A stretch of DNA of 64,000 bases from contig CBDESU010000001.1 of the NCBI GenBank assembly GCA_965242695.1, positions 1,536,001-1,600,000 on the forward strand, in the 5' to 3' direction. This DNA comes from Cenarchaeum sp. Lineage in GTDB: Archaea; Thermoproteota; Nitrososphaeria; Nitrososphaerales; Nitrosopumilaceae. The notes under the pieces were generated by a model. It ran no database searches, had not been told where the DNA came from, and saw nothing but the letters and a program-made list of their open reading frames with translations. The translations under genes were made by a program, and so were the position numbers. Below are positions 1 to 64,000 of the stretch, piece by piece (the first letter of the stretch is position 1; every line of letters starts with the position of its first letter).

Positions 1-281
1 GGCTCGGCAGTGCGGAGCTGTCCGGCCGTCGCGAGCGGCCTCTCGGATGCGGCGTACTCGATCTCGACGCCGAACCTAGAGCCGGACTCGAAGTAGTCCT
101 CGATGGCGCGGCGCATGTAGCTCACGCACAGCACGATGGACTTTATCCCGTTGGACCTGTTCCACTCGACGAGGTGCTCGAGGAGCGGCTTTTCGCCGAG
201 CGGCAGCATCGGCTTTGGCAGGAAGAGCGTGTACGGCTGCAGGCGCGTCCCGAGGCCGCCGGCGAGTATTACGGACCTCAC
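1..281 (-). CDS. Sugar-phosphate nucleotidyltransferase (NTP_transferase family), N-terminal part; runs off the window edge
   Basis: Manual translation from GTG at 281 gives MRSVILAGGLGTRLQPYTLFLPKPMLPLGEKPLLEHL...RFGVEIEY, carrying the GGxGTRL...PKP signature. Not in the ORF track. Confidence 0.9.
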   Translation of the reverse strand, partial: MRSVILAGGLGTRLQPYTLFLPKPMLPLGEKPLLEHLVEWNRSNGIKSIVLCVSYMRRAIEDYFESGSRFGVEIEYAASERPLATAGQLRTAE

Positions 282-301
282 GGCGCGGCGCGGGACGGCG
301 C

Positions 302-1918
302 CTATTTAATTTCAGCGGGGGCATCGGGGCCGCGGCCCCGGCGGCGCCCTGCCGCGGCCGCGATTCGGGCGACCTTTGAGACTACGTCGCGCGGGCCCGT
401 CCCGAACACGATCACCATCGGCTCCTTGCCGAGGTCCCCCGTATGGTACACGATGTCGCGCGGGCGGCGCGCGCCGCGCAGGGCCGCGCTCACTCCCCAC
501 GACACGGACGACCCCTCGGACCGCTTGACGGCCTCTGGCTCGCGCGCCCTGTCGTACTGCGAGGCGGCCATGCCGAGCGACCTGGCGGCGGCGATCGTCC
601 GCGGATCGTACCGCATGTTGGCCGCCGCGCGCAGCGCCGGAAACCTGCGCGATGCCTCGACGAGGGCCGCGGCCACGTGCCTCGATGCGCCAAGGGCGGC
701 GAGGCCCGGGACGATTGCCCCGCCGGACATTGTAGAGACTATGCGGCCGTCAAGGCCGAGCACCTCGTCCGGGGATGCGGCCGGCCTGGGCGCGTATGCG
801 ATGTTCGTCTGGCACTCTGGTATGTGCCTGCCTATGCCAGGTATGGCGGCAAGCGAGGCCGCGGCGGCCTCGAGTCGTCCGGCCGCAGCCCAATCGGATG
901 CCCCCGGCCCGGCCTGCTCCAAGCCCGGGCCTGCGGCCGGCAGGGCCCGGGCCGGTGCCGCCACGGGCAGTCCGGCGCCGCGCCGCGCCGCTTCGCTCAC
1001 CGACCTGTGCGCAATGGCGGCCGCCCCGCGCGCCGCCTCTGCAAGCCCCGCCCCCGATGCGAGCAGGGCGGCCAGGGCGGCAGAGTGCGTGCATCCGGAT
1101 CCCCGCAGCCTGCCTCGCACGGCCGGCATGCCTGCGGCGGCGGCCGGATACGGATCCCCCCCGCCGTCAAACACCAGGTCCCTTACCGCCGCGCCGTCCC
1201 GGATGCCGGTGACAATGACGCTGCCGGCGCCCATGCCAAGCACCGCCCGCGCCGCCTCCTCCACCGCGCCTTCCGCGGCGGCCCGCGCCCGCCCCGCCGC
1301 CTCCTCCACCGCGCGCGCCAGGCGCCGGCTGCCGGCGAGCATCCCTAGCTCGTAGACGTTCGGCGTGACGGCGGCGGCGAGCGGCACGATCTCTTCCCTG
1401 TACGCGCCGAGCGACCGCGCGTCAAGCAGCCTCCCGCCCGTGGTCGACCTTACGACGGGATCCACGACGACGGGGACGTCCCTCCTCTGGCCCCTCTTTT
1501 TCTGCCGCGCGAGCCCGCGCAGCAGGGCGGCGCGGACCGCCGACATGGCCTCTGCGCCGCGCACCATCCCAATCTTGACGGCCCCGACCTCAAAGTCCTC
1601 GAATACCGCGCCGATCTGGCCAGATATCATCCGCGCCGAGACGGGCTCCGCCGAGACGAACCTCGACGTGTTCTGGGCGGTAAGTGCGGTTATCGCGGCG
1701 GCGCCGGCGCAGCCGAGCGCCTCGAACGTGGCAATGTCCCTGTACACGCCGGACGCGCCCGAAGGGTCGGCGCCGGCGACCGTCAGCACGACGGCCCCCT
1801 GGCGCCCGCGGCCGCCCTTGGCGCCCCGCCCGGCCCCGGCCCCGATGCGCGGCGCCCGCCCGCGGCCGCCCGCCGCGGCCGCCCCTGCCGGCGCCGCCGC
1901 GCCACTACTCTTGGCCAT
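302..1918 (-). CDS. thiD: Bifunctional HMP/HMP-P kinase - thiamine-phosphate synthase (ThiD-ThiN fusion)
   Basis: VLTVAGADPSGASG, TALTAQNT, VVVDPV, TPNVYE and GSGCT motifs of ThiD. C-terminal IPECQTNIAYA...ANMRY...HTGDLGKEPM is the ThiN domain. Confidence 0.92.
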   Translation of the reverse strand: MAKSSGAAAPAGAAAAGGRGRAPRIGAGAGRGAKGGRGRQGAVVLTVAGADPSGASGVYRDIATFEALGCAGAAAITALTAQNTSRFVSAEPVSARMISGQIGAVFEDFEVGAVKIGMVRGAEAMSAVRAALLRGLARQKKRGQRRDVPVVVDPVVRSTTGGRLLDARSLGAYREEIVPLAAAVTPNVYELGMLAGSRRLARAVEEAAGRARAAAEGAVEEAARAVLGMGAGSVIVTGIRDGAAVRDLVFDGGGDPYPAAAAGMPAVRGRLRGSGCTHSAALAALLASGAGLAEAARGAAAIAHRSVSEAARRGAGLPVAAPARALPAAGPGLEQAGPGASDWAAAGRLEAAAASLAAIPGIGRHIPECQTNIAYAPRPAASPDEVLGLDGRIVSTMSGGAIVPGLAALGASRHVAAALVEASRRFPALRAAANMRYDPRTIAAARSLGMAASQYDRAREPEAVKRSEGSSVSWGVSAALRGARRPRDIVYHTGDLGKEPMVIVFGTGPRDVVSKVARIAAAAGRRRGRGPDAPAEIK

Positions 1919-3443
1919 CGCCGTCCTCATCCTCGCCGCCCGCCCCGTCGGGGCCCCCGGGCGGCGGGCCGGCCGGCACGACCGCGCCTATGTCGCACAG
2001 GTTCGTCCCCGTCTGCCCCGTGATCACCGGCCCGCCCGATATGGCCGCCCTTTCCCCTCTTCCCCCTGCCGCCCTTCCGGCCTGGACGGCCCATGTCGAT
2101 CGCTCCTCGAACAGGGCCCCCGTGTCGCTCCCCTCGATGTGCGACCTGACGGCGGCCGCATCGGCGGCGGCCGTCTCGGCGACGGCGCCGGCCGACGACG
2201 TCGTCCCGTCGATGCCGTCCGTTCCGATCGCGGCGACGACGGCCGGCTCGGCGGCCATCGCCGCGCCGCCCTCGGCGATCTCCAGCACTATCCGGGCCAC
2301 AATCTCCTGGCACCGTCCGCCCCTCCCCGATGCCTTCCCGCCGCGCGCCCGGCGCACCCTCACCGTAGTCTCGCCCCCGAACAGCACGCATGCATCGCCG
2401 CCCCCGCCGAGCTTCTCCCAGGCGGACGCGACGCGGGCTGCCGCATCCCCGACGTCGCCGCCTATCGAGATCGTCCTGGCCGAGTACCCCATCCCCCGCG
2501 CCCTCGACTCCATGGCCTCTAGGCAGGCCGTGTTCGTCGCCACGACGGCGTTTGGTATGACGGGGCCCTCGGGCGTGTCCGGCACGCGGCCGGCCGCCCC
2601 GTCGCGCAGCCTCTCGAGGACGGGCCGCGGCATGCGCCTGGACAGGCCGCGGCTCCGCGCGGCGGCGAGCGCGTCGGCAAACGTCGTCGGGTCCCCGTAC
2701 GTGGCGCCCGATGCCACTACGGCCGGATCGTCGCCCGGCACGTCGGACATGAGCAGGGCCGCCGCATCGCACGATGCGCCGGCGGCCAGCCTGCCGCCCT
2801 TTATCCGGGACAGGTGCTTTCGCACGCAGTTGATCTCGGATATTGGCGCGCCGGCGGCGGCGAGCAGATCCGCCGCCCGGGCCTTGTCGCCAAGGTCGAC
2901 GCCGTCGGGCATGCACAAGAGCGACGAGCCTCCCCCCGACACCAGGAACAGCAGCAGCTCCGACCCGCCCCTGTGCGCGACGTACCTCTCGACGGCGCGA
3001 GCCGCCTCGACGCTAGAGCGGTCGGGCTCGGGGTGCGCGGCCCTGAGCACCCTGAACCCGCGCCCCGGAGCCGCTCCCGGCGCGCCGGCCGGCGCCACGA
3101 CTATGCCGCCGTCGACCTTTGGCCCAAGCCACTCGCGCGCCGCCGCGGCCATGCCGAGCGCCGCCTTGCCGAACGCGACGACCTTTACGGAGCGGTACGG
3201 CGAGAGGTCGATCGGCCCGCTGCGCGGCGATCCTGGGCACCAGTCGGCGGCTATCTGCCCCGGCGTGGCGCCGGCCCTGCGCACGGCCTCGCGCGGGGAC
3301 GCGGCCTCTAGCCCCGCCATGAGCAGCTTGAGGGCGCGCCTGCGGGCCCTGCCCGTTGCCAGGGCGCGGTAGTTTGAGATGCCCGGCGGCCAGGTCAGGG
3401 CCGCCGCGCGCCGCGCGCCGCCGCCCCTGCCGGCCCCGGCCAT
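1905..3443 (-). CDS. Glycerate 2-kinase (MOFRL/DUF4147 family)
   Basis: FGKAA, AAHPEPD, LVSGGGSSL, RKHLSRIKGGRL, SDVPGDD, GGETTV, GTDGIDG and GQTGTNLCD motifs. Start chosen downstream of the TATA-like TATAATAAT at about 3466. Confidence 0.88.
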   Translation of the reverse strand: MAGAGRGGGARRAAALTWPPGISNYRALATGRARRRALKLLMAGLEAASPREAVRRAGATPGQIAADWCPGSPRSGPIDLSPYRSVKVVAFGKAALGMAAAAREWLGPKVDGGIVVAPAGAPGAAPGRGFRVLRAAHPEPDRSSVEAARAVERYVAHRGGSELLLFLVSGGGSSLLCMPDGVDLGDKARAADLLAAAGAPISEINCVRKHLSRIKGGRLAAGASCDAAALLMSDVPGDDPAVVASGATYGDPTTFADALAAARSRGLSRRMPRPVLERLRDGAAGRVPDTPEGPVIPNAVVATNTACLEAMESRARGMGYSARTISIGGDVGDAAARVASAWEKLGGGGDACVLFGGETTVRVRRARGGKASGRGGRCQEIVARIVLEIAEGGAAMAAEPAVVAAIGTDGIDGTTSSAGAVAETAAADAAAVRSHIEGSDTGALFEERSTWAVQAGRAAGGRGERAAISGGPVITGQTGTNLCDIGAVVPAGPPPGGPDGAGGEDEDGDGQE

Positions 3444-3495
3444 GCCGGCCCCGCCGCCTGCAACGTATAATAATGGTCGGCCGGCCGGCCGGCGC

Positions 3496-4440
3496 GTGCA
3501 CACCCTCAGGGTACCCCGCGACATACGGTTCGGCGCGGACGCGCTCGCCGAGACCGAGTACCCGGCCAACGCGCTCATCGTGACGACGGCGCCCCCAGAG
3601 ATGTCGTCCCGCTGGATCGACCGCATGGGCATACGCGACTACATGCTCTACGACAAGGTCACGCCCGAGCCGTCCATCGGGGACGTCGAGAGGCTCGTCT
3701 CCGAGTTCAAGCCGAGGTCGCCGTCGGCGCTGATCGGCCTCGGCGGCGGCAGCTCGCTCGACGTCGTAAAGTACTCGGCAGAGTCGTTCGGGGTGCCAAA
3801 GATACTCATCCCGACCACGTTCGGCACCGGCGCCGAGATGACCACGTACTGCGTCCTAAAGTTCGACGGCAAGAAAAAGCTCCTCCGCGAGGACCGCTTC
3901 CTGGCGGACACGGCCGTGATCGACTCTTTCTTCATGGACGGGACGCCCGAGCAGATCGTAAAGAACTCCGTATGCGACGCATGCGCGCAGGCGACCGAGG
4001 GGTACGACAGCAGGCTCGGCAACGACCTGACGCGGACGCTGTGCGGGCAGGCGTTCGACGTCCTGTACGACGCCATCATGAACGGCAAGCCCGAAAACTA
4101 CCCGTACGGGTCGATGCTGTCGGGCATGGGGTTCGGCAACTGCTCGACGACGCTCGGCCACGCCCTGTCGTACGTGTTTTCCAACGAGGGCGTGCCGCAC
4201 GGCTACTCGCTGTCGTCGTGCACGACGGTCGCCCACAGGCACAACAAGTCAAAGTTCTACGGGAGGTTCAAGGAGTGCATGGAAAAGCTCGGGTTCGACC
4301 GCCTCGACCTAAAGGCGGACGTGTCCGAGGCGGCAGACACCGTAATGACCGACCGCGGCCACCTCGACCCCAACCCCGTCCCGATCTCAAAGGAGGACGT
4401 GGTAAGGTGCCTCGAGGACATAAAGGCCGGCAGTCTCTAG
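3496..4440 (+). CDS. Iron-containing alcohol dehydrogenase; probable malonic semialdehyde reductase (3-hydroxypropionate dehydrogenase) of the thaumarchaeal 3HP/4HB cycle
   Basis: GLGGGSSLDVVK, IPTTFGTGAE and GHALSY...PHG Fe-ADH motifs. From memory the sequence closely resembles the Nitrosopumilus maritimus enzyme (Nmar_1110-type). GTG start at 3496. Confidence 0.8.
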   Translation: MHTLRVPRDIRFGADALAETEYPANALIVTTAPPEMSSRWIDRMGIRDYMLYDKVTPEPSIGDVERLVSEFKPRSPSALIGLGGGSSLDVVKYSAESFGVPKILIPTTFGTGAEMTTYCVLKFDGKKKLLREDRFLADTAVIDSFFMDGTPEQIVKNSVCDACAQATEGYDSRLGNDLTRTLCGQAFDVLYDAIMNGKPENYPYGSMLSGMGFGNCSTTLGHALSYVFSNEGVPHGYSLSSCTTVAHRHNKSKFYGRFKECMEKLGFDRLDLKADVSEAADTVMTDRGHLDPNPVPISKEDVVRCLEDIKAGSL

Positions 4441-4755
4441 TGGGCCGGCATGCGGCGCGGCGGCGCTCGGCGGCACGCCCACCATCCAATGCAAAACCGT
4501 TGCGCCATGAGTCTACCCGAGTACATGTCCCTCTTCCTCTCGTCCCTCCGCGCATGCCAGGCCCCCTCCGTCCCCGCACAGCGCCATCCCACGCCGCGTC
4601 GCCGCCTGCCGTCCCCCGCACAACTTTAATGTATCGACCACGAGTCCCCGCCGAGGGGGGTGTGCCAGGCATGGAGAATCGGGCAGCACACAGGCGTTCC
4701 GCAGGGCATGCGGACAGGAGGGTTGCGGTGGTGGCGGCGAGGTGCCGCGGCGGCA

Positions 4756-4863
4756 ATGCCGCGGGTGCATGCATCCCGGCCATGGTATGCACGCCTTCCG
4801 GCAAAGGGCACGCTCGACGAGATGAGGATGCCGCGGGTGCATGCATCCCGGCCATGGCATGCA
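4756..4863 (+). repeat. Two 36-bp direct repeats (ATGCCGCGGGTGCATGCATCCCGGCCATGG[T/C]ATGCA) separated by a 36-bp unique spacer
   Basis: Copies at 4756-4791 and 4828-4863 with 1 mismatch. Internal near-palindrome GGGTGCATGCATCCC. Confidence 0.85.
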
Positions 4864-4876
4864 GGGGGCGTACAGA

Positions 4877-6022
4877 ATGACCGCAATCCGAAGGCTCCCC
4901 AAGGTCAGCACGAGGAGAGAGTTCATACGCGTCCTCGAGGGCTGGATGGCCCCGTCAGGAGACGATGCGCCGGACGGCGGCGAGGATGCCGCCGCGGGCC
5001 GTCCGACGGACCTCAAGGCGTATGTGCTCGAGTCGAACGCCCCCCTCCGCAGGCGGGCCAAGACGGAACGGGCTAGATGGAGCATGTCCGATACGGGCAT
5101 CCCCGATCTAAAAATCATGAACGTCACGCTGGGCGCCGATGCCCCCGTGCAGTTTTTTGTCGATGTCAGCGACAATAGATTCATCACCATCCATACGAAC
5201 AACAGGGCCGAGGATATGGAGAAGGTCGTCGGCGCGCTAGTCGACGAGTCGTACGGCACGTTCGACAACATGTGGATGTACCATGGCATGCTCGACCACA
5301 TAGCAAAAAAAGTAGGAAGCGCCTTTGTGGGGTTTTCCATAAAGTATACCGACAGGCTGCTCGCCCGCACTGAAGCGAAGCACGATGCGTCAGTTCTTGA
5401 AGATCTGTACATAAATATCAGCGGCCGGAAGGCCACCCGCCTAAGGAACCTCGTAAAAAACGATCGAGACTTTCAAGATATAATGGCATACAAGAAGGTT
5501 CGTATCATGCGGGGCCCTCGCGGTGACGAGAAGGGCTATGTGCACGACGACATCGCAAGCACTGGATACTTTGCCGTCAAACACGGCAAATCGGTCCAAA
5601 ACCATCTGAGCATCGTCGAGGAATCCAAGGAGATATACTCTCGCGCCGTCAGAGGGGTGGAGGACTGCCGGCTAGGCATAGACAAATCCGGCGGCATGGC
5701 GATCGTCAAGGGACAGGCGCTCAATTTCACACTGTCAAAGCAGATAACCAACGTCGAGCAGTTTATCGACGTGGTCTTTAACACCGCCAAGCCGTTTCGG
5801 ATGAGCGGAATAAAATCCGTGATTCAGCCGGGGTATTACCGGGTCCTGGCCGTGGATCTGCACACGGGGGATCCCATGACGTTCGAAATTGCAAGGGGCA
5901 TCATGCGCGTCTACCTCTCGCAGCACAGCTGCGGCAACACGATCATGCGCCTGCTGACAAACCTGCAGTCGTCGTACGGAACAGATACGCGTTGCATGGA
6001 GGTGGATCAGATTGTTGGCTAG
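4877..6022 (+). CDS. Hypothetical protein (~380 aa), gene A of a two-gene nuclease operon
   Basis: Long lower-GC ORF with globular composition. C-terminal VLAVDLHTGDPMTFEI...CGNTIMRLLTNLQ segment resembles the C-terminus of 38514..39692. Confidence 0.8.
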   Translation: MTAIRRLPKVSTRREFIRVLEGWMAPSGDDAPDGGEDAAAGRPTDLKAYVLESNAPLRRRAKTERARWSMSDTGIPDLKIMNVTLGADAPVQFFVDVSDNRFITIHTNNRAEDMEKVVGALVDESYGTFDNMWMYHGMLDHIAKKVGSAFVGFSIKYTDRLLARTEAKHDASVLEDLYINISGRKATRLRNLVKNDRDFQDIMAYKKVRIMRGPRGDEKGYVHDDIASTGYFAVKHGKSVQNHLSIVEESKEIYSRAVRGVEDCRLGIDKSGGMAIVKGQALNFTLSKQITNVEQFIDVVFNTAKPFRMSGIKSVIQPGYYRVLAVDLHTGDPMTFEIARGIMRVYLSQHSCGNTIMRLLTNLQSSYGTDTRCMEVDQIVG

Positions 6023-6875
6023 CGGGCACACCCGGCTTCTGAACATGTTCATAGGCCTGTGCAACAGTAGCCCCACGTGGCCCACATTGCTCTACGACAT
6101 GGACTATGACATCATATTGATCGAGGAGAAGATAGCAGTGGGCAGGCATGCTACGGCTACCCCCGACCTTGTCGCATACTCTGGAAAGCATTCACATGCG
6201 ATCGTGGTCGAGTCCAAAAGTGGCCGCTCCATACAGTCCCACCAAGACGGATCCTATTCCATGCTTTCCACATCAGACCTTAAGCGGGGGGTCGTGGCCA
6301 CGGACTCGAAATTGAGCGGGCACGTAGCATGCTACGTCGTCAACCGCGACAACTATCCCAAGCTTGCAAGGCAGACGCGGCTTCCCTTCATAGTGTTCGG
6401 GAACGCCGTGGAGGGGCACGGCAACTTCGGAGAGAAGTCCCTCGACAAGGCCCTACACGCCGGAGCGCCGCTAAAAGGAATGCTAGAGCCGATTGCATAC
6501 TATCCGTTTTCCCACGGAGAGGATATCCGCATCATTGTTCCCCATGTGATCTCGGCGGTGATCTCCCTCATCCGGAATCCGGCAACCCGCTTAACCTTTG
6601 ACATAAATCGCCCCGATGCCGCCCACTCCGTTCTGACCATGGTGCATCCATACCACTCGGTGCTGGGACGCAAAGAAAAGACAGCGCTGACAAGAAAGAT
6701 ACGAAAGATCATCAAACAACTAATGCGTGAGAACCCAGAGCTTGCCGAGCAGGCCAAAAAAGTGCAGGGGCAAAGATCGACTCCGCAAGCGATCCATATG
6801 TTTGTGTCCGCGTGCCAGAAGGTAGGCAAGGACTACGCCGATCAGGGCAGGATCGACGGCGAGCGCTGGCAGTAG
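6012..6875 (+). CDS. Putative PD-(D/E)xK restriction-like nuclease, gene B
   Basis: TPDLVAYSG...IVVESKSG...QDGSY gives PD...ExK...QxxxY. Overlaps gene A, suggesting translational coupling. Confidence 0.65.
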   Translation: MLASGHTRLLNMFIGLCNSSPTWPTLLYDMDYDIILIEEKIAVGRHATATPDLVAYSGKHSHAIVVESKSGRSIQSHQDGSYSMLSTSDLKRGVVATDSKLSGHVACYVVNRDNYPKLARQTRLPFIVFGNAVEGHGNFGEKSLDKALHAGAPLKGMLEPIAYYPFSHGEDIRIIVPHVISAVISLIRNPATRLTFDINRPDAAHSVLTMVHPYHSVLGRKEKTALTRKIRKIIKQLMRENPELAEQAKKVQGQRSTPQAIHMFVSACQKVGKDYADQGRIDGERWQ

Positions 6876-7278
6876 CACGTGGCCGCCAATCTAGCGGGCA
6901 CATCGCAGTGCGAATAGGCAAAGTCGACGGGCGATCCCAAGGCACAATGCGCCCCCCCCCCTCCCTCCACGCCCGCTTGCCGTCCGCTCCGCATGCGGCG
7001 CCGCATGTCGGCAAATGTGGGCAGGATGCGTTCCAGTCCTCCGTCTGCCTCCGATTTTGCCGGTGGCCTTGCCGCGCCGGGCGCCGCGTCCTGCGCGCCT
7101 ACGCGAGATCTTGCCCACTACACGGGGTCCGGCGCCTTGGCAGGCCCTGCCGCCGCCATGGGCCGCGTGCGCCACATGAGCGCCTCCCCGCCATCGGCCA
7201 GCCCTGCGCCCCGCCCGCAAGCCGCCGGGCGCCGGCCGGCCGCACAGACTTATTTACCCGCGCTCGGCGGGCCGCCCA

Positions 7279-8373
7279 ATGGCGGGCCTCAAGTTCGGCA
7301 TCCAGAACGGCCTGAACGTGGCCCGCGCCGGCTACACCGAGGACCAGATACTGACGGCCTGCGTGCTAGCCGACAAGACGGGGTACGACTCGATCTTCTA
7401 CATGGACCACACGAACGTCCCGCAGTGGCGCAACGCGATCGTCCTGGACCCGTGGGTCATGCTCTCGTCGATCGCGGCCATGACGCGCAACGTAGAGCTC
7501 GGCACGTGCGTCACGGACGCCATACGCCGCCACCCGTCGAACATAGCCCTGGCCTCAATCACGCTCGACCGCGTCTCGCAGGGGCGCGCCATCCTCGGCA
7601 TCGGCGCCGGCGAGGCGCAGAACCTCAAGGAGTTTTGCATACCGTTCGAAAAGCCCGTCAGCAAGTGGGCCGAGCAGATCGAGGTCATCCGCTCCCTGTA
7701 CGGCTCGTCGCCGGACAACACGGTCGACTACAAGGGCAAGTACTACGAGCTCCAGGGTGCGTGCCTCCAGGCGCCGCCCATACGCAAGCCGCACCCGCCG
7801 ACGTACATGGCCGCCGGCGGCAAGCGCACGCTCGAGCTGACCGGCAAGCTCGGCGACGGCTGGCTGCCCATCGGGTACACGCCCGAGCTGTTCGAGGACC
7901 ACCGCCGCCAGATCGAGGCGTCGATGGAAAAGCACGGGCGGCCGCAGCAGGAGAGGGACGACTTCCAGATGGCCCTGGACATCGACGTGTACTTTTCCGA
8001 GGACGCCGAAGAGTCGTGGGCCAAGATGAAGGAGGCCGTAAAGGTGAGCCTGTTCAAGCCCGAGGTGCTGCGCGTGCACGGCCTAAAGGAGATCGAAGGA
8101 TTCGACTTTGTCAAGTACTTTACAGAGTACTCGATGTCCAACCAGGAGTGGATCGTAAAGATGCGCGAGGCGGCCCGCAAGATACCCGACGCGATAGCCC
8201 GCTCGTCGACCGCGATCGGCACGCCCGACGACATCATACCGACGTTCGAGCGGTTCGTAGAGGCAGGCGTCAACCACTTTGTCATACGGTTCTGGGGCAA
8301 GGACTACTTTGGCAGCATACACAAGTTCTCGACGTACGTGATGCCGCGCCTCCGCGAGGCGTACGCAAAGTAG
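7279..8373 (+). CDS. LLM-class (luciferase-like) F420-dependent oxidoreductase
   Basis: GYDSIFYMDH, DPWVMLSSIAAMT..VELGTCVT, GRAILGIGAG and GDGWLP motifs. Confidence 0.9.
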   Translation: MAGLKFGIQNGLNVARAGYTEDQILTACVLADKTGYDSIFYMDHTNVPQWRNAIVLDPWVMLSSIAAMTRNVELGTCVTDAIRRHPSNIALASITLDRVSQGRAILGIGAGEAQNLKEFCIPFEKPVSKWAEQIEVIRSLYGSSPDNTVDYKGKYYELQGACLQAPPIRKPHPPTYMAAGGKRTLELTGKLGDGWLPIGYTPELFEDHRRQIEASMEKHGRPQQERDDFQMALDIDVYFSEDAEESWAKMKEAVKVSLFKPEVLRVHGLKEIEGFDFVKYFTEYSMSNQEWIVKMREAARKIPDAIARSSTAIGTPDDIIPTFERFVEAGVNHFVIRFWGKDYFGSIHKFSTYVMPRLREAYAK

Positions 8374-8403
8374 CGCGCAGCCGGTGCCGGCCGGCGTCGG
8401 CGC

Positions 8404-8655
8404 CTACGCATTGCGCGGCCCGATCAGCAGGCGGATCATCTCTGGGGTGAACGACGCGGCATGCCTGTTGCGCGTGCGCAGGATGCGCTCTCCTAGCGCG
8501 GCCATGTCCGTGCACTTTTCGGCCATCTCGTTGGCCTCCCTCTCCTCGGCAGAGAGCGTTGCCGGCAGGGGCGTCTCGCGGGCCATGTAGTCGAAGAATG
8601 CCCTGTTCTCGTCTATGATGCGGCGGACGGCATCCTCAAATGGTTTATCTCCCAT
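8404..8655 (-). CDS. Small helical protein downstream of the Fic/Doc gene; candidate antitoxin
   Basis: 83 aa, charged; overlaps the Doc-like ORF by 11 nt. Confidence 0.5.
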   Translation of the reverse strand: MGDKPFEDAVRRIIDENRAFFDYMARETPLPATLSAEEREANEMAEKCTDMAALGERILRTRNRHAASFTPEMIRLLIGPRNA

Positions 8656-9070
8656 GCCGCCTCAGCCGAGGCCACAGGTATATCTGTGTTTTCGCCACCG
8701 TGTCGGGATCTAGGTACGCCCTGCGCCCCTGTATTTCGAAAAGTAGGCGCCGGAGGTGATCATCACCACCATCACCTCCCGGGCAGTCAAAGTCGAACCC
8801 GTTGCGGTTCAGCATCAACCTTGCTAGCGCCACGCCGGTCCTCTTGTTGGCGCCAGCGAACGGCTGGGCCCACGCGGTGCCGCACATAACGGTTGCAGCC
8901 TTGGCGCAGATGCCAGATGCCTTGTCGGTAAGATCAAGCACCTCTTGCATCCGTTCAGCGGCGAACGCAACGGCCTCGAAGGCCCCGGGGTTAGACTCGA
9001 GGTATGCCTCGACTATGACCTCATTGATGCGCCTAGCCTCGTCCAAGGTTGGCAGTCCACCGCCGTCCAT
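8645..9070 (-). CDS. Fic/Doc-family protein with a variant motif
   Basis: KAATVMCGTAWAQPFAGANKRTGVALARLMLNRNGF matches the Doc consensus HPFxDGNKRTA...FLxxNG. Confidence 0.8.
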   Translation of the reverse strand: MDGGGLPTLDEARRINEVIVEAYLESNPGAFEAVAFAAERMQEVLDLTDKASGICAKAATVMCGTAWAQPFAGANKRTGVALARLMLNRNGFDFDCPGGDGGDDHLRRLLFEIQGRRAYLDPDTVAKTQIYLWPRLRRHGR

Positions 9071-9360
9071 CTAGTCGCGGGGCGGAAGCGGGCGCTATAT
9101 TGCTTTTGTTCGGCACATGTCGCATAGCGCGCGTGGTGCCGTCACAAGCACACTCCGTTCGCCCCGGCCCACAAGGCTGTAGATCGCTCGCCGCATGCAG
9201 TGAGGGGGGTGCATGTGGGTTCTGACAAACAGGTAGCCAAGATTCCGCAATGGAATTGCATCGCGGGCAGGATGCCCCACCGCGCGACATCCAGCCGGAC
9301 GCCCGATGCAAGCGCCGCGGCCCGCCAAGCATTATAACGCGCGCGCCGGCCGCGGGCCGC

Positions 9361-10653
9361 GTGGCATTCGGGCGCACGCACGACATGGCCGGCCTCGACG
9401 AGTCGCTCGTCGGGCAGGAGGTCGGCATCGGCGGGTGGGTCGAGGACGTGCGCGGCATGGCGCGCATGACGTTCCTCGCCCTGCGCGACTCGACGGGCAG
9501 GGCGCAGGTCGTCGTAAAGGGCGACGATGCCGCCGTGTCGGCGGCAGCCTCCATCCCGCGCCAGAGCGCCGTCGTCGCAAGGGGAAGGGTCCAGGCCACG
9601 CGGGCGCGCGGCCTGTCAGTCGAGGTCGCCGCCGACTCTGTCGACGTGCTCGGCAGGGCATCGCCCCGCCTCCCGATCGACCCGACCGGCCGCCTCGAGA
9701 GCGGCCTGGACCTGCGCCTTGACGCGCGCGCGCTCGACATGCGCGGGCGCCGCGCGCCGGCCGTCTTTCGCATGCGGCACCACGCGCTTGCCGCGATCCG
9801 TGACGAGCTGTCGTCGGCCGGATTCACCGAGATTACGACGCCAAAGATCATCGGCAGCGCGAGCGAGGGCGGGGCCAACCTGTTCTCGCTAGAGTACTTT
9901 GGCAGGACGGCGTACCTGGCGCAGAGCCCGCAGCTGTACAAGGAGCAGATGACGATGGGGCTCGAGCGCGTCTACGAGATCGCCAACTTTTACCGGGCCG
10001 AAAAGTCGCACACGGGTCGGCACCTGACCGAGTTTACATCCGTAGACATAGAGGCCGCATTCATGGACTATACCGACGTCATGGACGTGCTCGAGGGGCT
10101 CGTCTCGGCAGTCTGCGCCCGCCTGTCCTCCAGGTGCGGGGCCGAGGCAGGGGAGCTGGGCGCGAGCATACCGAGCCCGAAGAGGCCGTTCGAGCGCGTA
10201 ACATACGGGCAGGCCGTGGCCGAGCTTGCAGAGGCCGGCGAGCCCGTAGAGTCCGGCGCAGACCTGCTCGACTCGCACCTGCGCATCATCGGCAGGAACC
10301 ACCCGGGGTTCTTCTTCCTGACCGACTGGCCGACGGCGCTAAAGCCGTTCTACATACGCGCAAAGGACGACGATCCGTCCCTGTCGAGGTCGTTCGACCT
10401 GCAGCACGGGTACCTCGAGCTGTCCTCGGGCGGGACGCGCCTGCACGACCCCGGCGCGATCGAGGAGCGCCTGCGCGGGCAGGGGCTCGACCCCGCGCAG
10501 TTCGCCGGCCACCTGAAGACGTTCGAGTGGGGCATGCCGCCGCACTCTGGGTGGGGGATGGGCCTGGACAGGCTCGTAGCCGTAATGGCCGGCCTGGACA
10601 ACGTGCGCGAGGCCGTCCTGTACCCGCGCGACCCCGACAGGCTCTCGCCGTAG
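9361..10653 (+). CDS. aspS: Aspartyl-tRNA synthetase (archaeal, probably non-discriminating)
   Basis: OB-fold (GGWVEDVR...FLALRDSTG), AYLAQSPQLYK, YRAEKSHTGRHLTEF and GMPPHSGWGMGLDRL motifs; ends YPRDPDRLSP. Confidence 0.96.
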   Translation: MAFGRTHDMAGLDESLVGQEVGIGGWVEDVRGMARMTFLALRDSTGRAQVVVKGDDAAVSAAASIPRQSAVVARGRVQATRARGLSVEVAADSVDVLGRASPRLPIDPTGRLESGLDLRLDARALDMRGRRAPAVFRMRHHALAAIRDELSSAGFTEITTPKIIGSASEGGANLFSLEYFGRTAYLAQSPQLYKEQMTMGLERVYEIANFYRAEKSHTGRHLTEFTSVDIEAAFMDYTDVMDVLEGLVSAVCARLSSRCGAEAGELGASIPSPKRPFERVTYGQAVAELAEAGEPVESGADLLDSHLRIIGRNHPGFFFLTDWPTALKPFYIRAKDDDPSLSRSFDLQHGYLELSSGGTRLHDPGAIEERLRGQGLDPAQFAGHLKTFEWGMPPHSGWGMGLDRLVAVMAGLDNVREAVLYPRDPDRLSP

Positions 10654-10713
10654 CGCGCGGGCCCCCGCATACTTGGGAATATCCTTTAATGCAAAACGGG
10701 GCGGCCGCTCTGC

Positions 10714-11547
10714 ATGGGCGCGGACGTGACCCTGGCGATAGCGGCCCTTGCGGGCCTCGGCTCGTTCGTCGCCCCGTGCGTCCTGCCGATGATCCCCGCG
10801 TTCCTTGCGTACATATCGGGCACGACCGTCTCGGAGATGGCGCGCGCGGCGCCAGGCGGGGCCGCCTCGGGGGGGACCCCGAGGCGCGGCATGGATGGCC
10901 CCGGCAGGACGGCGGCGGCCGCGGCGGGGGCGGCGGCGGCGACCGTGCCCGACCCCGCCGCCTCTGTGAGCCGCGCCGGCATCATGCTCAACACGGCGTT
11001 CTTCGTCCTCGGCTTTTCCGTCGTGTTCGCAGCCGTCGGGGCCCTGATAAACAGCGTCCTGGCCGAGTCCGCCTCGGGGTTCGTGTCGGGGTTCAACCAG
11101 GTCGGAGGCGCCATCATAATCGCGTTCGGCGCGTTCATGCTGCTCTCGACGCGCGTGCGCTTCCTCAACCTCGAGAGGCGCCTCGTCCCCAGGAGGGCGG
11201 GCGCGAGCTACCCGATGTCGTTCGTGTTCGGCCTGTCGTTTGCCGCCGGATGGACGCCGTGCGTGGGGCCCGTCCTGGGCACGATACTGACCCTTGCGGC
11301 GGCGACGCCGTCGACTGCGTTCGGGCTGCTGCTCGCGTACTCGCTCGGCCTGGGCGTGCCGTTCCTGCTGATGGGGGCGTTCTTCTCGCGGGCCACCCCC
11401 GTCATACGCGCCATGGGCCGCCACATGAGGCACTACACGGTCGCCGTCGGCCTGCTCATAGTGCTGCTCGGCGCGCTTGTGATCACGGGCCAGCTCTCGC
11501 ACCTGGCCAGCTTTCCCCTCCTCAACGAGCTGGTGCTGCTCGGATGA
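10714..11547 (+). CDS. ccdA: Cytochrome c biogenesis CcdA / DsbD transmembrane domain protein
   Basis: AGLGSFVAPCVLPMIP and GWTPCVGPVLG Cys motifs, with multiple hydrophobic segments. Confidence 0.9.
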   Translation: MGADVTLAIAALAGLGSFVAPCVLPMIPAFLAYISGTTVSEMARAAPGGAASGGTPRRGMDGPGRTAAAAAGAAAATVPDPAASVSRAGIMLNTAFFVLGFSVVFAAVGALINSVLAESASGFVSGFNQVGGAIIIAFGAFMLLSTRVRFLNLERRLVPRRAGASYPMSFVFGLSFAAGWTPCVGPVLGTILTLAAATPSTAFGLLLAYSLGLGVPFLLMGAFFSRATPVIRAMGRHMRHYTVAVGLLIVLLGALVITGQLSHLASFPLLNELVLLG

Positions 11548-12797
11548 CCGGCGAAAAAAGGCCGGCGGGCAGGGCCGCGCTCTACACGGGGATCGGCGTG
11601 GCCGCGACGGTCGCCGCGCTCGCCGTCGGCCTTGCCGCGCTCGACGACCAGGCGGCGACCGTCGGCGGCCCCGGGGGATCCGCAACGGGAATGCCGCCCG
11701 ACGCGCCCGTCACCGCGGCCGGCACGATAGACAAGTCGCGGTTCCGCCAGGCGCCCGGGCTTGCCGGCATCGCCGCCTACATCAACACGGCCGGCGCCGA
11801 CGAGCTCGCCGCCGAGATCGACGGCAAGGTCGTCCTGTACGACATCTGGACGTACTCTTGCATCAACTGCATCCGGACGCTCCCGCACCTGACGGCCTGG
11901 TCCGAAAAGTACGCCGAGGACGGCCTCGTCGTCGTCGGCGTGCACTCGCCCGAGTTCGAGTTCGAAAAGGACGAGTCGAACGTGCGCCGCGCCGTGGAAA
12001 AGCACGGGATAGCATACCCCGTCGTAATGGACAACGACATGGAGACGTGGGACGCCTTCAAGAACCGCTACTGGCCGCACCGCTTCCTGGCCGACCACGA
12101 GGGGTACATCCGGTACGACCACATCGGCGAGGGCGCGTACCCCGAGACCGAGCGCGTCCTGCAGGGGCTGCTCGCCGAGAGGTCTGCCGCGCTCGGCGCG
12201 GCTGCCGGGGAGGCTCCCGAGCCAGTCGGCGCATCCGATGCCGCCGGCATGGATCTCGTCGACCTCGAGGCTTTCGAGCACACGCGGTTCATGACGCCCG
12301 AGCTGTACCTCGGGTACGCGTTCGCGTACGGCCGCAGCCACCTCGGAAACGCCGAGGGGTTCTCGCCCGGCTCGGACGTAGAGTACGCGCTGCCCGCGGC
12401 GGCCGGCGAGCGGCGCGACCTGTTCTACGTCGGCGGCACGTGGGCCAACGAGGAGGGCCACATGCGGCTCGTCTCCGAGTCCGGCTCGATCGTCGTCCGC
12501 TACTATGCAAAGGAGGTCAATATAGTCGCCGGCGGCGATGCCGAGATCGAGGTCACCGTCGACGGCAGGCCGGTTCCCGAGGGGCTGCGCGGATCGGACA
12601 TGGGCGTACCGGCGGCGCCCGGAGCCCCCGCGGGCGGCCAGGCGCAGGCCGAGGTGTCGGACGCCCCAGCCACCGTCGTCCCCGTCGCGGGCCACGACCT
12701 GTACAACGTCGTCAGCGGCGGGCAGGCCGAGGAGCACGTCCTGCGGCTCGACGTGAGGGGGCCCGGCCTGGCGGTGTACACGTTCACGTTCGGGTAG
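11544..12797 (+). CDS. Membrane-anchored thioredoxin-like protein (DipZ C-terminal type)
   Basis: N-terminal TM, DIWTYSCINCIRTLP, GVHSPEFEFEK and TPELYLG motifs; ends YTFTFG. ATGA overlap with ccdA. Confidence 0.9.
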   Translation: MTGEKRPAGRAALYTGIGVAATVAALAVGLAALDDQAATVGGPGGSATGMPPDAPVTAAGTIDKSRFRQAPGLAGIAAYINTAGADELAAEIDGKVVLYDIWTYSCINCIRTLPHLTAWSEKYAEDGLVVVGVHSPEFEFEKDESNVRRAVEKHGIAYPVVMDNDMETWDAFKNRYWPHRFLADHEGYIRYDHIGEGAYPETERVLQGLLAERSAALGAAAGEAPEPVGASDAAGMDLVDLEAFEHTRFMTPELYLGYAFAYGRSHLGNAEGFSPGSDVEYALPAAAGERRDLFYVGGTWANEEGHMRLVSESGSIVVRYYAKEVNIVAGGDAEIEVTVDGRPVPEGLRGSDMGVPAAPGAPAGGQAQAEVSDAPATVVPVAGHDLYNVVSGGQAEEHVLRLDVRGPGLAVYTFTFG

Positions 12798-12838
12798 GGC
12801 CGCCGGCGGGCGGCGCGACCGCCCTGTCACCGCCGCCC

Positions 12839-12882
12839 GTGTATCCGCGGATACGCCGGCCGCGGATACACCGCGCATTAAA
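12839..12882 (+). promoter_or_regulatory. Inverted-repeat operator candidate plus TATA-like ATTAAA upstream of the CdvB paralogue
   Basis: GTGTATCCGCGG (12839-12850) and CCGCGGATACAC (12860-12871) form a perfect 12-bp inverted repeat; it includes the palindrome GTATCCGCGGATAC. Confidence 0.45.
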
Positions 12883-12911
12883 GCCGGCCCCGCCACCAAG
12901 CGCGGACGCGC

Positions 12912-13583
12912 ATGCACACCAAATGGACGGACTCTGGGAGGCGGGCGAACCTGTCGGGCAGGGTAATGTCCAGGGTGCGCCACGAGGCGCCCCTCAAGAG
13001 CCGCATAGCGGCCGCCCGCGGCGGCCTCGGTTCGCAGGTCGAAAAGCTCGCATCCCTTGACGAAAAGCTCAGGCGCAAGGAGCGGGGCATATTCGAGAGG
13101 ATCGTCGCGGCCACAAAGTCCAACGACCACGCGCACGCGCGCATGTACGCGTCGGAGCTAGCCGAGGTGCGCAAGATACTGCGCATCGTGGACAACGCAA
13201 AGCTGTCGCTCGAGCAGATACGGATACGCCTCGACACCATCTCCGAGATGGGCGACATCGTCGTGACGCTCACGCCGTGCATGGCCGTCATCAAGGACGT
13301 GAGCGCGTCAGTCGGCGGGCTCATCCCCGAGGCGAACTCTTCCATAGGCGACCTCTCGCGCATACTCGGCGAGGTCCTGTCCGACTCGCAGGTCGGCGAC
13401 GCGGCCGTCTCGGCCGCCGGCGCGGCCGTCTCGGCCGGCGCGGCCGGCGGCGCGAGCCCCGAGGCGTCTAGCATACTCGACGAGGCGCAGGCGCTCGTCG
13501 CCGGCCAGGCCAAGGCGAGCCTGCCCGACCTGCCCGACAACCTCAAGCAGGACATACTGAGCCGGCGCGAGGCGTACGCCTAG
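12912..13583 (+). CDS. cdvB: ESCRT-III / Snf7 family cell-division protein (CdvB paralogue)
   Basis: Coiled-coil Snf7 pattern: ARMYASELAEVRK...KLSLEQIRIRLDTISEMGDIVVTL...ILDEA...LPDLP. Confidence 0.88.
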   Translation: MHTKWTDSGRRANLSGRVMSRVRHEAPLKSRIAAARGGLGSQVEKLASLDEKLRRKERGIFERIVAATKSNDHAHARMYASELAEVRKILRIVDNAKLSLEQIRIRLDTISEMGDIVVTLTPCMAVIKDVSASVGGLIPEANSSIGDLSRILGEVLSDSQVGDAAVSAAGAAVSAGAAGGASPEASSILDEAQALVAGQAKASLPDLPDNLKQDILSRREAYA

Positions 13584-13924
13584 GGATCGGGGACCTTTTC
13601 GGCAAGCGCCTTCTTTATCCGGGATATGGTCGGGTAGCTGTACCCCTTGCGGCGGTAGCTCTGTATCATCGTCTTCCAGTTGTCCAGGCGCCACCTCGCC
13701 TGCTCGCCCGTCACCGAGTGCACCTCGCGCCGTATGATGCTCTTGCGGCCGACCCTCAGGGCGCCGGCCTCGCTGGCCGCGCGGCGGCTCTCGGCGAACT
13801 TTAGGCCGGCGAGTATGTCCTCGACCGGCATCGCCTCAAAGTAGCGCCGCAGCTGCGCCTCCTGCTCGGGCGAGGGCCCGCCGCCGCGGACGGGCAGCTC
13901 GACGGTGCGCCGCTCGGGTTCCAC
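13580..13924 (-). CDS. Small hypothetical protein, probably a conserved thaumarchaeal family
   Basis: Non-random protein from GTG at 13924: ...LRVGRKSIIRREVHSVT.EQARWRL.NWKTMI..YRRKGYSYPTISRIKK. Confidence 0.7.
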   Translation of the reverse strand: MEPERRTVELPVRGGGPSPEQEAQLRRYFEAMPVEDILAGLKFAESRRAASEAGALRVGRKSIIRREVHSVTGEQARWRLDNWKTMIQSYRRKGYSYPTISRIKKALAEKVPDP

Positions 13925-14115
13925 GGATGCGGCCGAATGCGCCCCGCTAAAAAGGGCGCCGGCGCAGCGGCCCGCCGCCGCGCAGGCGCCCGCACCCGCG
14001 ATCCTGCGGCCCGTGTTCCCGGCCGGCGCACGCCCGGATGCCGGAACAGGGCGCGCCCTTTTCACCCCTGCCGCCGGCCCCGGGCATATGCAGGGCGAGG
14101 AATCGTACCGCCGCG

Positions 14116-14982
14116 TCACGCCGGCCCGCGGGCCGATGCCGCAATCCGCCCGGCATCATCCCTCTCCGCATCCCTGGCTGCCCACTCGTCGGGCACCTGC
14201 AGCAGCTCGCCCCTCTCGACCCTCTCGATGAACTCGCCCATTGGAATCGACTCGTCGTTCTTCCTGCTGCGGATCACCTCTTCGCGGTGCCTCCTGAACT
14301 CGTCGCGCGCCCTGCGCCCCTTGGCGGTGATGCGGTAGACGTCGAACCTGCTGTACCCGGACGGGTTCCTGCAGTGCAGCTCGATCAGGCCGTCCCTCAC
14401 GGCCTCCCTTAGGCGCTCGTCCGCATCGTCGCCGACCCACTCCGCCACGTACTTTAGGTCTTCCTCCTGCATCAGCTCCACCCCGCGCAGGGCGGGAATG
14501 ACGGGGTTCAGGGGGCGCGGCAACGAGCGCATGTACCGGCTGTATAGCTTTAGCTGCTCACCGAATGACACCCGCTTTTCCATACTTGGCAATGATCTCC
14601 GCCTTCCTACGCCTAGTAGTAGTATATTAACATGATCCGACGGCGGAATCGGACACCCCGCATGAAGGTGAACTTCCCCTTCACCGGCGTAGGTGGCGTC
14701 CTTTTCAGTGCCAAACCGTTCTTTTGGGCTTATTTGCATGCGCGGGTACGGAGAGTAGCGGACGGGTTGGATCCAGCCCCTGAGTGATCGCACGTCGTAT
14801 GTGATCTGGGCGGCGGCGTCCGCGTCCAAGGACGGATTCGACTCTCCCACTGTGGTGGACACCCTATCCTGCGAGTCGCCTGCTTTCCGCCATCGCCCGT
14901 GCAGGTAGTTGCCAAGTTCGTCCACATCCCCTATGAACCGGTGCAGTTTGTCCGCCTTTTTTGTGGCCCTGACATGAGCCAC
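14116..14982 (-). CDS. Hypothetical protein with a C-terminal winged-helix-like domain
   Basis: LREAVRDGLIE...YRITAKGRRA resembles a wHTH wing. GC content changes within the ORF at about 14550. Confidence 0.5.
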   Translation of the reverse strand: MAHVRATKKADKLHRFIGDVDELGNYLHGRWRKAGDSQDRVSTTVGESNPSLDADAAAQITYDVRSLRGWIQPVRYSPYPRMQISPKERFGTEKDATYAGEGEVHLHAGCPIPPSDHVNILLLGVGRRRSLPSMEKRVSFGEQLKLYSRYMRSLPRPLNPVIPALRGVELMQEEDLKYVAEWVGDDADERLREAVRDGLIELHCRNPSGYSRFDVYRITAKGRRARDEFRRHREEVIRSRKNDESIPMGEFIERVERGELLQVPDEWAARDAERDDAGRIAASARGPA

Positions 14983-15000
14983 GTTAAAACCTTCTAGGCA

Positions 15001-15480
15001 CTATACGAGATGCCGCCACTCGCCGTAGATGCTCTTGCCGTCTGCGTCTGTGATCCGGCCGCTTTTGAGCCATTCGCTCATGATGCTGTCGGCTGTCGAA
15101 TGTTCCGACGTAGATAGCGCCTTTGCAAATACTGTCATGTCCGTGTCAAATGCCAACTGGGCATTCGCCACATTAACGAGATTCTTTCCCAAGGGCGCAT
15201 TGGCAAAGTCCACATCCGGCGCCTTGTTGAAGTCGACGCCTTCTTTGATGCCGTAGTAGTCAGCCGCATCCATGATCTTGTTTATGCTCAGGTTGTGGTC
15301 TTTGATGACTACACGCGCGTCTTGTGATATGCCATCACCATTATGTTGCCGCCAGCCGGATGACTCGTGCCTTGGGATGTATTTTCGAATGTCCATTTTT
15401 TGGCGCCCGTGCGGCCACAATTTAAGCCAAGCGTGTCGCGCTTTCGGCCCTCTCTGCGCACCTGCCCTCTTCGGCGCCAT
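15001..15480 (-). CDS. Hypothetical protein (lower GC)
   Basis: Globular-looking 130-160 aa ORF in a lower-GC patch; no family recognised. Confidence 0.55.
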   Translation of the reverse strand: MAPKRAGAQRGPKARHAWLKLWPHGRQKMDIRKYIPRHESSGWRQHNGDGISQDARVVIKDHNLSINKIMDAADYYGIKEGVDFNKAPDVDFANAPLGKNLVNVANAQLAFDTDMTVFAKALSTSEHSTADSIMSEWLKSGRITDADGKSIYGEWRHLV

Positions 15481-15547
15481 GTCGACTTGGGCGCACGACA
15501 GCCATGCGCCGCCGCGCGTGTCCGCTATACTTGGACTGGAATGGCGC

Positions 15548-18500
15548 CTACCAGTCGCACGAGGCCGTGTACTCTATGGACTGAGACATCTCGCCCATGC
15601 CGTCAAGCGACTGCACCGCCCTGAGGTTGAGGCGGAGCAGGAGGCCCGCCTCGGCGGCCGGCTCGAGCCCCCGCGCGACCAGGGTCGGCTTTGACGGATC
15701 GCCCGACACGGCGGCAAACCTGGCCGCCGGGGCCGACAGCTCGTCGACGTACTCGGTCAGCGTCGCCGGGAGGGCCGGCACGGCGCCGCCCGTCCCCGTG
15801 TCCCACTCGCCCGGGCCGAGCGCGACGCGCGCGAGATCCAGCGTGCCCGTGTTGGCCATGGACTGGCGCACCGGACTCGATGCGGCGCGCGCCTTGACGG
15901 GGCCAAAGTCCAGGTCGGGGCTTGCAAGGGACATGGAGCACGTGTCGATGCCGCGCTCGGCGTGCGCGCGAAGCCATGCGCCGGTCTCGGCATCCATCCT
16001 CCACACGTCGTACGTGATGGGCAGGCCCAGGTAGCCCGTCGCCGCATCGAGCCGCACGTTTCCGAGCGCGCCAGCGTACGCCAGGGCCGCATCGCCCATG
16101 TGCCGCGATATCTCGGTCGCGGACGGGGCTGATGCGGAGGCGTTCGTTCCGTTCGCGCCCTCCGCCCGCTCGGCGGCAAGCGCCGCGGCCCGCCCGACCA
16201 CCTGCACCGCATCGTACGCCGAGTACGCCCTGGCCGCCCCGCCCTGGCCGGGGCCGACAAGGGCATCGACGCGGAGGGCGGCGGGGGTAGCCGCATACCC
16301 CTCTATGGAAGAGCCCGCCGCGGCCCCGGCCCCGATCCCTCCGCCCCCTACGCCGAACGCGACCGCATCAAGGCCCGTCGATGCCGCCAGCGCCGCGGCC
16401 GCCGGCGAGGCCTCGACGAGCGGCGAGGCGGCCACGCCGCCGGCCGCAAGCCATCTCGTGCCCGACAGGGACGGCAGGCCGCCCGGCGCCGACGCGGCGG
16501 CCTCGGCGATCTTTACGTACTCTGCGGCGGACCCGAGGTACAGCACGGCGACTCGGTTGTCGCCGACCTGCCCCTTTAGCAGGGCCAGGTTCAGGTCGAG
16601 GTCGGGCGCGTCCGCGGCCCATCCGGCGTGCGGGGCGGTAAAGTTGAACTCGGCCCGCCTCGTGCGGTCGTAGTTTAGCGCGCCCGCGTCGAATCCGTTG
16701 ACGATGCCGCCGGCGTCGCGCAGGTGCCCGAGTACGATCCCGTACAGCCCGTGCGAGAACGGCGCGGCGCCGGACCTTGCCGGCGCCGGCTCGCCGAACG
16801 CGTCGGACTGGATTATGGGAAACAGCACGTCGATCTCGGGGCCGATCGCCGCCGAGAGCGCGTACGCGAGGTGCTCGCCGCCTGGCGCGAGGCGGTACAG
16901 CGTTTCGCCGCCGGCGTACCCCGCGGGCGGGGACGGCGCCGACGAGGCCGCGGTGGCGACGAGCACGGCGCCCATGCCGGCGGCATGCCCCAATACGGTC
17001 GAGTTTTGCAGCGGGCCGACGGGGGTGGCAAGGACCTCGTCGGGCAGGGTCGTCACGTACGCGGCCGGGCCGAGCCCTGCGCCGCGGCTCTCCCGCAGGG
17101 CCGCGATCGCCAGCGCCGCCCTGCGGTCGGCCCAGCCGCCGGACGCCTCGACATCGAGCGCGCCGGGCGCCTCGACAGCGGCAAGCGACAGGAACGGGCC
17201 GGCCGATGGCGCGCCGGCGCCCGGATCCCGGGCGGACGCCCGCTCCCTGTTGAAGTCGCACGCGGCCAGGGCGGCCGCCCTCGAGTCGGCATCCGTCGCG
17301 TTGGCCGCAAGCAGTCCGATGCCGACGAACGCGCCGGCGCCGCCGTTTACCGCCACGCTCCCCCCTGCAGCCGCAGCCGCGGCCGAGAACGAGCCGGGCC
17401 CTCCCGGCGCCGCCGGCATCGACAGATCGGCCCTGTTGCCGGCTGCATCGGTAATCGACGAGCCGCGCGAATCAAGGGGGTGCTCCGACGCGTAGTCGAG
17501 CTCCGGCGCAGACTCGCCGGGCAGGACCGTATACGAAAAGAGCAGCGAGGCCGTCCCCGATCCCGACCCGTACGCGGCAGTGCCGTTCCCCGGCCCGCAA
17601 AACTCGTCGGATGCGGGCGGTGCGCGCCCTTCGCCGCCGCCGGCGATTCCCAGGGCCAGGGTCGGCGGCAGGCCGGCCGATGCGCCCCCTGCCGCAGGGG
17701 GCGCCGCCCTCACGACCACCGGCTCGGTGAATGTCACGTTGGCGGCGATCTGCGAGTACGGGCCGAGCGTGTGCGCGGCGCCCCCCGCGGCGAGCGGCAT
17801 CGGCGCGGCGGCATCTCCGCCGAACATGCCAAACGACTCGACGGCAGGCGCCTCGGAGTCGAGCGATGCAAACGTGCGCACCGCTCCGCCGCCGCCTCCG
17901 GATGCGGCGCCTGCGGCCAGTATCGAGCCGTCGGGGGCCGCGCCGAGGCCGTACGGCGCGCCGTACGAGGCGGCATGCCTGGCGCCGTAGGGATCGGCCC
18001 CGCCGGTTCCGCCCCCGTCCCTGTCGAACTGCGAGACGGGCCGGCCCGCATAGTCGAATACCTGCACGCGGGGCCCGAATGCGGCCGAGCCTCCTGCATC
18101 GGCCACGATGATCCTGTCGCCGCCGTCTACCGCTACGGCCTCTGGCATGAACACGCCCCCGGCGCCGAGCCCGAAGGATGCGACCGTGCCGGCCGGGCCG
18201 CCCTGCGCGCCGCCCTCCCAAGAGCCGGCGCCAAACACTCGCACCGCATGCGCGCCGCGCTCGGCGACGACCAGGGACCCGTCGGACATGAACGCGGCAT
18301 CGACGGGATCGTCAAGGCCCGCTATGCGTCCGATCTGCGCGCCGTCCGCGGCGACCAGGCGGACCGATCCGGCCGAGGGGTCGGCGATTGCGGCCGTGCC
18401 GCCCGGGCCGACGGCGACTCCGGCCGGCCTCCCCGGGTCGCCGCCCTCGTAGAGGACGCCCGCGGAAGAGCCGTCGCCGGCAGACAGCATGCCTACCGCA

Positions 18501-19918
18501 ACGCCTCCCGAGCCGCCGCGGTGCGCGACGAGTACTCGGCCGGCATCGGCATCGACTGCGATGCCGGCGGGGCCAGGGACGGATCCCGACGTCCAGAGGT
18601 GCGGGCGCGCCCCCGACGGCGGGACGGGGCCATACGCGGATACCGTTCCTGCGGCCGCATCGGCCGCGTACGCGGCCCCGCCCGCTCCGGCGGCCGCATC
18701 GGCGGGTGCGAACGGAGGCGTTCCCGCCGCGCCCCCGGCAACCGTCGTGTGCATCGTGCCGTTGGGGTGCGCCAGCACCGCCCTCCCGTTGGCCGCGTCC
18801 GTGACCAGCAGGAGCCCGTCGCCGCGGGCCGCAACGGACAGGAGGCGCGGCGGCAGCGCGCCATCCGGCGCCGCGCCCTGCCGCGGCGAAAGCTGTACGG
18901 GCGCGCCGGCCGGCGCCCCCGACGAATCGTACGAGTGCAGCGCCCCCTGGAGGAGCGACGCCGCGTACAGGGCGCCGCTGCCCGGATCCACGGCCACGCC
19001 GTGCGGGCTGCCGCGCGCCCCGTCCAGTGGAGGCACGTCGATTCTGCGCGCGTATTCGCCGCCGGCGCCGAACACGTGCACGGCATCGGCGGCCGCATCC
19101 GCGACGTACACCTCGCCCGATGCGGCGCCGACCGCGACGCCGTGCGGCGCGAGCAGGCGGACCGCGGATCCCGCCCGCGGGATCGACTCTAGGTACTCCC
19201 CGCCTGCGCCGAACACGATCACGCGCCCCGCGTTTCGCTCGGCGACGTAGACGCGGCCGTCCGGGGCGGCAGCCGCGCCGGCCGGCCAGTCCATCGTACC
19301 CGCGCCGGCGCCGGGCGCGCGGGCGCTTTCCGGCACGCGCAGCTCGCCGGCCCGCTCGCCGCCGGGGCCGATCACCGCGACGCTCCCCGATGCAGGATCC
19401 GACACGAACAGGTGGCCCGTGCCGTTGACGGCAATTCCGTGCGGGGATCCCCGCACCGCGATGACCGCTTCCAGTGTCCCTAGGCCCGCCGGTCCCGAGC
19501 CGATCTCGAATGCAAGCACGCGCCCGCCGCCCCCGCTGCCGTTCCCTGCATCGACTACGAACATGTGGGTCGAGTTGGCGGCGGCCGCGCCGGGCGCAAG
19601 ATGGGATGACGCGGGGGCGGGGGCAGGGCTGCCGGCGCCCAGCACCGTCCCCTGCGGAACGGCAACGTGCGTTGCGGCCGGCGCAGGCGCGCCGCCTCCA
19701 TCCGCCCCGCCGCCGGCGGCAGCGGCCCACGCCGGCGGCAGCGGCGCGGCAATGAGGCCGGCCGAGGCGGCAGCGGCGGCGGCAAGCACGACGGCAAGCG
19801 GAATGCAGAGTGCGAAGGCGGAATGCGCGGCCGATGCCCTCCGCGCCGCCCCGGCCGGCAGCGCCCCGCCCCGGCCGCCTCCAATGCCGCCACGGCGCAG
19901 CCTGCCGCAACGGCCCAT
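15548..19918 (-). CDS. Large secreted protein: NHL beta-propellers, one Ig-like repeat, type-1 periplasmic-binding-like domain and shared C-terminal module
   Basis: Signal-like hydrophobic stretch; many P.G.AV...G..YVAD NHL repeats; VTFTEPV...FSYTV...DAAGN repeat; YRLAP...AYSAYDAV..Y.GALG.V.LD...YDVW segment; C-terminal TCSMSL...QSIEYTASC. Confidence 0.8.
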   Translation of the reverse strand: MGRCGRLRRGGIGGGRGGALPAGAARRASAAHSAFALCIPLAVVLAAAAAASAGLIAAPLPPAWAAAAGGGADGGGAPAPAATHVAVPQGTVLGAGSPAPAPASSHLAPGAAAANSTHMFVVDAGNGSGGGGRVLAFEIGSGPAGLGTLEAVIAVRGSPHGIAVNGTGHLFVSDPASGSVAVIGPGGERAGELRVPESARAPGAGAGTMDWPAGAAAAPDGRVYVAERNAGRVIVFGAGGEYLESIPRAGSAVRLLAPHGVAVGAASGEVYVADAAADAVHVFGAGGEYARRIDVPPLDGARGSPHGVAVDPGSGALYAASLLQGALHSYDSSGAPAGAPVQLSPRQGAAPDGALPPRLLSVAARGDGLLLVTDAANGRAVLAHPNGTMHTTVAGGAAGTPPFAPADAAAGAGGAAYAADAAAGTVSAYGPVPPSGARPHLWTSGSVPGPAGIAVDADAGRVLVAHRGGSGGVAVGMLSAGDGSSAGVLYEGGDPGRPAGVAVGPGGTAAIADPSAGSVRLVAADGAQIGRIAGLDDPVDAAFMSDGSLVVAERGAHAVRVFGAGSWEGGAQGGPAGTVASFGLGAGGVFMPEAVAVDGGDRIIVADAGGSAAFGPRVQVFDYAGRPVSQFDRDGGGTGGADPYGARHAASYGAPYGLGAAPDGSILAAGAASGGGGGAVRTFASLDSEAPAVESFGMFGGDAAAPMPLAAGGAAHTLGPYSQIAANVTFTEPVVVRAAPPAAGGASAGLPPTLALGIAGGGEGRAPPASDEFCGPGNGTAAYGSGSGTASLLFSYTVLPGESAPELDYASEHPLDSRGSSITDAAGNRADLSMPAAPGGPGSFSAAAAAAGGSVAVNGGAGAFVGIGLLAANATDADSRAAALAACDFNRERASARDPGAGAPSAGPFLSLAAVEAPGALDVEASGGWADRRAALAIAALRESRGAGLGPAAYVTTLPDEVLATPVGPLQNSTVLGHAAGMGAVLVATAASSAPSPPAGYAGGETLYRLAPGGEHLAYALSAAIGPEIDVLFPIIQSDAFGEPAPARSGAAPFSHGLYGIVLGHLRDAGGIVNGFDAGALNYDRTRRAEFNFTAPHAGWAADAPDLDLNLALLKGQVGDNRVAVLYLGSAAEYVKIAEAAASAPGGLPSLSGTRWLAAGGVAASPLVEASPAAAALAASTGLDAVAFGVGGGGIGAGAAAGSSIEGYAATPAALRVDALVGPGQGGAARAYSAYDAVQVVGRAAALAAERAEGANGTNASASAPSATEISRHMGDAALAYAGALGNVRLDAATGYLGLPITYDVWRMDAETGAWLRAHAERGIDTCSMSLASPDLDFGPVKARAASSPVRQSMANTGTLDLARVALGPGEWDTGTGGAVPALPATLTEYVDELSAPAARFAAVSGDPSKPTLVARGLEPAAEAGLLLRLNLRAVQSLDGMGEMSQSIEYTASCDW

Positions 19919-20299
19919 GCAGGGTCGCCGGATGCGATCGCTATAAGACTTGCAGGGCGCCCTGCGCCCCCGGCACGGGGCGGCGCGGCCCCGATGCCCG
20001 GCTCGCCACGCCTCCCGCTCCTGCGCCGCCGGCCGGCCGCGCGCCCGGGCCTGCAGCCCGCTGCGAACTGCGGCGCGGCGGCGCCGACACGCCGGCGCAG
20101 GCGCTGGGCGCGCCCCGAACAGGCCCCCCAAGTCCCGGCACGGGGCATTGTCGAGGGGCCGAGTGCCGCCCCGACCCCCGGCGCGGCCTTGCGGCACGGG
20201 TGGCGCCAGGGGGCGTCCGCCATCGGCACGCCTATGGCCATCCATTTTTTATATACAAAAATTCAATGTCTATATACCGCAAAAAAGCGGATGCGGACA

Positions 20300-21526
20300 A
20301 TGGCGCGCAAGAAGGGATGGCTTGGGAGGATATCCAAGTATCTTATCGGCGGCAACATGGCAATGATGTTTGACGTGTACTGCGACATGGAAGAGGACGT
20401 CGACAAGCCCTACAGGCCCATCGAGTGGTACTTTTCGATCGCGGGCACAACGTGCGTCGAGCTGCTCTACAGGCAGGTCGGCCAGCACAAGTTCGATCCG
20501 ACGGATCGCATGGACACTCCCGTCTACCTGCGCGTCACTGCCGCCGACCTCCCCGAGCTCGCAAAGACCATACCGTGCCTTGGCCCCGCGGACCTGATCT
20601 GGCTCGACAGGCCCGTGCAGGGGATCGACATTCGGCAGATCCAGTACGAGCTGAAGATGAGGAGCGTATTCAAGGACGACCCCGCCCTGCTCAACGGGAC
20701 GCGCAGGATGCACGACGTGCGCAACGGCCATGTGCACGGGGCAGGAACCCTGCGGTGCCCAAGGCGGATAATCCTGTGGGTTGTCCTGCGCCACATCGAA
20801 AAGAACCTTGTGCAGATACCGCCCCTTCTTGCCATGTTTAGGCTGCACGGCGGGCACAGGGCGGACCTGCGCGGCGACCACGATCTCGCCGCGGCCCGCT
20901 ATCGCGAGGCAATCGAAGAGGCGGACAGGTCGGAGGAGGATCCGTCAGCGCGGCACGTGATTGCGGGCAAGGCCTTCGAGGGGCTCGGAGAGTACGACAA
21001 TGCGGTCGAGAGGTACGAGAGGGCCGTCTCTGCCGACCCAGAAAATGCGAGTGCCCATGTCGCCATGGGCCAGATCCTTGCGCAGATGGGGCGCGGCATG
21101 GATGCGCTGGCAAGGTACGACAAGGCGGTCAAGGTCGAGCCGCGCCATGCAAACGCGCACATAGGCAGGGCCAAAATCCTGCTGCATCTTGGCCGCCCGG
21201 ACGAGGCGCTCAAGAGCTACCTGCTGGCCGCCGAGGCCGACCCGTCCGACGCCGGCGCGCACACCGCGGCCGGAAAGCTTCACGAGTCGCAGGGCCGCCC
21301 GGGCGAGGCGCTCAAGAGATACCTGCTGGCCGCCGAGGCCGACTCGTCCGACATCCGCTCGTACGTGGCGACCGGGGCATTCAACGAAGAGCGGGGCAAC
21401 CTTGCCGAGTCCATGCGAGACTACAGCGCGGCGGCCTCGCTCGCAGGGGGGCAGGAGGCGGCCAGCCGCGCACAAGCCAGGCCCTCAAGCGACAGGGGCG
21501 GCCGAGCGAAGCGGGCGGCATCATAA
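20300..21526 (+). CDS. HEPN-like domain plus TPR-repeat protein
   Basis: RNGHVHG (RxxxxH, 20720-20737), followed by about 6 TPRs (e.g. AVERYERAVSADPENASAHVAMGQIL). AT-rich promoter at about 20245-20285. Confidence 0.75.
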   Translation: MARKKGWLGRISKYLIGGNMAMMFDVYCDMEEDVDKPYRPIEWYFSIAGTTCVELLYRQVGQHKFDPTDRMDTPVYLRVTAADLPELAKTIPCLGPADLIWLDRPVQGIDIRQIQYELKMRSVFKDDPALLNGTRRMHDVRNGHVHGAGTLRCPRRIILWVVLRHIEKNLVQIPPLLAMFRLHGGHRADLRGDHDLAAARYREAIEEADRSEEDPSARHVIAGKAFEGLGEYDNAVERYERAVSADPENASAHVAMGQILAQMGRGMDALARYDKAVKVEPRHANAHIGRAKILLHLGRPDEALKSYLLAAEADPSDAGAHTAAGKLHESQGRPGEALKRYLLAAEADSSDIRSYVATGAFNEERGNLAESMRDYSAAASLAGGQEAASRAQARPSSDRGGRAKRAAS

Positions 21527-21559
21527 GGCGTATTAAGCGCACAAGGGTGCGGCGGCACT

Positions 21560-21988
21560 ATGGGCGAAAGGAATGATGCCGCATATTCGGGGCCGCTCAG
21601 CCCCGAGGAAAAGGCCGAGTGCGACAGGGAGCTTGCCGAGATGCGGCGCAAGCTGTTTGAAGATCTGGACAAGTCGCTAGACGAGCGCATCCAGCAGACA
21701 ATCGACAGGACAATCGACAGGACAATCGACAGGACAATCGACAGGACAATCGACAGGACAATCGACAGGACCCTCTACGACTGCATCGACTTTGAAGCCC
21801 CTCCCGCCCTGGCCAAGGCGCTGCGCAGGGACTTTCCCAACTCGCCCCTGAACGATACGCGGCGCCCGCCGGCACGGCGGCCCGGCCTGCGGCGGCAGGC
21901 GCGTGACGGTTCGGCGCCGCAGGCAGTGGCAGCAGTCGACGTCGTGGCCGCCCGACAGCCGCGGCCCCAAGCGGCGCGGGGCGCATAG
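21560..21988 (+). CDS. Small hypothetical protein with a (TIDR)6 repeat
   Basis: Shares the N-terminus YSGPLSPEEKAECDRELAEM with 22000..22245. TATTAA lies upstream. Confidence 0.65.
   Translation: MGERNDAAYSGPLSPEEKAECDRELAEMRRKLFEDLDKSLDERIQQTIDRTIDRTIDRTIDRTIDRTIDRTLYDCIDFEAPPALAKALRRDFPNSPLNDTRRPPARRPGLRRQARDGSAPQAVAAVDVVAARQPRPQAARGA
21698..21769 (+). repeat. Perfect 12-bp tandem repeat (ACAATCGACAGG)x6, in frame
   Basis: Directly visible in the sequence. Confidence 0.95.
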
Positions 21989-21999
21989 GTGGCGCCAAG

Positions 22000-22245
22000 A
22001 TGGCCGAAAGCGGCAGCGCCTCCTATTCGGGGCCGCTCAGCCCCGAGGAAAAGGCAGAGTGCGACAGGGAGCTTGCCGAGATGCACCGCAAGTTCTTTGA
22101 AGATCTTGACAAGGATCTTGACGACTGCGTCAGGGAGTGCACGGAGTGGAACTTTGAGAGGGAGTTTGAACTGCGCGCTATCGGCGGAATGTCCCCCGCC
22201 ATGGCCAAGCGGCTGCGCGGCAGGGTTCCCAAGCACGCCTCCTGA
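22000..22245 (+). CDS. Small hypothetical protein, paralogue of 21560..21988
   Basis: Near-identical ~85-nt 5' region; lacks the TIDR repeat. Confidence 0.65.
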   Translation: MAESGSASYSGPLSPEEKAECDRELAEMHRKFFEDLDKDLDDCVRECTEWNFEREFELRAIGGMSPAMAKRLRGRVPKHAS

Positions 22246-22679
22246 CTGCGTCCGACGCCGGCGCAGCGCGGGCAGCGTCCCGCAGGCTGCAGCTGCCATC
22301 GAGCCGGAATACCAGACTGCCGGCCGATCGCCGCCTCGAGTGGCGGCCGGCAACAGGCCGCGCTTTTGGGCAGGCCCCCCAGATGCCGGCGCCGCCGCAT
22401 CCGGCGGCGGGTGCGCGCCGGAGGAGGCGGCTCGGAACCGGTTCCGTGCGCGCCACCCCGCCTCCAGGTCGATCGCCTGCCCCGCACACCTGCCTGCCAG
22501 CCGCGGCGCAGGGCGCGCGGGGAAGGAGCACCGTCCAGGCGGCGGGCGGATCGACCGCATGGGCTGCGCGGCAGGCCGTCCCGGCCGGCAGCGCGGCAGT
22601 GCCGGCAGCGCGCCGCCGTCGGGCACCTCCCGGCGATCGCCCCGCCTACCATTAAATAGCGCCGCCCGAATGCGCCGCC

Positions 22680-23492
22680 GTGCTCCCGGCGCAGCAGGGC
22701 TACGACAGGGCCATTACGGTCTTCTCGCCCGACGGCAGGCTGTACCAGGTCGAGTATGCGATCGAGACCGTCCGCCGCGGCACGGCAGCCGTCGGCGTAA
22801 GGTGCGCCGGCGGGGTGGTGCTCGCCGGCGAGGAGAGGCACCGCAAGCTCCAGGTGGCCGACGTGCCGCAAAAGATGTTCCAGGTCGACGACCACCTCGG
22901 GGCCGTCGCGGCCGGCTACATACCGGACGCGCGCAGCCAGGTCGACAACGCCCGCTTCTTCTCGCAGAGCAACCGGCTCATCTACGACGAGCCCGTCGAG
23001 GCAGAGGCCGTGGCAAAGCACCTTGCCGACCAGTGCCAGCAGTTCACGCAGTACGCGGGCGTCCGGCCGCTCGGAGTCTCGCTCATACTCGGCGGGATCG
23101 ACTCTGGCGGCGAGCCGCGCATGTTCCTTACCGACCCGAGCGGGACGTACATACAGTACGACGCGATCGCGATCGGATCGGGCGCCGACAGGGCCTCGCC
23201 GTTCCTTGAAAAGTCGTACCGCGCCGACATGGATCTGGCCGAGGCGGCCGTGCTGGCGGCAGCCGGCATCCGCGCCGCCGGCAGCCAGTCGGGGGCGCCG
23301 CCCGAGAACTCGCGCGTGCGGCTGGCAAGGATACCGGCATCCACCGGGTCGTTCGAGTCCGTTCCCGACGAAGAGGCCGCCTCCACATACGAAGAGGCGG
23401 CCAAAAAGTACCCCCTCCCGGGCGATGCAAAGCGGGAGGAGGATGGCAGGAAGGGCCCCGAGGCCGCGCCGGATCCCGGCGACGGCCGCTGA
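22680..23492 (+). CDS. psmA: Proteasome subunit alpha
   Basis: GYDRAITVFSPDGRLYQVEYA signature; RPLGVSLILGG and TDPSG motifs. Confidence 0.97.
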   Translation: MLPAQQGYDRAITVFSPDGRLYQVEYAIETVRRGTAAVGVRCAGGVVLAGEERHRKLQVADVPQKMFQVDDHLGAVAAGYIPDARSQVDNARFFSQSNRLIYDEPVEAEAVAKHLADQCQQFTQYAGVRPLGVSLILGGIDSGGEPRMFLTDPSGTYIQYDAIAIGSGADRASPFLEKSYRADMDLAEAAVLAAAGIRAAGSQSGAPPENSRVRLARIPASTGSFESVPDEEAASTYEEAAKKYPLPGDAKREEDGRKGPEAAPDPGDGR

Positions 23493-23592
23493 CCTGCGCC
23501 CGCCGCCGCCGGCATCCAGGCGCCTGCCGCCGATGCCGCATGTTGCCGCCCCTCCTGCACGCTTTATACGCGGCCCGCGGCGCGCGGACGCA

Positions 23593-24684
23593 GTGGCATC
23601 GGCGCAGGGCCGCGGGCGGGGCGGCAGAAAGGGAAGGGGGCGGCCGGAAAGGCCGCCGCGCCGCGACCGCGGCCCGGGCGCTCGGGCAGGCGGGAGGCGA
23701 ACGGGGCGCCGGGAGGTGCGCGGGCAGGCGGAAGGCGGGAAGCGCGCGGGCCCGAACGCGGCCCGCCGGCGCCCCGCCGCGGGCGGCAGGCGGGAGAAGC
23801 CGCGGCAGGGGGCGGCGCGGCCGGAGCGGCAGGATCGCGCCGCCGCGCGGCCCCCTCCCCCTCCCCCGGCCGCGCGCCTGGCGATAGCGATACCCGACTC
23901 GTGCCTTGCCGACGAGTCGACGCGGCTAGACAAGTCTCGCAAGATATCGTCGATCGCGCGCGCATGCGCCGTGTTCGGCGTCTCCGAGGTGTGCGTGTAC
24001 GAGGAGGGAGGGGCGCCGCCGGACCGCCGCCTGCTCTCGTCCGTCCTGCGGTACGCCGAGACGCCGCCGTTCCTGCGCCGCCGCCTGTACGGGATGGACG
24101 ACGACCTGCGGTACGCCGGCGCGCTCAAGCCGCTCAGGATACCGAGCCACTCGGCCCCGGCGGACCTGTCCATGGCAAGGCCCGGAGACGTGCGCGAGGG
24201 CGTCGTGCTCGCCGGGCGCGGCGAGCCGCGCGCGGACGTCGGCGCAGGCGAGCCGGTCGCGTACAGGGGAGGCGGGCGGCCGGGCGAGCGCGTCACGCTG
24301 CGGCTCGGCCGCTCCGCCGACGGGGCCCTCGAGTCGCGCGAGATCGGGCGCGACGAGGCCGGCGCGTACTGGGGGTACAGGGTGCGGGCGCGCGGCCCGC
24401 TCGCCCATCTGCTGTCGTCCTGGAAGGGTCGCATCATACTCACGTCGCGGCTCGGGCGGCCGGCCACGGCGGCCGACGTGCGCCTGCATGCGGCGCCCGG
24501 CGCCGAGCCGGCGCTCGTCGCGTTCGGCTCGACGGACCGGGGAATCCACGAGATACTCGGCGCATCGATCAGGACGGTCCAGAACGCGCGCACGCTCAAC
24601 TTCTTTCCGGGCCAGCAGACCGAGACCGTCCGCCTGGAAGAGGCCGTGATCGGCGTCCTGTCCGTCCTGCGGTCGGGCCTCTAG
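23593..24684 (+). CDS. SPOUT-class RNA methyltransferase (DUF171 / SPOUT1-like) with a basic N-terminal extension
   Basis: IAIPDS...KISSIARACAVFGV, YAETPPFLR, YWGYRV and NFFPGQQTETVRLEEA motifs. Confidence 0.88.
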   Translation: MASAQGRGRGGRKGRGRPERPPRRDRGPGARAGGRRTGRREVRGQAEGGKRAGPNAARRRPAAGGRREKPRQGAARPERQDRAAARPPPPPPAARLAIAIPDSCLADESTRLDKSRKISSIARACAVFGVSEVCVYEEGGAPPDRRLLSSVLRYAETPPFLRRRLYGMDDDLRYAGALKPLRIPSHSAPADLSMARPGDVREGVVLAGRGEPRADVGAGEPVAYRGGGRPGERVTLRLGRSADGALESREIGRDEAGAYWGYRVRARGPLAHLLSSWKGRIILTSRLGRPATAADVRLHAAPGAEPALVAFGSTDRGIHEILGASIRTVQNARTLNFFPGQQTETVRLEEAVIGVLSVLRSGL

Positions 24685-25198
24685 CGCCGCCCTGCCGTGA
24701 AGCCGGCCCGCGCCGGCGCAGGGCGCGGGAAGGCGCGGCCGCCGCGGCCCGCATCGCCGCGCCGGCAGGCCGCGAAAGCGCGGCGCGCAAGAGTCATAGG
24801 TGCCGTGCCAGGGCCGGTGCCGTGCCAGGGCCGGCAAAAAAGAGGCGGGCGAAAGAGCCCGGCGGGGGCGGCGAAGGGCGCCTGCACGGCCTGTACGAGC
24901 GCATAGAGCGCGCGCGGCCTGCCGCCCGAAGAGGCCGTCCGCATATGCAAGTCGATCGTAAACGACGCGATCCGCGACGCTGGGATGGACCCCGGAGACA
25001 TGGAGGGACCGAGGGGCGAGCGCTGGCGCCGGCGCCCCCATGGCGGTTCCCAAGGCAGATGAGATGGCCCGCAGCCCTCGACGCGCCTGCCGCGCACGCC
25101 CGTCCCGGCCGCACACGGAGGCGGCCGCGGGGGCCGCATGCGGCGCCGCCGGCGCGGCCGCGCGGTAGGTTTAACGGGGCCCCCGCGCAGGGCCCCGC

Positions 25199-26167
25199 AT
25201 GGGGACGGTGTTCGTGGCCGGCACGGAGATCGGCGTCGGAAAGACGGTCGTGGCCGGTGCGCTCGTCCACGCGGCCATCGCGGCCGGCGCCAGGCCCGCG
25301 TTCATCAAGCCGTTCGTCACGGACGACATGGAGGACATGCACGCCGTCCTCCTCGCATCCATAGGCGCGATGGGGCGGCCTGCCAAGGGAGTCGCCGTCT
25401 CCCCCGCGGCCTGCACGGCCGAGTACACCTTCAACTCGCAGGCCTCGCCGTACGCGGGGATGTCCGGATCGGGGGAAGGCGTCGACGTCGGCGCCGTCCT
25501 CGGCACGATCTCGGAGATGTGCGGCGACACGGGGACGGTCATAGTAGAGGGCAGCGGCGGCGTGATGACGCCCATACGCAGGGGCTACCACATGGCGGAC
25601 CTTATGGCCGACGCCGCAATGTCGCCCATAGTGGTCACGACAAACAGGATCGGCGCCCTCGGCCTGGCCGCAATGTCGGCCGAGGCGTGCAAGGAGCGCA
25701 GGGCGCCGCCGATCGGCTTTGTGGTAAACTGCATCGACCCCGACGGGTACGAGCCGGACCGGATCGCCGGCGACATAAGGGACGTTACGGGGGCGCCCGT
25801 GCTGGCGGTGCTCGGCATGCACGGGGAGCGCCCCGCGCAGGGGAGAAAGGGGAGCCTGTTCGGCTCGCTCCCCCCGGAAAAGGGCGCGGACGGCATGATC
25901 GAGGGCGGGTTCCTCGGGGCGCGCATGCCTGAGGGGGCGAAGAGATCCGCGGCCGCCGCCGGCGCGATCCACGAGGGCGGGCTGCTGAAGGGCATTGCGG
26001 ACGTGCTCCTGGCCGAGGAGGACCGTCGCGCGCAGGAGGTCAGGGACAGCGCCATAGAGAGGCGCAGGTGGCGGCTCGTCCCGGCCGCGGGAGGGGGCCG
26101 CGGCGGGGCCGGCGCGCAAAAGGGCGGGCGGAAGAAAAGGAAGAAGAGGGGGTCGGGGGCGCCATGA
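25199..26167 (+). CDS. bioD: Dethiobiotin synthase-like protein, copy 1
   Basis: VFVAGTEIGVGKT, KPF, ASPY, IVEGSGGVMTP and GFVVN motifs. Confidence 0.8.
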   Translation: MGTVFVAGTEIGVGKTVVAGALVHAAIAAGARPAFIKPFVTDDMEDMHAVLLASIGAMGRPAKGVAVSPAACTAEYTFNSQASPYAGMSGSGEGVDVGAVLGTISEMCGDTGTVIVEGSGGVMTPIRRGYHMADLMADAAMSPIVVTTNRIGALGLAAMSAEACKERRAPPIGFVVNCIDPDGYEPDRIAGDIRDVTGAPVLAVLGMHGERPAQGRKGSLFGSLPPEKGADGMIEGGFLGARMPEGAKRSAAAAGAIHEGGLLKGIADVLLAEEDRRAQEVRDSAIERRRWRLVPAAGGGRGGAGAQKGGRKKRKKRGSGAP

Positions 26168-27078
26168 GGCCCGTGTTCGTGTCGGGCACCGACACCGGCG
26201 TCGGAAAGACCGTCGTGGCCGGCGCGCTCGCCCGCACGGCCGCGGCCGCCGGCTGCAGTACCGCCGTGTACAAGCCGTTCATGGCCGGCGGGACGGGCGA
26301 CATTGCGGTCCTGGCTGCGGCGGCTGCGGCCGCCCCCGCTGCGGGGCCCTCCGGCGCGCCCGGAAAGGACGGCGAGAACGCGGCTGGGCCCGTCGCGGCC
26401 CACTACGAGTACGCGTTCCGCACCCCCGCCTCGCCCTACACGGCCGCCCGCCTGGAGGGGTCCGCGATCGACATCGGGGCCGTCCTGGACAGGCTTGCGC
26501 AGCTGCGGCGGGACTACGAGGCGGTCGTCGTAGAGGGCATAGGGGGAGCCATGACGCCCCTCCTCAGGGACTACTTTGTGGCCGACCTGGCAAGGGACAT
26601 GGTCGCGCCGGTCGTCATAGTCACGTCCAACGGGTTCGACGCGGCCGGCCACTCGGCCATGGCCGAGTCGAGCTGCAGGCGGCGCGGGGCCCGCGTGGCC
26701 GGATTCGTGATCAACTCCATCAGCGAGTACGGGTACGTGCCGGCCGCGCTGCGAGGCGAGATCGGCGCCGTCGCCGAGGCGCCGGTCCTCGCGACGGTCA
26801 AGAAGCAGAAAACCGGCGCGCCAAAAGGCGGCGGGTACGACATTGCGGGCGCGCTGCGCGCCCTGGGGGTCGACGTTCCGGCCGGCACAGATGGCGCAGA
26901 GTCGAGCGCGCATGCGGCCATCCGCGCGTTCGAGGGCGGGTACGTGGACGGGGCGGCGCGCATCATGTTCGGCGACGGGCGCTGGGGCGGCGCGGCCGCG
27001 CGTTGGCGGGAGCAGAGGCGCAAGAGGCGCATGCGGAGGAAGAAGGCGCGCGAGTCGAGGCGGCCGGCGGCCGGGTAG
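26164..27078 (+). CDS. bioD: Dethiobiotin synthase-like protein, copy 2
   Basis: VFVSGTDTGVGKT, YKPF, PASPYTAA and VVEGIGGAMTPL motifs. ATGA overlap with copy 1. Confidence 0.85.
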   Translation: MRPVFVSGTDTGVGKTVVAGALARTAAAAGCSTAVYKPFMAGGTGDIAVLAAAAAAAPAAGPSGAPGKDGENAAGPVAAHYEYAFRTPASPYTAARLEGSAIDIGAVLDRLAQLRRDYEAVVVEGIGGAMTPLLRDYFVADLARDMVAPVVIVTSNGFDAAGHSAMAESSCRRRGARVAGFVINSISEYGYVPAALRGEIGAVAEAPVLATVKKQKTGAPKGGGYDIAGALRALGVDVPAGTDGAESSAHAAIRAFEGGYVDGAARIMFGDGRWGGAAARWREQRRKRRMRRKKARESRRPAAG

Positions 27079-27344
27079 CCCGCAGGGCGGGCGGGGCGGC
27101 CGGCGGCAGGGCGCCATGTTCCGGCGACTCCCGACAAAGATGAGGACGGCGCACATTCGAACGCCAATGGTGGCGGGCCGGCACGGCGGCGGCGCGGCAG
27201 GGCGGGGCGGCAATAGCGAGCGGCGGGGCTGGATCAACGGCCATCTTCACCGCACTCCAAGGCGGCTCCGGCCGTTCAGCGCGGGCCCGGGGGACGCCAG
27301 GTCGCGCGGCGGCACTACAGAGGAGGGACGAGGTCCAGAGTCTC

Positions 27345-27617
27345 TTGGACGTGCTCGTTCCGATGAGCCTGCATCTCAGGGACGCATCCTACCTTGATCT
27401 TCACGTCGTCTGGGAAAAAATTTCAGAGTTCCTACGCCGCCGCCGCGAGGACTGGCCGGCGGCGAGGGGCGAGGTCATCGCCCTCGCATCAAGGCTTGAA
27501 AAAAGCGACGGGCGTAGGGTGGACCTCTCGGCGGAAGACATGTCCGTCCTGGGCAGCGTTGCCGGCGCCCTTGACAGCGAGTGCTCTCGCCTGTTCGGGA
27601 AGTTGTACAGGAGATGA
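27345..27617 (+). CDS. Small hypothetical helical protein
   Basis: Protein-like composition. Followed by an ATGA-coupled short ORF (27614) that is interrupted by the IS. Confidence 0.4.
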   Translation: MDVLVPMSLHLRDASYLDLHVVWEKISEFLRRRREDWPAARGEVIALASRLEKSDGRRVDLSAEDMSVLGSVAGALDSECSRLFGKLYRR

Positions 27618-27712
27618 GCGTCCAGTATCTGAAGCGTTTGATTCGCGATCAAATCAACAGGGCACAGTCGCTAAAAGAGATCCCGCACAGCCCAAGGCAT
27701 ACGGCCCTAGAA

Positions 27713-29306
27713 GACCTGGGTAGTTATGCGTATTCGAATCGTACTGTTATAATACGTACCAATTGACGAGATTTGCGCGGAACATCCCGCGATGTTTTGC
27801 GAAATTGAAGAAACTCTGATCGAATTACGGACTTCGATCGCAGAAATGCGTCAAATCGGGGCGAAATTTCCGGGCAGAGGTCGAAATCGGGGCCGTTTTC
27901 GGCATGCCGTCCGGCGGCATGCGCCCTGCGAAACTATTTTGCATGCGGCGCAACGGCCGCGGCGCGCTATCCGAACGTCTTGTACGGCTTTCTGCCGACC
28001 CAGCCGATCTCGGGCCGCTCTCCCTTCGGGCCCTTTGCGTGCGACCTCCCGGGGTCGATGCACCCCATCAGCCTCTGGAGGTTGACGACCCCCGTGATGA
28101 ACACGACCATGTTTCCCAGGCCGACGATGGTCCCGCGGAATATCCCGCCGACCAGGGGGTAGATCTTTATCCTGCGGAACTCGTTCTCTGCGATCGACCT
28201 TGGCGCGTCGATGCTGTAGTTGTACGCGCAGTCCTCGGCGGACAGCTCCTTCTGCCCCTTGGCCTTCTTCCGGGGGATCCTGACGTCGGCGCCGGGCCAC
28301 TCCTTGTCGGCCGTCAGCATGGCCTTGTCGACGTTGACCGTCATGCGCAGCTCCTCCGGCGTGGCGGGGTCCTCCATGCTCCTTGTGATGTCGCCCAGGA
28401 AGGGGAGGGTCTCGCGGAGCGCGACTATGTTGTGCTTGCGGCCCTCCATGATCTCGCCCATGGCCAGGAGCAGGCCGGCCTGGGCGCACAGGAACACCGC
28501 CTTTGCGGTCGTCGTCTGGGCCTTGCCCGAGAACGCCGCCTCGTTGGACTCCCTGTCGCCCGGCGCCTCGATCTCAAACTCGGTGACGTCGCAGTTGATC
28601 ACGCGGCCGATCGCCTCGATGACCTCGTCGCCGGGAGTCTCGGCGATCTCGTCGGCAACGGCCACGATCGTCGGCATCGTCCGGGGGTTCGTCAGGAGCG
28701 CCAGGGTCAGGCTCAGGTACCGCGATATGGTCGTCTGGTCTATGCCGAACTTGCTCTCGAGCATCTCCTGCGGGTTGCCGCTGCGGGCCGCATGCAGGAT
28801 GAGGAAGGGCATGTGGGCCGGAAGGATCCTGCACCGGTTGCCCTGCCAGCCGGCCCTGTGCTCGTCGACGCCGCCCCGGGCCAGCGGCATGGCCAGGTTC
28901 CCCCTCAGGCCGTCCTTGACGCATGCGACCATGTAAAAGTAGGGGCGCGGATCCACGCCCGTCTCGGCGCGCAGCCGGGCCGGGTCGCGTATCACGTTGT
29001 CTAGCATGACGGTGCATGCGGCGCGATCGTACTCGTCCGGATCGGCGTGCCCCTTCATGGCATCGGCCTTGCGCGCATCCGCCTCCGCCTCGAACAGCTT
29101 CTGCTCGGGCAGGGCATACTCGTCGAGCATGGCGCGCTCGACGGTGAGCCACTTGAATGCGGGCATCTTTTCGTACTTGCATCCCATGATGCTTCGGATG
29201 ACGTACCTTTCTTCCGCCATGCCGCCTGTCGCGGCCGTCCTTGTACCCCACAGTGGTCAATAATTTTTTACCTGCGGTCAGCTCTTTACGCATGACTGCC
29301 CTGGTC
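27713..29306 (-). mobile_element. IS5-family (ISL2/DDE_Tnp_4-like) insertion sequence, 1594 bp
   Basis: Imperfect 20-bp TIRs GACCTGGGTAGTTATGCGTA (27713-27732) and TACGCATGACTGCCCTGGTC (29287-29306). 3-bp flanking duplication GAA. Confidence 0.85.
27967..29220 (-). CDS. DDE transposase (DDE_Tnp_4 with HTH)
   Basis: HTH KFGIDQTTISRY; D (NCDVTE), FSGK, D (VDK), PRKK...ELSAED..YN...RSIAE (E). Confidence 0.88.
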   Translation of the reverse strand: MAEERYVIRSIMGCKYEKMPAFKWLTVERAMLDEYALPEQKLFEAEADARKADAMKGHADPDEYDRAACTVMLDNVIRDPARLRAETGVDPRPYFYMVACVKDGLRGNLAMPLARGGVDEHRAGWQGNRCRILPAHMPFLILHAARSGNPQEMLESKFGIDQTTISRYLSLTLALLTNPRTMPTIVAVADEIAETPGDEVIEAIGRVINCDVTEFEIEAPGDRESNEAAFSGKAQTTTAKAVFLCAQAGLLLAMGEIMEGRKHNIVALRETLPFLGDITRSMEDPATPEELRMTVNVDKAMLTADKEWPGADVRIPRKKAKGQKELSAEDCAYNYSIDAPRSIAENEFRRIKIYPLVGGIFRGTIVGLGNMVVFITGVVNLQRLMGCIDPGRSHAKGPKGERPEIGWVGRKPYKTFG

Positions 29307-29381
29307 GAAGAGTTCTCCGTCTGAATCATTCCAGAAGTCGAGCCGGCGCCAGGCCCCTTGCAAGCGTCGCCCCGGATGCCG

Positions 29382-30254
29382 CTACTGCCGGCCGCCGCCG
29401 GCGTCCTCTTCCCGCGCCGCCTCGTCCCGCTCCCGCGCCGCAGACGCGAGCGCCCTAGCGAAAGAGTCGATCGCCGCGGCGCGGTTCTTTGCCTTTACTA
29501 TCCCGCTTGCGACGAGTATCCCGGTCGAGCCGAGGAGGACGGCCTGGCGGACGTCCTCGGCCGTCACGATGCCCGCGCCGCACAGCAGGCGCGGCCGGGG
29601 CGAGGCCGGCTTCCCCCTTGCCTTTGGCGGCAGCACGGCCCGGTCCACCACCTTGGCGGCCCGCATGATCAGGCCCGGCCTCTCCTTCGAGACGGCGCGC
29701 CCCGTCCCGATCAGCGCAGGCGGCTCGAGCGCCACGTAGTCGGGGGCGAACGTCGACACCGTCCCCACCTCGGCCCCCGTGGCGGCGCACATGACCGACA
29801 AGAGGCCCTGCCCGCGCAGGCGCTCGACTGCGCGCCTCCTGTGCCTCGGGAGTATCCGAAACTCGCTGTGGTTTACGATGGATCCGTCGGCCCCGGTGGC
29901 CCTTACGGCCTCGGCCGTCGTCTGGCCCGTCGTGCTACCCAGGTCGGCCGCATCCGTGTGCTGCGCCAGTATGAGCGGCCTGTTCGGGGCCCTAGAGCGC
30001 CGGCGGCCCTGCATCGCCGTCTCGAGCGCCGCGCCCGTGTCGAGGGCCGCGCCGCCGCCTAGCGCCCACGACGGCACCTCGGCCGACGGCGTAGCGCCGG
30101 CCGCCTCTGCCGCCATGGCAAGCATCGTCGCCGGCGGGGCGACGGCGATCGGGATGCCGTGCCTGGCCGACGATCGGCGCGCCTGCTCGATGAGTGTGCG
30201 CATGTCCCGCGGCGCCATGACCTCGGCATAGTTCTTGCAGTTGATTATGAACAC
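29382..30254 (-). CDS. tpiA: Triosephosphate isomerase (archaeal type) with low-complexity insertions
   Basis: IINCKNY, AQH.D, GSIVNHSE, ALEPPALIGTG, LLCGAGI and GILVASG motifs. Confidence 0.93.
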   Translation of the reverse strand: MFIINCKNYAEVMAPRDMRTLIEQARRSSARHGIPIAVAPPATMLAMAAEAAGATPSAEVPSWALGGGAALDTGAALETAMQGRRRSRAPNRPLILAQHTDAADLGSTTGQTTAEAVRATGADGSIVNHSEFRILPRHRRRAVERLRGQGLLSVMCAATGAEVGTVSTFAPDYVALEPPALIGTGRAVSKERPGLIMRAAKVVDRAVLPPKARGKPASPRPRLLCGAGIVTAEDVRQAVLLGSTGILVASGIVKAKNRAAAIDSFARALASAARERDEAAREEDAGGGRQ

Positions 30255-30833
30255 GGTCGGGGCCGCGCCAAGCACGGCGTATTTTATCGCTTTGGGGCGC
30301 GGCCAGGCGGCGCGCCCGGCCCCGCGCGCCCGCCCTGCCCGCGGCCAGCAGGCGGCATCTCGCAGGCGAGCTAGGCTGCGCTCCGGCGCCATGCGCCCGT
30401 ACAGGCCGCACATACTGGCGGCGGGGCCGGAAGGGCGCGGCGCCGCATGCCGGCCGGCCCGGTGCCGCCCGCGGCGGCGCTGAAGGAGGCGCCAGTGACG
30501 GCACGGCCGGCGCGGCAGGCGTGCAGCGTGACGGCGGCATGGTCGAGCCCCGCGCGCCACCGCCCGCGGCCGAGCCCCCGCGCGCAGGGCCCGCGGCCCG
30601 TGGCGAACTGCAGTCCGGCCGGCCCGCGGCCAGCGCCGGCCGGATGCCGGCCATGCCCGGGCGCCCTGCGCGAGGATGGGCGTCGCGGCGGGCCGCCGAT
30701 CCCTTTGGCATCGTGTGGCCCGCATCACCGGCAGGCGCCAGGTGCCAAACCGTCCGGTTATGACACAAAGCATTCCCCGGCGGGCACGAGTGGGTTCGGA
30801 TTGGCAAGGCGCCAGGTAGTACGGCAGTGAGGC

Positions 30834-31643
30834 ATGTCGGTCCAATTATTACCCGATCGGCGCGCAAGATCGCTTATATCGAACGCAGATGCCTCCCGCG
30901 CCGTGCAGGCTGCAAGGCAGGAACAGCAAACAGGCCACGCAGTGCTGGGGAGTAGTAGCAGGCTAGCCGGGGCGGCAACCGCTACCAACGGCGTCGCCGG
31001 GTTCAAGGACATGTTCATCTCGCTCGTCGATCCGGCCGGCCTGCTCGACATGGAGGCGTGCCGCAGGATGGCCGGCAGAATGGAAGAGGCGGCGTCGAGG
31101 ACGGGGCACAGGGCCGGCGCCAGGATGGCGGCCATCCTGTCCGACATGTTTGCCGCCGCGGACGACATTGCGGACAGGCCCGTCGAGGACGGGTCGCTGG
31201 GCCACACGTGGGTATCCCACGGGTTCATGATGGGCGCGCTGTACGATACTGCAGAGGCGTACAGGGACGGCGGGGACGCCGAGCCGGTCGGCGAGCTGGA
31301 GGATGCAAGGGACATGATCGAGCGCCAGAGGGCCAGGGCCAACAGGCGCCGCGAGCAGCTGAGGGCTGCCGGCGGCCCGCCCGGCGCTAGCCTTCCGGGG
31401 ATCGAAAGGATGCACGTGGGCAGGGTGTGCAGGGACGTGGCAAGGGAAGGGCAGGAAAAGGTGCGAGCGCAACAGAGGGAATGGGGCAATGATTCCGTGT
31501 TCCCGCCGAAGGCAAGGGCGCCCGGCGAGGAGTGTAAGGAATGCAAGGATGCCGGCATATCGGCGGCCGCAATTCTGGAGATGATGAGGGGCAACATCCC
31601 CGACGGGTACGAGCTGGTGCGGGCTGGCAGGGGAGACAGGTAG
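30834..31643 (+). CDS. Hypothetical protein upstream of the PIN-like ORF
   Basis: Helical, charged ORF; start uncertain; no family recognised. Confidence 0.55.
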   Translation: MSVQLLPDRRARSLISNADASRAVQAARQEQQTGHAVLGSSSRLAGAATATNGVAGFKDMFISLVDPAGLLDMEACRRMAGRMEEAASRTGHRAGARMAAILSDMFAAADDIADRPVEDGSLGHTWVSHGFMMGALYDTAEAYRDGGDAEPVGELEDARDMIERQRARANRRREQLRAAGGPPGASLPGIERMHVGRVCRDVAREGQEKVRAQQREWGNDSVFPPKARAPGEECKECKDAGISAAAILEMMRGNIPDGYELVRAGRGDR

Positions 31644-31731
31644 GAAGAGGGCGGCGGAAGCCGCTGGCGCCGAGGCCGGAGACTCCGGCCTGCTCGCCGG
31701 GCTTGAAACGGGGGTCAACGGCAGCTTCGAG

Positions 31732-32763
31732 ACCGTATACACCTGCCTAGACGGCAGCATGCTCGTGGTGCTGCCAAATCCAGGCGGCATGCACCGCGAC
31801 GACGCGCTCGGGGCGCTCCGCGCGATAGTGAGGAGCGGGTACAAGATGATCACCTCGCTGCTGGCCGTCATGGAGGCAGTCGCCGCCGTCCGCAGAAGAA
31901 TCGCAGGTTCGCACAAGTGCAGATCGGGAAGCGCCGAGGAGCTGGCCGGCGTCGAGGCGCACGTGCAGAGCATGGCCAACAGGGTGTCCGAACATTCGTA
32001 CGACATGTCGAAGGCCGGACTCTGGGTCATCATGGATGCGAAGGGCAAGTCGCCCGACCTCGAGCTCCCGTACGGCAAGGCGCTCGGGCATGCAGGCCGC
32101 GTCGTGGCGGTCGCCAAGGGCGACAGGTTCAGGCATCGCGGGGTCGGATCGTGCGACAGGCCGCACTTTTGGCTAGCATTGATCGCCGGCGCGGCGACAA
32201 TCTGCGCGGCGGACAAGGCGTTTGCCGATATTCCCGGCAGCGACGAAGAGTTCGGGGGCATCGCGGTGCAGCCGACGTCGGGGCCGCTCGTCGACTTGCT
32301 GGCCCGAGCTCCGCAGTGCGGGCCTGCCGCCCGCCAGGGCAGGGGCATTGGCCGCAGCGACAGGATGCGAGGCGGCCGAGAAGTGAGTGATCGGCAGGAC
32401 GAAGAGGGGCAGGACGGGGTCAAAGCGATGTGCGAACCTGCCGTGGCAGGGGCCGCCCTGCCTTGGCCCATAGGCAGACATCCAGGCCCCAGAGTCAACC
32501 GCGCCACGGCCGCCCCCGGCGCGCGCGTCGCCTGCCAGGGGCTTGAACGCGCGCGGGCCGCACGAGGTCATATCCCCCCCACACACACGCTCCGGGCTGG
32601 CGGCGGGCGGCGGGCATCCTGTCTGTATGAGCCGAGCGCCTGGGCGGCCGGACGCAGGGGGAGGCGGCGGGCAGCACTTCGCCTGCGCGCAGCCGGCGGC
32701 AGGGCAGGGGCGCCGGCGGCCCAGTGCGCGCTAGCCGCACCTGCACGCCGACAACGCCCATAA
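31732..32763 (+). pseudogene. Degenerate PIN-domain (VapC-like) gene
   Basis: In-frame YTCLDGSMLV...LAVMEAV...GSCDRPH..ALIAGA..ICAADKAF matches the PIN D/E/D/D layout. There is no clear start, and a low-complexity read-through tail follows about 32330. Confidence 0.55.
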
Positions 32764-32797
32764 CAGTGGTTATATAGGGCCGCATTCGCCCGCGCCC

Positions 32798-34051
32798 GTG
32801 GGACGACTGAGGATATACATCTTCTCTGCTACGAATCTAGAGCTTGGCGACTTGGTCAATGCGCTAGTAAAGTTCTATCGCCTAGCCGCCAAACTGGATA
32901 GCACCGATCCGGACATTGTCAACGTGGTGGTCATCAGGATGTCGACTACGCTGGAGCAGGTTGGAAGGCATCTCTGGAAGCTCTACCTGGACGGGCACCC
33001 AAACGACGAGACGATCGAGATTGTCATATCACCCCACGGCTTTGACAGCGTAAGGCACATGACGGCGGCAGAGCTGGTTGCAAGCAGCAGGAACATCTCG
33101 AACACGGGCGACCTCAGGTCGATTTTTGACAAGTGCGGCCTGGGCCGCATCCTTGACGGCGAGGCGGAGGCCGATGCGCGCATCGTCATGGGCCAGCGCA
33201 ACATGGTCGTCCACGGCACAATGGATGCCGACGCAGACATGGGCCGCTTGTACACGTCGATCGAGGGGCTGATCCGCAGGGCGTTGTCGCACGACGAGCA
33301 GGGGCTTCTCATGATGTACGTTGCAAAGGCGACCGTGGCGGAGATGCTCGACGGCGGTCCCTTCCAGCCAGACAAGTGCCACGAGGATGTCGTGATGCAG
33401 TCCAAGAGAGTCAAGGGAGGGGATCAAGCGTTCACACTGCATTCTAGGGGACACTCGCTCGGCGCGCTGGGAAGAAACGTCGAGGCGCTGGAAGCGTACG
33501 ACGCCGCAGTCGGGATCGACCCCGCAGATGCCGCCGCGCACGCAGGCAGGGGCGGCGCGCTCGCCGCGATGGATCGCGTTGCCGAGGCGCTGGAGGCGTA
33601 CGATCGGGCGGCGGATTTAGATCCCGGCTTTGCCCCCTTCCACTTGTTCCGTGGCGGCGCGCTCGCCGCGCTGGGCAGGGACGACGAGGCTCTGGAGGCG
33701 TACGACGCCGCAGTCGGGATCGACCCCGCAGATGCCGCCGCGCACGCAGGCAGGGGCGGCGCGCTCGCCGCGATGGATCGCGTTGCCGAGGCGCTGGAGG
33801 CGTACGATCGGGCGGCGGATTTAGATCCCGGCTTTGCCCCCTTCCACTTGTTCCGTGGCGGCGCGCTCGCCGCGCTGGGCAGGGACGACGAGGCTCTGGA
33901 GGCGTACGATCGGGCGGCAGGGATCGATCCACTGTACGCAGAGGCGCAAGCCGGCAGGGGCGACGCGCTCGCCGCGCTGGGCAGGGACGACGAGGCGCAA
34001 GCGGCCCACGAAACGGCATCTCGTCTGTCAAGCAGCACAGATCACCCCTAG
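32798..34051 (+). CDS. HEPN-like (RiboL-PSP-HEPN-type) domain plus TPR-repeat protein
   Basis: VVIRMSTTLEQ, ELVASSRNISN and QRNMVVHG (RxxxxH, 33197-33214), then about 6 TPRs including an exact 204-bp internal duplication. TTATATA upstream. Confidence 0.8.
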   Translation: MGRLRIYIFSATNLELGDLVNALVKFYRLAAKLDSTDPDIVNVVVIRMSTTLEQVGRHLWKLYLDGHPNDETIEIVISPHGFDSVRHMTAAELVASSRNISNTGDLRSIFDKCGLGRILDGEAEADARIVMGQRNMVVHGTMDADADMGRLYTSIEGLIRRALSHDEQGLLMMYVAKATVAEMLDGGPFQPDKCHEDVVMQSKRVKGGDQAFTLHSRGHSLGALGRNVEALEAYDAAVGIDPADAAAHAGRGGALAAMDRVAEALEAYDRAADLDPGFAPFHLFRGGALAALGRDDEALEAYDAAVGIDPADAAAHAGRGGALAAMDRVAEALEAYDRAADLDPGFAPFHLFRGGALAALGRDDEALEAYDRAAGIDPLYAEAQAGRGDALAALGRDDEAQAAHETASRLSSSTDHP

Positions 34052-35057
34052 TGTACGCATCGCAGAGAATGAAGACCTAGCACAACTACGTGCAGTGCGT
34101 CTGCAAGCCGTGCCGACGGCGGCCCGACGCCACTCGACGGAGCAACGGCCTGGTGCCGCCTGCCTACAACGGGAGCTCCGCGCAGATCAAGGCCGTGCCA
34201 CCACACGTCGGTGCCACATCAACTCAAGCACCTTTTTCCCCGGCGATCGCCTTTCTCGTCCCGGGTCGGCGTTGCATCGATCTGAGTCCATCCACGTCAA
34301 ACCATATTAGGCGGTGTTCAGGTCGATGCATACGGGCCTTGATGTGGGCCTTGATGTGGGCCTTGAGGCGGGCCCTGCGGACCTCAAGATCGTCGCCGAG
34401 GGCGCCCCCAAGGATACGGCCTCCATCCTCGCCGGCGACCCGGACACGGCTTGCGGGTAGCAGACTGCGGGCATTGCTCCGGTTCGCCCCACAGTCCGGC
34501 CCGTGCGGCTTGCCGGCACCACGCGCGCCAGCAACGGCCTCTACAGACTCCGCCTCCGCGTCCATGGTGGGCGGCCATCTCCACGCCATATAACTTTTGC
34601 CCGCCTCGGCTAGGGCGTTGCCGGGTACCGCCTGAACCTCGTCGCTTGACCATTCACGCAGTTGCCACGAGCCCGCCTGGCGGCATGTAACAGCCCCTAT
34701 ATGCGGCGCATCTGCGGCCCGTGCGTGGACTACAGCTCGGGGCAGGGCGCCTGCAGCAGCCGCAGCACGACGGACAGGCGCGCGGACAGGGCGGCGCCAG
34801 GCCGGGTCCGGCCCAGGGAGGAGACGGGTAGGGCCTCGCAACAACGGCGGCCCCAGCGCGCACCCTAACATGGGCCGAGGCCGAGACGATGGATATCCTG
34901 GCCGACGGCGACATGATGGAGTGCATTGCAGAGGGCAGGGAGGACGCAAAGGCAGGCAGGCTCGTCGAATGGAAGCCGCAAGGCGCAGGGCATGCGCGGC
35001 CCGCATGACCCCGGGCGGGGCATGATCAGGAAGCGGCGCCCGCAACATCAGTAGATG

Positions 35058-35133
35058 CCGTGTTGCACAGCCGCGCTGTTGACGCCTACGGCAAGGCGTG
35101 CGTAGGCGTCAGAATGAACCTTGTGCAGCACGG
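35058..35133 (+). ncRNA. Nested hairpin element, copy 1 (structured RNA or ssDNA candidate)
   Basis: Outer stem CCGTGTTGCACA/TGTGCAGCACGG; inner perfect stem TGACGCCTACG/CGTAGGCGTCA. Confidence 0.5.
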
Positions 35134-35579
35134 TAGATTATGCCGTTGTGGGCGCGCAGCCGCGCTCGCCGCACCGCCTCGTGCCGGTTCCGGGGAGGGT
35201 GGGCCAAAACGGGCAGGGTCGCGCGCCTTCTGCAGCCTCCGCCCGACCGCTGCCGCCCCGGCTCCGCTCTGGCGAGAGGCTGCTGATCGTCGATGCGATG
35301 GGTCGGGCAGGCGGCCGGACTGGCTGCGGGCCGCTGCATCGGGCGCATGCGGATGGTAGACCGCTCCCGATGCAGGAGGGCGCCATGGAGTACGGGGCCG
35401 CATGGCCGCGGATCGAATGGATGACGGAGGCCGGCGCGCGATCGCATGTCCGACACGGAACGGGGGCCGGCGCCAGGCGGTGGCCTGATGGGACTGCGCC
35501 CGCGAATCCGCTCCGGGCCGGGCGCGGGGGCGGGGCCGGCGGGGGCGCGCGCGGGCAGCGGATCTGGAGGCCCCGAGGG

Positions 35580-35888
35580 CGAGGCGGCAGGGGCGACGCG
35601 CTCGCCGCGCTGGATCGTGTTGCCGAGGCGCTGGAGGCGTACGATCGGGCGGTGGATTTGGATCCCGACTTCGCCCCCTTCCACTCGTTCCGTGGCAATG
35701 CGCTCGCCGCGCTGGATCGTGTTGCCGAGGCGCTGGAGGCGTACGATCGGGCGGTAGGGATCGATCCACTGTACGCAGAGGCGCATGCCGGCAGGGGCGA
35801 CGCGCTCGCCGCGCTGGGCAGGGACGACGAGGCGAAAGTAGCCCACGAAACGGCATCTCGCCTGTCAAGCAGCACAGATCACCCCTAG
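35580..35888 (+). pseudogene. Truncated TPR gene fragment (duplicate of the 3' end of 32798..34051)
   Basis: About 3 TPRs without the HEPN domain or a credible start. Confidence 0.7.
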
Positions 35889-36059
35889 TGCCCACATCGC
35901 AGAGAATGGAGACATGGCGCAACTACGTGCAGTGCGTCTGCAAGCCATGCCGACGGCGGCCCGACGCCACTCGACGGGCAACGGCCTGGTGCCGCCTGCC
36001 TACAACGGGAGCTCCGCGCAGATCAAGGCCGTGCCACCGCACGCCGGTGCCGCATCAAC

Positions 36060-36389
36060 TCAAGCGCCTTTTTCCCCGGCGATTGCTTTTCTCGTCCCGG
36101 GTCGGCGGTATATCGAGTTGAATGCATCCGTGTCAAACCATAATAATATGTGCTCACGTCGAAGCATGCGGTCCTTGAAGCGGGCCTTGATGCGGGCCTT
36201 GCGAGCCTCAAGATCGTCGCCAAGGGCGCCCCCGAGGATACGACCGCCATCCTCGCCGGCGACTCGGTCGCGGCTTGCGGGTGACAGACTGCTGGCAGTG
36301 CTCCGGTTCGCCCCATAGTCCGGCCCGTGCGGCTTGCTGGCGCCACGCGCGCCGGCAGCGACCCCTACAGGCTCCGTTTCCGCACCCAT
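36060..36389 (-). CDS. Hypothetical protein; paralogue at about 34224..34565
   Basis: Frame conserved in both copies of the duplication. Copy 1 has a 12-bp repeat expansion (KAHIKAHIKAR). Confidence 0.35.
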   Translation of the reverse strand: MGAETEPVGVAAGARGASKPHGPDYGANRSTASSLSPASRDRVAGEDGGRILGGALGDDLEARKARIKARFKDRMLRREHILLWFDTDAFNSIYRRPGTRKAIAGEKGA

Positions 36390-36524
36390 GGGGGGCGGCC
36401 ATCTCTACTCCATATAACTTTTGTCCGCCCCGGCGAGGGCGTCGCCAGGTGCCGCCTGAACCTCGTTGCTTGACCATTCACGCGGTTACCACGAGCCCGC
36501 CCGGCGGCCTGCAACAACCCCTAT

Positions 36525-36824
36525 ATGCGGCGCATTCATGGCCCGTGCGTGGACGACAGTACGGGACAGAGCGCCTGCAGCACGGCGGCACAGGCGCGCG
36601 GACAGGACGGCGCCAGGCCGGGTCCGGCCCAGGGAGGAGACGGGCAGGGCCTCGCAACAACGGCGGCCCCCGCTCGCACCCTCACATGGGCCGAGGCCGA
36701 GACGATGGACATCCTGGCCGACGGCGACATGATGGAGAGCATCGTAGAGGGCAGGGAGGACGCAAAGGCCGGCCGGGTCGTCGAATGGAAGCCGCAAGGT
36801 GCGGGGCATGCGCGGCCCGCATGA
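36525..36824 (+). CDS. Antitoxin-like small protein; frameshifted paralogue at about 34701..35008
   Basis: ETMDILADGDMMESIVEGREDAKAGRV resembles the C-terminal toxin-binding segment of Phd/YefM-type antitoxins. Confidence 0.5.
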   Translation: MRRIHGPCVDDSTGQSACSTAAQARGQDGARPGPAQGGDGQGLATTAAPARTLTWAEAETMDILADGDMMESIVEGREDAKAGRVVEWKPQGAGHARPA

Positions 36825-36875
36825 CCCCGGTGTCGGGGCATGATCGGGAAGCGGCGCCCGCAGCATCAGTAGATG

Positions 36876-36951
36876 CCGTGTTGTATAGCCTCACTGTTGA
36901 CGCCTACGGCGAGGCGCGCGTAGGCGTCAGAATGAAGATTGTGCAGCACGG
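36876..36951 (+). ncRNA. Nested hairpin element, copy 2
   Basis: Same stems as copy 1; C>T changes in the left arm keep G.U pairing. Confidence 0.5.
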
Positions 36952-37592
36952 TAACTTGTGCCGTTGCGCGGCGCGCTCGCCGCTCCGCCTCGTGCCGGTT
37001 CCGTGGAGGGTGGGCCAAAGCGGCAGGGTCACGCGCCTTTTGCAGCCTCCGCCCGACAGCTGCCGCCCCGGCTCCGCTCTGGCAAGAGGCTGCTGATCGT
37101 CGATGCGATGGGTCGGGCAGGCGGCCGGACTGGCCGCGGGCCGCTGCATCGGGCGCATGCGGATGGCAAAGGCCGATCCCGATGCAGGTGGGCGCCCATG
37201 GAGTGCGGGGGCCGCATGGCCGCGGATCGAATGGATGACGGAGGCCGCCGCGCGATCGCATGTCCGACACGGAACGGGGGTCGTCGCCGGGCGGCGGCCG
37301 GATGGGACTGCGCCTGCGAATCCGCGCCGGGCTGGGCGCAGGGGCGGGGCCGGCGCGGGCGAACGCGGGCGGCGGATCTGGAGGCCCCAAGGGCGAGGCG
37401 GCAGGGGCGCGCTAGGCGGTCGGAGGGAGATGCGGCGCTACGGCATTGCTACAAGGGGGCCGGCGCCGCAGGGCCCCGAGCTCTGCATGCGGAGGCACCG
37501 GCGCAGCGGCCCGCGCCGCGGCTTGGATCCGCGCATGCGGAGCATCCCGTTCCCTCGTGCAGGCCGCCCTGGCGGGGCAGTGTCTTCGCGGC

Positions 37593-38462
37593 CTAGGCAT
37601 GCCCCGGGGCATCGCCGCCGTGCGCGGCGGCCCACTTCCTGGCAAAAACCTCCAGCAGGTCTTCGCCTTTAATCGAGGCGTAGTCGACGATGTAGGCCCC
37701 GTCGGCGCCCTTTCTCGCCATCTTGATCTTGACCAGCCCGTCCATGGCCTTGACGATCCACCTGCGGCGCGGGATCGACGGGGCAAAGGATCCAAGTGCG
37801 CGAAACCCCTCCATGATTTCATCAACCGTTATGCACAGCTGTGCCCCTTCCTGCAGGATTCTTCCCTTGACCGCCTCGGAAAATATTTTTTCCCAGAGTA
37901 TGCTCATCGTGTACGTGGGGTGTGGCTCGCTGTCGTAGAACCAGAGTGCGCTAAAGTTGAGCAGGGCGGAGAGGGTGCTGATCTCGATGCCGCGCCTCAT
38001 CGATGAGCACAGGCCCGGGTTTGTGAGGCATCCCGACACGGCCTTGACAAAAAACGACTCCTCGTCCCTCCGGAGCCGAGCAAACTCTGCCACGCACAGC
38101 GGATTTGAAAACGGGCCCCCGTCGGATCCCGCCTTTGAGTTCAGGTAGTTCGACATTTCTACGGCGTTTTGCGGCAACGTCGCCGCCACGATGTCGTGCC
38201 TGTCCACGTCCTTTTCCATCCAGCCCACTAGCCTGCAGTCGTATTTTTTCAGCTGCTCGAATATCTTCTGGCGAGCGCGGGCGCACGAGGGAAAGCCCGC
38301 CTTGATCTCGACGACGACGCTCAGGCCGCGCCCCTGCGCCATCATGTCGGGAGTCACGGGGCCCGGCACGATCGTGCCGTCGGCGGAAACCCGCCTTACC
38401 GCCCTGCCCACGTCGACGGATGCGCCGTACCGGCTGAATATTGCGCCGAGTGCTGCGAGCAT
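37593..38462 (-). CDS. Putative PD-(D/E)xK nuclease with C-terminal winged helix, gene B of the second operon
   Basis: TPDMMAQG...VVVEIKAG...EQLKKY; C-terminal ITVDEIM...WIVKAMDGLVKIKMA...YIVDY is wHTH-like. Confidence 0.65.
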   Translation of the reverse strand: MLAALGAIFSRYGASVDVGRAVRRVSADGTIVPGPVTPDMMAQGRGLSVVVEIKAGFPSCARARQKIFEQLKKYDCRLVGWMEKDVDRHDIVAATLPQNAVEMSNYLNSKAGSDGGPFSNPLCVAEFARLRRDEESFFVKAVSGCLTNPGLCSSMRRGIEISTLSALLNFSALWFYDSEPHPTYTMSILWEKIFSEAVKGRILQEGAQLCITVDEIMEGFRALGSFAPSIPRRRWIVKAMDGLVKIKMARKGADGAYIVDYASIKGEDLLEVFARKWAAAHGGDAPGHA

Positions 38463-38513
38463 CTCGGTCGTATCCTTGTACGATCTGCACTCGGCCAGAT
38501 CCTAGATGCGCCG

Positions 38514-39692
38514 TCAGTGCCGAGCCTCATGGTGCTCCTCCACGCGCCCCTCGCCGAACCGCTCGAATATGTGGTTTACCAGGCGGGCAACGGCGGCAGG
38601 CGTGGCCCCAAGCTGCGGCACGATGGTGATCCTGTCCACGGGCGTTGCCCATACGTCGAACGACGAGCCGTCCACGCAGTCTACTAGCGACATGTGCACA
38701 TGCGGGGCCCTGCGGTACGTGCTGCCCATGGTGTCCGGCATGGAGCGGACGGTGCGCACAAACCTTTCGTTTTCACGCATGTCCCCAAACGCGCCGTCGT
38801 CTAGCGTGATCGCAATAGCCCTGAATCGGCCGCCGTTTTCCTTCCTGGAGCGCCCCGAGTAGAACCCGGTCTTGCCGCTCGCCAGGCCCGCCATGTACGG
38901 CAGCGCGCTAGTACAGAACGGCCGCATCGACAGCCGGAACTGGAGCCGGCACCGCCTAGAGATCTGGCACTCCATCGAGGGGACGCCGTCCTGGACCAGG
39001 CGCATCTGCACCCTGCCTATCCGCCGGCCGCCCTCGGCGGCCTCGTCAAGGGCGTCGCGGTACGGGGCATCCGCGCATGCCGCGGACGATCCGCGCTCCG
39101 ACTCCCTAGTATCGGGCCAGCCGCGGCCGCCCGCCCCGTCCCCGTCAGGGCACGCCTCCACGCCGGCGATCCTGACGGCCCCGCCCGACCTGCGCTCGAG
39201 AATGTCGAGCGCCCCGCGCATCTCGGCCGAGCTCAGGGCCGCCTCGGACACGCCTGGATAGAGCGACTGGACGAACGGCTCAAGTACGCGATCCACGAAC
39301 GCGGCGCTCCCGTCGGTGACGGCAAGGTATACGAACGGATCCTGCATCTTTGCAATCCGTACCATCCCAGACCCGCCGGCGCCCTCGCTGCTCACTGAGA
39401 CGCTTGCCATGCCCGTCCCATGGTCCAGCCGCACCACCTCTGCGGAGAGCGGTGACCCTGACCGCCCCCCGCCCAGGCTGCCGAGCATGTCCACCTTGCA
39501 GACGAGGATCATCGCAGTGACCTTCAGCCGCCCGTCCCCGCGCAGCATCGCGTCGAGCCTCTCCAAGAGCTCCGAGAGTCCACCCTTGTACTCGTGCTCG
39601 TACAGCCAGTACGCCGCGTCCTGCCGTTCCCTCTGCCTGGCCACGAGCCTTGTTTCCTGCCCCGCCATGGTTGCGGGAACTGCCTGCCGCAT
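38514..39692 (-). CDS. Hypothetical protein (~390 aa), gene A of the second operon
   Basis: C-terminal HMSLVDCVDGSSFDVW...ITIVPQLGATPAAVARLVNHIFERFG parallels the C-terminus of 4877..6022. Confidence 0.75.
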   Translation of the reverse strand: MRQAVPATMAGQETRLVARQRERQDAAYWLYEHEYKGGLSELLERLDAMLRGDGRLKVTAMILVCKVDMLGSLGGGRSGSPLSAEVVRLDHGTGMASVSVSSEGAGGSGMVRIAKMQDPFVYLAVTDGSAAFVDRVLEPFVQSLYPGVSEAALSSAEMRGALDILERRSGGAVRIAGVEACPDGDGAGGRGWPDTRESERGSSAACADAPYRDALDEAAEGGRRIGRVQMRLVQDGVPSMECQISRRCRLQFRLSMRPFCTSALPYMAGLASGKTGFYSGRSRKENGGRFRAIAITLDDGAFGDMRENERFVRTVRSMPDTMGSTYRRAPHVHMSLVDCVDGSSFDVWATPVDRITIVPQLGATPAAVARLVNHIFERFGEGRVEEHHEARH

Positions 39693-40095
39693 TTATGTCG
39701 TTGTGCATTGTGCCGCAGCAGTTGCGGCCGCCGCTCGCATTTGGGCGGCGGGCGCGCGGACGGACTTGCGGGCGGCGCGGGCCGCATGGCCGGGAATGCC
39801 GCCCCTGCCAGCCGGCATGGCGGCTCGCTGCGCGCCCCTCCGTCCCGCGGGGCGGTGCTGGGCTGCGGGGCCTGCATCCGCCCTTGATCGGGCGCAGCCT
39901 CCGATCCGCCCGCGGCTCATCCGGCGCCGGCGCCCGGGGCGGAGGCGCGGCTGCCGCCAGCCGGCGCCAGAGCCGTGGACAGGCGGCGGCCCGCGGCCGG
40001 CAGCCGACGAGGGGCGCGATTCTGCACTCCCATGCCCGGGCACCCGCACTCTGCCCTGTCCGCCCGCCGGCCGCAGCAGTGCCGGCCCCGCCGCA

Positions 40096-40172
40096 CCGTG
40101 CTGCACAAGGGTCATTCTGACGCCTACGCATGCCTATGCTGTAGTCGCCAACAGCGCGGCCATGCAACACGG
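40096..40172 (-). ncRNA. Nested hairpin element, copy 3 (inverted, abutting the polB stop)
   Basis: Reverse complement reads CCGTGTTGCATGGCCGCGCTGTTGGCGACTAC...GTAGGCGTCAGAATGACCCTTGTGCAGCACGG. Confidence 0.5.
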
Positions 40173-40174
40173 CA

Positions 40175-42847
40175 TCAGTAGAAGAACTGGTCGATGCCCG
40201 CCTGCTTTGGCTTGCCTAGGACGTCGTCAAAGTCCAGGCCCATCGCGGACGTGAGCTGGTCTAGCGTCGACTCCATGAACTCTAGGTACTTTTTCGTGTC
40301 GACCTCGTCCTGGCGCGCCGTCTCTAGCGGCTTTACGCCGGCCTTGCCGATCGTCTTTACGTACGATATGATGTCGCCCTTTCGGACGGTCCTGTCCCGG
40401 TCGTGCTGCTCTAGCAGCCGGGCCGCGCGTATGTGCTGCGGGACGGTCTTTGTGTACTCGGCCGGCGCCTTGCTGATCATTACGCGGAACGCGAGCTCTT
40501 TGAGTGGCACCTTGCGGTCCTCGACGCGGCGGCCGCACTCGGCTATCCGCTCGGATATGCGCGCCTTTGCCGCGTCGAACTCTTCCGGGGCGGTCACCGC
40601 GGAGAGCACCTCCAGCAGCTCGGAGAACAGGGCGCGCAGGAACGGCGGCGTGTGCGACTTTTTTCCCGTCAGCCCCTTTACGTCGACCTTGCCGGACTTT
40701 GTCACGCCAAAGTAGTTCTTCTTGCGGTCGCTCAGCACGACGTACCTGTACTCCTTGTCGACCTCCAGCTCCACCCCGTGCTCGTCCTTTGCCCTGCCGA
40801 TCACGCGCCCGACCTGCTCGGGCGTGTGGTCCTTTATGAAGACCGAGTCCGTGTCGCCGTACAGCACCCGTATGCCGTCGCCGCGGCACGCCTCGATCGT
40901 CCTCACGATGATGTGCCGGCCGACGGCCGTCGTGGCCTCGGCGGCCGGCAGAAAGTACAGCGGGAATATTTCGGCGCCCATCACGCCGTAGCTCGCGTTG
41001 AGGATGACCTTGAGGGCCTGGCTGACTACCGTGTACTGCTGCCGCTGATCCTCGCGCAGCGCGGGATCCTTTGAGAGGCTCTTGTAGTAGTTTACGCGCA
41101 GGTCGCGCAGCGTCCCTATCAGCAGCGACTCTATGCCGTTGCGCCTCCCGCACGACCAGTGGGCCGTGTCTGGTATGGTGTTCTTTTTGCACGCCTCGTG
41201 GTCGCACCTCACCGTCTCGTACGACAGGTTGCGCACCTTTATGATGCTTGGGTACAGGCTCGCAAAGTCCATGACGGTCACGTCAAAGTGGACGCCCTCC
41301 TCTGGATCGACGACGAGGCCGCCGCGGTACTTTTTGTTCTTGATGACGGCATCGTTGCTAACCCCCTGCGACCTGCGCTCGAGCTCGTCGCGCCGCGGTA
41401 TGAGCCACCCGCGCCTGCGGTGCTCGTGGTACAGCAGGCTGCGTATCCACTGCGAGACGCCGACGCGCGAGATGTCGTCGATGGGCATCTTTGATATGCG
41501 GCTGATGACGACGAGCAGGTCCATGAGGATGCCGCTGCCGAACGTCGTGAGCTCGTGCGTGAGCCGCGCATCGTTGTAGCAGTAGTTTGCCGTCTGCTGC
41601 ACGTCGAGCTCGCCGAGCTGCACGCCGTAGTCTACCTTTTCCTCTCCTAGCAGCGCCTTTGCGACGCTGTTTAGCTTGAAGTCGGTGTACTTTGCGCCGA
41701 ACGCGTATATCTGGAACGCCCTGTTCGAGAGGGTCTTGTACAGGTCGATGTGCACGCCGCCCTTTAGCGTCGCCGAGTCGCGCATCATGTACAGCGGGTT
41801 CTCGGCGCGCGGTATGCCGAGGCGCTCGGCCCTGTTGAACATGTACGGCATGTCAAAGTCGTCGCCGTTGTACGTCAGGACGAACGGGAACGACCCTATC
41901 ACGGCGAGCGCATCGCGCACCATCTCCTTCTCGTCGCCGTACACGACGACCTCGACATCCTCGGCAAGCTCGCGCTTGCCCTCCCTGTCGCCTTCCCGGC
42001 GCAGGACGAAGACCCTCTTGTACTTGCCGCTGCCGTCGAACCCGACGGCCGTGACCTGGCGGTCGGCCAGGCGCGCGTCGGGTATGCGCCCCTCTTCCGA
42101 GTCGACCTCTATGTCGAACGCGAGGCGGCGCACGTGCGGTATCGGCTGGCTGAGCAGGTCGGCCCACTCCTCGGCGAACTTCTTGAACTCGGCCGGATCG
42201 ACCATCGAGTCGTACGAGACGCGGTCCCACAGGAGCGTCTTTAGGGCCTCGCGCACGCCGGCCGGCACGTCCATGTCGGACGCTACGATCTTTCCGCCCT
42301 CGGCCGCATAGTACCTGCCGACGACAAGGCCCGCGTCGTACAGGTACGTCTCGTAGTACTTTATGTCCGACTCCCAGGTCTCGACGATGCTGCGGACGCT
42401 GCCGTCGCGCCCGCCGATGACGAGCGGGTCAGTGGCCGTGATCTTTGTTACCGTGACCTTTTCGTCGCGCAGCGGATCGTACAGGCCCACGGGCTCGACC
42501 GAGACGACCCCCTGCATGCCCGAGACGTTTTCCAGGTCGGCAGGCGGCAGCCTAGAGTAGCAGTACGGCCTGTGGCCGGTGCGGTCCGTCCAGAGGCGCA
42601 CCGTCTTTGCCTCGGGGTCGTAGAACTTTAGGACGGCCGACCTCGTGCGGTTGTCGTACGCGGCCGAGACGAGCATCGACTGCGGCATCGCATCGCCTTC
42701 GGCCGCGACGGCGCCCGGATCGGGCCGCGCGGCAGGTGGATCGGCGGCGGCGGCGCCCCCGTTCCCGTCCGTCGGCTTCGCAGCCGCGCCGCCGCTGCTC
42801 GCCTGGCCCGCCCCGCCGGGGCCGGCGCCGCCGTTCCCGTCCGTCAA
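40175..42847 (-). CDS. polB: Family B DNA polymerase (PolB1)
   Basis: Exonuclease motifs FDIEV, YNGDDFD and YCYNDA; polymerase motifs DFASLYPS, KVILNASYG, YGDTDS and KKNYFG. Probable TTG start overlapping the upstream stop. Confidence 0.97.
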   Translation of the reverse strand: MTDGNGGAGPGGAGQASSGGAAAKPTDGNGGAAAADPPAARPDPGAVAAEGDAMPQSMLVSAAYDNRTRSAVLKFYDPEAKTVRLWTDRTGHRPYCYSRLPPADLENVSGMQGVVSVEPVGLYDPLRDEKVTVTKITATDPLVIGGRDGSVRSIVETWESDIKYYETYLYDAGLVVGRYYAAEGGKIVASDMDVPAGVREALKTLLWDRVSYDSMVDPAEFKKFAEEWADLLSQPIPHVRRLAFDIEVDSEEGRIPDARLADRQVTAVGFDGSGKYKRVFVLRREGDREGKRELAEDVEVVVYGDEKEMVRDALAVIGSFPFVLTYNGDDFDMPYMFNRAERLGIPRAENPLYMMRDSATLKGGVHIDLYKTLSNRAFQIYAFGAKYTDFKLNSVAKALLGEEKVDYGVQLGELDVQQTANYCYNDARLTHELTTFGSGILMDLLVVISRISKMPIDDISRVGVSQWIRSLLYHEHRRRGWLIPRRDELERRSQGVSNDAVIKNKKYRGGLVVDPEEGVHFDVTVMDFASLYPSIIKVRNLSYETVRCDHEACKKNTIPDTAHWSCGRRNGIESLLIGTLRDLRVNYYKSLSKDPALREDQRQQYTVVSQALKVILNASYGVMGAEIFPLYFLPAAEATTAVGRHIIVRTIEACRGDGIRVLYGDTDSVFIKDHTPEQVGRVIGRAKDEHGVELEVDKEYRYVVLSDRKKNYFGVTKSGKVDVKGLTGKKSHTPPFLRALFSELLEVLSAVTAPEEFDAAKARISERIAECGRRVEDRKVPLKELAFRVMISKAPAEYTKTVPQHIRAARLLEQHDRDRTVRKGDIISYVKTIGKAGVKPLETARQDEVDTKKYLEFMESTLDQLTSAMGLDFDDVLGKPKQAGIDQFFY

Positions 42848-43410
42848 CAGCACCCGCCCCCGCCGCCGCCGCCGCCGGCGCGCGCGCCGGCTATCCTGCC
42901 GGCCCAGTGGACGACGCGCTCCTCTTCCATCGGGCAAAGCTCGACGCCGGCCTGCTTGGCCAGGCCGCGATCCTTCTCGGGATAGTCGGCAAGGTATACG
43001 AACCGCCTGATGCCGATCGTGACGGCCATCTTTGTGCACTCCAGGCACGGGACCAGGGTCGTGTACAGGACAGCGCCCTCTGTGCCCGTCTCGATGCCGA
43101 GTATCGCGCAGTGCATTATGGCGTTGGCCTCGGCGTGGGTGCACAGGCACCTCTCGAGCTGCTCGCCCGACCTTATCTCGCCGCGCACCCGCCTCTGGCA
43201 GCGATCGCACCCGCCCTCGTGGCAGTTCGTCATGCCGGGCGGCGTGCCGTTGTAGCCGGTCGCCAGCTGGCGGTTGTCCCGCGCAATGACGGCGCCTACC
43301 TTTTGCGCAATGCAGTTTGAGCGCAGCTTTGCAAGCTCGGCCTGGAGCATAAAGTACTCGTCCCAAGTGGGCCGGTCGAACCCGCCTTCGCTGCCGCCAG
43401 CGCCCGCCAT
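42844..43410 (-). CDS. dCMP deaminase (ComEB-like)
   Basis: RPTWDEYFM, VGAVI...ATGYNG, HAEANAI and PCLECTK Zn motifs. Confidence 0.93.
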   Translation of the reverse strand: MAGAGGSEGGFDRPTWDEYFMLQAELAKLRSNCIAQKVGAVIARDNRQLATGYNGTPPGMTNCHEGGCDRCQRRVRGEIRSGEQLERCLCTHAEANAIMHCAILGIETGTEGAVLYTTLVPCLECTKMAVTIGIRRFVYLADYPEKDRGLAKQAGVELCPMEEERVVHWAGRIAGARAGGGGGGGGCC

Positions 43411-43596
43411 GCAGGGCCACGCCAGGCGAGCGCAATATACGTGTCGCACGGTGGAGGAGCGATCGCTCCCCGGCCCGGCCGGCGGCGCGGGCGGGCGGGC
43501 GGGGCGGCGCCGCATCCCCGCCGCCCCCTCGCGCCGGCCCTGCCGCACTGCCCCCCTCCCCCCAACGCATAAAGCGGCTCGGCATGCGGCGGGGCC

Positions 43597-45174
43597 GTGG
43601 GCCCCGACTTTGTCGTCCAGAGGTACGTCAGGGAGGGGGCCGTCGAGCGGCGCGACTACCAGGTGGCGCTCGCCGACCAGGCAAAGAAGGAAAACTGCAT
43701 CGTCGTCCTGCCGACGGGCCTAGGCAAGACCGCGGTGGCGGTCCAGGTCATCGCCGAGTTCCTCTCGCGCGGCGACGGCGGCGCGCTGTTCCTGGCGCCC
43801 ACGAGGGTCCTTGCCAGCCAGCACCATACGTTCCTGCAGAAGGCGCTGACGATCGAGGATATTGCGCTGATCACGGGCGAGGACGCGGCGGCAAGGCGCA
43901 AAAAGATGTGGAACAGCAGCAGCGTGGTATGTGCTACCCCCGAGATCGTCCGCAACGACCTAGACAGGGGCGCCGTCGAGGCATCGCAGTTCAGCCTTGC
44001 CGTGTTCGACGAGGCGCACCGGGCCGTCGGAGACTACGCGTACACAAGGATAGCCGACGCAATGGCAGGCGCCGGCGCCCGCATAGTCGGCATGACGGCG
44101 ACGCTGCCTAGCGAGCAGGCAAAGGCGAGGGGCATCATGGCGTCCCTGCGCGCGGCCGGCGTCGCGCAGCGCACCGAGGACAGCGGCGACGTAAAGCCGT
44201 ACATACAGACTACGGACACCGAATGGATAAAGGTCGCGCTCCCGCGCGAGATAGAAAACGTCAGGGCGCTGCTCAACAAGGCGCTCGACTACAGGTACGG
44301 CGCGCTCGCCGGCCAGGGCTTTAGCCTCGGGTCGCGCCGCTCCCTGTCTGCCCTGCTCGGCATACGAAGCGCCGTCCTCTCGCAGCGGCGCGGCGCGGCA
44401 AAGCCGCTCTTCGAGGCCATCCGCATAACGTACGCGCTAAACATGCTAGAGGCGCACGGGATCACGACATTCCTGAGGTTCTGCGAGCGGACGGCAAAGA
44501 GGGGCGGCGCGCCGGCAAAGGCCCTGTTCGAGCAGGACGAGCGCGTGTCAAGGGCCGTCCGGCTCGCAAAGGAGGCGCAGTCGCGCGGCATCGAGCACCC
44601 AAAGATACCAAAGCTCGTAGAGATACTGCGGGGCAACGCCGGCGGCCGGACGCTCGTCTTTTCCAGCTACCGCGACTCGGTCGACGTCATACGGGCGAGC
44701 CTGGAGGAGGCGGGGATCACCTCGGCCATACTCATCGGCAAGGCCGGCGAGGAGGGCCTAAAGCAGAAAAAGCAGGTAGAGACCGTCGAGAGGTTCCGCG
44801 CCGGCGAGTACCAGGCGCTCGTGTCGACGAGGGTCGGCGAGGAGGGCCTGGACATATCCGAGGTCAACCTGGTCGTCTTCTACGACAACGTTCCAAGCTC
44901 GATACGCCACGTGCAGCGCAGGGGGCGGACCGGCAGGAGGGATGCCGGGCGCCTTGTCGTGCTCATCGCCGAAAAGACCATCGACGAGGCGTACTACTGG
45001 ATCGGCAAGAGGAAGATAAGGGCGGCAGGCCGCATGGGCGAAAAGCTCAACATGGAGGTCGGCGCGCCGGCCGCAAGGGCCGCGGCGGCGGCCGAGGCGG
45101 GGGCGCGCGGCGCGCTCGAGGGCAAGGAGCAGGGGGCGGCCGGCGGCGGCAACGTGCTCGACGACTTCCTCTAG
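43597..45174 (+). CDS. hef: Hef/FANCM-like SF2 helicase (no ERCC4 nuclease domain)
   Basis: ERRDYQ, LPTGLGKT, DEAHRAVGDYAY, MTAT, EEGLDI and QRRGRTGR motifs. Confidence 0.92.
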   Translation: MGPDFVVQRYVREGAVERRDYQVALADQAKKENCIVVLPTGLGKTAVAVQVIAEFLSRGDGGALFLAPTRVLASQHHTFLQKALTIEDIALITGEDAAARRKKMWNSSSVVCATPEIVRNDLDRGAVEASQFSLAVFDEAHRAVGDYAYTRIADAMAGAGARIVGMTATLPSEQAKARGIMASLRAAGVAQRTEDSGDVKPYIQTTDTEWIKVALPREIENVRALLNKALDYRYGALAGQGFSLGSRRSLSALLGIRSAVLSQRRGAAKPLFEAIRITYALNMLEAHGITTFLRFCERTAKRGGAPAKALFEQDERVSRAVRLAKEAQSRGIEHPKIPKLVEILRGNAGGRTLVFSSYRDSVDVIRASLEEAGITSAILIGKAGEEGLKQKKQVETVERFRAGEYQALVSTRVGEEGLDISEVNLVVFYDNVPSSIRHVQRRGRTGRRDAGRLVVLIAEKTIDEAYYWIGKRKIRAAGRMGEKLNMEVGAPAARAAAAAEAGARGALEGKEQGAAGGGNVLDDFL

Positions 45175-45179
45175 CGGCG

Positions 45180-45461
45180 TCAGGCCAGGCGCTTTATCAC
45201 GTGGTATCCGTACCGGGTCTTTACCGGCGCCGACATCTCGCCGACGGCGAGCGAAAAGGCCGCCTTTTCAAACTCCTTTACCATGGCGCCGCGCCCAAAG
45301 TAGCCGAGGCTGCCGTCCCTGCGCGCGCTGCCCGAGTCGTTCGAGAGCTCGCGCGCGAGCCTGCCGAACTTTTCGCCCCCCTTGACGCGCGCGATCGCCG
45401 CCTCTGCCTCGCCGAGCTTTTCGACGAGTATGTGCGAGCACTTTATCTTGCCTTCGGCCAC
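45180..45461 (-). CDS. Parvulin-type peptidyl-prolyl isomerase
   Basis: IKCSHILV, GSLGYFGRGAMVKEFEKAAF and PVKTRYGYHVIK motifs. Confidence 0.95.
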   Translation of the reverse strand: MAEGKIKCSHILVEKLGEAEAAIARVKGGEKFGRLARELSNDSGSARRDGSLGYFGRGAMVKEFEKAAFSLAVGEMSAPVKTRYGYHVIKRLA

Positions 45462-45523
45462 GGGCGGGCGCCGGGCGGCGGTGCTAAAAGGCTTGGGGCA
45501 GGAGGGCGCCGGCGCATGAGCCG

Positions 45524-45817
45524 CTACACGCCGAGTATCTTTTTTAGCATGACGCGGTAGTCGACGTCTACCTTTTTGGCGCCGGCCGCCGGGAGGGCAA
45601 AGACCAGCGTCGACGTCCTTGCGCGCAGCGCCGTCAGCTCGTCGGCGATGGGGCCCGACACGTCGTCGCTAACCAGGACCAGGCCCACGTCCGAGTCGCC
45701 CGAGAGCCGCCGCACCTCGGCGAGCGCCCCGTCGGGGGTGTCGGCGACCGTGCCCGGCACGCCGGCGAGCTCAAAGCTGGTCACAAACGACCGCTTGCCG
45801 ACCGTGACGATCCTCAC
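45524..45817 (-). CDS. atpF: A/V-type ATP synthase subunit F
   Basis: GTG start MRIVTVGKRSFVTSFELAGV...DVGLVLV...LKKILGV. Confidence 0.85.
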   Translation of the reverse strand: MRIVTVGKRSFVTSFELAGVPGTVADTPDGALAEVRRLSGDSDVGLVLVSDDVSGPIADELTALRARTSTLVFALPAAGAKKVDVDYRVMLKKILGV

Positions 45818-46296
45818 GGCGGCGGCGGCGGGAGGCTGCGATTTAACCGTTTGCGGCGGCGGGCAGGGGCGCCGCGGCAGGCGCGTACAGGCCGCATCGG
45901 GAACGCGGATCGGCGGGTGTGGCCGGAGGGCGGGCGGGCGGGCTGGGCGGGCTGGGCGCTGCCGGTGCGCCGTCCTCCGGCGCGGAACGGTGTGCGGTGT
46001 GCGGGACCTCTGGGCACCTGCCAGTGCCGGCGGCGCGCGTGACGACGGGCGGGCTGGCGGCAAGGCGGATGCGACTTGCCGGCAGTGCACTGCGCAGCGC
46101 ACTTGACGGCAAGCATTCCGCGTCCCGGACCGCGCATGCCGAGCCACACGGCGCCTGCCGAGCCATCGTGCCGCATCGGTGCCGGGCTGCGACGTGCCGG
46201 CCGAGGCGGCCGAGGGCGGCGGGACGGGCAATGCGGCCACGGGCGGCGGCGCGCGGACAGGCGTATGCTTGCGTAGATGCCGCACGCCCTAGCAGG

Positions 46297-49200
46297 CTAC
46301 GGCTCGGTGCACTGGGCGTTGTACGTGACGCTCTGGGTGATCGTCTCACCCTGCACCGCACTGTACTGGGTCAGGTTCAGCTTGAACCACAGCTGCCTGT
46401 CGTCCCCGCCTCCGAGCCCCGCGGCCACGGCCGTCCCCCCGCCGACGGCCGCATATGCGCCGCCCTCGATCTCTTCGCGCACCTCGGTCAGGCTGGCCGG
46501 CAGGGACACGTCGACCCTAGCAACAAGGGCGCTCGAGGCCGTGCCGTTGCCTGTCATGGACACGGGGGAGGGCAGGGACGGCGCCCCGGCGCCCGCGGAC
46601 GAGCCGGCGCCCAGGTTCGGCTGCCACCGCGTCGCCTCGATCCCGACGCGCTCAAACTCCGCCGATCCCGTGTTGAACAGCCTCTGCGAGACGGGTGTAG
46701 AGTACCCTTTCAGCCTCGCATCGTCGATCCTCAGGTCGGGCTTTTCAAGAGCTACCGAGCAGGTATGGTACACGGGGGGAGGCATCGCATCGTTTGCGGG
46801 CTTGACTGTGCCGAACCGGGTCAGGTGGTACGTGTATATGACCATGTCGCCGTCCGACTCGATCCGGCACTCGCCCGTGCCGTTCAGGTGGCGCTCCACC
46901 CTGGCGGTGTCGTCGGCGGCGCATGCCGCGTCGATCGGTGTGATCTGGCCGCCGGCGCCCGCAATATAGAACGCGCGGCCTTTGGCCTGCCCCTCGAGGG
47001 ATATGCGGACGGGCTTGTCGAATACGATGCGCACATCCTCGTCGCCGACCTCGACGACCTTCTGCAGCACGACCGCGCCCGATCCGTCGTAGGCTAGGCT
47101 GCGCTGGATGCTAGAGTTTGACGGCAGGTCGCCTGCTGCGACCACGCGCAGGACGAGCATGCCGTCGGCCGGCACGGACGTCGCAGTCGTATTTGGCTGG
47201 AAGGACACGGATGCAAACGACGTCGTCACTGTCGCGCCGCGCTGCGGGAACTGCACGGTTCCGCCGGCGATCCCGGCACCGGGCAGTCCGGACACGTCGA
47301 TCGTGACGTTCACGCCTGGCCCCCTGTCGGCAAGGTCGCCCTGGCCTGCCGGCACCCCGCCAGGCCCGATGGCAACCGTCGGGGCGTTGTCGGTCTGATT
47401 GCCCGGTCCTCCGCCGTTCGGGTCTACGGGCCCGCCGCCGTTCGGGTCTACGGGCCCGCCGTCCGTACGGGTGGTATTGATCAATATGCCGGCAAGCGGA
47501 CCGGGCGAGCCCTGGTCCGGCAGCGTCCGGTTCGCCGCGTTGCCCGCCGCATCCACGATCGAGCCTGCGTCGCCTAGCGCCCCCGCACCTGCATGGCGCA
47601 GGCCGCCCGGCGCGCTGTCGCCCTGCTGCACCACGTACATGAACATGAGCTCTGCGGCGCTACCCGTGCCCTGCACGTACGATGCGCTTCTGGGAGGTGT
47701 GGTGGCAAGGGCCAGCATCGGATTGCCCGTTACGGTGACGGCCTTGTCAAAGGTGACTGTAATGTTGATCGACTGGTCGATGCCGTACGTGCCGTCGGAC
47801 GAAGCGGAATCGACCGAGAGTACGCGTGGCGGCACGGCATCCACCAGGATGCCAGGCCCGGCAAACGCGCTCGGGGGCGGCAGAGTCAAGTTTGCCGCGT
47901 TGCTGGCCGCATCCGCGATCGAGCCAGGGCTCACGCTGAGCGCATCCGTGCCGGCATGTCGCAGGCCGTCGGAGGTGCTGTCGCCAAGCTGCACCATGTA
48001 CCTGAACGTGAGCTCTGCGGCGCTGCCCGTGCCCTGCACGTACGATGCGCTTCTGGGAGGTGTGGTGGCAAGGGCCAGCATCGGAATGCCTGTTACGGTG
48101 ACATCCTCGTCAAAGGTGACGGCAATGTCGATTGTCCGGCCGATGCCGTACGTGCCGGCTGGCAAAGTAGAGTCGACCGCAAGCACGCGGGGCGGGGCGG
48201 TATCCAGCATGATGGCAGGTCCGGCAAAGTCGCCCGGTGCCGGCAGGATCCGGTTTGCCGCGTTGCCGGCCGCGTCCACGACAGAGCCGGCGGTGAGCGC
48301 GCCCGTGCCGTTGTGGCGCAGTCCGTCGGGCGCGCTGTCGCCCGGCCGCACCTCGTAGGAGAACGAGAGCATTGCGGTGCCGTTTCCCGAGAGGTACGAG
48401 GCGGATGCTACGCCGCCGTCCCCTGCGGCCACGTTCAGAGCCAGCGACGGGCCGTCAGGGCCGACCGCCCAGACCGGCTCGGAGTAGTTTAGGGCCACCA
48501 CGATGCGCGAGCCGTTGGTGTACGTATCGCTGGCGTTGGGCGAGTAGATGGCCTCCAGCACAGGTGGTTCCATGTCGAATGTAATACCGTGCACCGCCAA
48601 GAGCGAGCCGCCTGCGGGGCCCGTCCACGGGAGGGCCGTCAGTGCCGTCACGTTCTTCGGCCCTGCCGCAATGTCCGAGCCGTTCAGCATCAGCGCCGTG
48701 TCCGGATAGTGATCAAAGTCGGCTTCCGCATCGTTCTCCTGCACCGTGTACGTAAACTGCAGTGTCCTAGTCGTCTCACTGTAGTCGTATGGCACGAGCG
48801 TCGCGTTGCGTTCGGGGCCGAGCGCCAGGTACGGAATCCCGGCCGTCGTGTTGACCCTCGCCAGGTTCGTGTTGAACGAGACGTCCACAAGGACCGATCT
48901 GCCGGCCGACAGTACGTTCGCGTTGATCGCGCTGCCTGGAGTGGCCGGATCCGGCGCTGCCGTGACGCTCTTGACCGCCGGCAGGACAAATTCGTCGTAC
49001 ACCACTAATCTATTAGCGGTGCTTATCGCAGCAAGGCGGTTGTCGGAGTCGAAGCCCACCCCCACGACAGTCCCGAAGCCGCCAAATATGAGTACGGGCC
49101 TGTCGCTTGCAAGCCCTGTAGGGACTCCGTCATCCGTCGTGTTCAGCAGGAACACCTGGACGCGCTCGTTGGCGCTGTCAGCCACCGCCAAGAAGCGGCC

Positions 49201-50004
49201 GTCGCCGCTGAACGCGGCGTCTATGGGTCGACTAAACTGCCCTTCTGCGCCACCTTTCGTATCTACTGGACCTACTTTGAACAACTCCTCGTGTCCCTTG
49301 CTTATGTTGAAGATTCCGATGAAATGACCGTTTTGAGCATTACCACTAGGCCCAGAGCTAACTATCGCCAAAAGCCCTCCGGGGCCAACATCCATGCCGT
49401 CGGGAGAATCGTACTGAGATGGCAGGGTCAGTGTGCCCGCATGCGTGCCGTTGGGGTGATAGTAGATCACATCCGTGGCACTGCCGTAGGCCACATAGGT
49501 GCGCCCTTCGGGAGTCACGGCAATCCCTTTCAGTTGATTGAACGTGACGCCCGGCGGCGCGGCAAGGTTGCTGTGGTGCGAGCCGTTGAGCAGGAATATC
49601 AGGATGCGCGGGGTCGGCTGCCGATCCAGTACGAATATGTGCGTCGAGTTTAGCGCAGCGCCGGTGGGGCGAGTAAGATCGCCGTCTCCGCCAGATGTGC
49701 CTATCGTGTAGTTGTAGTTGTAATCCCTGTCGAGCACCACCACCCTCTGATTGTTTCGATCTACCACATAGATGCGCCCTTCACGGTCAAATGCGACATC
49801 TTGGGGCGTACCGTATGTGGTGGAGCTGCCGAGGATCGTTGTGCTGGCTGGCAACAAGATCTTGCCGTTGGGATTGAACTCGGGGAGCGACTCATCCGTC
49901 TGGGCCGTCGCATCCCCCAGCAACATGGCCGGCGCAAGTGTAGCAGCCAGAGCAACGGCAACGGCACAGGCCGCCAAGCGGGCGGACGGACATAGTCCGT
50001 TCAT
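46297..50004 (-). CDS. Large secreted surface protein: NHL beta-propeller, 4 Ig-like repeats and C-terminal module
   Basis: Signal peptide; NHL repeats; ~120-aa repeats (PPRV..V.S...GTY.IG..I.I.VTF...DAAGNAA); Gly/Pro linker; C-terminal YTYHLTRFG...QSVTY.AQC. Confidence 0.85.
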   Translation of the reverse strand: MNGLCPSARLAACAVAVALAATLAPAMLLGDATAQTDESLPEFNPNGKILLPASTTILGSSTTYGTPQDVAFDREGRIYVVDRNNQRVVVLDRDYNYNYTIGTSGGDGDLTRPTGAALNSTHIFVLDRQPTPRILIFLLNGSHHSNLAAPPGVTFNQLKGIAVTPEGRTYVAYGSATDVIYYHPNGTHAGTLTLPSQYDSPDGMDVGPGGLLAIVSSGPSGNAQNGHFIGIFNISKGHEELFKVGPVDTKGGAEGQFSRPIDAAFSGDGRFLAVADSANERVQVFLLNTTDDGVPTGLASDRPVLIFGGFGTVVGVGFDSDNRLAAISTANRLVVYDEFVLPAVKSVTAAPDPATPGSAINANVLSAGRSVLVDVSFNTNLARVNTTAGIPYLALGPERNATLVPYDYSETTRTLQFTYTVQENDAEADFDHYPDTALMLNGSDIAAGPKNVTALTALPWTGPAGGSLLAVHGITFDMEPPVLEAIYSPNASDTYTNGSRIVVALNYSEPVWAVGPDGPSLALNVAAGDGGVASASYLSGNGTAMLSFSYEVRPGDSAPDGLRHNGTGALTAGSVVDAAGNAANRILPAPGDFAGPAIMLDTAPPRVLAVDSTLPAGTYGIGRTIDIAVTFDEDVTVTGIPMLALATTPPRSASYVQGTGSAAELTFRYMVQLGDSTSDGLRHAGTDALSVSPGSIADAASNAANLTLPPPSAFAGPGILVDAVPPRVLSVDSASSDGTYGIDQSINITVTFDKAVTVTGNPMLALATTPPRSASYVQGTGSAAELMFMYVVQQGDSAPGGLRHAGAGALGDAGSIVDAAGNAANRTLPDQGSPGPLAGILINTTRTDGGPVDPNGGGPVDPNGGGPGNQTDNAPTVAIGPGGVPAGQGDLADRGPGVNVTIDVSGLPGAGIAGGTVQFPQRGATVTTSFASVSFQPNTTATSVPADGMLVLRVVAAGDLPSNSSIQRSLAYDGSGAVVLQKVVEVGDEDVRIVFDKPVRISLEGQAKGRAFYIAGAGGQITPIDAACAADDTARVERHLNGTGECRIESDGDMVIYTYHLTRFGTVKPANDAMPPPVYHTCSVALEKPDLRIDDARLKGYSTPVSQRLFNTGSAEFERVGIEATRWQPNLGAGSSAGAGAPSLPSPVSMTGNGTASSALVARVDVSLPASLTEVREEIEGGAYAAVGGGTAVAAGLGGGDDRQLWFKLNLTQYSAVQGETITQSVTYNAQCTEP

Positions 50005-50183
50005 GCCGGCCAGCGCCGCCCCCCCCCCCCAAGAGCCTTCGCGCCTACACGGGCAGCGCCTGCGGTCAAGCTAGGTGTCAACGGGCGTGCGCCCGGCGGG
50101 GGGTATTTAAGAGTGACAGGCTAGGCGCAGGCGTGCCGACGAGCCATAGCCGACGAGCCGTGCGGATGCACGACGACCACCGG

Positions 50184-53100
50184 CTACGGCTCGGTGCACT
50201 GGGCGCTGTACGTAACGCTCTGGGTGATCGTCTCGGCCTGCACCGCATCGTAGGCGGTCAGGTTCAGCTTGAACCACAGGTCCTTGAAGGCTCCGCCGCC
50301 GAGCCCTGCGGCCACTGCCGTCCCCTCGCCGACGGACGCGTAGGCCCCGCCCCTGCCAGCCTCGCCCACCTCGGTCAGGCCGGCCGGCAGGGACGTGTCG
50401 ACCCTTGCGACAAGGGCGCTCGAGGCCGTACCGTTGCCCGTCATGGACACGGAGGAGGGCAGGGACGGCACTCCGGCATCCGGCGGGGCGTCGCCGCCAG
50501 AGCTGGCCTGCCATCGGGTCGCATCGATCTCGACGCGCTCAAACTGCGCCGATCCCGTGTTGAACAGTTTCTGCGAGACTGGCGTAGAGTGTCCCTCCAG
50601 CCTTGCGTCGTCGATCCTCAGGTCGGGCTTTTCAAGGGCCACCGAGCAGGTATAGTATGCGGGCGGCATCGCGTCGTTCGCGGACGAGACGGTGCCGAAC
50701 CTGGTCAGGTGGTACGTATAGATGACCATGTCGCCGTCCGAGTCGATCCGACACTCGCCCGTGCCGTTGAGGTGGCGGTGCACCCTCTCGCTGTCGTCTG
50801 CCCCGCAAGCATCGTCGATCGGCGTGATCGTGCCGCCGGCGCCCGCAATGTAGAACGCGCGCCCGCCGGCCTGGCCCTCTAGGGATATGCGGACGGGCTT
50901 GTCGAATACGATGCGCGTATTTTCGTCGCCGACCTCGACGACCCTCTGCAGTGCGACTGCACCCGAGCCGTCGTAGGCCAGGCTGCGCTGGATGCTAGAG
51001 TTTGACGGGAGGGCGCCTGCTTCGACCACGCGCAGGACCAGCATGCCGTCGGCCGGCACGGACGTTGCGGTCGTGTTTGGTGGGAAGGACACGGATGCAA
51101 ACGACGTCGACACTGTCGCGCCGCGCTGCGGGAACTGCACGGTTCCGCCGGCCGTCCCGGCGCCGGGCAGTCCGGACACGTCGATCGTGACGTTCACGCC
51201 GGGCCCCCTGTCGGCAAGGTCGCCCCGGCCGTCGGGCATCCAGTCCGGCCCGATGGCAACCGTGGGGGCGTTGCCGGTCTGGTTGCCGGGCCCGCCTCCG
51301 GTCTGGTTGCCCGATCCGCCGCCCATACTGGCAGTGTTGATCATGATGCCAGCAAGGGGAACTGGTGCCGGCAGTGTCAGGTCTGCCGTGTTGCCCACTG
51401 TATCCACGATCGAGCCGCCGCTGAGCGCGCCCGCACCCGCATGTCGCAGTCCGCCCGGTGCGCTGTCGTCCGCCTGCACCTCGTACCTGAATAGGATCTC
51501 AGCATCGCCGTCAGTGTCTGGCACGTATAGCGCACTTCTGGACGGGGTGGTGGCAAGGGCCAGCACGGGGCTTCCAGTTACGGTGACGGCCTCGTTAAAG
51601 GTGACGGCAATGTCGACAGACTGGCCGGCTCGGTACGTGCCGCTCAACGAATCGGACTCGACAGTGAGTACTCGGGGCCGTACGGCGTCCAGCCAGATGC
51701 CCTGTTCGGCGAGCGGGCCCGGGGGCGGCAGGGTCAGATTTGCCGCGTTGCCCACTGCATCCGCGATCGAGTCGCCGCTAGTGCTCAGCGCGCCCGTGCC
51801 GTCGTACCGCAGGCCTTCCGGCGCGCTGTCGCCCGGCTGCACCTCGTACCTGAACAGGAGCTTGTCATCAGCCTCCGTGTCCGGCACGTACGATGCGCTT
51901 TGGGGAGGCGTGGTGGCAAGGGCCAGCATCGGAGTGCCCGTTACGGTGACGTTCTCGTCAAAGGTGACGGCAATGTTGATCGTCTGGCCGATGCCGTACG
52001 TCCCGCGGGGCGAATCGGACTCGACCGAGACTACCCGGGGCGCCACGGCGTCTAGCCAGATACCCTGCCCGGCGAGCGGGCCTGGGGGCGGCAGCGTCCG
52101 GTTTGCCGCGTTGCCGGCCGCGTCCACGATTGTGCCGTCGGCGCCGAGCGCGCCCGTGCCGTCGTATTGCAGGCCGCCGAGCGCGCTGTCGCCCGCCCCC
52201 ACCTCGTACCTGAACAGGATCTCGGCATCGCCGTCAGTGTTCTCCACGTATGTTGCGCTTCTAGGCGGGTCGGTGGCAAGGGCCAGCGTGGGGCTTCCCA
52301 TGATGGTGACGGGCTCGCCAAAGGTGACGGCAATGTCGATCGTCCGGCCGATGCCGTACGTGCCGGCTGGCGTAGTAGAGTTGACCGCAAACACGCGGGG
52401 CGGAACGGTATCCAGCATGATGCCGGGTCTTGCAAAGTCGCCCGGGGCCAGCAGGTCCGGATCCGCCGCGTTGCCGGCCACATCCACGACAGAGCCGCCG
52501 GTGAGCGCGCCCGTGCCGTTGTGGCGCAGGCCCCCTGCTGGCGCGCTGTCGCCCGGCTGCACCTCGTATGAGAATTCGAGTGTAGTGGTGCCGTTGCCCG
52601 AGAGGTACGAGGCAGGGGCGGCAACGCCTCCGCCCTCTGAGATCACGTTCAGGGCTAGCGATGGGCTGTCGGATCCAACCGCCCAGACAGCCTCGGAATA
52701 GTTCAGGGCCACCACGATGCGCGAGCCGTTGGTGTACGTATCGCTGGCGTTGGGCGAGTAGATGGCCTCCAGCACAGGTGGTTCCATGTCGAATGTAATG
52801 CCGTGCGCCGCCAAGAGCGAGCCGCCTGCGGGGCCCGTCCACGGGAGGGCCGTCAGTGCAGTCACGTTCCTCGGCCCCGCCGTGATGGCAGAGCCGTTCA
52901 GCCTCAGCGCGGTATCCGGATAGTGCTCAAAGTCGGACTCCATGTCGTCATCCTGCACCGTGTACGTAAACTGCAGCGTCCTAGTCGTCTCGCTGTAGTT
53001 GTAAGGAACGAGCGTTGCGTTGCGCTCGGGGCCGAGCGCCAGGTACGGCACCCCCGCCGTCGTGTTGACCCTCGCCAAGTCCGTGTTGAACGTGACGTTC

Positions 53101-54224
53101 ACAAGGGCCGAGCTGCCGGCCGACAGTACGCTCGCGTTGATCGCGCTGCCGGCAGTGGCCGGATCCGGCGCGGCCACAACGCTCTTGACCGCCGGCAGGG
53201 CCACTTCGTGCACCTCTACGTGAAATATCCCCACCATGGCAAGGCGGTGGGCCGAGTCGAATCCAACCCCGGTGGTGCCAGTAATGGGGAATACGAATAC
53301 GGGCAGGGCGCTTGCAAGGCCGGTGGCGACTCCGTCGTCCGTCGTGTTCAGCCTGAACACCTGGACGCGGTTGTTCGCGGAGTCGGCCACCGCCAAGAGG
53401 CGGCCGTCGCTGCTGAACTTGACATCGCGGGGCCGGTCTAACTCCCCCTCGTCGCTGCTTCTCGTCCCCACTGTGCCTATTACAAACACCTCCCGGTGAT
53501 CGTCGCTCATGTTGAGGATGCGGACGGCATTACCAGCACCAGAGGTCCCGGCTTCAGCTAGCGCCAAGAGCCCTCCGCGCCCAACATCCATGCCGTCGGG
53601 TCCGCTGTTAGTCGATCTGGTCAGCGTGCCCTCAAGTGTTCCGTTGGGGTGATAGTATCGTACTATTACACCGTCATCAGCCACGTAGATGCGCCCCTCG
53701 GGGGTGATGGTTATGCCCTTCGGGTTATTCAGACCCGTTACAAAGGTGTGGGAAAACGAACCGTTGGGCAGAAATACCATGACGCGGTTGTTGGGACCGT
53801 CCAATGCAAATATGTGCTGGGTCGAATTCAACTCAACTCCGGTGGCACGATTAAACTGACCTGGTCCACTTCCCTGTACGCCTTCATAGGTGGTCGGGTT
53901 GATGTTTCCTATCCTGTCGACGAGATTGTACTCTCTGTCAAGCACCACCAGCCTGTAATTTCTCTGATCGGCCAGCAACATGCGATCCTCGCGGTCAAAG
54001 GTGACTTCGCGGAGGTATTGGTATTTGTCGAGGCTGCCGGACTTTGACAGCGTGCTGTTGCCGTCATCTTTGAACAGCAGGGTGCCGCTAGGAGCGAACT
54101 CGGGGAGCGACTCATCCGTCTGGGCCGCGGCCTCACCCAGCAGCATGGCCGGCGCCAAGGCGGCCGCCAGCGCAACGGCCGCGGCGCAGACCGCCAAGCG
54201 GGCGGACGTACAGCGCCCGCTCAT
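50184..54224 (-). CDS. Tandem paralogue of 46297..50004 with 5 Ig-like repeats
   Basis: Same architecture. Near-identical repeats 1-2 and C-terminus; divergent NHL head. Confidence 0.85.
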   Translation of the reverse strand: MSGRCTSARLAVCAAAVALAAALAPAMLLGEAAAQTDESLPEFAPSGTLLFKDDGNSTLSKSGSLDKYQYLREVTFDREDRMLLADQRNYRLVVLDREYNLVDRIGNINPTTYEGVQGSGPGQFNRATGVELNSTQHIFALDGPNNRVMVFLPNGSFSHTFVTGLNNPKGITITPEGRIYVADDGVIVRYYHPNGTLEGTLTRSTNSGPDGMDVGRGGLLALAEAGTSGAGNAVRILNMSDDHREVFVIGTVGTRSSDEGELDRPRDVKFSSDGRLLAVADSANNRVQVFRLNTTDDGVATGLASALPVFVFPITGTTGVGFDSAHRLAMVGIFHVEVHEVALPAVKSVVAAPDPATAGSAINASVLSAGSSALVNVTFNTDLARVNTTAGVPYLALGPERNATLVPYNYSETTRTLQFTYTVQDDDMESDFEHYPDTALRLNGSAITAGPRNVTALTALPWTGPAGGSLLAAHGITFDMEPPVLEAIYSPNASDTYTNGSRIVVALNYSEAVWAVGSDSPSLALNVISEGGGVAAPASYLSGNGTTTLEFSYEVQPGDSAPAGGLRHNGTGALTGGSVVDVAGNAADPDLLAPGDFARPGIMLDTVPPRVFAVNSTTPAGTYGIGRTIDIAVTFGEPVTIMGSPTLALATDPPRSATYVENTDGDAEILFRYEVGAGDSALGGLQYDGTGALGADGTIVDAAGNAANRTLPPPGPLAGQGIWLDAVAPRVVSVESDSPRGTYGIGQTINIAVTFDENVTVTGTPMLALATTPPQSASYVPDTEADDKLLFRYEVQPGDSAPEGLRYDGTGALSTSGDSIADAVGNAANLTLPPPGPLAEQGIWLDAVRPRVLTVESDSLSGTYRAGQSVDIAVTFNEAVTVTGSPVLALATTPSRSALYVPDTDGDAEILFRYEVQADDSAPGGLRHAGAGALSGGSIVDTVGNTADLTLPAPVPLAGIMINTASMGGGSGNQTGGGPGNQTGNAPTVAIGPDWMPDGRGDLADRGPGVNVTIDVSGLPGAGTAGGTVQFPQRGATVSTSFASVSFPPNTTATSVPADGMLVLRVVEAGALPSNSSIQRSLAYDGSGAVALQRVVEVGDENTRIVFDKPVRISLEGQAGGRAFYIAGAGGTITPIDDACGADDSERVHRHLNGTGECRIDSDGDMVIYTYHLTRFGTVSSANDAMPPAYYTCSVALEKPDLRIDDARLEGHSTPVSQKLFNTGSAQFERVEIDATRWQASSGGDAPPDAGVPSLPSSVSMTGNGTASSALVARVDTSLPAGLTEVGEAGRGGAYASVGEGTAVAAGLGGGAFKDLWFKLNLTAYDAVQAETITQSVTYSAQCTEP

Positions 54225-54345
54225 ACCGGCCAGCGGCGCCCCCCCCCCCACGAGCCTTCGCGGCGGCACGGGCAGCGCCCGCGGTCAAGCTACACGACAA
54301 CGGGCGTGCGCTCGGCGGGGGGTATTTAACAATGACGGGCGCAAC

Positions 54346-54424
54346 GCCGTGTTTCATAGCCGCGCGGCAGGCGCCTGCGGCGCAGATGCGCATAGGCGTC
54401 GGAATGAACCCTGCTCAACGCGGC
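54346..54424 (+). ncRNA. Nested hairpin element, copy 4 (diverged)
   Basis: GCCGTGTT...GCCGCGC...GGCGCCTG...TAGGCGTCGGAATGAACC...AACGCGGC; about 20 nt downstream of TATTTAA. Confidence 0.4.
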
Positions 54425-54511
54425 ATCGCGCAGGCAGGGATCCCGCCTGCCGATTCTGCCTAGGATCTAGACGGCTTTTTGGCGGTATTGGCCAATCTGC
54501 GAGCGGCCTCT

Positions 54512-54613
54512 GGCACAGGGGCGCACGGCGAGGGCCTGCACGCCCGCCGCCGGGCCCCGCCTCGACTGCGTCGCCGGCCGCACGGCACAGGGGCGCACGG
54601 CGAGGGCCTGCAC
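54512..54613 (+). repeat. Two perfect 30-bp direct repeats (GGCACAGGGGCGCACGGCGAGGGCCTGCAC), period 72 bp
   Basis: Copies at 54512-54541 and 54584-54613. Confidence 0.85.
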
Positions 54614-54881
54614 CCCGCATCAAGAGCCGGAACGGGCAACCGCTAGCACACTGCCCAGCATTCCTGCGAACCCTCGCAGAGGCCCTCCGCAGGCAAGAAG
54701 ATCCAGGCGCTATGGCCAGGCACTGCGCGCACCCGGGCAGGGGCCGCCGCAGCAGCCGCGCATGGCGCGTCAGGGCGGGCGCCGTAGAGGCGGGCGGCTT
54801 GAAGGCGGATGCGCACGCCCCGGCCTCCCAGCTTCGCGCGCATCCGGCAGGTTGATAAGCCGCCCCCGGCGCGGCCCGGCC

Positions 54882-55184
54882 GTGTCGTCCGAGATTGACG
54901 CCGGCAGGGATGCGTACCTGTTCACGCACGGGAGGTCAGACCTCGAGGAAAAGGCGATCGCCGCCCTCGTCTCGAGGGGCTTTGCCAGGGAAAAGATCAC
55001 GGTTGCGCGCCCCGACAAGGCCGGCCAGCCAGGCGACTACATGGCCATGCTGTGGATGCCCCCGAACCCGGACCACATCAAGGTGCAGAGGATCACCGCG
55101 GTGGAGCCGGCCGAGCCGGTCGGCATGATCGGCGTGTGGAAGGGCGTGAGCAAGGACGACCTGTTTACCGTGCCGCTCGCCTAG
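54882..55184 (+). CDS. Small hypothetical protein, probably a conserved thaumarchaeal family
   Basis: GTG start SSEIDAGRDAYLFTHGR...YMAMLWMPPNPDHIKVQRIT...GVWKGVSKDDL. Confidence 0.75.
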   Translation: MSSEIDAGRDAYLFTHGRSDLEEKAIAALVSRGFAREKITVARPDKAGQPGDYMAMLWMPPNPDHIKVQRITAVEPAEPVGMIGVWKGVSKDDLFTVPLA

Positions 55185-55303
55185 CGCCAGAGCGGGCCGG
55201 ACGCGCGCGCATTGCATCGCCCCAGCGGCCGCCTGCCGCGCCGCCCGCCCTCGCCCCGGTCCGCCCGGCGGCGGACTTCCGCGCACCGAGCCGCCCGCCA
55301 GGC

Positions 55304-55564
55304 CTAGCTGAACCCCGCGCCGAACCGGTCGCCCTCCTGCAGGGGATCGGCCGATGCGGGGGCAGACTTTAGCTTTAGGTACAGCAGGGCCTCGTAGACG
55401 AGCTGCTCGGCCTCGGCGCGGCCTGCGACGCCGGGGCGTCCGGCGGCGTCCGCAAAGTACGGATCGAGGCGCGCCGCGTCCTGCTCGTCGGCAGACACGC
55501 CGTCCCGCTCGAGGATGCCGGCCATCCTAGAGACCTCTTCGTCGCCGTACCCCGGTTCGCCCAC
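55304..55564 (-). CDS. Small hypothetical protein
   Basis: ...LVYEALLYLKLK...DPLQEGDRFGAGFS; TAAAT-type promoter nearby. Confidence 0.65.
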   Translation of the reverse strand: MGEPGYGDEEVSRMAGILERDGVSADEQDAARLDPYFADAAGRPGVAGRAEAEQLVYEALLYLKLKSAPASADPLQEGDRFGAGFS

Positions 55565-55956
55565 GCGCGGGCCCCGCCGGCGCCGGTAAATAGGCTTGCG
55601 GAATCCGCGGCAGGATGCCGCGTGCAAAAGGCGGCGGCCCTTGTCAGGGCAGGCGCCAGGCGCCCCTGGACAGCCCCGCAGGGCCCGGCATCATGCGCCC
55701 GTACGCCGGCGCCCTGCGCATGGGCGCGCCAGGGCCGCGCCGGAGCGCCCATTGCGGGGCCGCTCGAAGAGCCTGCCGGTGGGCGCGGGCGTTCGGCCTG
55801 GCGCCCCTGTAGTGCACACCCAACTGCCCCGGGATGCCGCGGACGGCGCCCGCCCGCCTTCCCCCTCCACAACCGCAAGCCCCCGGCTAGCGGTTCCGCC
55901 TAGGCGGCCCGCGGCGCCCTGTACCCGGCTGCCGCCGCGCATGCGCGCGCCAAGAT

Positions 55957-56442
55957 TCACGCATTGGGGCCGATCTTGAGCTTCTTTATTCTCCTGCCGT
56001 CCCGCCTCATCTGCCGCTCCCGATCTATGAGCCATGCGGCGTCTTGGAGGACGGCGTCGCTGGTAATCAGCTTTTGCGACATTGGATCCAGCAATGCTTG
56101 GGCTGCCACGAACGCGTCCGTATTCGTCATTCCCTTGACGTTCGTCATTATCTGACCCGCCAGCTCGGCCGTCTCGGGGTCTGGCGGCGGAAAGCAGGTG
56201 CCGGGATCCGCAACCCCCTCAGCCATCCGCAGCATCTTGCGTACGGGATCCTCCCACTCGCCGGGGCCGTAGTCCCTCATAGCGGTCGTGACCGCCTCGC
56301 CGATGACGATCTGAGGCACCTTTACGTCGTAGTCGCCGGACGCGAGGCGGGCGAAGATGCGAGCCGCCTTCTTCCGGTCGGCAGGCTTTTTCGCCATGAT
56401 CTCCCTCAGACCCCACGTGTCCACGTATGTGACAATGCCCAT
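55957..56442 (-). CDS. PIN-domain (VapC-like) ribonuclease, copy 1
   Basis: YVDTW...VPQIVIGEA...TDAFVAAQAL...LITSD: all four acidic PIN positions are present. Confidence 0.85.
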   Translation of the reverse strand: MGIVTYVDTWGLREIMAKKPADRKKAARIFARLASGDYDVKVPQIVIGEAVTTAMRDYGPGEWEDPVRKMLRMAEGVADPGTCFPPPDPETAELAGQIMTNVKGMTNTDAFVAAQALLDPMSQKLITSDAVLQDAAWLIDRERQMRRDGRRIKKLKIGPNA

Positions 56443-56560
56443 GCCGGCCCCCCCCCCAAACTTGGGTTATTTAACTTATAGGTGTTTTATATAGGTATTT
56501 GGCCATGTCGATTGCCCGCAGTCCAAAGTCTTATAAGGCCTCCGTTGCGCGCGCCCGGCC
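56443..56560. promoter_or_regulatory. AT-rich divergent promoter between PIN and the array (second copy 61582..61695)
   Basis: TTATTTAACTTATA, TTTATATA and CTTATAA boxes are conserved in both modules. Confidence 0.65.
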
Positions 56561-57142
56561 ATGCTAGAAGCGTTCATGCGGTTCCTCATAGACAATGGCC
56601 TGCTCGGCCGCGAGGCCCCGGTCGGCGACGAACAATGGCTTGACGAGCTGACAGTGGTGAGCTCGTGCACGGCCATAGCAGGCAGGCTCGGTCTGGAACA
56701 TGGATACATGTTCAAGGGGCTCTGGTACGGCCCCAGGTCGGAAAGGCTGGAAGACGAGTTCGAGGAGGCGGGGCCGCGTGCGCGCGCCGGGCTCGGCGGG
56801 GCCGCGCCGCCCCTGCCGGCCGGCTTTGACGCGGAGCGGTTCCTGCGGCTGGCAGCCGGCAGGAACCTCAGGTGGCTAGAGGCCGCATCCAACCTGATCC
56901 TGTCGAGCCATTCGCGGCCCAATGCGGAAGAGCTGGCCGAGCTGGTCGGCGGGAACTCGGACGTGTGGCCCATCGAGTACTGCCTCGGCATAGTAGAGGA
57001 GATGACCTCGCCCGACATCGGCATCGTGCTAGACTACGACAAGTACTCGTACGACCGCCCGTGGCAGCCAGAGGTGGCATCGGCGACGCACCGCCCAAGG
57101 ATTGCAGCGGCCCCCCTGGCCACCCCCGCCGCTGCCGGGTAG
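56561..57142 (+). CDS. SocA/Panacea(DUF4065)/YwgA-like protein, array copy 1
   Basis: GLEHGYMF....YGPRSERL.D and WLEAASNL resemble the GY.F....GP.S..L and WLE.AA motifs. The usual QK..Y motif is absent. Confidence 0.6.
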   Translation: MLEAFMRFLIDNGLLGREAPVGDEQWLDELTVVSSCTAIAGRLGLEHGYMFKGLWYGPRSERLEDEFEEAGPRARAGLGGAAPPLPAGFDAERFLRLAAGRNLRWLEAASNLILSSHSRPNAEELAELVGGNSDVWPIEYCLGIVEEMTSPDIGIVLDYDKYSYDRPWQPEVASATHRPRIAAAPLATPAAAG

Positions 57143-57215
57143 CGGGGCATTCCGGCAGGGTTCTGTCGAGGCGCCACCGCGCAAATCGATATAGGCCCCC
57201 GCTGCGCGCCCGGCC

Positions 57216-57782
57216 ATGTTGCTGGTCGCGTTCATGCGGTTCCTCATAGACAACGGCCTGCTCGGCCGAGAGGCCCCGGTCGGCGACGATCCATGGCTTG
57301 ACGAGCTGACAGTTGTGGGATCCTGCATGGCCATAGCAGGCAGGCTCGGGCTGGAGCACGGGTACATCTTCGATAGTCTCGTGAACGGCGGCCGATCGGA
57401 GAAGATGTGGGACGAGTTTGACGAGGGGGCGGGGCCGCGGGCGCGCGCCGGGCTCGGCGGGGCCGCGCCGCCCCTGCCGGCCGGCTTTGACGCGGAGCGG
57501 TTCCTGCGGCTGGCAGCAGGCAGGGATCTCGAGTGGCTAAAGGCCGCATCCACCCTGATCCTGTCGAGCCATTCGCGGCCCAACGCGGAAGAGCTGGCCG
57601 AGCTGGTCGGCGGGAACTCGGACGTGTGGCCCGTCAAGTACTGCCTCGATATAGTCGGGGAGATGACCGCCCCCGACATCGGCATCGTGCTAGACTACGA
57701 CAAGTACTCGTACCACCGCCCGTGGCAGCCAGAGGTGGCGTCGGCGACGCACCGGCCTCAGTGGTTGAAAATGTGCCCGTAA
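57216..57782 (+). CDS. Array copy 2; last codons displaced by the IS (native tail at 59969..60018)
   Basis: Paralogue of copy 1. ...THRP is followed by the IS TIR, and RIAAAPLAAPAAAG* resumes after the IS. Confidence 0.75.
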   Translation: MLLVAFMRFLIDNGLLGREAPVGDDPWLDELTVVGSCMAIAGRLGLEHGYIFDSLVNGGRSEKMWDEFDEGAGPRARAGLGGAAPPLPAGFDAERFLRLAAGRDLEWLKAASTLILSSHSRPNAEELAELVGGNSDVWPVKYCLDIVGEMTAPDIGIVLDYDKYSYHRPWQPEVASATHRPQWLKMCP

Positions 57783-59968
57783 CTTGACCTACCGCCGTCG
57801 TCTGTCCGCCTCGGGGCGGTATATACCATGGCCGCCTTCGCAGGCATGGCTAGGGACGGCGGCCGGCGGCGGCCGCCACCTGGCGCGGATCGCGGGGCGC
57901 CCGCCCGCGACAGGCCAGCGCACTCTGCCGCGCGGCCGGCGGCCGCGGCCGCGGCCGGCGGCGCGGCGGAAGGGAGCAGGGCCGACCGGCCGGGAACGGG
58001 CAGGATGCGGCGGCAGCGCAGTGCACGGCCAGATGTTGTGCATGGAGTGGAGATCCTGTACGCGGCGCGGCCGCGGCCGCGGCCGCGGCTCCCGGCCGCC
58101 GTGGCCGCCGTGGCGGCTGCGCACGGAGCCCGCCGTCCGCCGTCCGTTGCACAGCGGGACGGGGGGCAGCCTCGGCGGCCGTCGAAAATTCCCCGAGTAT
58201 GAGGGCGAATTTGCGGGGCATGCAGGGCGCCCGGGCCAAAACGCATGCGAAACTCGGCCTGCGAGTTGGGGCCGTGGGAGGGATGAAGCGGCCATCGCGG
58301 CAAAAGCTCGGCGGCTGGCATGCTTGTGCATGAATCGATTTTTTGTCTTGCACTGGTTCGACTTCAGCGAATTGGGCATTGTTAGGAATGAATGTTCTAT
58401 ATATATTTTGCAAGAAAAGATATGCGACGGCGATCCTCGGAACCGGCGTGCGCGGCATGGCGCAAATCGATTCCGTAAAACGGCACAGTAATATTACCAC
58501 CCTGGCGGGCGGGCGCCGTGGACGCGTTTCTGGGGAGAATTGAGGAGCTCGAAGCCGACGTCTCGAGCGTGTTTATGTTTTTCGTGGCAATGATGGCGGC
58601 GTTTGGGTTTCCCCTGTCCGCCCGGTACAATTCGCTGCACGGGCCCATTTCGCTGTGCGCCATCATCGCATCGATGGCATTCACAAAGTCGTGCACCGAG
58701 ACCGCGTCCAAGCTTTTCGCGCTCCGCGTCAAAGACCTGGCGTGGGGCGTCGTCGACGTCAGGTCGCTGCACCTGCCCACATCGCAGTGGGCGCTCAAGA
58801 TGATCGCCGGCCTCGACCACGGCGCGATGGAGGCGGCGTGCAGGGCGGCATTTCGCGCCTGTACAGCCCTGGCCAGGGCGCGCGGGATGATCCCCGCGCG
58901 ACCCCTAGGCATGATAGACGGGCAGAGCTCGGCGTACTACGGGGAAAAGGGCGACATGAAGTACATCACAAGGGGCAAGAGCAAGAACGGCACGACAAAG
59001 TTTCACACGTTCCTGTGCTCCATCATCAGGGCGGGGCAATACCCGCTGCACACGGCAATGTGCCGCATGTGCCCCGGGGTTCCGCTGGAGGAGTACCTCC
59101 GGGACGTGCTCGCGCAGAACCGCGAGGCCGGGATCAGGTGCTCCCACTGGCTCGTCGACAGGCTGTTCTTCAGCGTGGCCGCGATGTACGAGTTCGGCAG
59201 GGTCGACGAGTACTTTCTGATGTACGCGCGCATGACGCCGGGGATCAAGAAGGCGCTCGACGAGTACCTGAGCGGGAAGCGGGCCGCCATGTCCGAGTAC
59301 GTCGTCAGGTCGGGCCGCCGAAAGTTCACAGGAACCCTGGCGTTCGTGGAAAAGACGAGGACGAATAAGAACGGCGAGAGGGAGACGGTCATCCTCCCGA
59401 TCTTTTCGAACCTTCCGCGGGCCCAGCTTGCCGCCGCGATCCGCGACCTGCCGATCGAGATCAAGAAGAGGTGGATACACGAGTCGTCGTTCAGGGTCGC
59501 CACGTTCTCAAAGCCGATGACGACCAGCAACAGCCCCTCGCTCAGGACTTTCTTCTTCGGGATGTCCCTATTCCTCGGCAACATGTCGGTGATAGCGAAC
59601 CACGCAATAGAGGCCCGAAGCCACGCAGAGGGCGGGGAGGTGCCCGTCCCCGAGCCGCCTGCCGACGATCGCCTCGGGGACAAGCGCTGCCTGGCGACCA
59701 AGACAAAGTACAGCATGACATCCAAGGAGTTCCTGAGCCTCCTGGTCTCGGAGGCGGGCAGGCTGCACACCCGGGACAAGAGGGCTCAGGACGACTACAC
59801 CGCCTGGGCGATGGCCAAGAACGCGCACCTGATCCCGCCGCCCGTCCAAGAGCGCCCAATCCTGACGGGGGAGTACGCTTCCGGCATCCCGCGCTGGGCA
59901 TGACGGCGGGCTGGCATACCTTCATAACGGGAAGGTGACAGACCCTGCCGGCACATTTTCAACCACTG
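57759..59968 (+). mobile_element. ISH3-family insertion sequence, 2210 bp
   Basis: Perfect 19-bp TIRs CAGTGGTTGAAAATGTGCC (57759-57777 and 59950-59968). 5-bp TSD GGCCT. Confidence 0.92.
58518..59903 (+). CDS. ISH3-type DDE transposase
   Basis: IDG...YYG...GTT, LVDRLFFS, KKRWIHESSFR and TTSNSPSLRTFFF motifs. Confidence 0.85.
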   Translation: MDAFLGRIEELEADVSSVFMFFVAMMAAFGFPLSARYNSLHGPISLCAIIASMAFTKSCTETASKLFALRVKDLAWGVVDVRSLHLPTSQWALKMIAGLDHGAMEAACRAAFRACTALARARGMIPARPLGMIDGQSSAYYGEKGDMKYITRGKSKNGTTKFHTFLCSIIRAGQYPLHTAMCRMCPGVPLEEYLRDVLAQNREAGIRCSHWLVDRLFFSVAAMYEFGRVDEYFLMYARMTPGIKKALDEYLSGKRAAMSEYVVRSGRRKFTGTLAFVEKTRTNKNGERETVILPIFSNLPRAQLAAAIRDLPIEIKKRWIHESSFRVATFSKPMTTSNSPSLRTFFFGMSLFLGNMSVIANHAIEARSHAEGGEVPVPEPPADDRLGDKRCLATKTKYSMTSKEFLSLLVSEAGRLHTRDKRAQDDYTAWAMAKNAHLIPPPVQERPILTGEYASGIPRWA

Positions 59969-60199
59969 GGCCTAGGATCGCCGCGGCCCCGCTGGCCGCC
60001 CCCGCCGCGGCAGGGTAGCGGGGCATGCAGGCAGAGTCACGTCGAGGCGCCGCCGCGGGTTGTATGCCGTCTGCGGCCGATATGCGCTAGGCGGTCTTCC
60101 CCCCCCCCCCCGCCGTCGGCTGGCGCCTGGTCACGCATGGCGCGTCCGAGGGCAGGCAGGGATCAGCAGGTAGGCGCGCAGGCGCCTTGCAGAGGAAAG

Positions 60200-60870
60200 G
60201 GGGCTTGTCGGGTCGAAAACCATGCGCGGAACGAGCCACTTTGAGGTGTACGTCGTGCCGCATTGTGTCAAGGGGGTGCAGATCGTGGTAGCCCGCCTGC
60301 GCGTCGACGACCTGTCAAACCTTGCAAGGCTCATCCCGTCCTGGCCGACAAGATCAGGGCGCGGGGGATACGCCGTGCTAGGCTGCTCCTTGACAGGGAG
60401 TTCAACGAGGACGGCACGGAGGAGCTGCAAGGACAAGGTTCCGCGGGATCACCTCCTGCCGCAACGCCGAGGCCGTCAAGAAGGCCCACGCCAAGTTTGC
60501 CTAGACCGGAAAGAGGACGCGCGTCGTGCGCATGGCCATCACGGGCAAGGACTGTAGGCAGGTCGAGTACTGGACGTGCATCGAGTCGCGCAAGAAGTGC
60601 GAGAAGGACGGCGAGGACGGCGGCAGAGGCTCGAGGAAGACAGTAGGCCCGAGCCGCACGGGAGGTTCGTCGGGTTCGCGGTCAGCCGGCGATCGGCAAG
60701 GCCCCGCCACTACAAGAAGAGGCGGAGGATCGAGACGCGGTTCAAGATGGTGTAAGACTGGCGGGACAAGACGTCGAGCGCCCTGCCGAACGCCGGCCTT
60801 CTCTGCTTCATCTACTCATGTTCGCCAGCAACGTGTGGGTCGTGATCAATTCCATGTTCTGGTGGCGCCC
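60200..60870 (+). pseudogene. Frameshifted remnant of a second ISH3-type transposase
   Basis: Fragments in different frames: SKTMRGTSHF, ARGIRRARLLLDREF, YKKRRRIETRFK, KTSS...LLCFIYS. Confidence 0.7.
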
Positions 60871-61095
60871 GTCGGACTGCGTTCCGCGGATATCGCCAGC
60901 GGCCGCGCTCTCCATGGGCGTCAGAATGTGGGAAATTTGCGAGCCCAAACCGCCGCCGTGAGGCCCGGAGTTGGGTCGGTTGTCCACCGGCCCGCCTTCC
61001 CGCTGCCGCCGCGCGCGCCCACGGCTGCCGGTTTAGCCCAGGCGGCCCGTGGCGCCCTGGGCCCGGCCGCCGCCTCGCATGCGCCGCGCCTGGAT

Positions 61096-61581
61096 TCACG
61101 CATCGGGGCCGATCTTGAGCCTCTTTATTCTCTTGCCGTCCCGCCTCATCTGCCGCTCCCGTTCTGTGAGCCATGCGGCGTTCTGGAGGACTGAGTCGTT
61201 GGTGATCAACTTTTGCGACATCGGATCCAGCAATGTCTGGGCTGCCACGAACGCGTCCGTCCTTGTCATTCCCTCGACGTTTGCCATTATCTCAGCCGCC
61301 AGCTCGGCCGCCTCGGGGTCCGGCGGCGGAAAGCAGGTGCCGGGATCCGCTACCCTCTCGACCTCCCGCAGCATCTTGCGTACTGGCTCCTCCCACTCGC
61401 CGGGTCCATAGTCCCTCATCGCGGTCGTGACCGCCTCGCCGATGACGATCTGAGGCACCTTTACGTCGTAGTCGCCAGACTCGAGCCGGGCGAATATGTG
61501 GGCTACCCTCTTTCGGTCGGTGGGCTTTTTCGCCAAGAACTCTCTCAGCCCCCATGTATCCACGTATGTGACAATGCCCAT
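61096..61581 (-). CDS. PIN-domain (VapC-like) ribonuclease, copy 2
   Basis: 161-aa close paralogue of 55957..56442 with the same acidic residues. Confidence 0.85.
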   Translation of the reverse strand: MGIVTYVDTWGLREFLAKKPTDRKRVAHIFARLESGDYDVKVPQIVIGEAVTTAMRDYGPGEWEEPVRKMLREVERVADPGTCFPPPDPEAAELAAEIMANVEGMTRTDAFVAAQTLLDPMSQKLITNDSVLQNAAWLTERERQMRRDGKRIKRLKIGPDA

Positions 61582-61695
61582 GTCGCCCCCTCAAATTTGG
61601 GTTATTTAACTTATAGGGGCTTTATATACGGCATATGGTCACGTCGATCGCCCGCGGACCAAAGTCTTATAAAGCCCCCGTTGCGCGCCCCGGCC

Positions 61696-62277
61696 ATGCT
61701 GGAGGCGTTCATGCGGTTCCTCATAGACAACGGCCTGCTCGGCCGCGAGGCCCCGGTCGGCGACGATCCATGGCTTGACGAGCTGACAGTGGTGAGCTCC
61801 TGCATGGCCATAGCAGGCAGGCTCGGGCTGGAGCACGGGTACGTGTTCACCAGTCTCTGGCATGGTGCCCAATCGGAGAGGATGTGGGACGAGTTTGACG
61901 AGGGGGCGGGGCCGCGGGCGCGCGCCGGGCTCGGAGGGGCCGCGCCGCCCCTCCCTGCCGGCTTTGACGCGGAGCGGTTCCTGCGGCTGACGGCCGGCAA
62001 GGACCTCGAGTGGCTAAAGGCCGCATCCAACCTGATCTTGTCGAGCCATGCGCGGCCCAACGCGGAAGAGCTGGCCGAGCTGGTCGGCGGGAACTCGGAC
62101 GTGTGGCCCGTCAAGTACTGCCTCGACATAGTCGAGAAGATGACCTCGCCCGACATTGGCATCGTCCTAGACTACGACAAGTACTCGTACGACGACCCGT
62201 GGCAGCCAGAGGTGGCGTCGGCGACGCACCGGCCCAGGATCGCCGCGGCTCCCCTGGCCCCGGCCGCGGCAGGGTAG
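61696..62277 (+). CDS. SocA/Panacea/YwgA-like protein, array copy 3
   Basis: MLEAFMRFLIDNGLLG start at 61696; variable segment VFTSLWHGAQSERMWD. Confidence 0.75.
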   Translation: MLEAFMRFLIDNGLLGREAPVGDDPWLDELTVVSSCMAIAGRLGLEHGYVFTSLWHGAQSERMWDEFDEGAGPRARAGLGGAAPPLPAGFDAERFLRLTAGKDLEWLKAASNLILSSHARPNAEELAELVGGNSDVWPVKYCLDIVEKMTSPDIGIVLDYDKYSYDDPWQPEVASATHRPRIAAAPLAPAAAG

Positions 62278-62353
62278 CAGGACATGCCGACAGAGTCCCG
62301 CCGAGGCCCCGCCGCGCAAACCGATATAGCCCACCCCGCCGCGCGGCCCGACC

Positions 62354-62935
62354 ATGCTGGAGGCGTTCATGCGGTTCCTCATAGACAACGGCCTGCTCGG
62401 CCGCGAGGCCCCGGTCGGCGACGAGCAGTGGCTTGACGAGCTGACAGTTGTGGGATCCTGCATGGCCATAGCAGGCAGGCTCGGGCTGGAGCACGGGTAC
62501 GTGTTCAAGAGGCTCTGGTACGGCCCCCAGTCGGAAAGGCTGGACGACGAGTTCGAGGAGGGGGCGGGGCCGCGGGCGCGCGCCGGGCTCGGAGGGGCCG
62601 CGCCGCCCCTGCCGGCCGGCTTTGACGCGGAGCGGTTCCTGCGCCTGGCAGGCGGCAGGGATCTCGGGTGGCTAAAGGCCGCAGCCTACCTGATCCTGTC
62701 GAGCCATGCGAGGCCAAACGCAGAGGAGCTGGCCGAGCTGGTCGGCGAGAACTCGGGCGAGTGGCCCACCAAGTACTGCCTCGGCATAGTAGAGGAGATG
62801 ACCTCGCCCGACATCGGCATCGTGCTAGACTACGACAAGTACTCGTACGACGACCCGTGGCAGCCAGAGGTGGCGTCGGCGACGCACCGGCCTAGGATCG
62901 CCGCGGCCCTCTCCATCCCCGCCGCTGCCGGATAG
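62354..62935 (+). CDS. SocA/Panacea/YwgA-like protein, array copy 4
   Basis: Variable segment VFKRLWYGPQSERLDD. Confidence 0.75.
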   Translation: MLEAFMRFLIDNGLLGREAPVGDEQWLDELTVVGSCMAIAGRLGLEHGYVFKRLWYGPQSERLDDEFEEGAGPRARAGLGGAAPPLPAGFDAERFLRLAGGRDLGWLKAAAYLILSSHARPNAEELAELVGENSGEWPTKYCLGIVEEMTSPDIGIVLDYDKYSYDDPWQPEVASATHRPRIAAALSIPAAAG

Positions 62936-63011
62936 CGGGGCATGCCGGGCGGAGTCACGTCGAGGCCCGCCGCGCAAACCGATATAGCCCACCCCGCTGT
63001 GCGGCCCGACC

Positions 63012-63600
63012 ATGCTGGAGGCGTTCATGCGATTCCTCATAGACAATGGCCTGCTCGGCCGCGAGGCCCCGGTCGGCGACGAGCAGTGGCTTGACGAGCT
63101 GACAGTGGTGAGCTCGTGCACGGCCATAGCAGGCAGGCTCGGGCTGGAGCACGGGTACATGTTCAAGGGGATCTGGTACGGTCCCCGGTCGGAAAGGCTA
63201 GAAGACGAGTTCGAGGATGGGGCGGGGCCGCGGGCGCGCGCCGGGCTCGGAGGGGCCGCGCCGCCCCTGCCGGCCGGCTTTGACGCGGAGCGGTTCCTGC
63301 GGCTGGCAGGCGGCAGGGATCTCGAGTGGCTAAAGGCCGCATCCTACCTGATCCTGTCGAGCCATGCGCGGCCCAACGCGGAAGAGCTGGCCGAGCTGGT
63401 CGGCGGGAACTCGGACGTGTGGCCCGTCAAGTACTGCCTCGACATAGTCGAGAAGATGACCTCGCCCGACATCGGCATCGTACTCGACTACACAAGTACT
63501 CGTACGACGACCCGTGGCAGCCAGAAGTGGCGTCGGCGACGCACCGGCCCAGGATCGCAGCGGTTCCCCTGGCCGCCCCGGCCGCGGCCGGGCAGCGTGG
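63012..63600 (+). CDS. SocA/Panacea/YwgA-like protein, array copy 5; 1-nt deletion near 63491 frameshifts the C-terminus
   Basis: TACACAAG here versus TACGACAAG in the other copies. Variable segment MFKGIWYGPRSERLED. Confidence 0.7.
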
Positions 63601-64000
63601 CATTCTGGCAGATCACCGTAGAGGCGCCGCCGCGGGCCGCGTGCAGTCTGCGGCAGATATGCGCTAGACGGTCTTCCCGCCCCTCCCGCCCCCCCCCCCC
63701 CCCCCGCCGTCGGCTGGCGCCCGGGGCGCCTCTTCCTGACCGGGCGCGACGACGATCCCGCCCCTGCGCATACGGAAGGTTGTCCTGGACGTCCTGGCAC
63801 AGCATGCCGATGAGCGGCATCGGCATTGTGCTTTGATAGATGCGGTTCCCGCACATGTTCACGCTGACGGCCATTCTGTCGTGCCGCCTTCCACCTTGGC
63901 ATGCTAGGGGCCGGGCAGCGGCGGGGACGGGCACGGTGGCCCGGCGCCTGCCAGGGCCGCGCGCATGTTCGCGGAGGGGCGGAACGCGCGGACGGCGCAG

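Follow-up and report, generated by a model that had tools for sequence, protein, structure and literature searches.

A mobile, co-inherited gene pair of the MJECL33 and MJECL32 families in Cenarchaeum sp., a candidate DNA-sensing nuclease system

The two overlapping genes described here, A and B, encode a protein pair that occurs patchily, is mobile and is coupled across archaea and bacteria. We favor, with a rough probability of 0.55, the explanation that they form a co-inherited, DNA-sensing abortive nuclease system directed against viruses and plasmids, similar to GAPS4 without being GAPS4. The copy studied lies in a stretch of 64,000 nucleotides from Cenarchaeum sp. (assembly GCA_965242695.1, contig CBDESU010000001.1, positions 1,536,001 to 1,600,000 of the forward strand), hereafter the window, whose relevant features are as follows.

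3379-4440: iron-containing alcohol dehydrogenase, flanking neighbor of the pair
4441..7185, no strand: outer limits of the inserted segment, from alignment to the closest relative
4756..4863, plus strand: 36-nt repeat in two copies, 97% alike and 72 nt apart, directly upstream of A
4877..6022, plus strand: gene A, ATG to TAG, 381 aa, MJECL33 family (PF25924)
5998-6004, plus strand: GGAGGTG, ribosome-binding-like site for B within the end of A, from the sequence
up to 6022, plus strand: 11-nt overlap of A and B, from the sequence
6012..6875, plus strand: gene B, TTG start (6015 also possible) to TAG, 287 aa, MJECL32 family (PF27326)
7279-8373: F420-type LLM oxidoreductase, flanking neighbor of the pair

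The original prediction had described a gene of about 380 aa overlapping a second one, in a low-GC island amid housekeeping genes and with no adjacent methyltransferase, and all of this is borne out by the layout above, the immediate neighbors being the alcohol dehydrogenase and the LLM oxidoreductase. The pair has 56.1% GC compared to 68.2% for the window, a value as low as that being found in only 3.1% of 2-kb windows of the contig (C1), and its GC3 is 0.73 in A and 0.70 in B against 0.89-0.91 in three flanking genes; the host genome, of 3.9 Mb, has 68% GC. The arrangement of the two frames suggests that A and B are translationally coupled. Two public runs have contigs that cover the pair. 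That of X1, which may be the source sample, shows 0 differences over 4272-8500, whereas that of X5, a metagenome run on a sponge from a different study, shows 77 substitutions over 4834-8500. Its listed indels all fall outside genes A and B, and 12 of the differences listed lie within A, 4 of them residue-changing. The frames of A and B are therefore no assembly artefact; the origin of X5 additionally points to an association of the host with sponges. RNA runs do not figure among the listed holders of this stretch, a result with no bearing on expression.

The pair is missing at this site in all four of the same-genus genomes (4/4), where the dehydrogenase gene is followed by the LLM gene within ~100-480 bp. 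Particularly, the alignment to the closest relative ends at 4438 and restarts at 7186, ~480 bp separating the flanking genes in that genome. The empty site in 4/4 genomes therefore identifies the pair as an insertion here. A search of this locus for insertion-site duplications and terminal repeats settled on none, and 4441..7185 gives the outer limits of the insert. A third copy of the 36-nt repeat, inverted, is found ~17 kb away (G000:C1:1523600-1523634).

Two other features of the window deserve mention in their own right. At 8404-9070 on the minus strand, two small overlapping ORFs of 141 and 83 aa, also found in the closest relative, are possibly a Doc-like toxin-antitoxin pair, as the sequence hints; the motif AQPFAGANKRTG of the 141-aa ORF resembles, in our estimation, a Fic/Doc motif minus its histidine, and neither ORF has an NCBIfam match at 1e-10. 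The ORF at 12912-13583 (plus strand) looks to us like a paralogue of the CdvB/ESCRT-III cell-division proteins.

The pair, which could not at first be assigned to a named family, does belong to named ones, as A falls in MJECL33 and B in MJECL32 of Pfam 38. Precomputed Pfam labels give PF25924 for 46/46 A matches and PF27326 for 11/11 B matches, the labelled proteins including some that are 98% (A) and 94% (B) identical, and the Atlas likewise returns MJECL33 (0.97) and MJECL32 (0.95); the profile of A retrieves 733 clusters at 50% identity. The genes that give these families their names overlap on the Methanocaldococcus jannaschii plasmid NC_001732, in the same A-then-B order and close to an OLD-like nuclease and VapBC, and they score 339 (A) and 94 (B) bits with the profiles built here, although the plasmid B protein (~438 aa) is longer than ours (287 aa). 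Both plasmid genes are annotated as 'hypothetical protein', and both Pfam families carry no function.

Searches against described systems returned nothing that fits the pair, as anticipated. The window proteins gave only two weak and unrelated rows (E 0.17 and 0.035) against local Pfam, PADLOC and NCBIfam, and 0/2 of them matched PADLOC-DB 2.0, which holds no systems described after 2023; no PADLOC 2.0 or NCBIfam system fits. Extending the search to 55 relatives of B (PADLOC and NCBIfam) and 97 relatives of A (PADLOC) gave no real match: at E<=0.01 in PADLOC, the B rows hit two families with one member each (best 3.6e-5) and 2/97 A proteins gave a hit (best 7e-4). A sequence search of solved structures found nothing real for A or B and no similar complex. 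Searches of open-access papers by names, Pfam identifiers, accession and topic, the last judged by title and opening of the abstract, found none on the MJECL33/MJECL32 pair; a candidate list within some supplement could hold the pair. The accessible portions of PMC6393860 and PMC12839542 carry no mention of it. What this locus adds is a fold lead for A, a mapped interface, a multi-copy expansion and a one-sided decay.

B is a predicted PD-(D/E)xK nuclease. Its model (pLDDT 93.5) comprises an N-terminal PD-(D/E)xK domain (residues 1-150), a linker and a C-terminal helical domain, and the restriction-like fold that had been proposed for it agrees with the model: residues 2-142 align to SdaI with Z 8.2 (rmsd 3.0, 111 aligned; VIA-align) and XisH follows with Z 8.1. 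The top 13 structural rows all align to the N-terminal part, and most of the named ones we take to be PD-(D/E)xK proteins; fold matches include SdaI, BsmI, FokI, BstEII, XisH, NucS, Bax1 and Hjc. Foldseek gave no PDB match at E<=0.001 for either protein, and the weak-E matches of B agree with a restriction-like domain. The motifs first noticed in B are present as described (PDLV at B51-54, VESKSG at B66-71 and QDGSY at B78-82), the catalytic residues E38, D52, E67 and K69 being intact and Q78 and Y82 also in place. Over 55 aligned B rows, these positions are kept in 55 (K69), 54 (Y82), 54 (E/D67), 53 (E38), 53 (Q78) and 52 (D52).

The model of A (pLDDT 92.9) consists of three TBP-like alpha/beta domains, of which residues ~11-259 are predicted to be arranged like RdgC/CENP-L/Iml3 and residues ~263-377 to be the docking domain for B. 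Residues 11-259 align to CENP-L with Z 6.5 (rmsd 5.7, 188 aligned), to RdgC with Z 6.0 (rmsd 5.3, 185 aligned) and to Iml3 with Z 5.3 (~185 residues), all of them below the Z of 8 under which, by the tool's own guide, a match may reflect only a common arrangement, and which no row for A reaches. Residues 263-377 match KA1, CENP-N and TBP-like domains with Z 6-7. In a viral library, phage RdgC-like models match A at probabilities of 0.97-1.00. Chains of Kiwa, YejK and RexA are absent among the fold rows listed for A and are not excluded thereby. With Z values below 8, the kinship of A with RdgC/CENP-L is taken as a lead only.

A carries an invariant motif of the form D-x-H...CGN...R...N-x-Q (D327, H329, C352-G-N354, R358 and Q364), together with conserved basic residues at K47, R101, R308, R344 and R358. 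In the complex model this motif lies mostly outside the listed interface residues with B. It could be an active site, one that our favored explanation leaves unexplained.

The products of A and B are predicted to form one complex. The model of the 1:1 pair scores 0.87, while the best of three controls scores 0.00, and the mark applied to this score is attained by 116/157 solved complexes and by 2/215 mismatched pairs, figures that are rough when our own alignments are used. Between complex runs, at least 79% of contacts recur, with a partner pLDDT of at least 83. The predicted interface joins A 265-350 with B 158-165, 177-193, 210-217 and 258-278, so that the linker and helical domain of B would contact the third domain of A; the catalytic residues D52, E67 and K69 are not among the interface residues listed in the model.

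The coupling of the two genes extends well beyond this locus, in agreement with the co-localization that had been expected of their homologues. B stands directly behind A in 14/16 genome loci and in 31/33 metagenome loci, one of the latter two misses being at a contig end and many of these loci being near-duplicates, and A comes first in every locus where both genes are found. Among the 301 family genomes of one sample, A is present in 18 and B in 16, all 16 with A too; intact B without A was not found among these 301 genomes, save for contig-edge cases and one 61-aa fragment. Six distant Bacillota loci comprise one clear B, three divergent ORFs with P(D/E)...ECK and two unconfirmed cases; in L078, L165 and L167, the ORF that follows A is not confirmed as B. 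Trees of 38 intact pairs display the same main clades for A and B, and the pairwise identities of the two proteins correlate with a Spearman coefficient of 0.90 over these 38 pairs, with broken copies left out and kin inflating the value. Median pairwise identity is 33% for A and 30% for B.

With a midpoint root, this copy falls within a Nitrososphaerota clade, sister to Bathyarchaeia rows. The named rows around this copy suggest a host of the Nitrosopumilaceae type, an ammonia-oxidising archaeon. Of the horizontal acquisition first suggested, insertion at this site is shown by the 4/4 empty sites; the tree position looks like movement among related archaea, no donor being claimed, and not like a recent bacterial import. 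Prevalence is ~1%, A being found in 4/401 genomes of the host's phylum (all four in the host's own family) and, with the centre genomes of these two samples included, in 4/401 genomes of a Bathyarchaeia-class sample and 6/401 of a Bacillota sample. Within Nitrosopumilaceae, A clusters in a few genera (2/4, 4/5, 4/5 and 3/10 genomes) and is rare in the large ones (1/37, 1/37, 0/31, 0/37 and 0/37). One same-genus genome holds up to 7 copies, scattered among housekeeping genes. The host genome has four A copies, only one of them inside the window; two have an open B, one has a B frameshifted near residue 223 and one a decayed B, and the other copies are 41-43% identical to the A at 4877-6022.

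Several variants of the pair were observed along the way. In a genus designated g12 (L116 at 7393-11876, L117, L118 and L122-L128), the pair is represented by several copies of a divergent subfamily, a few of which stand in tandem. B is shorter there (~240-270 aa), and good matches to A are confined to the C-terminal half. A protein of 655 aa (P0199) has the A domain at residues 316-643 and is a possible fusion, and in L078 (3319-4554, plus strand) A is followed by a 412-aa ORF without a match to the B profile, possibly a swapped effector.

Decay of the pair is markedly one-sided. We scored by hand 33 full-type copies, leaving out three contig-end copies and the divergent g12 copies. Intact pairs account for 12/33 and open pairs with damage to the catalytic motif of B for 2/33 (L105 and L034); A is open with B broken or absent in 13/33, A is damaged with B open in 2/33 (one insertion, one in-frame deletion), and both genes are broken in 4/33. 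B is therefore the gene hit in 13/15 one-sided lesions (binomial p 0.0006, given gene lengths of 287 codons for B and 381 for A). Assembly errors would be expected in A at least as often. One-sided decay suggests that B is a costly nuclease restrained by A, or else that A has some use on its own. A role of A as a pure activator agrees less well with it, because the loss of such an activator would remove the cost equally. In L108, an insertion splits A while B stays open, a case that would speak against strict toxicity of free B.

The surroundings of the pair give a divided answer to the proposal that it resides in defence islands. Outside Nitrosopumilaceae the proposal is supported: PADLOC neighbors (E<=1e-20) occur in 12/29 loci and in 0/8 controls (Fisher p 0.028), the test loci including close kin. 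The 12/29 combine 9/23 loci, from 105 hand-picked neighbor ORFs over all loci, with 3/6 Bacillota loci, and the control set is small, with 8 windows at fixed contig positions in 8 genomes, one 761-bp window having been left out. These neighbors include restriction-modification (R-M), pAgo, Avs2, Lamassu LmuB, type III CRISPR and OLD, with R-M as the commonest (7 of the 12 positive loci). Within Nitrosopumilaceae enrichment was not found (7/19 loci vs 5/16 random windows, p 0.51), the test being negative there since defence genes abound throughout these genomes. Hits to mad2 (methyltransferases in L053 and L054), DinG (L116), IetA (L117 and L120) and SspA/DndA (control L137) were left out as housekeeping. 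Some loci adjoin provirus capsid genes, Tn7 genes or ICE genes, and others are on plasmids; a viral collection yielded a single locus, with an ORF layout identical to that of the ICE locus L081. Most homologous loci hold no methyltransferase, and in L075 a type IIG-like gene lies upstream of the pair in the same direction.

Two further observations come from these loci. In L166 (8543-12434, minus strand), a distant A-B pair stands directly downstream of, and co-directional with, type III CRISPR cas10-cas5-cas7. Among the random 12-kb Nitrosopumilaceae windows (L135-L150), several hold giant ORFs of 1,700-4,000 codons.

The explanation that we favor, a GAPS4-like abortive system, would work as follows. 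A would clamp DNA via its RdgC/CENP-L-like part, possibly as a dimer, while its third domain would hold nuclease B in check, a restraint suggested by the one-sided decay. Invading or damaged DNA may be the trigger, upon which B would be released, leading to non-specific breakdown of DNA and presumably to cell death. Constitutive sequence-specific restriction is unlikely, because no self-marking methyltransferase is linked to the pair. Against the abortive system stand the lack of enrichment within Nitrosopumilaceae, the location of this copy amid housekeeping genes, the split A beside an open B in L108 and the loss of catalytic residues in two open B copies (L105 and L034). A broader version of it can be offered tentatively, at less than even odds: an undescribed immune system common to bacteria and archaea and built on an archaeal relative of the RdgC/RexA/CENP-L clamps, which would sense invading DNA and also cage a PD-(D/E)xK suicide nuclease. 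The pair would have expanded, with 4-7 copies per genome, among ammonia-oxidising archaea associated with sponges, the costly nuclease gene having been lost there time and again.

Other explanations account for part of these results. The pair might be an addiction module similar to type II toxin-antitoxins, with B as a DNase toxin and A as its antitoxin, stabilizing itself or its element with no sensing of viruses. The upstream position of A with its 11-nt overlap and predicted binding to B, the lack of intact B without A in 301 genomes (contig edges and the 61-aa fragment apart), the fact that B is the first to decay in 13/15 one-sided lesions, and the scatter of copies amid housekeeping genes, with up to 7 in a single same-genus genome, and their carriage by plasmids, ICEs and Tn7 all speak for it. 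We consider it unlikely, however: typical type II antitoxins are small and labile, whereas A exceeds B in both size and conservation (33% vs 30%) and has many invariant polar residues. Moreover, D52, E67 and K69 of B fall outside the listed interface, defence neighbors are common outside Nitrosopumilaceae, and L108 retains B beside a split A.

A DNA-processing role is suggested by the structural matches, with an RdgC-like clamp steering a structure-specific nuclease to junctions or ends in the recombination or repair of mobile elements. RdgC, CENP-L and Iml3 are the longest structural matches of A, to which the phage RdgC-like models (0.97-1.00) are added, B matches XisH, NucS, Bax1 and Hjc among others, and a number of the loci belong to proviruses, ICEs or Tn7 elements. 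Across loci there is, nevertheless, no consistent integrase, helicase or replication partner, the only viral contig has the ORF layout of the ICE locus L081, and a prevalence of ~1% together with frequent loss of B speaks against a housekeeping repair role, making this role distinctly improbable in our judgement. Very unlikely as well is that the pair serves as an accessory backup nuclease of R-M or BREX-related systems, or as a modification-dependent restriction enzyme, the copy in the window being an orphan. R-M genes are indeed the commonest defence neighbors outside the family (7 of 12 positive loci), L075 has its co-directional type IIG-like gene, and PD-(D/E)xK nucleases are described as the most frequent backup effectors for systems of this kind in the accessible part of PMC12839542, a text that in the same part makes no mention of MJECL, RdgC, TBP, YejK or CENP. 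The R-M neighbor, however, varies in orientation and type and is lacking in most loci, and neither A nor B matched a reader domain for modified bases.

If the abortive-system explanation is true, a function would be given to two Pfam families, MJECL33 and MJECL32, a two-gene immune system would be added for archaea, where few systems have been tested, and the RdgC/RexA/CENP-L fold would be extended to a nuclease-coupled sensor. The pair is readily testable: both genes are short, the catalytic residues are clear, an interface is predicted, and there are mesophilic bacterial homologues, the Paenibacillus pair (L016) among them.

Compared to known systems, type II restriction-modification shares the fold of B (SdaI, BsmI, FokI and BstEII) and differs in having a linked methyltransferase, in place of which an obligate non-methylase partner is found here. 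Type II toxin-antitoxins are alike in that an upstream partner is predicted to bind the effector and the effector is not kept alone, with L108 as the counter-case. RexA, RdgC and IML3/CHL4 (CENP-L/N) are dimeric, non-specific DNA binders, and RexA is part of a phage exclusion system, as described in the accessible part of PMC11077077. Their fold provides the best alignment for residues 11-259 of A, yet with Z of only 5.3-6.5, and A has a third TBP-like domain that this fold lacks. The partner of A is a predicted nuclease, whereas that of RexA is RexB, a membrane protein.

GAPS4 offers a precedent for the favored explanation. According to the accessible text of PMC13748975, it consists of two genes, a PD-(D/E)xK nuclease and a larger partner that form a complex, a dimer of the partner is predicted to encircle DNA, suicide is triggered by DNA damage, and the homologues described are bacterial only. 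In that text, GAPS4 resembles A/B as a two-gene complex of a nuclease and a larger partner with no methyltransferase described. Its GAPS4a motif, given there as HGxD-SxK (PMC13748975), is absent here, B having TPD...ESK and its family PD...(E/D)CK and QxxxY. Additionally, the nuclease comes first in GAPS4, an order taken from the a/b naming and the consecutive accessions, and second in our pair. The motif and gene order so described for GAPS4 set the A/B pair apart from it.

What the first reader, a model, noticed from the sequence alone, without database searches (positions are those of the whole stretch)
55850..63720. PIN nuclease facing a tandem array of Panacea/SocA-like variants with one hypervariable segment (duplicated module)
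Seen: the module [PIN gene on minus | AT-rich divergent promoter | tandem ~656-bp gene units on plus | poly-C end] occurs twice, with 2 and 3 units. The five ~193-aa proteins are nearly identical except for a ~16-aa patch: MFKGLWYGPRSERLED, IFDSLVNGGRSEKMWD, VFTSLWHGAQSERMWD, VFKRLWYGPQSERLDD and MFKGIWYGPRSERLED. Known: the GY.F...GP.S..L and WLE motifs recall DUF4065 SocA/Panacea (YwgA-like) antitoxins, which are normally single-copy and co-directional with their toxin. Inference: this is an expandable library of antitoxin, sensor or immunity variants whose specificity is set by the variable patch. It could guard one PIN effector (multi-trigger abortive defence) or neutralise several foreign toxins.
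Basis: partly seen in the sequence, partly recalled or inferred. Interest (0 to 1): 0.85.

Follow-up and report, generated by a model that had tools for sequence, protein, structure and literature searches.

The report
PIN nuclease with amplified Panacea-like partner genes
An ammonia-oxidising archaeon carries two copies of a probable toxin-antitoxin-type module: a PIN nuclease gene facing two or three tandem copies of a partner gene whose predicted fold matches a known antitoxin domain.

Summary
Two PIN genes (55957-56442 and 61096-61581, minus strand) each face a tandem array of 2 and 3 genes of about 190 aa, with a period of 658-661 bp. Variation clusters at codons 50-65: 11 of 16 columns vary, against 26 of 143 elsewhere.

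The unit matches no Pfam, NCBIfam, PADLOC or PHROGs model, including SocA_Panacea. Its AF2 model has one outlying structural match, PDB 7yk3_D (DarTG complex, Z 10.2). A genuine PF13274 protein of the same genome has the same sole top match (Z 7.3).

PIN-unit adjacency holds for 30 of 32 PIN-family matches in 6 genomes. It occurs in divergent, convergent and one co-directional arrangement, so the pair is linked but is not an operon.

All 16 genes checked have a TATA-like box about 27 nt before the ATG. The copies are mosaics, which points to gene conversion. The patch has both higher pS and higher pN, with a ratio of 0.61. Its variants recur in other samples. In two sister arrays the variable region is codons 105-136 instead.

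Best reading: a divergent Panacea-like antitoxin or sensor family paired with a PIN toxin and amplified in a few archaeal genomes. The "specificity library" idea is untested. This is a new variant of a known kind.

The parts
55957..56442 (-). PIN1, a 161-aa PIN-domain nuclease gene (putative toxin or effector)
   Evidence: Pfam PF01850 scores 22.8 bits against a cut-off of 23.6. 16 of 24 family members match PF01850 at E<=0.01, best 6.8e-9. D8, E49, D109 and D129 are invariant in 24 sequences.
56443..56560 (.). 118-bp divergent intergenic region with TATA-like boxes facing both genes
   Evidence: It is 93% identical to its module-B counterpart. G+C dips to about 0.60. CTTATAAG lies about 27 nt before the unit ATG, and TATAAGTTAAATAA lies about 26-30 nt before the PIN ATG.
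56561..57142 (+). Unit A1, 193 aa, Panacea-like fold; patch at 56708-56755
57143..57215 (+). Inter-unit spacer with its own BRE/TATA-like box (GCAAATCGATATAGG)
   Evidence: A 232-nt contig covering 57026-57257 bridges this junction with 0 differences in runs X1 and X5 and 1 difference in X6.
57216..57782 (+). Unit A2, 188 aa; its tail diverges after codon ~180, at the right edge of array A; patch at 57366-57413
58518..59903 (+). ISH3-like transposase gene between the two modules
   Evidence: NCBIfam NF033541 scores 69.3 bits, E 2.9e-19, below the equivalog cut-off of 225.
61096..61581 (-). PIN2, 161 aa
   Evidence: Pfam PF01850 scores 21.5 bits. It is 84% identical to PIN1.
61582..61695 (.). 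Divergent intergenic region of module B
61696..62277 (+). Unit B1, 193 aa; patch at 61843-61890
62354..62935 (+). Unit B2, 193 aa; patch at 62501-62548. This unit was the query for the model and the searches.
63012..63600 (+). Unit B3. The domain (codons 1-160) is intact. A 1-nt deletion lies between 63491 and 63492, and the ancestral stop is changed to CAG. As it stands, the ORF runs on to 63836. Patch at 63159-63206.
63691..63707 (+). Poly-C run after array B
   Evidence: The last bin has depth in the thousands, which indicates low-complexity sequence.

Best explanation
The locus holds two copies of a toxin-antitoxin-type module from an ammonia-oxidising archaeon.

Each module has one PIN-domain ribonuclease gene, the putative toxin or effector. 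Next to it, on the other strand, sits a gene for a stand-alone, highly diverged Panacea-like (PanA / DarG-C-terminal-domain-like) protein. That protein probably binds the PIN protein and keeps it inactive.

The partner gene has been amplified in tandem to 2 and 3 copies. Each copy keeps its own archaeal BRE/TATA promoter and is probably expressed as a leaderless mRNA. This would explain why the pair does not need to be an operon.

The copies exchange sequence by gene conversion. That keeps most of the gene 90-96% identical, while the hairpin around the GP motif (codons 50-65) stays diverged.

Shown here: the anatomy, the fold likeness, the conserved adjacency, the conserved PIN acidic residues, the mosaicism and purifying selection.

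Inferred: toxicity of the PIN, neutralisation by direct binding, promoter function, and any role of the variable patch in partner or trigger specificity.
For: Fold:
- The AF2 model has pLDDT 88.2 and pTM 0.84, with seven helices plus a beta-hairpin.
- A VIA-align search of 48,161 chains gave one outlier, 7yk3_D (DarTG complex), at Z 10.2, rmsd 3.2 and 144 aligned residues. The next hit was Z 3.7.
- A genuine PF13274 protein of the same genome (65.2 bits; model pLDDT 89.8) has the same sole top hit: Z 7.3, rmsd 5.0, 133 aligned, next 4.8. Its order of secondary-structure elements is the same.
- PMC13621843 (passages) states that DUF4065 proteins are homologous to the DarG C-terminal antitoxin domain in 7YK3.
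- PMC10440598 (passages) describes Panacea as alpha1-alpha7 plus beta1 and beta2.

Linkage:
- 30 of 32 PIN-family matches in 6 of 41 related genomes lie within 250 bp of a unit-family match. I compared the coordinates by hand.
- The arrangements are divergent (gaps 100-155 bp), convergent (7-131 bp for intact PIN matches) and one co-directional case.
- All 6 genomes with the PIN family also have the unit family.

PIN: D8, E49, D109 and D129 are invariant in 24 sequences. 16 of 24 match Pfam PIN.

Selection: pN/pS is 0.41 over codons 1-160 of the five units.

Promoters: 16 of 16 near-tier genes of this genome (11 units, 5 PINs) have a TATA-like box about 22-30 nt before the ATG.

Complex prediction (ESMFold2, weak support): the median score was 0.49 (runs 0.58, 0.49, 0.41) and the best of 3 controls was 0.00. 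In the tool's calibration the mark was reached by 58 of 80 solved complexes and 2 of 110 mismatched pairs. Scores of 0.60 or under were given by only 7 of those 80 solved complexes and by both passing mismatches. The three runs agree in at least 85% of contacts, and the partner pLDDT is at least 89.

Precedent: the Kurata et al. dataset lists a PanT cluster whose HHpred hits are PIN/VapC proteins.
Against: - No sequence-level membership. The PF13274 HMM hits none of the units. hhalign of the unit family against a PF13274 alignment gives probability 0.66% and E 0.087, although the stretch it aligns is the shared QK..IA...YGP motif. Foldseek against PDB found nothing at E<=0.001.
- The tool gives only the entry title for 7yk3, so the identity of chain D as the DarG C-terminal domain is inferred from the paper and from the control.
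- The pair is not co-directional in this window, unlike classical type II systems.
- Units outnumber PINs, and some genomes (G015, G038) have units without this PIN.
- The complex score lies in the zone the tool calls weak.
- No RNA data and no experiment bear on this locus.
- PIN domains also serve housekeeping RNA processing.
Confidence: 0.55

Rival explanations
1. Defence-sensor array. The PIN is an abortive-infection effector. The Panacea-like units are both inhibitors and sensors, and their diversified surfaces (codons 50-65 and 105-140) each recognise a different viral trigger. The tandem copies would then widen the range of triggers that release one nuclease. This is the first reader's 'multi-trigger' idea and a refinement of the best explanation.
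For: - Ernits et al. (PMC10440598, passages) favour the view that Panacea is a sensor of unknown cues.
- Family-wide, the two most variable 16-residue windows are 50-65 and 125-140, with mean entropy 1.73 against 1.04 elsewhere, over 77 sequences.
- In that paper, the substitutions that break neutralisation in a stand-alone PanA are Y56A (next to beta2) and H120E (end of alpha5). These are roughly the same structural places; the correspondence rests on element names and was not tested.
- In cluster C, pN is at least pS around codons 29-60 and 125-137.
- Runs labelled sponge metagenome hold the locus.
Against: - Patch pN/pS is 0.61, with pS raised as well, so there is no signature of positive selection.
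- The patch variants recur with 1-6 differences in contigs of other samples, so there is no ongoing diversification.
- There is no PADLOC hit.
- The neighbours are housekeeping genes, not a defence island.
- No virus or trigger is known.
Confidence: 0.2
2. This is not a toxin-antitoxin pair. The unit would be a DNA- or RNA-binding regulator or adaptor, since its C-terminal half resembles winged-helix domains. It would act with, or regulate, a PIN RNase that serves ordinary RNA metabolism. The arrays would simply be dosage amplifications.
For: - Residues 86-160 of the model give weak matches (Z 2.7-3.7) to winged-helix regulators such as PerR, CodY, MarR and TFIIB.
- The divergent promoter layout is typical of a regulator and its target.
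- A motif (GTCGA[TG].GCC) is conserved upstream of the TATA-like box in all five units.
Against: - Those matches are far below the 7yk3_D match and within the tool's noise range.
- The linkage survives in convergent arrangements with gaps of 7-131 bp, where no promoter is shared.
- The sporadic distribution (15 of 301 genomes of the phylum at E<=1e-8) and the multi-copy bursts fit accessory or selfish modules rather than housekeeping.
- Ernits et al. argue that Panacea is probably not the autoregulator.
Confidence: 0.12
3. Selfish or neutral amplification. The arrays would be recent products of unequal crossing-over and IS activity with no added function, and the patch would only be a tolerant surface loop that gene conversion fails to homogenise.
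For: - An ISH3-like transposase lies between the modules.
- The last copy of each array is aberrant: A2 has a truncated tail and B3 is frameshifted.
- Partial PIN remnants sit in the G004 array.
- The 37 informative sites support at least 9 different groupings of the five units, which shows mosaicism.
- A contig joint in run X7 (62964 back to 57197) suggests another unit order in another strain, or a chimera.
Against: - Four of five units are intact, and the domain of the fifth is intact.
- pN/pS is 0.32 outside the patch.
- The patch holds the family's most conserved residues (Y49, G57, P58, S60) interleaved with the variable ones, so it is not a free loop.
- Every copy keeps a promoter-like box.
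Confidence: 0.1

Closest known systems
PanA antitoxins with a stand-alone Panacea domain (Pfam PF13274 SocA_Panacea / DUF4065; Kurata et al. 2022, PMC8832971; Ernits et al. 2023, PMC10440598)
   Same: - A compact domain of about 150 aa with seven helices and a small beta-hairpin that carries a conserved G-P motif next to the central helix.
- The same best PDB match as a genuine member.
- Sits next to a toxin-like gene.
- Has different partners in different genomes.
   Different: - No HMM or profile-profile match.
- GP.S replaces GPV.
- A conserved RARAGLG..APPLP loop and a disordered tail of about 35 aa.
- The partner lies on the opposite strand. The FlaGs pipeline of Kurata et al. rejects such pairs: Nitrosopumilaceae DUF4065 homologs are flagged 'Strand Difference' and no_PanT in its dataset.
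- Tandem arrays, with 33 family matches in one genome. Most taxa in that paper have one homolog and only 5 taxa have more than five.
DarG C-terminal domain of the DarTG system (PDB 7YK3)
   Same: It is the best and only outlying structural match (Z 10.2, 144 residues, rmsd 3.2). According to the passages read, this domain binds and inhibits its toxin directly.
   Different: - 13% sequence identity.
- No macrodomain.
- The partner is a PIN nuclease, not a DarT ADP-ribosyltransferase.
VapBC (PIN toxin with a small DNA-binding antitoxin), including the large paralogous VapBC sets of some bacteria and archaea
   Same: - A PIN domain with the four conserved acidic residues.
- Many paralogous modules in one genome.
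   Different: - There is no VapB-type antitoxin (RHH, AbrB, Phd; this list is recalled, not from a call).
- The partner is a globular protein of 190 aa.
- The genes are not co-transcribed.
- The antitoxin-like gene alone is amplified in tandem.

Membership tests
Pfam PF13274 SocA_Panacea (DUF4065) | Match to the family HMM at or above the gathering score (25.7 bits) | tested here: not met
   No Pfam hit at E<=1 for any of the five units, nor for 18 homologs at E<=0.1. A six-frame search of the whole genome with PF13274 found one true member (C2:567619, 65.2 bits) and none of the units.
Pfam PF13274 SocA_Panacea (DUF4065) | Profile-profile similarity to genuine members | tested here: not met
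   hhalign of A3 (48 sequences) against A4 (31 PF13274 proteins) gave probability 0.66% and E 0.087. The 38 aligned columns are the QK..IA...YGP motif.
Panacea fold (as described in PMC8832971 and PMC10440598) | A compact fold with a central helix, further helices (alpha1-alpha7) and a small sheet | tested here: met
   The model has H2-11, H23-41, a hairpin at 53-59, then H61-77, H92-99, H104-119, H123-134 and H139-149. The control PF13274 model has the same order of elements. Both have 7yk3_D as their sole top hit, at Z 10.2 and 7.3.
Panacea fold (as described in PMC8832971 and PMC10440598) | Conserved G-P-V motif in the strand next to the central helix | tested here: inconclusive
   G57 and P58 are at least 90% conserved and Y49 is invariant across 48 sequences, and S60 is nearly invariant, giving GP.S. 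V is not conserved. In units A2 and B1, P58 is replaced by G and A.
Type II toxin-antitoxin module | Two adjacent genes, conserved as a pair | tested here: met
   30 of 32 PIN-family matches in 6 genomes lie within 250 bp of a unit-family match.
Type II toxin-antitoxin module | Co-directional bicistronic operon | tested here: not met
   The close copies (>=45% identical to the window's genes) are divergent. The more distant copies (~30% identical) are convergent. One co-directional case exists (G039 C68), where the unit match contains a stop.
Type II toxin-antitoxin module | The toxin arrests growth and the antitoxin neutralises it by binding | not testable with these tools
   Only a complex prediction was possible, and it gave weak support: 0.49 against a best control of 0.00.
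PIN domain / VapC-like nucleases (PF01850) | HMM match | tested here: inconclusive
   PIN1 scores 22.8 bits and PIN2 21.5 bits against a cut-off of 23.6. 16 of 24 family members match at E<=0.01, best 6.8e-9. Three homologs carry a precomputed PF01850 label.
PIN domain / VapC-like nucleases (PF01850) | Conserved acidic active-site residues | tested here: met
   D8, E49, D109 and D129 are invariant in 24 sequences. That these four are the catalytic set is recalled knowledge of PIN domains, not a tool result.

The most novel reading that the evidence does not exclude
An archaeal immune module that is not an operon. One PIN effector would be held by any of several tandemly encoded Panacea-like sensor-inhibitors. 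Their two diversified surfaces (codons 50-65 and 105-140) would each recognise a different invader protein. Gene conversion would shuffle these surfaces among copies and loci, giving a germline-encoded recognition repertoire for a single nuclease.
Probability: 0.15. Interest if true: 0.8.

Novelty: new variant of a known kind. Interest (0 to 1): 0.55.

Why it matters
Panacea is the most promiscuous antitoxin domain known, and its real role (neutraliser or sensor) is still open. This locus bears on that in four ways.

1. It reveals a clade that the Pfam model does not detect and that only structure recovers.
2. It shows pairing with a toxin-like gene on the opposite strand. The published neighbourhood pipelines discard such pairs by design, so archaeal modules of this kind are systematically missed.
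3. It shows bursts to dozens of copies in a few ammonia-oxidising archaea, with 33 matches in this genome, whereas one copy is the rule.
4. It provides natural arrays of near-identical paralogs that differ mainly at the structural places where published mutations break PanA neutralisation. That is a ready-made set of variants for testing what determines Panacea specificity.

Tried and rejected
Searches that found nothing:
- Foldseek against PDB: no match at E<=0.001.
- A second look at Foldseek's own list: nothing above Z 3.7.
- ESM Atlas: no usable hit.
- NCBIfam, PADLOC and PHROGs: nothing for the unit or the PIN.
- Sequence searches of PDB with the unit profile, the PF13274 control and the PIN profile: nothing meaningful.
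- The search for related loci: no relative in genome contigs with the single protein and none in metagenome contigs with alignment A7. Alignment A3 was too diverse to be used.
- Earlier findings of this scan: none by place, sequence or words.

Sequencing runs:
- No RNA holder is listed.
- The runs laid were short contigs only. None spans an array, so copy number and mis-assembly could not be settled. Only the unit-to-unit junctions are bridged.

Ideas considered:
- A diversity-generating retroelement as the source of patch variation. I set this aside because the patch alleles recur nearly unchanged in other samples. I did not search for a reverse transcriptase.
- A defence-island context. It is not seen: the flanks are DNA polymerase B, a helicase, NHL-repeat giant proteins and carbamoyl-phosphate synthase.

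Limits:
- Formal codon site models were not run, because DNA is available for only 16 close copies and they recombine.
- The main texts of the two Panacea papers were read only as passages and one section. One supplementary dataset of PMC8832971 was searched by terms. The supplements of PMC10440598 were not opened and may list PanA-PIN pairs.


Full report
**What is there**

The window is G000:C1:1536001-1600000 of a 3.89-Mb, two-contig genome. The genome has an archaeal 16S/23S operon and an archaeal amoA gene at 393.7 bits. It is therefore an ammonia-oxidising archaeon.

At 55.9-63.8 kb there are two copies of one module.
- Module A: a PIN gene on the minus strand (55957-56442), a 118-bp intergenic region, and two plus-strand units (56561-57142 and 57216-57782).
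- Module B: the second PIN gene (61096-61581) with three units (61696-62277, 62354-62935 and 63012 onward).

The unit period is 658-661 bp. The PINs are 84% identical, and the units are 83-89% identical to the first. An ISH3-like transposase gene (58518-59903; 69 bits, below the equivalog cut-off) lies between the modules. The wider flanks are housekeeping genes.

**The variable patch**

Variation clusters at codons 50-65:
- 11 of 16 patch columns vary, against 26 of 143 elsewhere.
- The scan-statistic permutation gives p = 0.004.
- 6 of the 9 columns with three or more states lie in the patch.

Variation is not confined to the patch, however. Smaller clusters lie at about 100-113 and 131-147.

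By Nei-Gojobori counts over the ten pairs:

| Region | pN | pS | Ratio |
|---|---|---|---|
| Patch (codons 50-65) | 0.244 | 0.399 | 0.61 |
| Rest of codons 1-159 | 0.046 | 0.141 | 0.32 |

Both kinds of change are raised in the patch. So the patch is older or more diverged than its flanks, rather than visibly under positive selection.

The 37 informative sites support at least nine different groupings of the five copies. Nucleotide divergence is 8-39% in the patch against 4-11% in the flanks. This is the pattern of repeated gene conversion that spares the patch, or is selected against there.

Unit B3 has a 1-nt deletion after codon 160 and has lost the ancestral stop codon. The tail of A2 diverges at the array edge.

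**Is the patch a general feature?**

It is not. In the same-genus genome G004, an array of five units has an almost invariant patch, and the variable region is codons 105-135. In a second cluster of this genome (C1:1013511-1030004, six units about 55% identical to the window's), pN peaks at 113-136. There the patch has pN of about 0.10, roughly equal to pS.

Across 77 distinct close homologs, the two most variable 16-residue windows are 50-65 and 125-140. Their mean entropy is 1.73, against 1.04 elsewhere.

**What the unit is**

No Pfam, NCBIfam, PADLOC or PHROGs model matches it. A six-frame search of the genome with PF13274 (SocA_Panacea) finds one true member elsewhere and none of the units. 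Profile-profile comparison with 31 PF13274 proteins is not significant (probability 0.66%). Even so, the stretch it aligns is the shared QK..IA...YGP motif.

The AF2 model is confident (pLDDT 88.2) and has seven helices plus a hairpin. Foldseek finds nothing. An exhaustive VIA-align search finds a single outlier, 7yk3_D of the DarTG complex, at Z 10.2, rmsd 3.2 and 144 residues. The next hit is Z 3.7.

As a control, I modelled the genuine PF13274 protein of this genome (pLDDT 89.8). It has the same order of secondary-structure elements and the same sole top hit (Z 7.3, next 4.8).

A 2026 paper states that DUF4065 proteins are homologous to the C-terminal toxin-inhibiting domain of DarG in 7YK3 (PMC13621843, passages). 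That chain D is this domain is my inference from the paper and the control. On this evidence the unit has the Panacea / DarG-CTD fold but is not a Pfam member by sequence.

**Linkage with PIN**

In this genome my family HMMs find 13 PIN-family genes. Twelve have a unit-family gene within 131 bp, and the thirteenth has one 1.76 kb away.

I sort the copies by similarity to the window's genes:
- Near-tier copies (PINs and units at least 45% identical to the window's) are divergent, with gaps of 110-119 bp.
- Mid-tier copies (about 30% identical) are convergent, with gaps of 26-131 bp. They include five tandem PIN/unit pairs at C1:635-644 kb.

Among 41 related genomes, 6 have the PIN family and 14 have the unit family. 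All 6 with the PIN family also have the unit family. Comparing the coordinates by hand, 30 of 32 PIN matches lie within 250 bp of a unit match. One case is co-directional (G039). The G004 array alternates PIN(-)/unit(+), with two partial PINs.

Units without this PIN occur elsewhere. G015 has 18 matches. In one 10-kb stretch, three of eight units are followed co-directionally by homologous proteins of about 200 aa with hydrophobic N-termini. Changing partners in this way is typical of Panacea.

Phylum-wide, 15 of 301 genomes have a match at E<=1e-8, mostly as a single copy.

**The PIN**

Each PIN falls just under the Pfam cut-off (22.8 and 21.5 bits against 23.6). But 16 of 24 family members match PF01850, and D8, E49, D109 and D129 are invariant.

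**Expression signals**

All 16 near-tier genes of this genome (11 units, 5 PINs) have an A-rich stretch plus a TATA-like box ending about 22-27 nt before the ATG. This fits archaeal promoters that drive leaderless mRNAs. That interpretation rests on general knowledge, and no RNA run was available. Each tandem unit therefore looks like its own transcription unit, which would explain why strand and order are free to vary.

**Binding**

A complex prediction for PIN2 with unit B2 gave weak support. The median score was 0.49, and the best of three controls was 0.00. The calibration counts are given in the For line.

**Independent DNA support**

Eleven runs from five studies hold part of the stretch, and five of them are labelled sponge metagenome. 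Only short contigs could be laid, and none spans an array. Contigs do bridge the junctions:
- A1-A2: 57026-57257, with 0 differences in X1 and X5 and 1 in X6.
- B1-B2: 62177-62392, with 0 differences in X5.
- B2-B3: bridged in X6 and X7, with 7 and 13 differences.

Contigs covering the patches of A1, B1 and B2 differ by 1-6 letters. X1 may be the source sample, so it is not independent support. Tandem junctions and patch alleles therefore exist outside this assembly. Copy number remains unverified.

**Comparison with what is known**

Kurata et al. (PMC8832971) report the following:
- Panacea has a central helix, further helices and a small sheet with a conserved GPV motif, and this motif is needed for neutralisation.
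- Two substitutions flanking the GPV strand relax specificity.
- Most taxa have one homolog, and only five have more than five.

Their dataset lists an untested PanT cluster with PIN/VapC HHpred hits. It flags Nitrosopumilaceae DUF4065 homologs as having no toxin, under a note that includes 'Strand Difference'.

Ernits et al. (PMC10440598) show that a stand-alone Panacea neutralises its toxin directly. Y56A (next to beta2) and H120E (end of alpha5) break neutralisation. The authors favour a sensor role for the domain. The two variable regions found here fall at about those structural places. This correspondence is an inference from element names, not a superposition.

**Verdict**

The module is best read as a PIN toxin with a diverged Panacea-like partner, not organised as an operon and amplified in tandem. 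The 'specificity library' reading is possible but untested, and three results count against its simplest form: the pN/pS ratio, the stability of the patch alleles across samples, and the different variable region in sister arrays. This is a new variant of a known kind.

Noticed in passing
window 58518-59903 (+), with flanks 57860-58110: An ISH3-like transposase gene (NCBIfam NF033541, 69 bits, below the cut-off) lies between the two modules. GC-rich (GGCCGC)n simple repeats lie before it. Many contigs of other runs end at 57955-57968 and 58064-58097, as expected at the edges of a repeated element.
   Followed up: partly
window 46297-50004 (-) and 50184-54269 (-): Two giant proteins of 1235 and 1361 aa carry NHL repeats and many NxS/T sequons. 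They lie directly upstream of the modules and may be surface proteins.
   Followed up: no
L053 (G015:C1:16000-26000): Eight unit-like genes lie in tandem within 10 kb of a genome from another genus, with no PIN. Three are followed co-directionally by homologous proteins of about 200-240 aa (34-38% identical) with hydrophobic N-terminal segments. These may be a membrane-toxin partner.
   Followed up: partly
G000 C1:1190215-1191012, C1:1299199-1299966, C1:364301-364621, C2:1342659-1342943: About ten more distant unit-like proteins of this genome match only HMM positions 25-153 and have no PIN nearby. Four of them (those listed) carry an extra domain of about 95 aa, either fused at the C-terminus or encoded as an overlapping downstream ORF. 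This is a different architecture of the same superfamily.
   Followed up: partly
G000 C1:635418-644062: Five convergent PIN/unit pairs are repeated in tandem with a period of about 1.5 kb. This is a second style of amplification, of the whole pair rather than of the unit alone.
   Followed up: partly
window 63659-63900: This bin has summed contig depth in the thousands in three of the four runs laid (31 in the fourth). It contains a C run (63691-63707) and GC-rich low-complexity sequence shared with many other organisms.
   Followed up: no
window residues 72-90 of each unit (e.g. 62567-62623 in B2): The loop RARAGLGG.APPLPAGF is the most conserved part of the close family (column entropy mostly below 0.5). 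It has no secondary structure in the model, yet its pLDDT is high. It may be a functional element, for example one that contacts the PIN.
   Followed up: no
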